Below are positions 1 through 30,664 of a stretch of DNA of 30,664 nucleotides, piece by piece. Every line of letters starts with the position of its first letter. Position 1 is the stretch's first letter. The position numbers were made by a program, and so were the translations under genes. Under the pieces are notes generated by a model that did not search any database, was not told the origin of the DNA, and saw nothing but the letters and a program-made list of their open reading frames with translations. This stretch comes from an uncultured Spirochaetota bacterium (GTDB lineage Bacteria; Spirochaetota; Spirochaetia; SZUA-6; Fen-1364): contig CAVUXE010000068.1 in assembly GCA_963745235.1 (NCBI GenBank), positions 1 through 30,664 on the forward strand. Direction: 5' to 3'.

Positions 1-294
1 TCAACTCCCGCAGTGCCCTCAGGTCCACGGTCTCGTCCCTGGCCTCCAATCGGACCTCCAACTTCAGATAGGGTGCGTCTCACGAGCTTCTTATTGCCGC
101 TTTTCAGTTTTGTCTGAAGCGAGGCGACGATTGCTTGGCGATCGGCGCATTCGTTGCGACAGACGATGAAAGCGCTTACTATTAAGTGCCTCAACCATCA
201 GATCTCAGATCCCGATGGCTGGGTGGACGGCCGTATGCCTGGATAAAGCATGATTTCGCAGGAGTTGAATGTTGGTGAACCAGGATCGTGACCA

Positions 295-1496
295 ATGAAC
301 ATCGCCGTGCTGGGGATAAACAACAAAACAGCCGCTATCGAGTTGAGGGAAAAGCTTTCATTCAATTCGGAGCGGCTCGGAGAGGCGATGAGACAGCTGA
401 AAGAAAAGGCTGGGGTGCTCGAATGCCTGATCCTTTCTACATGCAATAGGGTGGAAATATACTCGCTACTCGTAGATGCTGACCCTTCAGTACTCGCTTC
501 GTTTCTCCGAGAATACCACGGGATTGAGGAATCGCTCGATGACAAAGTATATGTGCACATGAATCAGAGCGCGCTCAGACATTTGTGTAGGGTCGCCTCG
601 GGAATAGATTCCATGATCGTAGGAGAATCGCAGATTTTCGCCCAAGTCAAGCAAGCGTATAGAATAGCCCTCGAATGCGGAGCTGCCGGTATTGTTTTGA
701 AGAGTCTCTTTACGCAGTCCTTCTCGCTTGTCAAGACAGTGAGATCAAAGACTAACATCGGCTATGCAAATGCGTCCGTGAGCAGTGCAGCGGTAGATTT
801 TACAAAGAAAATAATCGGCGACATTTCTGGTAAAGCGGTACTCATCGTTGGGCCGGTGAAATGGGCGAACTGACTCTCAGGAACCTTGTGGAGAAGGATG
901 TGGGCTGTGTGCGTGTGTCGAACCGGACGTTCGAGGGGGCCGTCCGCCTGGCAGCAGGTTTCAAAGGAATACCGATCATGTTCCACGAAATCGAGGAGTA
1001 TATCCCCAAGACCGACATCATCATCAGCTGTATTGACGCCCCATCATATCTGATAAGCAGGAACAATATAGCCGAAAGACCTCCAAGTAAGCCCCTTATT
1101 ATAATTGACATTTCCGTACCACGTTCGATCGATCCGAACGTCAAGGAAGCAAGGGACGTCCATCTTTTCAACATCGACGATTTGCAAGATGTGGTCCAAG
1201 AAAGTCTAGCCATGCGGAAGAGGGAAGCAGAGAAAGCAACTCAGATTATCGACAGTAAGGTGAATAGCATTTTGAAGAAACTCGATTCAACCGATCTTGC
1301 CCCGCTGATTCTCTCTTTGAAGGAGATAGCTGAAAGAATCCGTATGGAGAGCTTCTCCTCGTTCGTGGGCAAAACTGGAGTCTCCGGGAGTGACAAGGAC
1401 CTCATTGAGTCGCTGACAAAGTCTATTGTGAACAAATTTGTCCACAGTACGATCGTGAAGGTCCGCGAATACTCGAACAGCCTTCGGTACAGATGA
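295..1496 (+). CDS. hemA: Glutamyl-tRNA reductase, one apparent frameshift at ~850-852
   Basis: LSTCNRVEIY catalytic motif and HLCRVASGIDSMIVGESQI. Adding one G to the run at 850-852 restores IVGAGEMGEL and joins ORFs 295..873 and 861..1496. DISVPRSID motif present. Confidence 0.93.
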
Positions 1497-1511
1497 AGCA
1501 GGTGGTGGGGC

Positions 1512-3116
1512 ATGCGCAAGTACCTGAAGTTCCTTTTCGGACTGCGGGAATTCCTAAAAAAACGCATTTCGCAGGAGGAGGCCCTCGAGGCGGCGCGACG
1601 ACTTTTCGCGGCACGGATTCTAAATCGTAGCGGGAACTTCCTTTGGTTGATGGAGAAAGGCGTATTCAGCTACCCCAAAAGCCCTTACCGTCCCCTTCTA
1701 GACAAGAAGAAGATCAGCTTCTCTGATCTAGCGAAATGGGTCGGCAGAGAAGGCATCGAAGGTGCACTCGAGACTCTCAGGGAAGAAGGTGTGTATTATT
1801 CCGTCGACGAGTATAAAGGCAAAACGGAAGTGTCGCGGGATGGCTTGAAGTTCCGTCTCAATGAGAAGATGTTCAACAATCCTTTCCTCTCGCCGGCTTA
1901 TGAGGTGCGAAGCGGCGCGACGAGAAGTGCGGGGACGAGGATTCGGATCGATTTTAGTTACCTTTCACAACGGTCGCTCTATGATGCGTTCCTTCTAAAT
2001 ATGCACGGATGTCTGTCGGCGCCGATTGCTAACTGGTTTCCCATTTACCCCGGTGCACCGGGAATTAATTCGTCTCTTCGATTTGCGCGGATTGGCAACG
2101 CCCCGAAGAAGTGGTTCTCCCAGGTAGAGAAGAGCCACGTCAGGGTGAACTGGGAGAAACGCCTGGGCGTCAGCTACATTTTTTTCATGAGCAGGCTCAT
2201 GGGCGTTCCACTTGCGAAACCGGAATACGCAGGTCTGAATAATGCCTACGACGTTGCGCTGTGGGCATCGAGGATCCTACAGGAGAGCGCGCGATGCGTG
2301 ATCTACACATTCGCTAGCTCGGCCGTCCGTGTCTGCATGGCAGCGGTGGAGAACAACCTGGACATAAAGGGGACGCGGTTTCTGGTAACGGGAGAGCCCT
2401 TGACTGAGCAAAAGAAAGCCGAGATCGAGGCCACAGGCGCCTGTGCCGTCCCGGTCTATGGGATATCGGAAGCGGGAGTCATCGCCGCAGGGTGCCGACC
2501 GGACATACAACGAAAGCGACCACTGCCATAGCCTCAAGGATACAACTGCGATCATTACCCACCGCGTGCGGGTGGAACACAGCGATGTCGAAGTGGACTC
2601 TTTCCTATTCTCCTCCATGCTGTACGAATCGCCCAAGATCCTCCTGAACGTCGGTATGGGAGATTACGGCAGGGTGCGGCAAGCGGAATGTGACTGCCAG
2701 TTCGGACAACTCGGATTCGACACCCACGTAAGCGATATTCGCAGCTATGAAAAGCTTACCGGAGAGGGGGTGACTTTCGTAGACATGGACTTCGTTCGGA
2801 TTCTGGAGAAGGAGTTACCCATGCTTTCGGGGGACAGAGTACCGACTATCAGGTGGTTGAAGAGGAAGATGAGCGAGGCCTCACGCGGCTGCAATTGATC
2901 GTGAGCCCGCGCATCGGGGAGATCGACGAGGAGAAGATAGTTTTGACCTTTATACGGTTTCTCAAGAGCGGGAGGTCGAGTCCGGAATCATGGGCCCAAT
3001 CGGGGTCCGAAATGTGGGAACAGGCCCGCACGCTTCGCGTGCATCGCAAGTATCCTGTCCCGACGCCCAGTGGGAAAATCCTCCCATTTCACATCATGGA
3101 AAGGAGCCAAAAGTGA
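1512..3116 (+). CDS. Uncharacterised phenylacetate-CoA ligase/CapK-like (ANL superfamily) adenylate-forming protein, ~535 aa, two apparent frameshifts (~2496, ~2825)
   Basis: ORFs 1512..2531, 2443..2898 and 2853..3116 join with single-base corrections. Motifs: SGATRSAGT (P-loop-like), VTGEPLT, YGISEAG (YGxTE-like), GMGDYG (TGD-like), C-terminal TPSGKI. Confidence 0.65.
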
Positions 3117-4085
3117 GTTACCCAGTCACAAGGTTAAGACGGCTGAGAAGTAATGCTCTCTTCCGCGATATGGCACGCGAAACGGCGATAGGGGTAGGAG
3201 ACCTGATCTGTCCGCTCTTCGTCGTTCATGGTGAAGGGGTGAAGGAAGAAATTGAACCCCTGCCGGGAAACTTCCATCTCTCTGTCGATCGCCTGTCGGA
3301 CGAGGTGAAGGAGATCCGGGATCTTGGGATCCCTGCCGTTCTCCTCTTCGGAATCCCGGCGCGGCGTGACGAGCTCGCCTCCGAAGCCTACAGTCCGAAC
3401 GGAATCGTCCAGACAGCGGTTCAGAAGATCAAGGAGGATGTCCCGGGGATAGTTGTCGTGACTGACGTCTGCCTGTGCGAATATACCCCGCACGGGCACT
3501 GCGGGATCCTCGAAAACGGCTTCCTTCACAATGACAGGAGCCTCGAACTGATCCAGAAAGTCGCTCTTTCTCACACTGAAGCAGGATCGGACATTGTTGC
3601 TCCAGCAGCGATGCTTGACGGCCAGGTCAGGGCAATCCGCACAGTGCTTGACCAACATGGCCATACTGAAACGGTCATCATGGGGTACTCCGCAAAATAT
3701 GCGTCGAAGCTCTACGACCCGTTCTTCAAGAGCGGAACGGAGTCCGCGCTCCAGTTTGGGGGACAAAAAGTCTCACCAGATGGATTTCGGCAACTCGGAT
3801 GAGGCAATGCGGGAGATCGCCCTCGATATCGAAGAGGGAGCGGACATTGTCATGGTCAAACCGGGGATGTTCTATCTCGACATCGTTTACCGAGCGAAAA
3901 AGCAATTCGGCATGCCACTTGCTGTATACAACGTGAGCGGAGAGTGCTCTATGATCAAGGCCGGGGCCGCTGCGGGCTACCTCGACGAGAAGTCGATACG
4001 GTACGAGCTTCTCACAAGTTTCAAAAGGGCGGGGGCGGATTTGATCATCACGTATTTTGCGAAAGAAGCAGCACGGCAGTTGTAG
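3113..4085 (+). CDS. hemB: Porphobilinogen synthase (ALA dehydratase)-like protein with divergent active-site lid, one apparent frameshift at G-run 3758-3762
   Basis: GTG at 3113 after AAGGAG, overlapping the upstream TGA. RLRRLR N-terminus, Zn motif DVCLCEYTPHGHCG, Schiff-base lysines in YSAKY and VMVKPG, plus VSGE and ITYFA. Confidence 0.88.
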
Positions 4086-4099
4086 ACTCGCCAGAACGC

Positions 4100-4125
4100 T
4101 AAGGATTCGACACAAAATAAACGCT
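4100..4125 (+). repeat. Left inverted repeat of IS (outer TA may be target site)
   Basis: TAAGGATTCGACACAAAATAAACGCT. Confidence 0.88.
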
Positions 4126-4144
4126 ACACATAGCATTAGGAGTC

Positions 4145-5365
4145 GTGTATACTCTGGGAGTGACACCCGAAGCGAGTATTCGATTCCGATTTCAGCGATT
4201 GGCCTCGACGCTTGACGAACGCGCCCTGCGCCTATTCGCGGCAACGGAAGCGGAAGCGCTTGGGCACGGGGGTATTTCCCAGGTGTCACGCATCACCGGT
4301 TTGGCTCGCTCGACCATTCTTCGCGGACAACAAGAACTCCGCCAACGACCGGCAGTGACCCCGGGCAGAATCCGCCGCCCCGGGGGAGGACGGAAGAAGG
4401 TGAGCGCAGTAGATCCGACGGTGGTGCAGGAGCTGGAGCGCCTTGTTGAACCGTTGTCCCGAGGAGATCCGATGTCGCCGCTGCGCTGGACGTGCAAGAG
4501 CATTCGCACGTTGGCGGACACCCTGCAGGGCATGGGTCACGGGGCCAGCCATCGGTGGGTTTGGGCCACCCTGCACGAGCTGAACTATAGTCTCCAAGGC
4601 AACCGCAAGATGGAGGAGGGCAACCAGCACGCCGACCGTAACGCACAGTTCGAGCATATCAACGGTCGGGTGTCACGGGAGATGCGGCTCGGGAATCCGG
4701 TGGTATCGGTGGACACCAAGAAGAAGGAACTTGTGGGAAACTACAAGAATGACGGGCGCAAATGGCACGCAAAGGGGGAAGCCCCGCGAGTCCAAGGCCA
4801 CGATTTCCCCCATCCCGATGTGCCGCGGGCCTATCCCTACGGCATATACGACTTGGCGCGCAACCGGGGTCACGTTGTGGTCGGTACCGACCATGATACC
4901 GGACAATTCGCCGTCGCCTCGATTCGGGGCTGGTGGCGTGCGGAAGGTCGCCGTTTGTATCCACGGGCCCAGCGGCTTTTGATCACCGCCGATGGCGGCG
5001 GCAGCAACGGGTACCGCGCTCGGCTGTGGAAGCTGGAACTTCAGCGCTTGGCTGATGAGCTTCGCTTTGCGATCTGCGTTTGCCATTTCCCGCCCGGTAC
5101 AAGCAAGTGGAACAAGGTGGAACATCGGCTGTTCTCTTTCATCAGCACCAACTGGCGTGGGGAGCCCCTAAGGGACTATGAAACCATCGTGCGCTTGATT
5201 GCGAACACGACCACCGCGACGGGCTTGCAGGTGACTTGCAGACTGGATCGCCGCAAATACTCAGTGGGGCGAAAGATCTCCGACGAGGAAATGAGCCGCG
5301 TCAAGATCAAGAAGGAAAATTTCCATGGCGAATGGAACTATACCATTCTTCCCACGTCTCCATAA
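4145..5365 (+). CDS. ISAzo13-family (Rhodopirellula-type) DDE transposase
   Basis: Uninterrupted 406 aa ORF with LDERALRL, RGDPMSPLRWTCKS, SVDTKKKE, LITADGGGSNG, PPGTSKWNKVEHRLFS and FHGEWNY. Confidence 0.93.
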   Translation: MYTLGVTPEASIRFRFQRLASTLDERALRLFAATEAEALGHGGISQVSRITGLARSTILRGQQELRQRPAVTPGRIRRPGGGRKKVSAVDPTVVQELERLVEPLSRGDPMSPLRWTCKSIRTLADTLQGMGHGASHRWVWATLHELNYSLQGNRKMEEGNQHADRNAQFEHINGRVSREMRLGNPVVSVDTKKKELVGNYKNDGRKWHAKGEAPRVQGHDFPHPDVPRAYPYGIYDLARNRGHVVVGTDHDTGQFAVASIRGWWRAEGRRLYPRAQRLLITADGGGSNGYRARLWKLELQRLADELRFAICVCHFPPGTSKWNKVEHRLFSFISTNWRGEPLRDYETIVRLIANTTTATGLQVTCRLDRRKYSVGRKISDEEMSRVKIKKENFHGEWNYTILPTSP

Positions 5366-5370
5366 TTTGA

Positions 5371-5396
5371 AGCGTTTATTTTGTGTCGGACCCTTA
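5371..5396 (-). repeat. Right inverted repeat of IS
   Basis: AGCGTTTATTTTGTGTCGGACCCTTA; its reverse complement matches the left IR at 24/26. Confidence 0.88.
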
Positions 5397-5739
5397 CCTG
5401 GCCGCCGGACATGTAGCGCAGCTTTGCAGCCTGCTGGATGATCTGGTCAGCCGCGCAGAAAAGGAAGTCCCCGTACTGGAAATCGATGATGGGCCGCATT
5501 CCCTGCATTGCCGCCCCGATGCCGAGGCCGACAAAACCAGCCTCGGAGATCGGCGTGTTGATGATGCGCTCGGGACCGAACTCCTGGAAAAGCCCGAGTG
5601 TGAAGAGGAACGAGCCGCCAATGCGGATGTCCTCCCCCATGATGAACACCTCGGGGTCCCGCTTCATTTCCTCCCGCAGCGCCTCCCGCAACGCCTGCAC
5701 CACGGTGAGAACCCTGGTCTCCGTCTTTGCCGTGCTCAT
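5397..5739 (-). pseudogene. TPP-dependent dehydrogenase E1 beta subunit (PdhB/AcoB-like), 3' two-thirds missing at the IS boundary
   Basis: ALREEMKRDPEVFIMGEDI, FGPERIINTPISE, QAAKLRYMSGGQ. Homology stops exactly at the right IR. Confidence 0.88.
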
Positions 5740-6738
5740 GCGTACACCCCGTCCAGTACGCCCTGCGGGTTGGATGGAGGGCTGGCTTGCGCGAACTCGA
5801 CTGCCTCCGTGATGGCAGCTTTGATCTCCTCCTCGATGCGGGTGACCGCCTCCATACCGATGCGGGAATCCCCGACAAGGAGTGGCCTCAGTTGTTCAAT
5901 GGGGTCCGCGGCGAGCCATGCCTTCACTTCCTCCTGGGGCCGGTAGGTGGCGGGGTCGTCCCTCTTGTGGCCGCCCCTGCGGTACGTCACGCACTCCAGC
6001 AGCGTGGGGCCTTGCCCTTCCCGGGCGTTGTGCACCGCGGAGGAAGCCGCGTCATGAACGGCAAGAACGTCGTTGCCGTCCACTGTGACACCCGGAATTC
6101 CGTACGCGGCAGCCCGCTCCGAGATGTGCTCGTTCAGGATAACGTCCGTGATGTGCGTCGAGACGCCGTAGAGATTGTTTTCACATACAAAGACAACGGG
6201 AAGCTTCCAGATTGCGGCGAGGTTGACTGCTTCGTGCCAGTCTCCCTTGTTGACCGTTCCGTCCCCGAAGAAGTTGCACACCACCCGGGCTTCACCGTGC
6301 CTCTTGAACGCGAACGCCATGCCGTCCGCAATGGGAGACGATGCGCCCGACAATGGCGATGGCCGGCAGCGCGCCTACGGAAAAGTCTCCGACGTGGAGT
6401 GAGCCTCCGCGGCCCCTGCAACACCCGGTCTCCTTTCCGAACAGCTCCGCCATGAGGCTGCGCGGGGAGACTCCTTTTGCGAGGGCCTGGCCGTGGCCGC
6501 GGTGGGTCAACGTGATGAAATCCGATGCGTTGATTGCCGAACACACGCCGACAGGAACCGCCTCCTGACCATGGGAGAGGTGGATGGTGCCCGGCATCAG
6601 GCCTTTCAGGAACAGCTGGTTCACGGCCAGCTCGAATGAGCGGATAAGAAGCATGCCGCGAAAAGCGCGTTCCAGAAGGGCCGGCTCGTAGGCGCTTACC
6701 GTTGTCCGGCCGAATGGCCAGGGTTGGACGATTCTCAT
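5736..6738 (-). CDS. TPP-dependent dehydrogenase E1 alpha subunit (PdhA/AcoA-like), apparent frameshift ~6347
   Basis: GTIHLSHGQEA, THRGHG, GRGGSLH and TPP motif GDG...ENN. ATG at 6738 preceded by GAAAGGA. Confidence 0.88.
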
Positions 6739-8263
6739 GGTGGTTCCTTTCCCGGGGAGGGATCCTCCTGAGACATTTCGTAGAGGGCATGATAGGAAGG
6801 CGCGAGGGAGACCGCGCATTCCCGAAAGACGGTGAAATAGCGATCATAGACCGCGGCATCCCGAGGATCAGGAGAAATGGTCGGGCTGGCCTGCGTTCCC
6901 AGCATTGCCGCAGCGCGCCAGTCCGGAGAACGCCGGCGCCCAGGCCTGCGAGCTTGGCCGCTCCAACAGCGGCATCATCCAGGGGAGGCTTTCTGAGCGT
7001 TGCGCATAGCACGCTGGCAACGATGGAAGCCCAGAATGGGCTCCTGCTGCCGCCACCCAGGAGGAACAGGGACTTCGGCTCCAGGCCCATTCCTTTCACC
7101 GTCTCCATGCAGTCCCGCAGCGTGAAGGCGACCCCCTCCAGGACTGCCCGTGCAAGGTCCGCCGGCCCGTGACGGACGCTGAGGCCGATGAAGGCCCCGC
7201 GGAGCCGGGGATCCCAGTACGGAGTCCTTTCCCCCATCAGGTAGGGATGGAAGATCAACCCGTTCGCCCCGGCGGGAGCCGAAGCGGCAAGGGACACCAC
7301 CCGATCGAAGCTCATTTCTCCGCCGCCGAGCAGTTTCGACCTGAGCCACCGCAGCGCTGCCGTGCCGTTTGATGTCACGGCGACGGTAAACCCCAGTTTG
7401 TCGAGGAGATACGGGTACGTCAGGGTGCGCGCGGATGGCGTAAGACCGCGCGTCACGACGTTGAAGCACCCCGAGGTTCCGATCTTGACAATGCAGTCTC
7501 CTGGATCTACTGCACCGACGCCGAACGCCTCAACGGCCGAATCCCCGCCCCCTACCGCAACGAAGACATCGGGCGGGAGGTCAAGGCGCTTCGCAATCTC
7601 CGGCCGCAGCCTGCCCGCGTCCCCGTGCGACGGCAGTATGCCCGGGAGCAGCCCGGAGTCCAGTCCGATAAGGGAGCACAGCTCCCCCGACCACCTAGCG
7701 CCGGCGAAGCTCAGCCAGTTGAGTGCCAGTTGCATCATACGGGTCCGTGACGTATTCCCCGGTGAAGCGGTATCGCACATAATCCTTTGTCACGAGGATT
7801 TTCCGAAGCCGGCTCCACGCATCCGGCTCATTGGCGCGCAGCCACGCGAGCTGGCTCAGGGTCCAGGAAGGATTGACCGGTTGCCCGGAGATGCTGAAAA
7901 TCCGTTCACCCGCCTCCTCCTGGAGCCGCCGGGACTGCGGGATGCTTCGAAGGTCGGACCAGTGCATGCACGGTCGAAGGCTCGAGTCTTTTCCGTCAAG
8001 GAGCGCGACGTTGTGGGCCGGACCGACAAACGCGATCCCCGCGACATCCCCGGCGGAAAAGTCACCCGCCTTCAGGCAAAATTGAATTGCGGTGCACGCC
8101 CCCTCGAACCAGTCCTCGGGGTCCTGTTCAGCCCATCCTGGTTTCGGATAAAGGGTCTCGTACTCCGCCTTCCCCTGCGCAAGGACCTTTCCGTCCGGAG
8201 CAATGGCCGCGGCCTTTGCGCCGCTGGAACCTACGTCCACGCCGACAAGGACCGGGCGCTCAT
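6735..8263 (-). CDS. FGGY-family carbohydrate kinase (xylulokinase-like), several apparent frameshifts (~8255, ~7710, ~6900)
   Basis: DVGSSGAK, PGWAEQDPEDW, WSDLRS, GGGDSA, PYLMGERTP, LEGVAF, GGGSRS. Both ends are ATGA overlaps. Confidence 0.87.
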
Positions 8264-9311
8264 GCGCGGGGAACCGTCACTTCGCGATTCTGCTGCATGG
8301 ATTTGTACGCGGCCAGGACAAGCTGCAGCGGCCTGCGCATTTTCCTGCCCGGCTGTTATCGGCTCCGTGCCCTTCCGAACGCACTCCATGAAATGCCCAA
8401 CCTCCAGGTCGAAGGTGTCCACCTCCGGCACGATGATCTCGGTTTCCGCCGGTACGCCTGCCAGGAACGGTGCGCCGCCGGAGTCCCGGTAGAGGATGAT
8501 CCTCCCGCCGTTGGTGCCCGCCGCCCGGATGCTGCCCTTTTCTCCTTCGATGCGAAGCGTATGCTCCTCTGTTCCCGAAGCGGTGAGCGCGTTCTTCATG
8601 AGGTAGCTTTGCACCATGATCCCGAGTGCGCCGTCGGCGAACTTCAGCATGGCTACGCTCGTATCATCCCCCTGCATATCGATGAACCGCTGCGGCGCCC
8701 TCCGGGCAAAAACGGAGGAGACCTCGCCCACGATCATACGCAACTTTTCAAAGTCATGGATCCCCCCGGACATCATCATTCCGCCCCCGGCCGCCTTCTG
8801 GCTCAGGAACCAGGGCCTCTCCTTCTTGAAGGAATCCTCCAGGTAGCAGCCGCGCGTCATCTGGACGAGAGCCGGCTTGCCTATGGCTCCCGCTTTCACG
8901 AGGTCCCGCACCCGCCGGTACAGCGGACTGAAGACCTCGTTCTCCGCCACCATGAGGATGACGCCCTCTTTTTCCGCGGCGCTTATCATCCGGTCCGCAT
9001 CCGGCATGGACACTGCCAGCGGCTTTTCACACAGCACATGCTTGCCCGGCATGTGCCGCTTCAATGGCGATTTTTGCGTGCAGGTTGTGAGGCAGACAGA
9101 TGTCAATTGCATCGAGGTCGGGATCCTGGAGGGCTTCCTGGTGGCGCGCGCTGATGCGGACCCCGGGCGCAAGGCCTGCCACGGCCTTTGCCCGGGCAGG
9201 GCTCACGTCCACGGCCCAGCGTACGGATGCCCCGTTCTTGATGAACGCGTTTGCATGCCGGACTCCGGCCCACCCGCACCCGAAAATGGCGACCGACATC
9301 GGCTTCTTCAT
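8260..9311 (-). CDS. Gfo/Idh/MocA-family NAD(P)-dependent oxidoreductase, apparent frameshifts (~9045, ~8330)
   Basis: FGCGWAG Rossmann motif, GKHVLCEKP, AGGGMMMSGGIHDF. Confidence 0.87.
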
Positions 9312-9324
9312 CTGCGACCTCTCC

Positions 9325-10181
9325 TTACGAGACGGCAAGCCCGTACCACGCAACTGCGTTGTCCCGAAACAGGCGCTCGAGCTCCCAGCGCCCTGCACCG
9401 GGGAGACTGTCGATGATCGTGCTTATCGTCTGCTCGTAGGTTGAGGCCATCAGGCAGATGGGCCAGCCGCTGCCCCACATGACCCGTTCATAACCGAGGG
9501 CCCGAATGACGTGGGAAACGTAAGGTTGCAGGTCCGCCTGGCGCCATGAGGACCAGTCCGCCTGCGTGATCAGCTCGGAAAGCTTGCAGCATACGTTGCG
9601 CGCACCCTGGAGCATGTCCAGCGCTGCCGCCCACTCCTCGAATCCCCCGGACTTGATGGGCGGCTTGCCGCAGTGCTCCAGGACAATGGAAAGCCCGGGA
9701 AACTTCTGCGCAACGCCCGCCACGGTGTGCAGCTGGTGGCAGCGGCAGAGAAGGTCATAGCAGAGACCGGATTCCTCCACCGCTTCCAGTCCCCGAAGCA
9801 CCTCGGGGCGCAGGAACCACCGTGCCTCCATGTCTTCCGCCCGCTGATGCCTGACCGCGCGGATCGCGGGTGACCTGCTGTAGCTGAGAAGCGTCTCTTT
9901 TATGGAGGGATCCGTAAGGTCGATGGATGCCACGACGCCGCGGATGAAAAGAAAACTGCCGGGCGAGGTCCACCAGGTACTCCGGATTCCTCCGGGGAGG
10001 GATGGGCCTGAACGGCCACCGAGCAGGAGACCCCTGTCTTTGCCATTTCCTCATGGAGGTGTTCCGGGGAGAAATCCCTGTGCAAGCCGTCGGGGACGCC
10101 TTCCATCCAGTAGTAGTCGAAACGACGCGGGGTTACGAAATGCTGATGGCTGTCAATGATCGGGAAGCTCAGCCGTGTCAT
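9325..10181 (-). CDS. Amidohydrolase_2-family protein (sugar-lactone hydrolase, L-fuconolactonase-like), apparent frameshifts ~9945-9990
   Basis: IIDSHQHF, AVRHQ, VLEHCGKP, CKLSEL, RVMWGSGWP, LFRDNAVAWY. Confidence 0.82.
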
Positions 10182-11030
10182 CCCGGGTGACCTTGCAGCT
10201 CCCGAATGGCTTTTTCCGCGTCTTCAGGCTTCAGGATGCTCGCGTGGCGGTAGTTGCTGTTGTTCTCAACGAAGGACACGCCCCTGCCCTTGATTGTCCG
10301 CGCTATCGCTACGGAGGGCCTGCCCATGGTCGAGCCTGGCGGCATCGAAGTAGCCGGCCAGGTCAGTGAAGTCATGGCCGTCGATCTCCTGCACGTTCCA
10401 GCCGAAGCTGCGCCACTTGTCGCCAAGGGGTTCGAGGCCCATCACCGCGTCGGTTGTTCCGTCCACCTGCGCGTTGTTGCGGTCAATGAGCACGCACAGG
10501 TTGTCCACCCGGAAATGCGCCGCGGCCAGGGCGGCTTCCCAGACCTGGCCCTCGTCCTGCTCGCCGTCGCTCATGAGAACGTACACCCTGGACTGCCGGC
10601 CCTTCATGCGCGCGCCCATGGCGCGTCCGACAGCCTGGGAGAGGCCGATTCCAAGGGATCCAGTGGTCGCATCGATGCCCGTAGTCCGGCCGAAGGGGTG
10701 GCCTTGCAGGGGAGAGCCGATCCTTCGAAGGTTCATCATGGTGGTCTCGTCTATTACCCCGGCCTCGAACAACGCGCCGTAGAGCACCGGGGACGCGTGC
10801 CCCTTGGACAGGATGAACCTGTCACGGTCCGCGGCGGCCATGTCGGACGGGTCGTAGCGAAGCTCGCGAAAGAACAGCGCTGCCACGATGTCGGCAGCGG
10901 AAAAAGCCGAGGTGACATGGCCGCTTCCGGCCGCGGTTGTCATGCGGACAATGGAGATCCGAATGTTGCGGGCGCGCAACGCCAACTGCGACGGCTCTGT
11001 TTCATTCCAGGGATTGCGCATGGCAGTCAT
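10178..11030 (-). CDS. Transketolase, N-terminal (TPP-binding) subunit, apparent frameshift ~10320
   Basis: GSGH, DRFILSKGHASP, LQGHP, TGSLGIGLS, SDGEQDEGQVWEA...DRNN. Confidence 0.9.
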
Positions 11031-11986
11031 GAAACCGCCGCCCTTCTGCCGGGCGGAAGCTTGCGCTTTATGCAGCGCAGGACAGCGTTGACAACGTCCT
11101 TCGCGGCCAGTCCGTACTTTGCGCGAAGCTCCTCCGCCTCCCCGCTTTCGGCGAACGTGTCCGCCACGGCAACCTGCTCCAGGGGCGCGGGAGCGCGCAG
11201 GCAAAGGACTTCCGCCACCGCGGACCCGAGGCCCCCGTGCCTGTTGTGATCTTCCACGGCAACGACAGCTCCGGTCTGCACCGATGCAGACACGATTGCC
11301 TCTGCATCGACGGGCTTGATGGATACCATGCTGATCACGCGACACTGAAGCCCGGATTTCTCCAGCATCCCGGCGGCCTCCAGGGAGACGGCAACCATCC
11401 CACCCTCCGCGATGATCGTTGCATCCGTTCCCTCTCTTAAGAGAAGGCTCTCACCGATTCTGAAGCTCGCGCCACTTTCCGTCAGGGCAGGCATGGCGCT
11501 TCTTTCCAGACGGACATACACGGGGCCGTCATGCCTGAGGGCGGCGCGGACCACCGGCAGTACCTGGTTGGCATCCGTGGGAGCAAGGACCGTCATGCCG
11601 GGCACCGCCCGCATGAGGGCGATGTCTTCGATGCATTGGTGGGTCACGCCATCCGGACCGACGTTGATTCCGGCATGGGAGGCGACGATGGTCACGTGCA
11701 GGCGCGGATAGGCAATGCTGTTGCGCATTGGCTCCCAGGCCTTGCCGCCCACGAACATCGCAAAGCCGGCAACGAGCGGGCGCCAGCCCTCCAGGCACAA
11801 CCCCGCGGCAAGGGCCAGGGTGTTCATCTCCGAGACCCCTGTGCAGAGAAACCTGTCCGGGAAGGCGTCCCTGAACTTCGCTGCACCCGTGGAGCGCGAC
11901 GTGTCAGGGGAGAGAACAATCAAGTCCGGGAACTCCTGGCCGAGGATGGGGAAAGCATCACCAAGAGCTGTTCTTTGATCGAGCAC
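11027..11986 (-). CDS. Transketolase, C-terminal subunit
   Basis: GVSEMN, HAGINVGPDGVTHQCIED, GPVYVRL, EDHNRHGGLGSAVAE. GTG at 11986 with GGGAGG RBS is preferred over the longer ORF that overlaps gntR. Confidence 0.9.
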   Translation of the reverse strand: MLDQRTALGDAFPILGQEFPDLIVLSPDTSRSTGAAKFRDAFPDRFLCTGVSEMNTLALAAGLCLEGWRPLVAGFAMFVGGKAWEPMRNSIAYPRLHVTIVASHAGINVGPDGVTHQCIEDIALMRAVPGMTVLAPTDANQVLPVVRAALRHDGPVYVRLERSAMPALTESGASFRIGESLLLREGTDATIIAEGGMVAVSLEAAGMLEKSGLQCRVISMVSIKPVDAEAIVSASVQTGAVVAVEDHNRHGGLGSAVAEVLCLRAPAPLEQVAVADTFAESGEAEELRAKYGLAAKDVVNAVLRCIKRKLPPGRRAAVS

Positions 11987-12005
11987 CTTCTCGACCTCCC
12001 TTCGA

Positions 12006-12767
12006 TCAACCGAAGCCTGCCATGGTGAGAACGGTCGAGCTGTTCCTGGAGTTGCGCACGTCGAGACGGAAGAGATCTCCGCGATAGGTGCCTCTCGTGT
12101 ATCTGCAGGGGAGGTTTCGTTCGTCGTAGACAACGCCTTCCAGCTCCATCATGGGACTGCCCGGCGCAACGTTCAACAGGTCGGCGTCAGCCACCGAGGC
12201 CGGGACCGCGCGAAGAGAATCCTGGGAATACGCCATGGTGGTTTCACCGATCCTTTCCGCCGCCTCGAGAATTGACTCCAGGGTCAAGTCGATCTCCAGC
12301 ATGCTTGCGTAGATGCGGGCGGAGAAGTAGGACGCGTGGATTGCCGCCGGAATCCCGTCAACAACGCGCAGCCGCCTGACGATCACGACTTCCGCGTCCG
12401 TTTCCAGGCGCAGCTTTTCAGCCACTACTACGGTGGCTGGAATGATGCCCTGGTCCAGGATCCGCGTTTCCACGGAAAACCCTTTTGTCTGGAGGCTCCT
12501 GCTGAAGCTCATCATCGTGGAGAAACCATACGGAAGATCATGGTCGGAGACGAACGTTCCCTTGCCCGGGCTGCGGAAAAGCATGTTCTTGGCAACGAGC
12601 TGTTCTATCGCCTGGCGCGCGGTGACGCGGCTCACCTCGTATTTGGCCGCGATCTCGTTCTCAGACATGACTTTTTCACCAGACTTCCATTCGCCGGACA
12701 CGATTTTCTGTTCCAAGAGTGTCTGGATCTGAAGATACAAAGGCTTGGCGGAGCTCTTGTTCACCAT
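12006..12767 (-). CDS. GntR-family (HutC subfamily, UTRA domain) transcriptional regulator
   Basis: PLYLQI, SENEIAAKYEVSRVTARQAI, GKGTFV and a UTRA-like C-terminus ending YRGD. Confidence 0.93.
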   Translation of the reverse strand: MVNKSSAKPLYLQIQTLLEQKIVSGEWKSGEKVMSENEIAAKYEVSRVTARQAIEQLVAKNMLFRSPGKGTFVSDHDLPYGFSTMMSFSRSLQTKGFSVETRILDQGIIPATVVVAEKLRLETDAEVVIVRRLRVVDGIPAAIHASYFSARIYASMLEIDLTLESILEAAERIGETTMAYSQDSLRAVPASVADADLLNVAPGSPMMELEGVVYDERNLPCRYTRGTYRGDLFRLDVRNSRNSSTVLTMAGFG

Positions 12768-12773
12768 GCAAGC

Positions 12774-12803
12774 AGTATGGACCCCGCCGCGCCAACTTGT
12801 CAA
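12774..12803 (-). promoter_or_regulatory. Sigma70-type promoter for the gntR operon (TTGACA-18-CATACT), probably leaderless
   Basis: -35 at 12803-12798, -10 at 12779-12774, ATG at 12767, no Shine-Dalgarno. Confidence 0.55.
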
Positions 12804-12810
12804 TACAAGT
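12795..12810. promoter_or_regulatory. Candidate GntR operator palindrome ACTTGT-CAAT-ACAAGT; related copy CTTGACAATACA at 12826-12837
   Basis: The inverted repeat overlaps the minus-strand -35; the near-direct repeat overlaps the plus-strand -35. Confidence 0.55.
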
Positions 12811-12826
12811 CCTATCAAGATAGTTC

Positions 12827-12855
12827 TTGACAATACATTGGGGCAGGCTTACACT
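12827..12855 (+). promoter_or_regulatory. Sigma70-type promoter for the ABC operon (TTGACA-17-TACACT)
   Basis: Perfect -35, 17 bp spacer, 4/6 -10, 37 bp upstream of ATG 12893. Confidence 0.65.
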
Positions 12856-12892
12856 CTCACGCTGTGATCGGGCCCGCAGTGAAGGTGAAAGG

Positions 12893-14446
12893 ATGAGACA
12901 AGAGCCGGGAAGCCTGCCACGGCTCCGCATCAGGAAGATCAGCAAGAGTTACGTGGGGATCCGCGCGCTTCGGGAAATCGATTTCGATATTGCCGCCGGA
13001 GAGATCCACGCCCTTGTTGGTGAGAACGGCGCGGGCAAATCCACTCTTGTCAAGGTGATCACGGGGGTCGAGCCAGCGGACTCCGGCCAACTCCTGCTGG
13101 ACGGCGTGGAATGCAGGTTCCATGATCCCATGGAGGCGCGGGCAAACGGCGTCCTGGCAGTCTACCAGGATCCCAAGCTCTTCCCCAACCTGGACATAGC
13201 AGAAAACGTCTTCATGGGCGTCCACCCTCGGACCCGAGCCGGGTTCATCGACAGGAAGCTGATGTACCGCAGGACCAGAGAAGTCCTCGAGCGCCTCGGT
13301 GCTGACCTGGATCCAAAGACAATGGTCGTCTCGCTATCCATCGGACAGATGCTCTTCGTGGAGTTCGCCCGCGCCATGTTCGAAGCCCAGGAGAAGCTGC
13401 TTCTCCTGGACGAACCCACCGCCTCGCTTTCTCCGAACGAGGCGAACCAGCTCTTCGACATCGTCAGGAAGTTGAAAGACGGGGGAGCTTCCATCCTGTT
13501 CATCTCTCACCGGATAGAAGAGCTTTCCGGTTTTGCGGACCGGATCACCATCCTGCGCGACGGGTCTCACGTGGTGACGCAGGACATGGCGGACATGACG
13601 CAGGAGAAGATTGTCCAGCACATGGTTGGCAGGTCGCTGAACGACCTCTTCGCGGAAAAGAATACTGCTGCGGGGAACCAAGAGAGCGCAGGTGACGTCT
13701 CCGAGCCGGTGCTTCGCGTGGAAGGCCTCAATGCGGAAGGTGAGTTCTCCGACATTTCCTTTTTCATCAGGCCCGGAGAGATCCTCGGAATGGCGGGTCT
13801 CGTTGGCTCGGGGAGGACGGAGATTGCAAAGGCGATATTCGGCGCTCTTCCCATTTCCAGCGGAAAAGTATGGATCAGGGGCAGACACGTAAAGGTCAGG
13901 GACCCGTCCCAGATGATCGATGAAGGGATCGTCTATGTCCCCGAAGACCGGGAAGTGGAGGGGTTGATCGCTGACCTCTCCGTGGTGGACAACATGCTGC
14001 TGCCGGCAGTCTTGAAGTACGCGCGGGCCGGCTTCGTGGATACAAAAAAGGAAGCTGAGATTTTCACGCGGTATTCCGAGCGCTTCCAGATCAAGACACC
14101 CGGCCCGCAGGTGAAGATCTCTTCCCTCTCCGGCGGCAACAGGCAGAAGGTTGTTCTTTCCAAGTGGATGGCCATGAGCCCGAAGGTCTTCATCTTCGAT
14201 GAGCCCACCCACGGGATAGACGTCGGCTCCAAGGCGCAGGTGCATGCCGTGATCCGGGAGCTGGCACGCCAGGGGCTGGGCATCCTCCTGATCTCCTCAG
14301 ACCTCCCGGAGATCCTGGAGATGAGCGACCGGGTGCTCGTGATCTCTGACGGGACGCTCGCCGCGGACTTTCCCCGCACCGAGGCCACGCAGGAGAAGAT
14401 CATGGCCGCCGCGGTGAGCGGCGGGAAGGCGCGGGTCCAGGCATGA
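12893..14446 (+). CDS. CUT2 monosaccharide ABC transporter ATP-binding protein (two ABC domains)
   Basis: GENGAGKST, LLLDEPT, ISH, LSGGNRQK, DEPTHGIDVG. Confidence 0.95.
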   Translation: MRQEPGSLPRLRIRKISKSYVGIRALREIDFDIAAGEIHALVGENGAGKSTLVKVITGVEPADSGQLLLDGVECRFHDPMEARANGVLAVYQDPKLFPNLDIAENVFMGVHPRTRAGFIDRKLMYRRTREVLERLGADLDPKTMVVSLSIGQMLFVEFARAMFEAQEKLLLLDEPTASLSPNEANQLFDIVRKLKDGGASILFISHRIEELSGFADRITILRDGSHVVTQDMADMTQEKIVQHMVGRSLNDLFAEKNTAAGNQESAGDVSEPVLRVEGLNAEGEFSDISFFIRPGEILGMAGLVGSGRTEIAKAIFGALPISSGKVWIRGRHVKVRDPSQMIDEGIVYVPEDREVEGLIADLSVVDNMLLPAVLKYARAGFVDTKKEAEIFTRYSERFQIKTPGPQVKISSLSGGNRQKVVLSKWMAMSPKVFIFDEPTHGIDVGSKAQVHAVIRELARQGLGILLISSDLPEILEMSDRVLVISDGTLAADFPRTEATQEKIMAAAVSGGKARVQA

Positions 14447-15495
14447 ACGGCACTGTCCTCGGGGAGACAAGCATGGAAACGGCCGTTGCCCCGATGAACC
14501 GGCAGTGGAGCGTGGTCATCCTCAAGAACAGGGTCCTCGGGGTCCTGCTCTTCGAAGTGTTGATCGTCATCGTGTTCTCCGTTGTGGCGGGAAAGTTCTT
14601 CACGCTTTCCAACCTGAACACGATCTTCCTCAACGCCTGCATCATGGCCATCCTCGCCTCCGCGGAGGGCGTGGTCATCATCACGCGCAACTACGACGTT
14701 TCGATTGCCTCCATGCTCGCGCTTTCCGCCTACGTCGGCTTCGACATCATCAAAAGGTTCCCCGAGGTCGGACCGCTCCTGGTCGCAGTGCCCGTCGGCA
14801 TCGGGCTCGTCTGCGGCCTGCTGAACGGTCTCATGGTTGCCTATGGCAGGGTTTCCTCGATTTTCGTGACCCTCGGCGGCCTTTCCATCTACCGGGGGAT
14901 CGCGACGGTTTATGCACATGGACAGCAGATAGAGCCGAAGGACATTCCGACGTGGGTCAGCCAGAGTGTCACGGGGAATCTCCTCCCGGGTATTTCCAAC
15001 CTGGCGCTCATCGCCATAGCCGTCGTTGCCCTCGTATCGGTCTACCTGCGGTACACGCGGATCGGGCGGCAGATCTACGCTATCGGTTCCAACCCCGGCG
15101 CCGCGACATTCTACGGGCTGAAAGTGCCGCGGGTAATCCTCGGCGCCTACGTGTTGTGCGGCGCCCTCACCGGCTTGTCCGGATTCCTCTTTGCCGCGCG
15201 CTCCTCGTACGTGGTGCCATGGTTCGCGCAGGGGCTGGAGATCAGCGTCATAGGCGCGGTCGTGGTGGGCGGCGTGAGCGTGCTCGGGGGGTCGGGAAAC
15301 GTCGTGGGGGCTTCCTTTGGCGCCCTCGTGCTCGCAACGCTGGACAACGGCCTGATCCTCGTGAAAGCGGATGAGGTCATCCGCGAGCTCATCTACGGTT
15401 TTGCGATCGTGGGCGCCTGCATCCTGGACGCAACGGTGCTGCGGCAGGTGGGAATCCTTCTGAAATCAAAGCGGCGCAGAGGACTGAAGGGATGA
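14443..15495 (+). CDS. Sugar ABC transporter permease
   Basis: Hydrophobic ORF with TRNYDVS, TRIGRQIYAIGSN, VVGGVSVLGGSG. Confidence 0.93.
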   Translation: MNGTVLGETSMETAVAPMNRQWSVVILKNRVLGVLLFEVLIVIVFSVVAGKFFTLSNLNTIFLNACIMAILASAEGVVIITRNYDVSIASMLALSAYVGFDIIKRFPEVGPLLVAVPVGIGLVCGLLNGLMVAYGRVSSIFVTLGGLSIYRGIATVYAHGQQIEPKDIPTWVSQSVTGNLLPGISNLALIAIAVVALVSVYLRYTRIGRQIYAIGSNPGAATFYGLKVPRVILGAYVLCGALTGLSGFLFAARSSYVVPWFAQGLEISVIGAVVVGGVSVLGGSGNVVGASFGALVLATLDNGLILVKADEVIRELIYGFAIVGACILDATVLRQVGILLKSKRRRGLKG

Positions 15496-16520
15496 CAAGG
15501 AGCTACCGCTTCCAGGCTTTTCTGCGCACGTACAACTGGGAATGCACGTTGTTCGGGTTTCTTGTCGTTGCCGTCGTGACCGCAAGCCTCCTTTCCCCCC
15601 TGTACCTGAACGCGTACCAGATCCTCTATTCCCTGCAGCAGTCCATGGCCATCACGGGCACAATGGCAATCGGCTTCATGCTGATCATCCTTGTCGGAGA
15701 GATCGACATCTCCCTGCCGGCCCTCGCGGCCGTTGCAACGGTTAGCTTTGCCCGGCTTTCCCAGCTGGGGATGCCCTTCTGGGCCGCGCTCATCATCGTG
15801 CTTTCCTGTACGATCCTGGCAGGCCTGTTCAACGGCCTCCTCGTTGTGAGTTTTTCCCTTCCCTCCATGGCGGTGACCCTCGGAATGATGGGAGTCTATC
15901 GCGCCATTGCCCTGTGGATCGGCGGCCACGAGGGGTTCGGGGCGGATGCGTTCCACAAGCCGTATATCTGGATCGGGTCCCAGTCCCTGTTTGGCAGCCT
16001 CCCGGTCTCCATTCTGCTCCTCGCTGTCCTCTTTGCAGCCGCGTTCCTGCTCGTCCACAAGTCCGTCTATGGACGGCTTCTCTACGCCACGGGCAACAAC
16101 CGCAAGGCCACCTACCTTTCCGGACATGACGTCAACCTCATCATCGTCAGCACGTATGGCATTGCCGGCTTCATGGCCGGAGTCGCGGCCCTGATTTTCA
16201 TCGGCCAGTACGAATCCGCAAGATCGGACAACCTCAACGAGGTGCTGCTGTTCGTCGTTGCCTGCATCGCCCTGGGAGGATTCAGCCTGTCAGGCGGAAA
16301 AGGCAACGTGCTGGGGCTGGTCTTTTCCATTCTCCTCCTTGGCACTATCCAGAACGGAATGGGCCTGGCGAACGTGAACGGCCCCGTCCAGACGCTCGTG
16401 ATCGGACTGATCCTGACCGTCTCAATCATCCTGCCGGTCGTGATCGGAAAAATCTCTGTGCTTCGATCGTACCTAGGGGATCTTGCGGGCAGGAAGCCCG
16501 CACGTCACAACCAAATCTGA
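15492..16520 (+). CDS. Sugar ABC transporter permease
   Basis: Hydrophobic ORF with GEIDIS, GRLLYATGNN, LGGFSLSGGKG. Confidence 0.93.
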   Translation: MTRSYRFQAFLRTYNWECTLFGFLVVAVVTASLLSPLYLNAYQILYSLQQSMAITGTMAIGFMLIILVGEIDISLPALAAVATVSFARLSQLGMPFWAALIIVLSCTILAGLFNGLLVVSFSLPSMAVTLGMMGVYRAIALWIGGHEGFGADAFHKPYIWIGSQSLFGSLPVSILLLAVLFAAAFLLVHKSVYGRLLYATGNNRKATYLSGHDVNLIIVSTYGIAGFMAGVAALIFIGQYESARSDNLNEVLLFVVACIALGGFSLSGGKGNVLGLVFSILLLGTIQNGMGLANVNGPVQTLVIGLILTVSIILPVVIGKISVLRSYLGDLAGRKPARHNQI

Positions 16521-16547
16521 CACCTGCAGGTCAGGTAAAGGAGAGGA

Positions 16548-17611
16548 GTGGGTATGCGCAAGGCTCGGTTTTTCATCCCTCTGCTCGTGCTCGTGACCGT
16601 CACAAGCATTCCGCTGTTTGCCGGCGGAAGCAAGGAGGCGGGAGGCACGGCGCAGGGAAAAGAGACTCTGTACTATGTTCCCAAGTTCACGGGGTTCATC
16701 TTCTTCCAGCTCGCCGAGCAGGGAGCGAAGAAAGCATGTGACGAGCTGGGCGTCAACATGGTCACCCTGGGCACCGCCCAGAACGACGTCCAGGGATACG
16801 TCCAGATCCTCCAGAACCTCATTCCCCAGAAACCGCAGATCATGGTTACCACATCATCTGACGCCAATGCCCCCGTGCCCGCCCTCAAGAAGATGAGGGC
16901 CAACGGCGCGGTGATCGTCACCTTCGATTCCGATGTCGGAGCCGAGGGACGCGACCTGTACGTCAATATCGCGCCGTATGACATCCAGGCGCGGGCCATC
17001 CTGGAAAGCGCGCTGTACAACAACCCCAGCGGCGGCAAAGTCATCTGGTTGGGCTCCCTCTCCGAACATCACCACGTTCAATGAGGTGAAGAAGGCCATT
17101 GACAACCTGATTGCAACCGATCCGCGGTACAAGTCCCTCCAGGTCATCGATACCTTGTACATGCAGGATGACCCGGACAAGTCCTACTCCGTGGGGACCT
17201 CCGCCATGCAGGCACACCCGGACCTCGCCGGGCTTCATTACCAGCTCCGGGCATGGCCAACCCCGCCATCAACAAGGCCATCGATGACACCGGACGCGTT
17301 GGCAAAGTGTACTGCACGGGCGCCGCGCTTCCCTCCACCATGCAGACGTTCCTGGAGAACGGAACCAGCAAGCAGTTCATGCTCTGGTCCCCGTACTGGT
17401 TCGGCTACATGGCAGCCTACATCGCCATCGAGGCCAAGCGAGGCGTGGTCAAGATCGCGGACGGCGCGACCTGGACATACCGAATATCGGAAAGCGAAAA
17501 GTCTACAACACCCCGGAGGGACTGGTCACCGACCTGAACATGATGGTCTACTTCCGCAAGGGCCACGAGACGTTCGACGACTCAATCCCGATGGGATCAG
17601 CAACGCCATAG
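16548..17611 (+). CDS. Sugar ABC substrate-binding protein (RhaS/LsrB-like), several apparent frameshifts (~17055, ~17240, ~17475)
   Basis: Signal peptide ending LFAGGSKE, then VPKFTG, VTFDSD, FMLWSPYWFGY. AAGGAG RBS. Last coding-like frame ends at TAG 17611. Confidence 0.8.
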
Positions 17612-17618
17612 CCTAGCC

Positions 17619-17645
17619 GAGGCAGAGCCGCTCTGGCCTCTCTTT
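17619..17645 (+). terminator. Possible intrinsic terminator after the ABC operon
   Basis: GAGGCAGAG...CTCTGGCCTC imperfect stem followed by TCTTT. Confidence 0.3.
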
Positions 17646-17660
17646 GAACAGGGGAAGCGT

Positions 17661-17865
17661 CTACGAGCCGGCTGGCGCAGGCGTGAGCCACTGACCCAGA
17701 TCCTCCGGTGTCCTGTTGAACCGGTCGAGGTCGACATGGCCAGCGATGCCGTTCACACTACCGTGTGTGTCATACTGCCAGAAAGTCCAGGCAGACCAGC
17801 CCTTCAGGATTTCTGGCTTCGCCGCTGGGTAGCTGGATACCCATGGCAAATAGTTGCTCGCCCAG
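17661..17865 (-). pseudogene. C-terminal fragment of a GH25 lysozyme/muramidase
   Basis: GWSAWTFWQYDTHGSVNGIAGHVDLDRFN matches the GH25 C-terminal WQY...G.V.GI.G.VDL pattern; the N-terminal part is absent. Confidence 0.7.
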
Positions 17866-18180
17866 TCAGGCGCTGTCGTGCGTGCGATCTTGGACTTCCA
17901 GCCCGCGGCACGGACGGCTTTCCAGCCAATATTGCCTTCATGGTGGGAAACGTCGATTGCAGCCTTGCGCTACTGGATACGGTGTGCAGCCGTGCAGCCT
18001 CTAAGCCCGCCCTCGAGTTGTAGCAGTCCATCGAGCTGCCGCGGGCGCCTCTTGTCGAGTTCGCGATTTTCGTTCGACTATTCGATGCAGTGGCTTCTAC
18101 GAGCGGGTTTCGATGCTAATCCACCTTCGATGAACTGAAGGAGCATCCAGACCGGGAGGGATAGTGGAAGATTCCGCGGG

Positions 18181-18600
18181 ATGTTCGCTCAAGTCAACAA
18201 GCAGTTCCCAGCGTTGGACAAATGGATGCGACAACACGGAATTACGCCTGCCGGACGGCGCTTTCTGCGCTATCACGTGATCGACATGGCAGGCGAGATG
18301 GATATCGAGGTGGGCGCACCGGTGGCGACGCCACTGCCAGGTGATGATCGGGTGAGACCGGGCCTTCTCCCCGCCGGGCGCTACGCCAGCCTTATTTACA
18401 TCGGCCTTGGTCTTGCGGCGAACAAGGCGCTGCAGGAATGGATTCATGCGAACAACCTGCAGCTGGATAGATGGACCGATCCCAAAGGGGATGCCTTTGG
18501 TTGCCGCTATGAGGCGTACCTGACCGATCCCAAGGTCGAGCCGCGCAAGAAGCAATGGGAGATCGAGCTCGCGATGAAACTGGGGGACAAACAACCCTGA
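18181..18600 (+). CDS. GyrI-like small-molecule-binding domain protein, probably N-terminally truncated
   Basis: MDIEVGAPV, LPAGRYA, ALQEWI, YEAYLTDP. Shorter than a typical GyrI-like domain. Confidence 0.7.
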   Translation: MFAQVNKQFPALDKWMRQHGITPAGRRFLRYHVIDMAGEMDIEVGAPVATPLPGDDRVRPGLLPAGRYASLIYIGLGLAANKALQEWIHANNLQLDRWTDPKGDAFGCRYEAYLTDPKVEPRKKQWEIELAMKLGDKQP

Positions 18601-18646
18601 CAACCGAGAGGAACGATCGCTTCGATCACGCGCTCATGACACTGCA

Positions 18647-19406
18647 TCACCACGGGAGCTTTCCGAGTTTTGCGTGCGTGAACGTACCCGTCGGGCCGTC
18701 CGGGCCGAGCAGCGCAACGCGCACCGCCTCGGCGGCGCCCTCCTCGACAGTCTCCGTGCCCGCATAGGCGTTGAGGTTCGTCTTGGTGAAGCCCGGGGAG
18801 ACGGCGTTGACCTTGATCCCGGTGGACTCCAGCTCGATCGCCATGGCGAGCGTCATAGCGTTGAGAGCCGTCTTGGACGCAGGGTAGACGGGGCCGAAGT
18901 TCGAGCGCTGGGCGTAGGCCGGGTCCGAGTTCATCGTCAGCGAGCCAACGCCGCTCGACACGTTGACGATGCGGGCTGCCGGCGCCTCGCGCAGGAGCGG
19001 CAGCATCGCCTGGTAAACGGCGAGAGAGGCCGAACACATTGGTCTCCCACACCGCGCGCACTTCATCCAGGGACACGTTGCTCGGGCGGGTCAACTTGGC
19101 GTACTCCGCGATGGACATGCCGGGCGCCTTGCTGGTATTCGAGATAGCCGCGTTGTTGACGAGCACGTCGAGGCGGCCAAGCTCCTTGCGGATGCGCTCC
19201 GCGGCGGCGGTAATCGAAGCCTGATCCGTCACGTCGAGCTGGAGCGCGCGTGCGTCCAGCCCAACCTCCCTGGCCGCAGCCTCGCCGCGCTCGAGATTGC
19301 GCGACCCGACCAGCACAGTGAAGCCGTGCGCCACGAGCTCCTTTGCGATCTGAAGACCGATTCCCTGGTTTGCACCGGTGACCAGGGCGACGGGTTTGTT
19401 CTGCAT
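18647..19406 (-). CDS. Short-chain dehydrogenase/reductase (carbonyl reductase-like), apparent frameshift ~19025
   Basis: VTGANQGIG, LDVLVNNA, IVNVSS, YPASK, VSPGFTKT. AGGAG RBS. Confidence 0.9.
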
Positions 19407-19430
19407 GCTAATCTCCTATGTTCCGTAGGT

Positions 19431-20465
19431 TCAGGAAGCGGCTCGCTCGTTGATCGGACGTCGGCGCAGGCCGGCGTTGGTCAGCTCCGGCGGTACGTAG
19501 GCCGCCGCGTCAATCCCGACGTCGGTTCCGGGCGGAACGATCTTGTCGATCTGGTCCAGGACATCGTCATCAAGTGCGACCCCGACGCTTGCGAGCAGAT
19601 CGTCGAGCTGTTCCGTCGTGCGCGGGCCGATGATCGCCGACGTCACACCGGGATGAGCCATCACGAAACCCAACGCCAGATGCGTCATCGGCATCCCCGC
19701 CTCTGCAGCGACGGAAATGAGTTGCTCGACCGCATCCAGTCGGCGTTCGTCGCTCATCTGCTTGCGGAGGACCTTGACGCGCAGGCTGTCGGGCAACGGC
19801 TGGCCCTTGCGGTACCGGCCGGTGAGCATGCCCTTGGCCAGGGGGCTCCAGACCATCACGCCCATCCCGTACCGCTGGCAAACCGGCAGCACCTCGCGTT
19901 CGATGCCGCGGCTCAGGATCGAGTAGGGCGGCTGCTCGACGCGGAACCGTGCCAACCCGCGCCGTTCCGCGACCCACTGCGCTTCCACGATCTCCGACGC
20001 AGGGAACGTCGACGATCCAATCGCGCGCACCTTGCCAGAGCGCATCAGATCAGTCAGGGCGGAGAGGGTTTCCTCGATATCGGTATCCGGTGACGGACGG
20101 TGAATCAGGTAGAGATCGATGTGGTCGGTCTGCAGGCGGCGCAGCGATGCTTCCACTTCGCGGATCAGCCAGCGTCGCGAATTGCCCTGCTGGTTCGGGT
20201 CATCGCCCATGGGGTTGTTCACCTTGGTGGCAAGCACGATGGTGTCGCGCCGGCCCTTGAGAGCCTTGCCGACGATTTCCTCCGACTCCCCCTGACTGTA
20301 CCTGTCAGCGGTATCGATGAAGTTGATCCCTGCATCCAAAGCCTTGTGGATAATCCTGATCGAGTCGTCATGGTCGGGATTGCCGCCAACGGCACCGAAC
20401 ATCATTGCCCCCAGGCAATACGGGCTGACCTTGATACCGGTTCTTCCAAGCGTGCGATACTTCAT
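19431..20465 (-). CDS. Aldo/keto reductase
   Basis: MKYRTLGRTG, FIDTADRYSQGESEEIVG, LQTDHIDLYLIH, WSPLAKG. Confidence 0.95.
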   Translation of the reverse strand: MKYRTLGRTGIKVSPYCLGAMMFGAVGGNPDHDDSIRIIHKALDAGINFIDTADRYSQGESEEIVGKALKGRRDTIVLATKVNNPMGDDPNQQGNSRRWLIREVEASLRRLQTDHIDLYLIHRPSPDTDIEETLSALTDLMRSGKVRAIGSSTFPASEIVEAQWVAERRGLARFRVEQPPYSILSRGIEREVLPVCQRYGMGVMVWSPLAKGMLTGRYRKGQPLPDSLRVKVLRKQMSDERRLDAVEQLISVAAEAGMPMTHLALGFVMAHPGVTSAIIGPRTTEQLDDLLASVGVALDDDVLDQIDKIVPPGTDVGIDAAAYVPPELTNAGLRRRPINERAAS

Positions 20466-20481
20466 GGTACTCTCCCTTTGT

Positions 20482-20543
20482 TCGGAACAACGTTCCGATT
20501 GTGTTATACACAATACGGAACAATGTTCCACTTGTCAAGTGGA
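20482..20543. promoter_or_regulatory. Divergent AKR/TetR control region: two GGAAC-N3-GTTCC operators and a minus-strand TTGACA-17-TATTGT promoter
   Basis: TCGGAACAACGTTCCGA at 20482-20498 and CGGAACAATGTTCCA at 20516-20530. -35 at 20538-20533, -10 at 20515-20510. Confidence 0.7.
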
Positions 20544-20549
20544 GGCGTG

Positions 20550-21185
20550 ATGAGCGACAAACAGGAAGACCAGGGGGAGCGCTTGGAGCCTCGGGGCCAC
20601 AAAGATGGGCGAGTGCGCATCGACGCACAGCGCAACATCGACGCATTGCTCGAGGCGGCCATCAAGGTGTTCGCGACCTCTGGTGTGGACGCTCCAGTAC
20701 GAGAGATCGTCGAGAAGGCCGGGGTCGGCATCGGGACCTTCTATCGCCACTTTCCGCAGCGCTCCGACCTCGTCGCGGCCGTCTTCCGTCACGAAATCGA
20801 TGCCTGCGCAGACGCCGCACCGATCCTGGCTGCCGAGCACAAGCCCGGCGAGGCACTGGCGAAATGGATGCAGCGATACGCGGCCTTTATTGGAACCAAA
20901 CGCGGGCTGGCCTCCGCCCTGCACTCAGGAAACCCAGCCTTCGACCACTTGCCCGCGTACTTCTACCAGCGACTCCAACCTGCACTTCAGAAACTTCTTG
21001 CCTCCGCGGTGGCCGCTGGTGAAGTCCGCACCGATTTCGCCGCCGAGGATCTTCTGGATGCGGTGGCAAGCTTGTGCATGAGAGCTTACGATCGCGGACC
21101 TGACCACGCTCGGCGTATGGTCGCTTTGCTCGTTGATGGGCTGCGATACGGCAAGGGCCGATCGGAAGACATATCTACTTTGTAG
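20550..21185 (+). CDS. TetR/AcrR-family transcriptional regulator
   Basis: RIDAQRNIDALLEAA and EIVEKAGVGIGTFYRHFP HTH. GGAGG RBS before GTG/ATG. Confidence 0.95.
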   Translation: MSDKQEDQGERLEPRGHKDGRVRIDAQRNIDALLEAAIKVFATSGVDAPVREIVEKAGVGIGTFYRHFPQRSDLVAAVFRHEIDACADAAPILAAEHKPGEALAKWMQRYAAFIGTKRGLASALHSGNPAFDHLPAYFYQRLQPALQKLLASAVAAGEVRTDFAAEDLLDAVASLCMRAYDRGPDHARRMVALLVDGLRYGKGRSEDISTL

Positions 21186-21214
21186 CATCGTTGGCGAATC
21201 AGTGCGCCACGACT

Positions 21215-21480
21215 TTCGCCGGCTGGAGCGCTGGGGGGTCGTGTACTACGGCTGTTGCGAGCCGCTGGACAGGAAGATCCCGCTCCTGCGCCGCATTCCC
21301 AACCTCCGCAAGTTCTCCATGAGCCCGTGGAACAACTTCGCGAAGGTCATCGACGAGGTCCAGTCCACAACCGCTCGGGCTTATAGCACACGGTCGAGAT
21401 GTCCTTCATGATGACCTCCGGGTGGCTTACGCCCTGTGCCCGTGGGCTCGGCTTGAAGCTGAGGACATAGTCTCCCGTGC
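21215..21480. pseudogene. Scrambled C-terminal remnant of an uncharacterised URO-D/methyltransferase-like family protein; second half inverted
   Basis: Plus strand YYGCCEPLDRKIPLLRRIPNLRKFSMSPW...IDEV to 21360. Minus strand 21479-21361 reads GDYVLSFKPSP...EVIMKDISTVCYKPERLW. Confidence 0.6.
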
Positions 21481-21533
21481 AGGAGAGCGCGTGAGCGCCG
21501 GCTCCGACTATTGTCAAAGCAGTCCGCAGGCCG

Positions 21534-21779
21534 TCAGGGTGCACGAGCTAACTCGCGACGTTTGCGCTGCATCACTTCTTCATCGGAGTAGTCCAGGTCG
21601 TAATTCCAAATGCCGTCATCTGACTTGTACGCACGAATGTCAAAACTGCACACTAACTCGAGTTTCGAACCTTCTGTTCTGACGCGTCGTGCCAGCCTCC
21701 TCGCAGAGTCGCATAGCTCTGCTTCGCGACCGTCTGCGAGCTTGACGAGCGTGCCCTTTCTCAGGCCATAGGTTTTCAT
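21534..21779 (-). CDS. Small hypothetical protein (81 aa)
   Basis: ATG start with weak AGGA upstream, protein-like composition, fills the gap downstream of the minus-strand operon. Confidence 0.5.
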   Translation of the reverse strand: MKTYGLRKGTLVKLADGREAELCDSARRLARRVRTEGSKLELVCSFDIRAYKSDDGIWNYDLDYSDEEVMQRKRRELARAP

Positions 21780-21829
21780 CGAGCAAGTCCTGTCCAGGGC
21801 TCGGCAGATCGAACGCCTTTCGTCCGACG

Positions 21830-22285
21830 CTACACGCCGAGAACCGCCTCTTGCAGGGCCATACGCGGAGCCTCCATCTTGGGAGCCACAACAACGATGG
21901 ACACAGGAGTATCGTCCTCAGCAACCGGAACGAAGTGCGCTTTCCCCTCCGGGATTGTGATCCGCGTTCCGGCTGGGATACGTACAATCTGCAGGCTCGC
22001 GTGGTCCGGCTTGCCACCCTTCATGTCCGCAAAGAGCATGATTGCCGTGCCCTCCAGAAAATAGAACATCTCCGCGTCCACATGAGTCTCGACCTGGGAA
22101 AAGCACGGAACGCTCTTCCATGTCTTGAGGGTTCCGCCGCTGATGTCTCGAGTCTTGAAAGTGGCGGTGAGCGGCGCGGCCGTCCATTGGAAGTACGCCT
22201 CGCCATACGGCCTGTCACCAGGCATCGCAACCGAAAGCCCGGGGACCAGCCCGGGCTTCAGATCCTGAATTCGAATTTCCTTCAT
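21830..22285 (-). CDS. Cupin-fold protein, ureidoglycolate lyase-like
   Basis: VETHVDAEMFYF...GKAHFVP pattern. GGAGG RBS. Confidence 0.6.
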   Translation of the reverse strand: MKEIRIQDLKPGLVPGLSVAMPGDRPYGEAYFQWTAAPLTATFKTRDISGGTLKTWKSVPCFSQVETHVDAEMFYFLEGTAIMLFADMKGGKPDHASLQIVRIPAGTRITIPEGKAHFVPVAEDDTPVSIVVVAPKMEAPRMALQEAVLGV

Positions 22286-22318
22286 GCTGCCTCCGAAAGT
22301 GCCTTTCAGTCGACGAAC

Positions 22319-23143
22319 TCAATCGCCTGGAACGGCGGGAAACCCGTCCGAAGCGATGGCTCCTCCATCCACGGGGATGACCGTGCCATTCACGAAGTCC
22401 GACGCATCCGAGGAAAGGAAGACTGCGATCCCGAACAGGTCTTCCCGGTCCCCTGCCCTTCCCGCGGGAACTCGTGCCCGTATCTGCTCGTAGAAGTCCT
22501 TGTGGCTCAACGCTGGAGCGGTGAGGTCGGTCCAGCACCACGTCGGGGCGATGGCGTTCACGCAAATGCCCCGCGCAGCCCACTCGCACGCCATGGACTT
22601 TGTCATCAGGTTGACGGCCGCCTTGCTGGCGGCGTACGCGGGGTCGCCCGGCCTTCCGGCAAAGCCCTGCAAAGAAGATATGTTGATTATCTTCCCCTTT
22701 CCCTGCTTCAGCATCTGTTTTGCGGCTTCCCTGGCGCACAAGAATGTCCCCTTCACGTTGATGTCCATGATGGTTTCCCAGACATCAAGGGGAAACTCAG
22801 TGATTGGCCTGACATCCGCGTAGCCCGCGCTGTTGACCAGGATGTCCAAGCGTCCAAACTCTCCCACCACCTTGGCCACCATTTTTTCAACCTGGGCCGG
22901 ATCGCGCACTTCGACTTGCACCGCAACGGAGCGACGGCCCATGGAAACGATCTTATCGACCGCCTGCTGGTTGTGCCCCTGCGTCTTTCCTGCCACGGCT
23001 ACATCGGCACCGGCTCCCGCGAGGGCAAGGGCAATCGCCTCACCCAGCCCCTTTGCGCCGCCCGTCACGACTGCCACTTTCCCCTTCAGGTCAAACAGGG
23101 AAGCAACCCTTCGAGCCTTTCCAACGAGATCATTGTCTCTCAT
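22319..23143 (-). CDS. SDR oxidoreductase (gluconate 5-dehydrogenase/KduD-like)
   Basis: FDLKGKVAVVTGGAKGLG, NSAG, YAASK, DFVNGTVIPVDGG. Confidence 0.9.
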   Translation of the reverse strand: MRDNDLVGKARRVASLFDLKGKVAVVTGGAKGLGEAIALALAGAGADVAVAGKTQGHNQQAVDKIVSMGRRSVAVQVEVRDPAQVEKMVAKVVGEFGRLDILVNSAGYADVRPITEFPLDVWETIMDINVKGTFLCAREAAKQMLKQGKGKIINISSLQGFAGRPGDPAYAASKAAVNLMTKSMACEWAARGICVNAIAPTWCWTDLTAPALSHKDFYEQIRARVPAGRAGDREDLFGIAVFLSSDASDFVNGTVIPVDGGAIASDGFPAVPGD

Positions 23144-23154
23144 ATCCCTGGCCC

Positions 23155-23637
23155 CTATTTCGGTGTCTGCTTCTTCTTATAGATCGCCATCTGTTCGGCA
23201 AAAAGGTCCGTTGTCGCATAACCGCTCTCAAAGGGCATGGATGCACCGCTATACACCCATATGAACTCCACAGGCTCGTCAAACGGATTTCGAAGCCAAT
23301 GAATCTCGCCGACTTTTGCAAACTGCGTGTCGCCGGGAGTGAAGAGGTATTCCTCTTTCCCACTGCCAACCACGCATTTTCCACTCAGACAGAAAATGAA
23401 CTCCTCCGCATGGAAATGGCAGTGTGGCTCGTGATATGCGCCCGGGTTGTAGACCGACCTCCCCATGACTGTCCTCGTTGATCCCGCTTTCTCCCGAGTG
23501 ATGATCTGCTCCGTCTCCACATTTCCGTAGATGCCCGGCCACCCTCCCTGGGGATCCGGCTCTACCTCGCGCCAGTTGATGGTTCCCGCCGGAAACTTGT
23601 ACGATGCCCGCTGCAACTTCCCGTTTTTCTGCACCAT
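23155..23637 (-). CDS. Cupin-domain protein (metal-binding)
   Basis: HEPHCHFHAEE and GEIHWLRN cupin motifs. AGGAGG RBS. Confidence 0.85.
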   Translation of the reverse strand: MVQKNGKLQRASYKFPAGTINWREVEPDPQGGWPGIYGNVETEQIITREKAGSTRTVMGRSVYNPGAYHEPHCHFHAEEFIFCLSGKCVVGSGKEEYLFTPGDTQFAKVGEIHWLRNPFDEPVEFIWVYSGASMPFESGYATTDLFAEQMAIYKKKQTPK

Positions 23638-23702
23638 TGCTTTCTCCTCCTTGCTACTCGATTGAAATAGAGGGTGAACGTCCCATGGACTGTTCGCCCA
23701 CC

Positions 23703-24815
23703 TTAGTGCCGATTTTCATCCTTCCTTCGCTCCTTCTGGAGTAGAAACATCCTTGCGCCGACCAGATTCGTCTCGTCGGCCGGAATCGCGCCGATAAGCA
23801 CCCTCGATTCCGCGAATTGGACCAGATCTTGACTCCTGACAAAAGGGATCCCGGATGCCCTTAGCTCGGCTCTGAGAAAATCCACCAGCACACTGCCGAC
23901 CCCCAGGGCAAATCCGCCCACGAGGATAACTGTCATGCCGGGATGAGAGGTAAAGACGTTGCGAAGCAGCACCGAGAGTGGCCTCGCGGCTCCTCGAAGG
24001 ACGTCAAGGAGAAACTCCTCACCAACAGCAACGCCCCAGGAAAAATCCTCCCCTGAAATAGCGCCGGGCAGGGTTCCGCGCTCTTTGAATAACCTGCAGG
24101 CACGGTAGTCTGCGGCATACCTCGGATCCATCGCCCGACGATTGGCGGTGCTTACGATTGCGCTACCGCTTGTTTGCCGCTCGACGCATCCTCTTCCTCC
24201 GCAATTGCATGGCTCGTTGCAGGACGGATCCACCTGATGGTGTCCCAGGTCCGCCAGCGAATCGGGAAATGTGATCTCTCCAGAGGGCAGCCGCCGACAA
24301 GGAGCCCCACCGGTCCCCGTCCCGAGGATAAGCGCCAGCACCTCGTCACGGTCTGAGGCAGCGCCTGTGGGTCCCATCTCCGCCATTGCTGCCGCCACGG
24401 CATCCTTGATGACGTAGGCCCGGACTTCCCGTCCCGTCTTGACGCGCACTCCTTCCTCAACCATGTCTGAAAGCGGAATGTCTAAATCGTTCGGGAGGAC
24501 GTTTGTGTACTTCCTCACGACCCGGTTGTCGAAAGAGATAGGACCGGCAACGGAGAGCACAAACGTCTTTTGCCGCAGGCCACGAGTGACAATCCTGTCC
24601 ACAATGAGATCGCACAGTTCACGGCGCGTCGCGATCTGCTGCGCAATCTTCTCCGTGCAGCAGCGCGCAGAGTCCATCCTTCCCTGATGGTCAACGAGGC
24701 CATGACGTACGCACGTACCTCCGAGATCGAGAACAAAGCGCTCACCCTGCCACGGGTCGGCGGGTGACTCGGAGGCGAAAGGCACGCTGGAGGCGCGCTG
24801 TATCATTCCGGTCAC
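23703..24815 (-). CDS. ROK-family sugar kinase (divergent)
   Basis: LDLGGT, LGTGTGGA, LGH...CNCGGRGCVE zinc motif. No N-terminal HTH. Confidence 0.85.
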   Translation of the reverse strand: MTGMIQRASSVPFASESPADPWQGERFVLDLGGTCVRHGLVDHQGRMDSARCCTEKIAQQIATRRELCDLIVDRIVTRGLRQKTFVLSVAGPISFDNRVVRKYTNVLPNDLDIPLSDMVEEGVRVKTGREVRAYVIKDAVAAAMAEMGPTGAASDRDEVLALILGTGTGGAPCRRLPSGEITFPDSLADLGHHQVDPSCNEPCNCGGRGCVERQTSGSAIVSTANRRAMDPRYAADYRACRLFKERGTLPGAISGEDFSWGVAVGEEFLLDVLRGAARPLSVLLRNVFTSHPGMTVILVGGFALGVGSVLVDFLRAELRASGIPFVRSQDLVQFAESRVLIGAIPADETNLVGARMFLLQKERRKDENRH

Positions 24816-25981
24816 ACGCGCCTTTCGTAACTGGCGGCAAGGAGCTCTTTCATCTCCTGCAGCGTCGCCACGCGCGGGTTATTCTTGTAATCGGGAAGAA
24901 CCTGCCCATCTTCGGCGATGCACGTGAGATCATTCGGCGATACTCCGAGGGCCTTCAGGTTGACCCACATGCCGATCTCTTTGAGAAATCCATCGATCTC
25001 GTCGCAACAGCCTTCCGCCGCCGCGCTCTCGGAGACCTTTTCCAGGCCGGGGTTCAGGATCCTCCCAACCGCTGCGAACTTGCTTATTGCGCTTTGGCAG
25101 GTGTAGCGGGTGAACTCGGGATACAACGCAGCCAGGGCCTGTCCATGCGCCACCTGGGGACAGTGCCCGCCCACCTGCATTCCCAGGCCGTGGGGCAGCG
25201 TGACCCCTGCGGACGCTATTGCCATACCTCCCAGAGTGTCCGCCCAAGCCATGGCTTCTCGGGCCTCCTTATTCGACCCATCCTCCACCGCCGCCGGCAG
25301 ATTCCCTACGATCAGGCGAAGGGCGTGCAATGCGAGCATTTCGACGTGAGGGTTTGTGCCATTGGAAATGAAGGCCTCAAAGTTGTGGGAAAAGGCGTCG
25401 AACCCGGTCATGGCCGTCGCAGAGGCGGGCAGAGTCAGCATAAGATCCGGGTCCACAAGAGCGGCCTTCGGGAAAATATTGGGATGCCAGAGTGCCGACT
25501 TGTCTTTGTCTTCCCCATTGGTGATTACTGCGCAGGGAGTGGTCTGGGATCCTGTGCCCGAGGTGGTGGTGACGCAGACAATGGGGAGGGTACGAGCGCT
25601 CGGAGCCTTCTTGTAGAAAAGGTAGTCCCAGCAGGTCCCCTCGTGTGACGCTTCAACCGCAATTGCTTTGGCGGCGTCCATGCTGGAGCCGCCTCCAAGG
25701 CCAAAGACCAGGTCAGCTCCTTCAGCGCGGGCTAGCCGTGATCCCGCACTGACCTGTGCGGTGGTCGGGTTGGGCCGGACCCCGTCGAATTGAATTACGG
25801 AGACTCCCGCGGCCTTCATCGACTCCATGACTCTCCGGTCAAGCTCTTCCCGCCGTGGCGAACGTGGACCGGTGACAAGGAGACATCTCTTGCCATAGCG
25901 AGCCGCCACCTGTCCGGCCTCTTTGATCCTGCCCGCCCCGAAGAGGACTTCTGTGGGTTGAGAGTAATTGAACTGCTTCAA
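24812..25981 (-). CDS. Iron-containing (group III) alcohol dehydrogenase
   Basis: TTG start with GGGAGG RBS. GGGSSMDAAK, TTSGTGS, and metal ligands in DAFSH, LPHG, VAHG. Confidence 0.92.
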   Translation of the reverse strand: MKQFNYSQPTEVLFGAGRIKEAGQVAARYGKRCLLVTGPRSPRREELDRRVMESMKAAGVSVIQFDGVRPNPTTAQVSAGSRLARAEGADLVFGLGGGSSMDAAKAIAVEASHEGTCWDYLFYKKAPSARTLPIVCVTTTSGTGSQTTPCAVITNGEDKDKSALWHPNIFPKAALVDPDLMLTLPASATAMTGFDAFSHNFEAFISNGTNPHVEMLALHALRLIVGNLPAAVEDGSNKEAREAMAWADTLGGMAIASAGVTLPHGLGMQVGGHCPQVAHGQALAALYPEFTRYTCQSAISKFAAVGRILNPGLEKVSESAAAEGCCDEIDGFLKEIGMWVNLKALGVSPNDLTCIAEDGQVLPDYKNNPRVATLQEMKELLAASYERRV

Positions 25982-25995
25982 GGAATATTCCTCCC

Positions 25996-26994
25996 TCAGA
26001 CGCGCTTTCGCTGAGCGCTGTAGGCGGCAACCGCCCCAAGGATGATGAGACCCCGGACAATCCACTGGATAAACGTGTTGACTCCGATGAGATTGAAGAT
26101 GTTGTTCAGCAGGGACACGATCAGAAAACCGGCAACGCTGCCCACAACGCTGCCGACTCCTCCGGTCAGCGCCGTCCCTCCGACCAAAACGGCAGCAATA
26201 GAGTTGAGATCATAGAGACTATAGTCCAGCCCGCCCACCTGGGGATCTCCCACCCCCATGCGGCTGATGAGGAATAGAGCAGACAGGGCAGCCATGAAAC
26301 TGGAGAACAGGTACGTGAAAAGGACCACCCTCCTGGTTTGGATCCCCGAAAGCCGTGCCGAACGCTCGCTACCCCCGGTTGCAAACACATGGCGGCCTAT
26401 CACCGTCTTTGCCAAAATGAATTGAGCAACGACAATGGCGATGAGCAGGAAAATGACGGCAAACGGAACCGGCCCGATCGTTCCGTTTGCAAAATAGCTC
26501 CACCATGGGGAGATGCGGCCCTTCGGCCGCTTGGTGTACATGAGCACGACGCCCTGGACGATCGAGCCCACGGCCATGGTGGCAATGAAAGGGGCAATCC
26601 TAAGCCGGTTCACAAGGAGGGAGTTGGTCAGCCCGACGGCCAACGCCATACACACAACGAGCAGAATGACGGGAATTGCCACGCCGAGCGCCGGGCTCCC
26701 CGCCATCAGCCCTGAGGCGTATACTGCCACCATGCTGATTGTCGCCCCGACGGAAAGATCTATTCCGCCACCGAGGATGACGAATGTCTGCCCAATTGCC
26801 ACGAGGCCCAGGGCGACCGACTGGAGAAGAACGTTGAAAAGGTTGCGCGATCTGAGAAAATCCGGAGCGAAAAGCGCGCCAATGACGGCGATAACCGCGA
26901 GGAACAGATAGATCGTGACCGTCTCGCTGTGTTGACGAATGAAACGGATCGTCGACACCGAACCGTGCGTCTCGGGAACCCCCGCACTATTCAT
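25996..26994 (-). CDS. Sugar ABC transporter permease (RbsC-like)
   Basis: GGIDLSVG, PFIAT, GRHVFATGG, IAAVLVGGT. Confidence 0.94.
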   Translation of the reverse strand: MNSAGVPETHGSVSTIRFIRQHSETVTIYLFLAVIAVIGALFAPDFLRSRNLFNVLLQSVALGLVAIGQTFVILGGGIDLSVGATISMVAVYASGLMAGSPALGVAIPVILLVVCMALAVGLTNSLLVNRLRIAPFIATMAVGSIVQGVVLMYTKRPKGRISPWWSYFANGTIGPVPFAVIFLLIAIVVAQFILAKTVIGRHVFATGGSERSARLSGIQTRRVVLFTYLFSSFMAALSALFLISRMGVGDPQVGGLDYSLYDLNSIAAVLVGGTALTGGVGSVVGSVAGFLIVSLLNNIFNLIGVNTFIQWIVRGLIILGAVAAYSAQRKRV

Positions 26995-28489
26995 GCTTTT
27001 CCCCGAAAGAAGCGAGCGTCACGATTGCCTCCTCATTTACCTGCTCCCCGGAGAGCTCTCCCGCGATTCTGCCTTTATGCATGACCAGCACCCGGTCGCT
27101 CATGCCGATGATTTCCGGCAGCTCAGAAGAGATCATCAGGATAGCTGCACCTGCGTCAGCTAGATTCCTCATGAGGCGCCAGATCTCCACTTTAGAGCCA
27201 ACGTCGACTCCACGCGTAGGCTCGTCAAAGATGATGAGCCGCGGCCCACAAATCAGCCACTTGGCGATGACCACCTTCTGCTGGTTACCACCGCTCAGCC
27301 GCTCCACCTCCTGCGAAAGCGAGGGTGTTATCACGTTGAGGGCCTTCACAGTCTTTGAGATTGCGGCACGTTCAGCGCCACGCGCTATGAAGCCGAGGCT
27401 TTGACGTTTTCCCAGGCTGGCCAGAGCGCTGTTGTGCGCGACCGAAAGGCCCATCACCAGGCCTTCCTCCTTGCGGCTCTCGGGCAGGTAGCCCACGCCC
27501 CGACGTATAACGGAAGACGGCCGGCGAGGGCGTACTGGTTTTCCATCGATCAAGATACTTCCGGACTCGTAACGGCGAACGCCGAATACCGTCTGCGCGA
27601 GCTCAGTTCTGCCCGAGCCCATGAGACCGGACAGCCCCACGATTTCCCGGCACCGGACGCTCAAGGTGATGTCGTGCAGGACCGGGGCAGAGCTCATGCG
27701 GTCGATGCGTAGCGTCTCTGGACCTGCCGAAACGCCTCGAGGGGGAAACTGCTCGGTGAAGGTGCTGCTGCCGATCATGAGGCGCACAAGCGTGGTGCGG
27801 TCGATGTCTCCGATAGCGCGAGACTCCACCACCATGCCGTCTCGAAAGATAGTGACCCAGTCGGCAATTTGGAACACCTCTGCAAGTCGGTGCGAAATGT
27901 AGATAACCACTACTCCATGGGCCTTCAACGCGGAGATGACCTCGAAGAGCCGTTCCAGCTCTGCCGTCCCCAGGGTGGCCGACGGCTCGTCCATGATCAC
28001 TACCCGGGCGTTCAAGGACAACGCCTTCGCGATTTCCACCATCTGCTGCTGCGCAATGCTCAGCCGGCCCACTCTCTCCGATGGATCAATTGACACCCCG
28101 AGACGAGCCAGCACCTCGCGCGCACCGCGGATCTGTTGGCGAGAGTCCAGCAGGCCGAATCTACCGCGCACCTCACGCCCCATGAATACGTTAGCAGCCA
28201 CGCTGAGATGTGGCAGGAGGTTCAGCTCTTGATGGATAATGCTGAGGCCTGCTCGCTGTGCTTCGTTCGGTCCGGCGAACCGGACCTTGCGGCCGTCCAG
28301 CAATATTTCCCCACTATCGGGCTGGTAAACGCCAGAGAGAATATTCATCAGCGTAGATTTCCCGGCGCCATTCTGGCCAACGACGGTGTGCACCTCACCG
28401 CCGCGGCATCGAAGCGTGACATCCCGAAGTGCGCGCACCCCACCAAAGGACTTTGAGATGTGATGCATCTCAACGACGTATCCGCTCAT
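26987..28489 (-). CDS. CUT2 sugar ABC transporter ATP-binding protein (RbsA-like)
   Basis: GQNGAGKST, MDEPSA, LSGGNQQK, DEPTRGVDVG. Confidence 0.95.
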   Translation of the reverse strand: MSGYVVEMHHISKSFGGVRALRDVTLRCRGGEVHTVVGQNGAGKSTLMNILSGVYQPDSGEILLDGRKVRFAGPNEAQRAGLSIIHQELNLLPHLSVAANVFMGREVRGRFGLLDSRQQIRGAREVLARLGVSIDPSERVGRLSIAQQQMVEIAKALSLNARVVIMDEPSATLGTAELERLFEVISALKAHGVVVIYISHRLAEVFQIADWVTIFRDGMVVESRAIGDIDRTTLVRLMIGSSTFTEQFPPRGVSAGPETLRIDRMSSAPVLHDITLSVRCREIVGLSGLMGSGRTELAQTVFGVRRYESGSILIDGKPVRPRRPSSVIRRGVGYLPESRKEEGLVMGLSVAHNSALASLGKRQSLGFIARGAERAAISKTVKALNVITPSLSQEVERLSGGNQQKVVIAKWLICGPRLIIFDEPTRGVDVGSKVEIWRLMRNLADAGAAILMISSELPEIIGMSDRVLVMHKGRIAGELSGEQVNEEAIVTLASFGEKHE

Positions 28490-28512
28490 GCTGCTCCCAG
28501 CCGTCTTCGAAG

Positions 28513-28546
28513 CGGAGACCGACAGTACTTCACCTGCCGGTCTCCG
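28513..28546 (-). other. Intercistronic stem-loop downstream of the SBP gene
   Basis: CGGAGACCGACAG / CTGCCGGTCTCCG 13-bp stem (one G-U on the minus-strand RNA), no U-tract. Confidence 0.6.
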
Positions 28547-28570
28547 AAAGGCATCTGTGCTCCGCGACCG

Positions 28571-29602
28571 TTACTGGGCCGGGAACAGCCGCTTGGTCAC
28601 TTCCGGTTGCGTATACGCATAGAAACTGTCCGGAAGGTCCATACGGACGAATTGGTCGAGGTTCTCGCGGGTTATGACCGCGTTGGGCTCCTGAAACAGG
28701 TGCGGCACCGACTCTCCTCTGAGAATCTTCATGCCAATCTCCACTGCGCGGCTGCCCTGGCGAACGCTGTTGGTGACGCATCTCGCTTTGAGCTGCGGGT
28801 CGTTCTTCCAGATCTTGAGGAACTGGTTCGCATCTTCGCTGGTCATTGGAGGAACGGGCAGATTTGCTTCCTTGAATGCCTGGTATGCTCCCACCGCCTC
28901 CATACTGTCGCACCACACCGCGTCAATCTTGGGATACTTCTGGAGCAGCGTTTCCATGATCTGGCGGGACTTGACGACGGACCAGTCCCCGTATTCCCTT
29001 GCCAGGATCTTTATTCCCGGGCGGGTGAACTCGGCAGTTGCGCTGGCCAGACGGTCCTCCGCCGGGCTTGCTCCTGCAAGGCCGGTAATGAGGACCACAT
29101 TGCCCTTGCCGTGGATCTGCTGGATGAGCCAGTCAGCCTGCAGCTTCGCCATATTCTTGTCGTTGCCCGATATGAATGTGACGTACTTGTCGCTTGAGAT
29201 ATTGCGGTCCACCATGAGGACCGGGATCCCCTGGTCCATAGCCTTTTCAACGACAGGTGTCAGAGCTTCAGAGCTTGCAGCGCTTACGATGAGCAGGTCG
29301 ACGCCCTTTGTTATGAGGTCCTCAACATCGGCAACCTGCTTGGTGGGATCGTCGTTGGCGTTGGTTTCGTAGTAGTCCTTGACAAGGCCCTGCTTCTTGG
29401 CCAGATCGATGGAATAGCGCAATTGCTCTACGAACGAGACGCGCCACGTGTTAGACACCGAGGCGTTGCTGAACCCGATTGTCCAGGGAGGCGCCTTCGC
29501 GTACTTGGCCGTGTCGACCATCTGCGAGGACTGAGCGAACAGGCCTCCAGTTATCAATGTCGCCGCGGCGACGATCAAGAGAGCTCGAAAGAATGATTTC
29601 AT
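28571..29602 (-). CDS. Sugar ABC substrate-binding protein (periplasmic binding protein type 1)
   Basis: Signal peptide, then IGFSNASVSNTWR, KQVADVEDLI, GIPVLMVDR, YGDWS. AAGGAGG upstream. Confidence 0.93.
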   Translation of the reverse strand: MKSFFRALLIVAAATLITGGLFAQSSQMVDTAKYAKAPPWTIGFSNASVSNTWRVSFVEQLRYSIDLAKKQGLVKDYYETNANDDPTKQVADVEDLITKGVDLLIVSAASSEALTPVVEKAMDQGIPVLMVDRNISSDKYVTFISGNDKNMAKLQADWLIQQIHGKGNVVLITGLAGASPAEDRLASATAEFTRPGIKILAREYGDWSVVKSRQIMETLLQKYPKIDAVWCDSMEAVGAYQAFKEANLPVPPMTSEDANQFLKIWKNDPQLKARCVTNSVRQGSRAVEIGMKILRGESVPHLFQEPNAVITRENLDQFVRMDLPDSFYAYTQPEVTKRLFPAQ

Positions 29603-29740
29603 GTTACCCTATCCCTCCTTGCGATTTGGCCGGCGTTCCTCGAAGACGCCTTGCGCCTTCACCCCGGCCGTCAAATACTGGGTCACGGCCTTGACGGCCT
29701 GCCCCTCGTCTTTCTCGTTTGGTCCTCCTTTCCCGGTGAC

Positions 29741-30664
29741 TTATTGGCGGACATTCAGCCGCATGTACAGTCCCACCGCCCCGATGATTACCAGGCCTCG
29801 CACTATTCGCTGTGTGTCCGCGTCCAGACCAAGAAGTATGACGATATTGAAGAGCATGGCGATCATGCACGCGCCGCCAAAGTCCCCCAAACCGTGCCTT
29901 TCCCGCCCGACAAGAGCGCCCCGCCTATGACTACAGCTGCAATCGAGTTCAAGTCATAGCCTTGACCTAGCCAGTTGTCCGCCATCCCTACCCACCCGGT
30001 AAGAAGAAGCCCAGTGAAACCCGCCCATAGACGCTGATCATGTAAGCAATTGTCAGCACTCTGTGCGTGTTGACACCCGACATGTAGGCGGTACGGGCAT
30101 TTCCGCCCACCGCAACGATGCTCCTCCCAAGCGTGGTGGCATGGAGGACAACTGCGGAAATGGCTCCGACGGCCAGGCAGATCCACACAGTCATCGGAAT
30201 AGAGAAGATGGAGGCTCGGCCAGAATACATCTGCCCTTCAGATATCTGGCCTTTGGGCATTCCACCCGAGTAAAGGAAGCGGATGCCCTGCACGATCAGC
30301 ACCATCCCCAGAGTCGTAATGAACGCAGGGATTCTGAGCTTCGTGACAAGGAGACCATTTGTAAGGCCAATAACGAGAGAAAAGGCCAGGCAAAGAAGGA
30401 GAGACCGGCCACAAGAGCTTGTCCTCGCCGTTCATCAACCCACTGCTGAGAATGGACATCAAGGCGATAGGATGCGACAGACAGATCAATGCCGCCGGTG
30501 AGGATAACGAAAAGCTGTCCCACTGCCACGACACCGAGAATGGATGCCTGGCGAACGACGTTTGAAAGATTGCGTTCTGTCAGAAAAGCAGGAGAGATGA
30601 GTGCGGCGACAAACACCAGCACGATCAGGACGACAAATATCGCTGACTTTTCCGCGAGCTTCCG
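29741..30664 (-). CDS. Sugar ABC transporter permease, 5'-partial, several apparent frameshifts
   Basis: RQASILGVVAVGQLFVILTGGIDLS, TLGRSIVAVGGN, YDLNSIAAVVIGG. Last frame ends ...YMRLNVRQ-TAA at 29741. Confidence 0.88.

Follow-up and report, generated by a model that had tools for sequence, protein, structure and literature searches.

Three genes occupy the left end of the window, by which we mean the whole 30,664-nucleotide stretch analysed from an uncultured Spirochaetota bacterium. A hemA paralogue encoding a glutamyl-tRNA reductase (295..1496), a gene that we call X (1512..3116) and a hemB paralogue whose product we call HemB* (3113..4085) lie on the forward strand and are the only ORFs with relatives in 295-4085. 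hemA and X are separated by a 15-nt spacer (1497..1511), with the purine-rich stretch AGGTGGTGG ahead of the ATG of X. The GTG start of HemB* overlaps the TGA stop of X in the tetranucleotide GTGA (3113-3116). Both junctions are read directly from the sequence and bear out the compact trio described in the first-pass annotation. The same annotation stated that hemC, hemD and hemL are missing from the window, and none of them turned up when HemCD of the same genome and a HemL were searched against the window by tblastn (E 1e-3). It is also correct that the trio is richer in A+T than its neighbours: G+C is 0.49-0.56 across positions 1-4000 and 0.56-0.655 across the remaining window. For the left 4098 nt as a whole, G+C is 0.530, which ranks it in the bottom 2.6% of 1375 genome windows, and the tetranucleotide distance falls in the top 5.5%. 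A promoter and terminator scan of positions 1-4300 gave no signal exceeding the shuffled background.

An ISAzo13-family insertion sequence (IS) occupies 4099..5398 on the forward strand, with its transposase at 4145-5365 (NF033519, 565 bits; PF07592). It begins 13 nt after the hemB stop codon and is followed by unrelated sugar-catabolism genes. Its terminal inverted repeats can be seen by eye, and more copies of it are found on contigs C57, C48 and C27. Short-read contigs end at both borders of the IS, 4099 and 5398, and none of them spans its junction with hemB. Short-read depth is 15-115 within the IS and 1-5 in its flanks.

Reading frames and enzyme families

In the raw assembly all three genes are split into overlapping pieces: 295-873 and 834-1496 for hemA; 1512-2531, 2404-2898 and 2751-3116 for X; and GTG 3113 to 3802 and 3552-4085 for hemB. 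Each of the four frameshifts responsible comes from a single inserted or deleted base in a short homopolymer, and in-frame versions of all four sites are present in public short-read contigs that are otherwise identical to the window. The stretch of G at 849 in hemA is one base short (a short-read contig of sequencing run X1 has an additional G behind this position). Gene X contains one extra C at 2495 (contigs of runs X1 and X4 are one base shorter) and lacks a C from a C run at 2817 (a contig of run X3 has an additional C behind it), while hemB has an extra G in a G run at 3758 (contigs of runs X1 and X3 are one base shorter). With these four read-supported corrections, the repair proposed in the first-pass annotation yields continuous ORFs of 400, 534 and 323 amino acids without stop codons. 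The three genes are therefore intact in nature and the frameshifts are homopolymer errors of the assembly; a reading as pseudogenes or decaying genes is rejected, since the otherwise identical short-read contigs correct all four sites.

The hemA pieces match the domains GlutR_N (4.5e-46), Shikimate_DH (1.7e-28) and GlutR_dimer (3.1e-14). TIGR01035 scores 195.4 bits (profile positions 1-187) and 163.5 bits (188-397) on the two pieces, each below the cut-off of 209.55 bits when taken alone and above it as a simple sum. The corrected protein, like the raw frame, contains STCNR, which we take to be the motif with the catalytic cysteine of glutamyl-tRNA reductase. This HemA shares 58-59% identity with its X-linked counterpart at another locus (L010), versus only 28-37% with the canonical HemA of its own genome, encoded on contig C33.

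The hemB pieces match ALAD with 3.3e-78 (profile positions 2-214, 263.5 bits) and 7.8e-48 (208-316, 163.7 bits), and PRK09283 with 263.9 + 165.2 bits (cut-off 297), which places HemB* in the porphobilinogen synthase family (PF00490 / NF006762). It is 46-55% identical to the canonical copies of its own genome. In a FastTree phylogeny, the 45 HemB sequences linked to X separate perfectly from 31 canonical ones, with a support of 1.0. As in canonical HemB, the three zinc cysteines and both Schiff-base lysines are retained in 45/45 X-linked sequences; in the window protein they lie in DVCLCEY, HGHCG, YSAKY and VMVKP, and the clade motifs APAAML, PFFK, GDKK and SHQMD are present as well. In human porphobilinogen synthase, Arg209 and Arg221 are substrate-contacting lid arginines according to the available text of PMC9631992, and we mapped both columns onto the HemB alignment by motif spacing from these two residues. 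The first column is Arg in all 31 canonical sequences and Lys in 40/45 X-linked ones; the second is likewise Arg in 31/31 and Lys in 45/45. A one-residue insertion in the lid is common to all 45. The active-site terms that we sought were not found in a review of haem biosynthesis (PMC13564367). The hemB that the first-pass annotation called altered is altered in the sense of forming a distinct clade with fixed lid substitutions. HemB* may still be an ordinary porphobilinogen (PBG) synthase, since the zinc cysteines and Schiff-base lysines are kept and the change from Arg to Lys conserves charge.

Gene X escapes profile-based annotation. No Pfam or NCBIfam family is matched by its three raw pieces, and among four full-length members of the family only one reaches PF00501 (AMP-binding) at all, with a best E of 0.28 and 10.4 bits (cut-off 29.9); the NCBIfam ligase models match none of the four. 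We modelled the structure of the family on the member P0004, to which the corrected window protein is 81.6% identical, with 57 aligned sequences (pLDDT 85, pTM 0.87). Foldseek retrieves BT_0428 (9.8e-15) and PaaK1 (7.7e-14) with this model, and VIA-align gives Z scores of 21.3 for PaaK2 (rmsd 3.9 over 315 residues), 21.2 for BT_0428 (385 aligned), 20.3 for PaaK1, 19.2 for NatL2 and 18.2 for ClxA, with other ANL enzymes at 14.7 or less. A profile of X also matches ClxA across the core motifs (E 0.0011), and among its nearest clusters in a protein language model are some with the name 'Coenzyme F390 synthetase' and some that carry CapK_C or GH3. Residues S134, T137, R138, S139, G141, R143, Y316, G317, S319, E320, G383, D384 and K522 are invariant in the 57 sequences. 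All of them are found in the window protein, including the YGxSE, GD and SGK motifs. We take these motifs to be the phosphate loop, the YGxTE-like and GD motifs and the C-terminal catalytic lysine of ANL enzymes. The hinge-motif arginine usual in ANL enzymes is not conserved.

X is thus a predicted PaaK-fold adenylate-forming enzyme of a family without a name. This agrees with the ANL-like enzyme that the first-pass annotation placed between hemA and hemB, the PaaK-type fold being matched at Z of about 21 and in the 1e-14 range of Foldseek. The fold is common to the PaaK family as a whole (PaaK1/2, BT_0428, 2-hydroxyisobutyryl-CoA ligase, NatL2, AjiA1 and ClxA; Z 18-21), with a looser likeness to CapK-like and GH3 enzymes. 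In contrast to the PaaK family, X is about 100 amino acids longer with a helical N-terminal extension, shares only 11-13% identity with it, remains below all Pfam and NCBIfam thresholds and has an unusual phosphate loop, SGATRSAGTR.

A conserved module apparently separate from tetrapyrrole synthesis

Gene X also occurs in 52 further genomes, which belong to several phyla and are all metagenome-assembled. The first-pass annotation had made its reading depend on X being linked to hem genes elsewhere, and this is what we observe: hemB is the next gene after X, within 400 nt, in 48/49 testable genome loci (47 from the automated count and L017 added from a separate reading of the locus) and in 10/10 testable metagenome loci. 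The two genes are coupled start to stop in nearly all loci. Pairwise identities of X and HemB* co-vary over 42 loci (r = 0.82, a value reached by 0/999 permutations). No X-HemB fusion was found among the 120 longer HemB-containing proteins listed (570-2000 amino acids), which is weak negative evidence; their extra domains are HemD, HemC, HemL, CobA and similar, and P0123 and P0134, the highest-ranked long proteins with ALAD as their only domain, have no similarity to X.

Neighbours were counted in the 36 loci where 5 kb or more of flanking sequence is available on each side. Besides hemB (35 loci) and hemA (25), these loci contain genes for a short UbiD-like protein (35), a GT4 glycosyltransferase (19), a GINT1_N-like protein (15), a UDP-galactopyranose-mutase-like (UGM-like) protein (14), UbiX (12) and HemL (9). 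Structure comparison pairs the short UbiD-like protein with UbiD enzymes (6h6x, 2e-43; PA0254, 4ip2, 5.6e-34), so that it resembles known UbiD/UbiX systems, among them PA0254 of Pseudomonas aeruginosa, a pyrrole-2-carboxylate decarboxylase. Unlike these, it is only about 350 amino acids long, and its alignment ends after ~316 of the 438 profile positions, the C-terminal domain being missing. The flavoprotein neighbour matches UDP-galactopyranose mutases (1.9e-46), and a role as an amine oxidase acting on the aminomethyl group of PBG was rejected on this ground. Some Acidobacteriota loci have no glycosyltransferase within 6 kb. In some loci of the Acidobacteriota type, neighbours match models of the XrtA/PEP-CTERM system, all below cut-off (TIGR03015, 284.9 bits, cut-off 324.5; TIGR03019, 112 bits, cut-off 260; TIGR03088, 173.7 bits, cut-off 409). 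The fold, the linkage and the paralogy foreseen in the first-pass annotation stand; the wider module (UbiD-like, UbiX, UGM-like, GT4 and GH130-like proteins) could not be seen from the window.

A census of hem genes in 50 X-bearing genomes separates the module from tetrapyrrole synthesis. Thirty-nine genomes have hemC, and 37 of these carry a second, canonical hemB (at least two hemB places), often within a complete hemA-hemC-hemD-hemB-hemL cluster. The window's own genome follows this pattern: the separate canonical hemB for which the first-pass annotation proposed to search is found in a hemA-hemCD-hemB operon, with hemL, on contig C33. In the other 11 genomes hemC was not found, a count that may partly reflect gaps in metagenome-assembled genomes of undocumented completeness; 10 of the 11 have the X-linked hemB as their only copy, and 8 of these 10 also lack cobA and hemE above cut-off. 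In G013 and G028, hemC was not found, yet cobA is present. The carriers lacking hemC, cobA and hemE, together with the second canonical hemB of most others, argue that the module does not feed tetrapyrrole synthesis. From gene content, it appears to serve something else, in line with the diversion from tetrapyrroles suggested in the first-pass annotation. A role of X as a substitute for HemL, HemC or HemD was rejected, since hemL is present in 5/5 and hemC and HEM4 in 4/5 of the genomes tested.

Canonical C5-pathway hem operons likewise group homologues of HemA, HemL and HemB. They differ from the module in that the latter has no linked hemC or hemD, as in the window, encodes separate paralogues of HemA and HemB (in the window's genome HemB* is not the sole HemB), has sugar enzymes as neighbours, and is also present in genomes that lack hemC, cobA and hemE.

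Proposed pathway and alternatives

We propose that the trio is the first part of a widespread and undescribed accessory module that converts an acid derived from 5-aminolevulinate (ALA) or PBG into a glycoconjugate and not into a tetrapyrrole (probability about 0.6). A glycoconjugate is suggested because genes for the short UbiD-like protein, UbiX and the UGM-like, GT4 and GH130-like proteins lie near X. The module would comprise HemA, often HemL, and HemB*; the ligase X; the short UbiD-like (de)carboxylase, often accompanied by UbiX as prenyl-FMN synthase; and, as sugar enzymes, the UGM-like protein, the GT4 glycosyltransferase and a GH130/GINT1_N-like protein.

We infer each chemical step, and the order of the steps, as follows. 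HemA, with HemL where present, would supply ALA, which HemB* would condense to PBG or a close analogue. A ring carboxyl group would then be added or removed by the UbiD-like/UbiX pair; this step is a guess, because the carboxyl groups on which UbiD enzymes act are acrylic or bound to a ring, and PBG has neither kind. X would adenylate a carboxyl group of the ALA- or PBG-derived acid and link it, as an amide or an ester, to an acceptor that bears a sugar. The resulting glycoconjugate would be either a decorated exopolysaccharide or a small glycoside. Most probably, the converted precursor decorates a cell product that contains sugar. In a more specific version, which we hold tentatively and at somewhat less than even odds, PBG or its analogue would be a non-tetrapyrrole building block, and the ligase and the truncated prenyl-FMN-dependent (de)carboxylase would place a pyrrole-carboxyl group on a galactofuranose-containing glycoconjugate. 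Its hosts would be uncultured members of the Fibrobacterota, Acidobacteriota, Spirochaetota and other groups, some of them anaerobes with neither haem nor corrinoid synthesis.

The first-pass annotation drew a parallel with the actinomycete C5N-unit pathway. There, a cyclising ALA synthase, an ALA-CoA ligase and an amide synthetase make a unit found in moenomycin and asukamycin; moenomycin carries this unit, which derives from ALA, in amide linkage to a sugar acid. The pathway uses a Shemin-type ALA synthase and a classical AMP-binding ligase, with no HemB and no UbiD/UbiX. The module is similar in joining a dedicated ALA supply to an ATP-dependent ligase for a specialised product, but it uses HemA/HemL and always includes HemB*. 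For ALA supply, 295-4085 contain hemA next to X and hemB, with no Shemin-type synthase, and related loci contain hemA/hemL. The comparison with ALA-CoA ligases is a loose one, X belonging to the PaaK/CapK/GH3 branch.

A different kind of specialised ALA-type chemistry tied to porphobilinogen synthase is known from alaremycin, an ALA-like inhibitor of this enzyme (as described in the available text of PMC9356726). The existence of such inhibitors would allow the module to make an ALA analogue, with HemB* as the producer's resistant copy of the target, and the clade-fixed changes at substrate-contacting lid positions and the canonical hemB kept by most carriers would fit. We nevertheless consider this improbable: of the 10 hemC-less carriers with HemB* alone, the 8 that also lack cobA and hemE would have no pathway in need of protection, exporter genes do not recur in the module, and the start-to-stop coupling of X and hemB is better explained by a catalytic partner. 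The alaremycin cluster, as far as the same text describes it, starts with an ALA-synthase homologue and includes neither a HemB paralogue nor a PaaK-like ligase, UbiD or sugar enzymes. Less probable still, and to our mind very unlikely, is a housekeeping or alternative tetrapyrrole route, with X and its partners either regulating the synthesis of haem or standing in for HemC and HemD. The position of X among hem genes and the carriers without hemC would agree with it, but these carriers mostly lack cobA and hemE too, nearly all the others pair hemC with a second canonical hemB, sugar enzymes are neighbours of X, and X is rare (0/20 genomes of the same genus and 2/120 others in the family of G002).

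A separate question concerns the copy in the window, which may be incomplete or foreign: UbiD-like, UbiX, UGM-like and GINT1_N-like genes were not found in the genome bin to which it belongs. The trio could be a stranded fragment that makes no product here, either a horizontally acquired piece severed by the IS or DNA of a different organism misjoined by the assembler at this repeated element, and we give this possibility a little under an even chance. The IS directly behind hemB, the unrelated genes beyond it, the unbridged junction at a multi-copy element, the atypical composition of the left 4098 nt and the absence of X from the 20 genomes of the same genus all point this way, as does the closest relative of the locus, L104, which goes on with GT4 and a UGM-like gene. 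Against it, all three genes have intact reading frames, the completeness of the bin is only 85.7%, one genome of the same family has the module in the same gene order, and depth is similar on both sides of the IS, which is weak evidence.

In the literature searched, mostly outside subscription journals, we found neither a HemB paralogue associated with a ligase or UbiD nor non-tetrapyrroles derived from PBG. To our knowledge, the sole established bacterial fates of ALA and PBG are tetrapyrroles and, for ALA, also the C5N unit.

The trio exemplifies how homopolymer errors of an assembly can produce apparent pseudogenes. The module also carries a warning for annotation, as hemA and hemB in a metagenome-assembled genome are not in themselves proof that haem or B12 is made. 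For the family of X, roughly 500 database clusters annotated only as 'hypothetical' now have a named candidate function that can be tested. The conservation across phyla of dedicated HemA, HemL and HemB paralogues beside X, the UbiD-like protein and sugar enzymes points to an unrecognised branch of the ALA/PBG pathway, probably leading to an unknown natural product or surface structure. If a pyrrole-carboxyl group is indeed attached to a glycoconjugate as proposed, a universal intermediate would have a new fate, and the group itself would represent a new class of decoration on glycans.

The hemA–X–hemB trio and its reading frames

The three genes of the trio lie on the plus strand and are each broken into frames. 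hemA occupies two (295–873 and 834–1496), with matches to GlutR_N (4.5e-46), Shikimate_DH (1.7e-28) and GlutR_dimer (3.1e-14) and to consecutive halves of TIGR01035. X, the gene between hemA and hemB, occupies three (1512–2531, 2404–2898 and 2751–3116), and none of its pieces has a match in Pfam or NCBIfam. hemB occupies two (from a GTG at 3113 to 3802, and 3552–4085), which match successive stretches of the ALAD profile (3.3e-78 and 7.8e-48). The 15-nt spacer between hemA and X and the GTGA start/stop overlap between X and hemB, both described in the first-pass annotation, are present on direct reading, and a sequence search of the whole window agrees with its statement that hemC, hemD and hemL are absent from it. 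The trio is also more A+T-rich, as had been noted, with a G+C content of 0.49–0.56 in the first 4 kb versus 0.56–0.655 in the remainder; the composition of the left 4098 nt is atypical for the genome. A 64-codon open frame (3–194, minus strand), divergent from hemA, runs off the left contig end; the depth over it is not elevated, so it is not repeat-like.

Alignment to intact relatives places four breaks in the trio, at about 850, 2496, 2820 and 3757, each a one-base indel at a short G or C run, and reveals no further in-frame stops. We aligned Logan contigs from four public soil-metagenome runs to positions 1–7000 of the window. In hemA, a contig of run X1 has an additional G behind 849. In X, contigs of runs X1 and X4 have one base fewer at 2495, and a contig of run X3 has an additional C behind 2817. 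In hemB, contigs of X1 and X3 have one base fewer at 3758. In every case the rest matches the window. All four corrections restore the frame, completing the repair that the first-pass annotation had called for, although short-read depth at the corrected sites is low (2–4) and the best-matching run may be the sample behind the window assembly. The corrected ORFs, obtained by script, encode a HemA of 400 aa, an X of 534 aa and a HemB of 323 aa. Because every one of the four predicted sites is corrected in a way that restores the frame, the frameshifts are hard to explain other than as assembly errors.

Single-base errors of this kind seem to be frequent across the genome assembly. At 6349, outside the trio, short-read contigs have one base fewer, and several other genes of the window (16548–17613 and the 18097–19406 region) cover only part of their Pfam profiles, for example positions 2–136 of 258 in Peripla_BP_4 and 2–103 of 195 in adh_short. 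On contig C33 of the same genome, the canonical hemA (locus L009, 6300–7637) looks split, with profile positions 1–39 missing, as does hemL (18452–19565), which lies in two frames.

The enzyme family of X

Of 5162 candidate proteins, 498 match the longest piece of X at E ≤ 0.001. Apart from the query, the 119 matches listed are 64–82% identical and mostly 529–546 aa long; none of these 119 carries a Pfam domain, and source names, where given, read 'hypothetical protein'. For four full-length members the best match is AMP-binding, at E 0.28, and a profile of 57 members matches the solved PaaK-like enzyme ClxA over the core motifs (E 0.0011). An AlphaFold2 model of P0004, the closest full-length relative (pLDDT 85, pTM 0.87), has BT_0428 (9.8e-15) and PaaK1 (7.7e-14) as its top Foldseek matches. 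In VIA-align, the X-family model superposes best on PaaK2 (Z 21.3), BT_0428 (21.2), 2-hydroxyisobutyryl-CoA ligase (20.4), PaaK1 (20.3), NatL2 (19.2), AjiA1 (18.9) and ClxA (18.2), versus Z ≤ 14.7 for other ANL enzymes. A Gly/Ser-rich loop (SGATRSAGTR), YGxSE, GD and a C-terminal SGK are invariant in the family; we take these to be the ANL phosphate loop, A5, A7 and the catalytic A10 lysine. Neighbours in the ESM Atlas are unnamed clusters or 'Coenzyme F390 synthetase', with GH3 or CapK_C farther away. Fold matches, motifs and Atlas neighbours together identify X, at the level of a predicted structure, as a PaaK-branch adenylate-forming enzyme whose family is named in no library.

X is uncommon. 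None of the 20 genomes searched in the window's genus was found to have it; it is present in one of 24 other genomes of the family, and the other 16 genomes of the order yielded only a relative that is 39% identical. In the family of the Acidobacteriaceae carrier G002, X was found in 2 of 120 other genomes. A distant X-like protein in genome G083 (locus L101, 384–1937) is 39% identical to X of the Spirochaetota locus L010; its contig is 3.4 kb long, and hemB is not beside the X-like gene. Some relatives of the X family may have different partners.

Conserved linkage and separation from tetrapyrrole synthesis

Scanning one genome per species yielded 52 X loci, all from records of metagenome-assembled genomes (MAGs). 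Their labels are Spirochaetota, Aminicenantes, Fibrobacterota (including Chitinispirillales and Chitinivibrionales) and many Acidobacteriota, with one each from Verrucomicrobiia, Dormiibacterota, Dongiaceae and an Actinomycetes bin. Where 700 nt or more follow X (49 loci), hemB starts less than 400 nt after X on the same strand in 48, including L017, where the hemB start at 7608 is the last aligned base of X (the script alone gave 47). The co-localization of X with hem genes that the first-pass annotation proposed to look for is thus conserved across genomes. The sole exception, L046, reads hemA–hemL–X followed by minus-strand genes, and the single hemB of its genome lies on G036:C5. hemA is immediately 5' in loci of the Spirochaetota/Fibrobacterota type, sometimes with hemL between it and X, and 3' of hemB in those of the Acidobacteriota type.

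Neighbours were counted in the 36 loci whose contigs extend 5 kb or more to each side of X and identified from Pfam, NCBIfam and PDB sequence matches. hemB and a short UbiD-like gene are each present in 35, hemA in 25, a GT4 glycosyltransferase in 19, a GINT1_N-like gene in 15, a UDP-galactopyranose-mutase-like (UGM-like) gene in 14, UbiX in 12, hemL in 9 and an asparagine-synthase-like gene in 8. The UbiD-like protein has UbiD and UbiD_N domains and covers positions 1–316 of 438 in TIGR00148; UbiX scores 267.7 bits; the UGM-like protein matches UDP-galactopyranose mutase 4dsg (1.9e-46); and the GINT1_N-like protein matches PF24793 (2.6e-71), with weak GH43/GH130 similarity. Twelve metagenome contigs, with a G+C content from 0.37 to 0.59, show the same arrangement, with hemB after X in all ten that have room. 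Four of the twelve (L107, L108, L113 and L114) have all nine genes of the set, with hemA, hemL, X, hemB and GT4 first and UbiX last. The three genes between GT4 and UbiX occur in two orders, of which L107 and L113 have UGM-like–GINT1_N-like–UbiD-like. The metagenome contig L111 has two UbiD-like/UbiX pairs (146–1686 and 11381–12618), one on either side of hemA–X–hemB. Some loci of the Acidobacteriota type include flippase and PEP-CTERM-type exopolysaccharide genes, all under curated cut-offs, and L010 is flanked by genes for a UDP-GlcNAc 2-epimerase and a UDP-sugar dehydrogenase. Over 42 loci, the pairwise identities of X co-vary with those of its linked HemB (HemB*) (r = 0.82, reached in 0 of 999 permutations); given that the loci are themselves related, this shows joint inheritance and nothing more.

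The hemB had been called altered, and the X-linked proteins do form their own clade with fixed differences: a FastTree phylogeny splits 45 X-linked from 31 canonical sequences perfectly (support 1.0, branch length 0.29). Identity averages 0.68 among the former, 0.61 among the latter and 0.51 between the groups. Both kinds keep the Cys triad and the two lysines. The fixed differences are concentrated in two motifs: canonical APSDMMDGR becomes APAAMLDGQ, and the lid FYGP-FR(E/D)AA...GDR(R/K)(S/T)YQMD becomes LYDPFFKEGT...GDK(R/K)(T/S)HQMD, with a one-residue insertion in all 45 X-linked sequences. The first lid arginine (31/31 canonical) is lysine in 40/45, the second (31/31) is lysine in 45/45, and the tyrosine of YQMD (30/31) is histidine in 45/45. 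In a docking study of human ALAD, the contacts of ALA (5-aminolevulinate) and PBG (porphobilinogen) are Tyr196, Lys199, Tyr205, Phe208, Arg209, Arg221, Lys252, Tyr276 and zinc (PMC9631992). By their spacing of +10 and +22 from the first lysine, the two Arg-to-Lys columns would correspond to Arg209 and Arg221. These arginines presumably hold the carboxylate of the 'A-side' ALA. Since the changes conserve charge, HemB* may have kept the synthesis of PBG; alternatively, its A-side substrate may be one whose carboxyl end is modified, the idea put forward in the first-pass annotation.

A separate canonical hemB, whose presence had been left to be checked, lies on C33 with canonical hemA and a fused hemC–hemD, and hemL is a few kb further. 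The HemB and HemA of the window are 46–55% and 28–37% identical to these copies. The fused HemC–HemD (561 aa; L009, 7634–9319) lies between hemA and hemB. Four of five carriers examined closely have a complete second hem gene set, for example hemA–hemC–hemD–hemB–hemL on G005:C49; in the Spirochaetota carrier among the five we found only the X-linked hemA, hemB and hemL, and neither hemC nor HEM4. The carrier G002 has a third full-length hemA (C4:801239–802501), beyond its canonical and X-linked copies.

We surveyed 50 carriers, leaving out L016 and L054. hemC was found in 39, of which 37 have hemB in two or more places; in 10 of the 11 others hemB lies in a single place. Among these 11, cobA is above cut-off in two and present as a broken copy in another, and hemE is above cut-off in one; in eight of the 11 none of hemC, cobA and hemE was found. 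Single gene absences are weak evidence, as the carriers are MAGs of unstated completeness; gaps do not readily account for the tight association between having no hemC and having the X-linked hemB as the only copy. In terms of gene content, the set is independent of hemC, cobA and hemE.

The copy in the window and the proposed pathway

An ISAzo13-family element (4099–5398; transposase NF033519, 565 bits) starts 13 nt beyond the stop codon of hemB. Its terminal inverted repeats are about 26 nt long, 24 matching by eye, and its short-read depth is 15–115 versus 1–5 in the flanks. Copies 98.9–99.6% identical lie on contigs C57 and C48 of the genome, and a partial copy on C27. In one contig of run X1, 5398 is followed by GTGT and then by 4099, the junction expected of two IS copies in tandem or of a circular intermediate of transposition. 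Sugar-catabolism and transport genes lie 3' of the element. At L104, the nearest relative, with an X 84% and a HemB 80% identical, the genes after hemB are instead a GT4 and a UGM-like gene. UbiD-like, UbiX, UGM-like, GINT1_N-like and asparagine-synthase-like genes were not found in the 85.7%-complete bin (E 1e-8), and no short-read contig was seen to bridge the hemB/IS junction. Because the junction is unbridged, the rest of the module was not found and the left 4098 nt are atypical, the trio may be a fragment that was stranded or recently acquired, or it may have been joined on chimerically at the repeated IS. A stranded or chimeric state leaves the identity of the gene set unaffected; the L010 genome, of the same family, has the module with an identical gene order.

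We favor a reading, with a probability of roughly 0.6, in which X joins a non-tetrapyrrole acyl group derived from ALA or PBG into a glycoconjugate; our confidence in any single step is much lower than in the statement as a whole. We infer that HemA and HemL would supply ALA, from which HemB* would form PBG or an analogue. X would adenylate the carboxyl group of an ALA- or PBG-derived acid and transfer the acyl group to an amine or hydroxyl. The acetate side chain of PBG is an aryl-acetate, like the substrate of PaaK, and NatL2, ClxA and AjiA1 act on aromatic acids. The UbiD-like/UbiX pair would carboxylate or decarboxylate the pyrrole ring; PA0254 is a pyrrole-2-carboxylate decarboxylase. The UGM-like, GT4 and GH130-like (GINT1_N-like) proteins would provide a galactofuranose-containing acceptor.

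Known systems differ from this module. Canonical hem operons contain hemC or hemD, which the module lacks, and its paralogues are separate from theirs. The actinomycete C5N pathway, which uses a Shemin ALA synthase and no HemB, does not match its combination of genes, and neither does the published description of the alaremycin cluster. No such module is described in the full-text literature searched, which covered few subscription journals. The module is probably a specialised-metabolite or glycan-decoration gene cluster drawn from known enzyme families, and it could, more tentatively, represent a new fate of porphobilinogen.

Follow-up and report, generated by a model that had tools for sequence, protein, structure and literature searches.

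A remodelled porphobilinogen-synthase-family protein in a conserved, putatively biosynthetic gene cassette

Zinc-dependent porphobilinogen synthases (PBGS; PF00490) are represented by solved structures that include 1w1z, 5lzl, 1b4k from P. aeruginosa and 1i8j from E. coli. Two lid arginines of the E. coli enzyme, R205 and R216, bind the carboxylate of the A-side 5-aminolevulinate (ALA), and in P. aeruginosa R215, K229, Q233 and the serine of the APS motif have roles in the PBGS active site. PMC7725820 defines the A-side and the P-side of PBGS. The stretch of DNA analysed here (the window; 30,664 nucleotides from an uncultured Spirochaetota bacterium) encodes a variant PBGS-family protein, HemB*, which shares with the solved enzymes the Schiff-base lysines, the three zinc cysteines, the P-side serine and tyrosine, and Gln222, but differs from them in Ala165, an inserted Phe204, Lys206 in place of an arginine, Asp202, a basic residue at position 199 and His221. 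The genes linked with the variant also differ: they encode a ligase and a UbiD-like protein and are not hemC and hemD.

The C5N-unit pathway, known from manumycin and moenomycin, combines an ALA synthase, an ALA-CoA ligase and an amide synthetase. The cassette around HemB* resembles it in coupling a ligase to a dedicated ALA supply and, on our reading, in leading to a non-tetrapyrrole product; in contrast to it, the ALA would come from a glutamyl-tRNA reductase (with HemL in some loci) instead of a PLP-dependent ALA synthase, a HemB-family enzyme is present and the ligase is PaaK-like. PEP-CTERM/exosortase loci offer a second comparison, in that genes similar to theirs (TIGR03019 FemAB-like, TIGR03098 ligase, EpsH) occur in loci of the variant, all scoring below the family cut-offs. 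To our knowledge, PEP-CTERM/exosortase systems have no HemB, hemA or UbiD component.

Reading frame and active site of HemB*

HemB* starts at a GTG that overlaps the stop codon of the upstream gene, X (GTGA), with AAGGAG at 3101-3106; the overlap suggests co-translation of the two genes. An ATG at 2990 was discarded as the start, because the MSYP/MSFP beginnings of relatives match the GTG at 3113. The gene looks broken because of one extra G within a run of five, and GDKKSHQM (about 3759-3782) is readable only after a +1 shift from this run. One base at 3758 is absent, with no other letter different, from contigs of two public soil runs (X1 and X3). Public soil-metagenome contigs also carry indels at the remaining frame breaks: a G added at 849 mends the break near 849-852 in hemA*, the first gene of the cassette on the contig, and indels at 2495 and 2817 bring X back into frame, so that all four breaks (hemA*, X twice, HemB*) are repaired in independent public contigs. 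The TGC codon of Cys278 is likewise backed by one public contig that covers 3530-3972 with no other letter different. In-frame stops are absent, and intact relatives are 74-85% similar. We therefore read the HemB* frameshift as an assembly error and HemB* as intact (coordinates in Table 1).

Table 1. Features of the HemB* locus, in positions of the window
Feature	Position	Strand	Basis
hemA*, one of two glutamyl-tRNA reductases in the genome, first cassette gene on the contig	295..1496	+	Pfam GlutR_N, Shikimate_DH and GlutR_dimer on two frames
X, PaaK / coenzyme-F390-synthetase-like adenylate-forming enzyme (predicted), about 535 aa, two assembly frameshifts	1512..3116	+	Profile, fold
HemB*, variant porphobilinogen-synthase-family protein, 323 aa	3113..4085	+	PF00490 on both frames
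CLCEYTPHGHC, Zn-site C120, C122, C130	3470..3502	+	Cys at all three in 198/198 clade members
APAAMLDG, Ala165 in place of the canonical Ser	3599..3622	+	Residue counts
Remodelled lid Lys195-Asp224: K199, D202, inserted F204, K206, G208, T209, K218, H221, Q222	3695..3785	+	Clade-defining columns, counts
Run of five G, one surplus (assembly error)	3758..3762	+	Sole break in HemB*
Lys249, second Schiff-base lysine (VMVKPG)	3858..3860	+	Sequence, alignment
VSGEC, Ser275 kept, Cys278 for Tyr	3933..3947	+	Residue counts; public contig
ISAzo13-family insertion sequence	4100..5396	+	PF07592, NF033519, inverted repeats

Read through the frameshift, HemB* scores 441.1 bits against NCBIfam NF006762 (cut-off 297), and its two frames score 262.8 and 164 bits against PF00490 (cut-off 24.6). 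It matches 1w1z over the full length (E 6.8e-105), and its identity with the genome's own canonical HemB is 50%; relatives of HemB* are named porphobilinogen synthase by JGI. A sequence-only reading of the window had picked out four motif strings between 3599 and 3780; all four are present in the DNA, and one, VSGEC, lies beyond that range.

Residues were counted in 198 members of the HemB* clade (see below) and in 107 canonical sequences. Lys195 and Lys249 are the Schiff-base lysines known from the PBGS literature; Lys195 is found in 198/198 clade members and aligns with P. aeruginosa residue 205. The P-side carboxylate ligands Ser275 of VSGE (198/198) and Tyr314 of TYF (197/198) are about as constant. 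The residues that the same reading had listed as retained, namely Lys195/Lys249, Cys120/122/130, Ser275 and Tyr314, are indeed all there. Position 278 is Y in 184, C in 12 and F in two clade members, so VSGEC is a minority state.

The serine of the APS motif is replaced by Ala165 throughout the clade (A in 192/198 members vs S in 103/107 canonical sequences). The lid segment KYASKLYDPFFKSGTES, which begins at 3695, contains an extra, in-frame Phe204 that is missing from 107/107 canonical sequences in a MAFFT alignment; with this residue inserted, Lys206 falls in the first lid Arg column, occupied by R in 100/107 canonical sequences. Position 206 is K in 186, R in six, Q in five and S in one clade member (K/R in 192/198). 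Lys218 is present in 198/198 members and also in 29/107 canonical sequences; equivalents occur in solved PBGS (GDKSTYQMN in 1w1z, GNKATYQMD in P. aeruginosa chains). Gln222 is retained in 197/198, and an added basic residue, K or R, stands at position 199 in 191/198. His221 is shared with the genome's own canonical HemB (GDRKSHQMD). Clade-wide changes of the lid and site comprise Gly202Asp, the Phe204 insertion, Arg to Lys206, Ala208Gly, Thr209 and Tyr221His. The earlier claim that the residues binding the A-side carboxylate had been lost is not supported as it was put: Lys206 and Lys218 are basic, Gln222 is kept and position 199 adds a further basic residue. We suggest that the A-side has been remodelled and not lost, and that Lys206 may contact the substrate.

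The variant clade and the genomes that carry it

All of the best 120 database relatives of HemB* (64-85% identity) carry APA.., LYDPFFK and GDKK/R, far more than chance would give. The variant rows fall on a single branch (43 rows, SH-like 99), also with the signature columns removed (27 rows, SH-aLRT 97), and the canonical copies from these genomes are dispersed over the remaining HemBs (seven changes). The variant motif thus marks a monophyletic group (SH-aLRT 97-99). A representative library clustered at 50% provided canonical background only, with no full-length clade member among the best 150; the signature occurs in one of these 150 whole-family representatives, a 181-aa fragment. By record titles, the clade extends over at least eight phyla, and carriers of the cassette include Acidobacteriota, Spirochaetota, Fibrobacterota, Verrucomicrobiota, Nitrospirota and others; the variant loci were fetched by patterns taken from the variant itself and are a biased sample. 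The variant is rare among 201 genomes of the phylum of genome G003: 63% identity is reached only in G003 and 59% in G131 and G138, with the rest at or below 57%, in a scan that counts the unpublished G033, G058 and G155 with one match each at 48-51% identity. HemB* represents a separate, widely spread and apparently undescribed branch of the porphobilinogen-synthase family. No HemB paralogue with ties to ligases, UbiD enzymes or exopolysaccharide loci turned up in titles and abstracts of the literature.

A second HemB is encoded in 51 of the 59 variant-holding genomes checked. Canonical motifs are present in the seven second copies inspected and in that of the window genome, and the second copy in 44 genomes was called canonical solely by its identity (40-56%). 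The records closest to the window genome's canonical HemB (68%) come from Anaerolineae/Chloroflexota, a faint pointer to the host at most. The hemC, hemD and hemE genes adjoin the canonical copy, not the variant; in the window genome a second hemA also lies beside the canonical hem genes, on contig C33. HemC is present in 8/8 two-copy genomes tested vs 2/8 variant-only genomes (Fisher's exact ~0.0035). All absences come from metagenome-assembled genomes, which may be incomplete; six of the eight variant-only genomes gave no match to HemC, and two of these six gave none to HemD. In the two with HemC (G221 and G245), HemB* could feed tetrapyrroles, or a canonical copy could have remained unassembled. 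Chitinispirillaceae loci show the order hemA-hemL-X-HemB*, with no HemC match in those genomes. Hydrogenobacter, considered as a sole-variant host, was dropped, as its HemB (L081, L082, L084) has canonical motifs. The sequence-only reading would have been refuted if the motif were common in sole housekeeping HemBs; this is not the case, as at most two of the 59 genomes could be of that kind. The variant also does not go with hemC and hemD in the way expected of a member of the tetrapyrrole pathway. That HemB* is no ordinary housekeeping HemB is upheld: it forms its own clade, and its host genomes either encode a canonical HemB as well or mostly lack a HemC match.

A cassette with an adenylating enzyme and a UbiD-like partner

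Of a biosynthetic cassette that is both conserved and mobile, the window appears to contain the left portion: hemA*, X and HemB*, bounded by the contig end on one side and an insertion sequence on the other. Its G+C content is 49-56% vs 60-65% in the rest of the contig. The insertion sequence begins 15 nt past the HemB* stop, ending the cassette; it encodes a transposase at 4145-5365 (PF07592; NF033519, 565 bits) between 32-nt inverted repeats (4100-4131 and 5365-5396), and the genome has two further complete copies and a partial one, 99-100% identical to it. In hemA*, a stretch STCNR can be read, presumably the catalytic-Cys motif.

X is a single-copy gene in the window genome. Neither its intact homologue (at E up to 0.01) nor the window pieces matched a Pfam or NCBIfam family. 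A profile of 26 X homologues, in contrast, weakly matches ClxA (E 6.4e-5), called 'phenylacetate-CoA ligase' in its entry, and the X cluster in Atlas is named 'Coenzyme F390 synthetase'. In a Foldseek search with an AF2 model of X (pLDDT 75.5, pTM 0.80), PaaK1 (2y27) ranked first at E 7.9e-12, followed by BT_0428 (4r1m), NatL2 (6tm4), ClxA (9s3l/9s45) and AjiA1 (6wuq), all with probability 1.00 and E values of 8e-12 to 3e-9. The model predicts a two-domain ANL-type fold like that of PaaK; unlike the PaaK-family enzymes, to which it is 12-16% identical, X is about 100 residues longer and escapes Pfam/NCBIfam recognition.

Across the variant loci, annotated by cluster representatives only, X lies directly upstream of HemB* in 60 of 73 (59 of the 72 with enough flank, plus L013) and 3 kb off in one further locus. 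Its place is taken by an ANL AMP-binding ligase in eight loci and by an A-T-TE protein with a PPTase in four Nitrospirota loci. The functional tie between HemB* and the adjacent ligase that the sequence-only reading had suspected is borne out by this kept neighbourhood. No carrier protein gene adjoins X in the PaaK-type loci, and no ALA synthase was found among the annotated neighbour clusters; hemA is present in 31, HemL in five and UbiX in three of the 78 variant loci. At least one sugar/EPS-type gene occurs in 39/78, among them FemAB-like genes (12 loci), exosortase EpsH (six loci) and GT4 glycosyltransferases; an ANL ligase similar to TIGR03098 is found in these loci too.

A short UbiD-like decarboxylase gene accompanies the variant in 61/78 loci; in the window's genome (85.7% complete) a search with one protein query found none. 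The nearest solved relatives of the encoded protein are 7pda, HmfF (6h6v) and PA0254 (4ip2), with E values of 7e-42 to 4e-37 for HmfF and PA0254 (4ip2/7abn), and it scores 225 against TIGR00148, under the cut-off of 245. It is about 350-385 aa long and its match ends near residue 330 of these 450-520-residue enzymes, so that it lacks the C-terminal domain. Of these prFMN decarboxylases of heteroaromatic acids, PA0254 has pyrrole-2-carboxylate as its substrate and HmfF furan-dicarboxylate.

What the cassette may produce

We consider it likely that HemB* belongs to a dedicated pathway that makes a pyrrole from ALA and stands apart from tetrapyrrole synthesis. ALA would be made by the cassette itself, by hemA* and in some loci hemL, and HemB* would condense it by the normal double-Schiff-base, zinc-dependent chemistry to porphobilinogen or a close analogue. 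Instead of being handed to HemC, the pyrrole acid would be activated by the neighbouring adenylating enzyme (the PaaK-like X, an ANL ligase or the A-T-TE enzyme), and the short UbiD-type (prFMN) decarboxylase would work on it. As half of the loci hold glycosyltransferase, FemAB-like or exosortase genes, the product would probably be joined to a secreted glycoconjugate. The remodelled lid and the Ser165Ala exchange might serve to adjust the choice of substrate or its hand-over. It is from the neighbourhood only that we infer the product, what X acts on and the UbiD-like role; the missing UbiD-like gene in the window, and the sugar/EPS link in only 39/78 loci, count against this dedicated pathway. 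HemB*, having passed NF006762 and kept every catalytic residue, may carry out plain porphobilinogen synthesis. The A-side substrate is slightly more likely than not still ALA, another keto acid being the lesser but considerable prospect.

An altered A-side substrate, with P-side ALA joined to another carbonyl compound (the different ketone of the sequence-only reading), is an alternative, though an unlikely one. Among 2-oxo acids, 2-oxoglutarate is a candidate, being an ALA isostere with a carboxylate replacing the aminomethyl group; its use would yield a pyrrole-2-carboxylate, to be decarboxylated by the UbiD-like enzyme or activated by the ligase. The clade-wide changes (Ser165Ala, position 199, Gly202Asp, Phe204, Lys206, Ala208Gly, Thr209, Tyr221His) cluster at the substrate site, the partner decarboxylase has PA0254 and HmfF among its closest solved relatives, the folds nearest to X include the aryl-acid adenylating NatL2, ClxA and AjiA1, and the Nitrospirota partner is an A-T-TE enzyme. 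Yet the residues of the canonical reaction, including the basic pair and Gln222, are all kept, and the dedicated hemA/hemL genes mean that ALA is needed, on a side that they do not indicate. The choice of 2-oxoglutarate is chemical reasoning, and the roles of Ser165 and the lid residues are general background. There is a limited chance, about as small, that HemB* is the first PBGS-family enzyme to give a non-porphobilinogen pyrrole, within a cassette building a pyrrole-decorated exopolysaccharide or glycolipid, some of whose carriers would be without any tetrapyrrole pathway.

More doubtful still is the thioester/amide form of the sequence-only proposal, in which the ligase first turns ALA into a CoA or carrier thioester or into an amide, and HemB* takes this carboxyl-blocked ALA on its A-side. 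C5N-unit pathways do contain ALA-CoA ligases, the neighbour found most regularly is an adenylating enzyme (60 + 8 + 4 of 73 loci) and the stop of X overlaps the start of HemB*; against this, the charge of the pocket (positions 199, 206, 218 and 222, counted above) is conserved and would suit a free carboxylate, and the PaaK-type loci offer no adjoining carrier gene.

It is improbable, rather more so than the blocked substrate, that HemB* is an ordinary second PBGS isozyme for tetrapyrroles, adapted to regulation, metal supply or oxygen level and with coincidental neighbours. The score against the NCBIfam equivalog model (441 vs 297 bits), the JGI names, the complete catalytic residues and HemC in two variant-only genomes are what such an isozyme would show. 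However, six variant-holding genomes gave no HemC match, two of them no HemD match either, X and the UbiD-like gene accompany the clade across phyla, and hemC, hemD and hemE stand with the canonical copy. A decaying pseudogene or assembly artefact, suggested by four frameshifts in 3.8 kb (hemA*, X twice, HemB*) between a contig end and an insertion sequence, is scarcely credible, given that each break is mended by an indel in otherwise identical independent contigs and that in-frame stops are absent and intact relatives 74-85% similar.

Annotation pipelines label these genes porphobilinogen synthase, so that genomes with the variant as sole HemB are credited with a haem/B12 step that they probably do not use in this way. 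If the dedicated-pathway reading is true, ALA and a PBGS-type enzyme would supply a further metabolic branch besides that of the tetrapyrroles, spread by gene transfer over many soil, peat and sediment phyla and tied to genes for cell-surface polymers. The clade is also a natural experiment on the PBGS lid and on substrate choice, and a cultured carrier that apparently exists (relative P0077, named Chitinispirillales bacterium ANBcel5 by NCBI) makes the question approachable at the bench.

Active-site lid of the variant HemB

The motif strings quoted in the sequence-only reading are all present in the variant HemB of the window, VSGEC falling outside the range given for them, and the catalytic core has been kept, with Lys195, Lys249, Cys120/122/130, Ser275 and Tyr314 all in place (numbering of the 323-residue read-through). 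The loss of A-side residues proposed in that reading holds only under an ungapped alignment; once a gap is allowed, Lys206 occupies the Arg column. BLAST, HMMER and MAFFT alike require one additional lid residue. In the MAFFT alignment used for residue counts, which comprised 198 variant and 107 canonical sequences, the inserted residue is Phe204, missing from 107/107 canonical sequences, and Lys206 aligns with the canonical Arg (R in 100 of 107); across the clade, position 206 is K in 186 sequences, R in 6, Q in 5 and S in 1. The second arginine considered lost corresponds to Lys218, which is also Lys in 29 of the 107 canonical sequences and in solved enzymes (GDKSTYQMN in 1w1z, GNKATYQMD in P. 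aeruginosa chains); Lys218 and Gln222 align with P. aeruginosa residues 229 and 233.

The clade is defined by the replacement of Ser with Ala165, of Gly with Asp202 and of Arg with Lys206, by a basic residue at position 199, by the inserted Phe204, and by Gly208, Thr209 and His221, the last shared with the window genome's own canonical HemB (GDRKSHQMD); elsewhere in the protein, clade-defining positions are few (53, 55, 137, 253, 271 and 289). Cys278 is a minority state, found in 12 of the 198 clade members. One variant subclade (P0075, P0078, P0083, P0098 and locus L098) keeps APS and has FFQ rather than FFK, with VSGEC as in the window. As the window protein combines APA with FFK, either Cys278 has more than one origin or recombination has taken place.

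The variant lid marks a single clade independent of hemC and hemD

Whether the variant lid forms a clade in a family alignment, a question raised in the sequence-only reading, was answered by two trees, each placing it on a single branch. A FastTree analysis (151 rows) separated all 43 variant rows from the rest at one branch (SH-like 99), and in an IQ-TREE analysis (LG+C20, 80 rows) from which the signature columns had been removed, the 27 variant rows again shared one branch (SH-aLRT 97), with the canonical copies of variant-holding genomes dispersed among other HemBs. The best 120/120 database relatives (64-85% identity) bear the variant signature. Nearly all of the best 150 family representatives (50% clustering) have APS and YGPFR, and the variant lid occurs in one 181-aa fragment only. 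The closest row outside the clade in the representative library, its sister P0131, is intermediate in its lid (YAP-FK lacking the additional Phe, APS retained, KHATHQID in place of GDK..HQMD) and may mark another divergent HemB group. Judged by genome-record titles, the clade spans Acidobacteriota, Spirochaetota, Fibrobacterota (Chitinispirillaceae and a Fibrobacter MAG), Verrucomicrobiota, Nitrospirota, Sumerlaeota, Aminicenantes and others.

A second HemB was found in 51 of the 59 variant-holding genomes examined (G000-G004, G006-G010, G211-G259). APS, YGPFR and GDR are present in all seven second copies inspected and in that of the window genome; the other 44 were classed as canonical by identity alone (40-56%). 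In the window genome, the canonical hem genes are clustered on contig C33 (hemA, a hemC-hemD fusion, hemB and hemE), the fusion being one ORF (Porphobil_deam plus HEM4, L001:14-1474) directly upstream of the canonical hemB. This canonical HemB points weakly to Chloroflexota. Two further observations concern canonical copies: one (G226:C32:73961-74893) contains an in-frame TGA, and many in Acidobacteriaceae align as two separate segments (query residues 2-135 and 138-322), suggesting that the canonical enzyme of that lineage carries an insertion some tens of residues long.

HemC was found in 8/8 two-copy genomes tested, adjoining the canonical copy wherever its position was examined. Among the eight variant-only genomes, searches gave no HemC match in six (G001, G007, G211, G213, G214, G219), nor a HemD match in G001 and G007, while HemC was found in G221 and G245 (absence in six of eight versus none of eight; Fisher's exact ~0.0035, by hand). 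Chitinispirillaceae genomes with the order hemA-hemL-X-variant HemB gave no HemC match. Each single absence is weak, because these are metagenome bins of uncertain completeness; the evidence that the variant HemB stands apart from the tetrapyrrole genes is the pattern across genomes. The variant HemB is not the housekeeping enzyme.

The variant HemB is linked to an adenylating enzyme

The window spans the whole of contig C68. At its left end, hemA, the PaaK/F390-synthetase-like enzyme X and the variant hemB run in the same direction, each spread across more than one reading frame in this assembly.

Features of the contig discussed in the text
Feature	Position	Strand	Details
hemA, glutamyl-tRNA reductase	295-1496		
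X	1512-3116		535 aa
Variant hemB	3113-4085		start GTG 3113
ISAzo13-family insertion sequence, intact	4100-5396		transposase 4145-5365; 32-nt inverted repeats, 88% complementary
E1-beta/transketolase pyrimidine-binding gene, 5' part	5338-5739	(-)	profile positions 4-103 of 174
FGGY sugar kinase, E1-alpha, split transketolase	6134-8240, 5736-6819, 10266-12133	(-)	frame-split
Sugar ABC transporter (ATPase, two BPD_transp_2 permeases), aldo/keto reductase, ROK-family protein, Fe-alcohol dehydrogenase, Gfo/Idh/MocA oxidoreductase	12827-16520, 26987-28489 and neighbours		

The GTG start of the variant hemB overlaps the TGA of X (GTGA) and has AAGGAG 7 bases upstream. Its frame breaks at a run of five G (3758-3762); reading GGAC as one step gave the stop-free 323-residue protein. 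Public soil-metagenome contigs lack one base at 3758 and one at 2495 (two runs each), and carry an additional G behind 849 and an additional C behind 2817; no other letter differs across the stretches covered. These indels are exactly the four frame breaks, so the three genes are undamaged in nature, the breaks having been introduced by errors in this assembly. The frame-correcting contigs also confirm the TGC codon of Cys278. Further frame-split genes in the window fit a generally indel-prone assembly, the public-contig check having covered only the four breaks in 300-4100.

The cassette is incomplete in the window, with only 294 bases of contig before hemA and an insertion sequence beginning 15 bases after the variant hemB. 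The E1-beta/transketolase-type gene beyond is shortened, extends into the element's right end and appears to have been cut by its insertion or by rearrangement at it. The genome holds further copies of the element at 99-100% identity (full on C57 and C48, partial on C27) and five older relatives (65%). G+C is 49-56% in the cassette (1-4100) versus 60-65% over the remaining contig (5400-30664), which suggests recent horizontal acquisition or unlike DNA joined at the insertion-sequence repeat. A mis-join of the assembly at this repeat is possible; our reading is that the cassette was acquired horizontally and truncated through insertion-sequence activity. The genes that follow, for sugar uptake and sugar catabolism, make up a carbohydrate-use island with no relation to the cassette. 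One query for a UbiD-like gene elsewhere in the genome found none.

Patterns derived from the variant protein itself retrieved 80 genome loci; two Hydrogenobacter loci proved on inspection to hold canonical HemB, leaving 78. An adenylating enzyme adjoins the variant HemB almost always. X is the immediate upstream neighbour in 60 of the 73 loci whose flanks were long enough (59 of 72, plus L013, whose lid reads LFDIFFK) and stands 3 kb off in one, and an ANL-type AMP-binding ligase takes its place in eight. In the four Nitrospirota loci (L014, L032, L034, L063), the place of X and of the UbiD-like gene is taken by an adenylation-thiolation-thioesterase protein of 890-940 aa and a 4'-phosphopantetheinyl transferase, which follow the variant HemB. 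X matched no Pfam or NCBIfam family; its profile (26 homologues, mean column identity 73%) touches ClxA, its AlphaFold model matches PaaK1, BT_0428, NatL2, ClxA and AjiA1, and its Atlas cluster is named "Coenzyme F390 synthetase".

Annotation covered BLAST-cluster representatives only, so neighbour counts are lower bounds: among the 78 loci, a short UbiD-like gene (about 350-385 aa; closest relatives 7pda, HmfF and PA0254) occurs in at least 61, hemA in at least 31, HemL in at least five (NF000818, 527 bits) and UbiX in at least three. At least 39 hold one or more sugar/exopolysaccharide-type genes (GT4 or GT2 glycosyltransferase, UDP-GlcNAc 2-epimerase, FemAB-like, exosortase EpsH, GINT1_N-like, NAD epimerase/dehydratase). 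The Chitinispirillaceae order is hemA-hemL-X-variant HemB-GT4-FAD oxidase-UbiD-like, continuing at one locus into UbiX and an acyltransferase.

Proposed pathway

Sequence models identify the protein as a porphobilinogen synthase, from whose canonical form it differs in the defining active-site serine, lid architecture, phylogeny and pathway context. We could not find the cassette described in the literature searched, and an earlier description elsewhere is possible.

ALA would be made by the cassette itself via the C5 route, and the variant HemB would form a pyrrole acid through the usual chemistry, because every catalytic residue is invariant, as is the Zn site. The kept basic pair, Gln222 and K/R at 199 speak for an A-side ligand that still bears a free carboxylate, and oppose the thioester or amide suggested previously. 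A different keto acid could still take the place of A-side ALA, given Ser165Ala, Asp202 and the longer lid. On chemical reasoning only, 2-oxoglutarate, an ALA isostere, is a candidate that would give a pyrrole-2-carboxylate, a product that would agree with the closest relatives of the UbiD-like enzyme and with aryl-acid-type ligases.

The adenylating enzyme would then activate a carboxylate of the pyrrole acid; that three unrelated types occupy the same position argues that what is needed throughout is activation of a carboxylic acid. The UbiD-like enzyme would take off or put on a carboxyl group, and the end product would probably be attached to a surface polymer.
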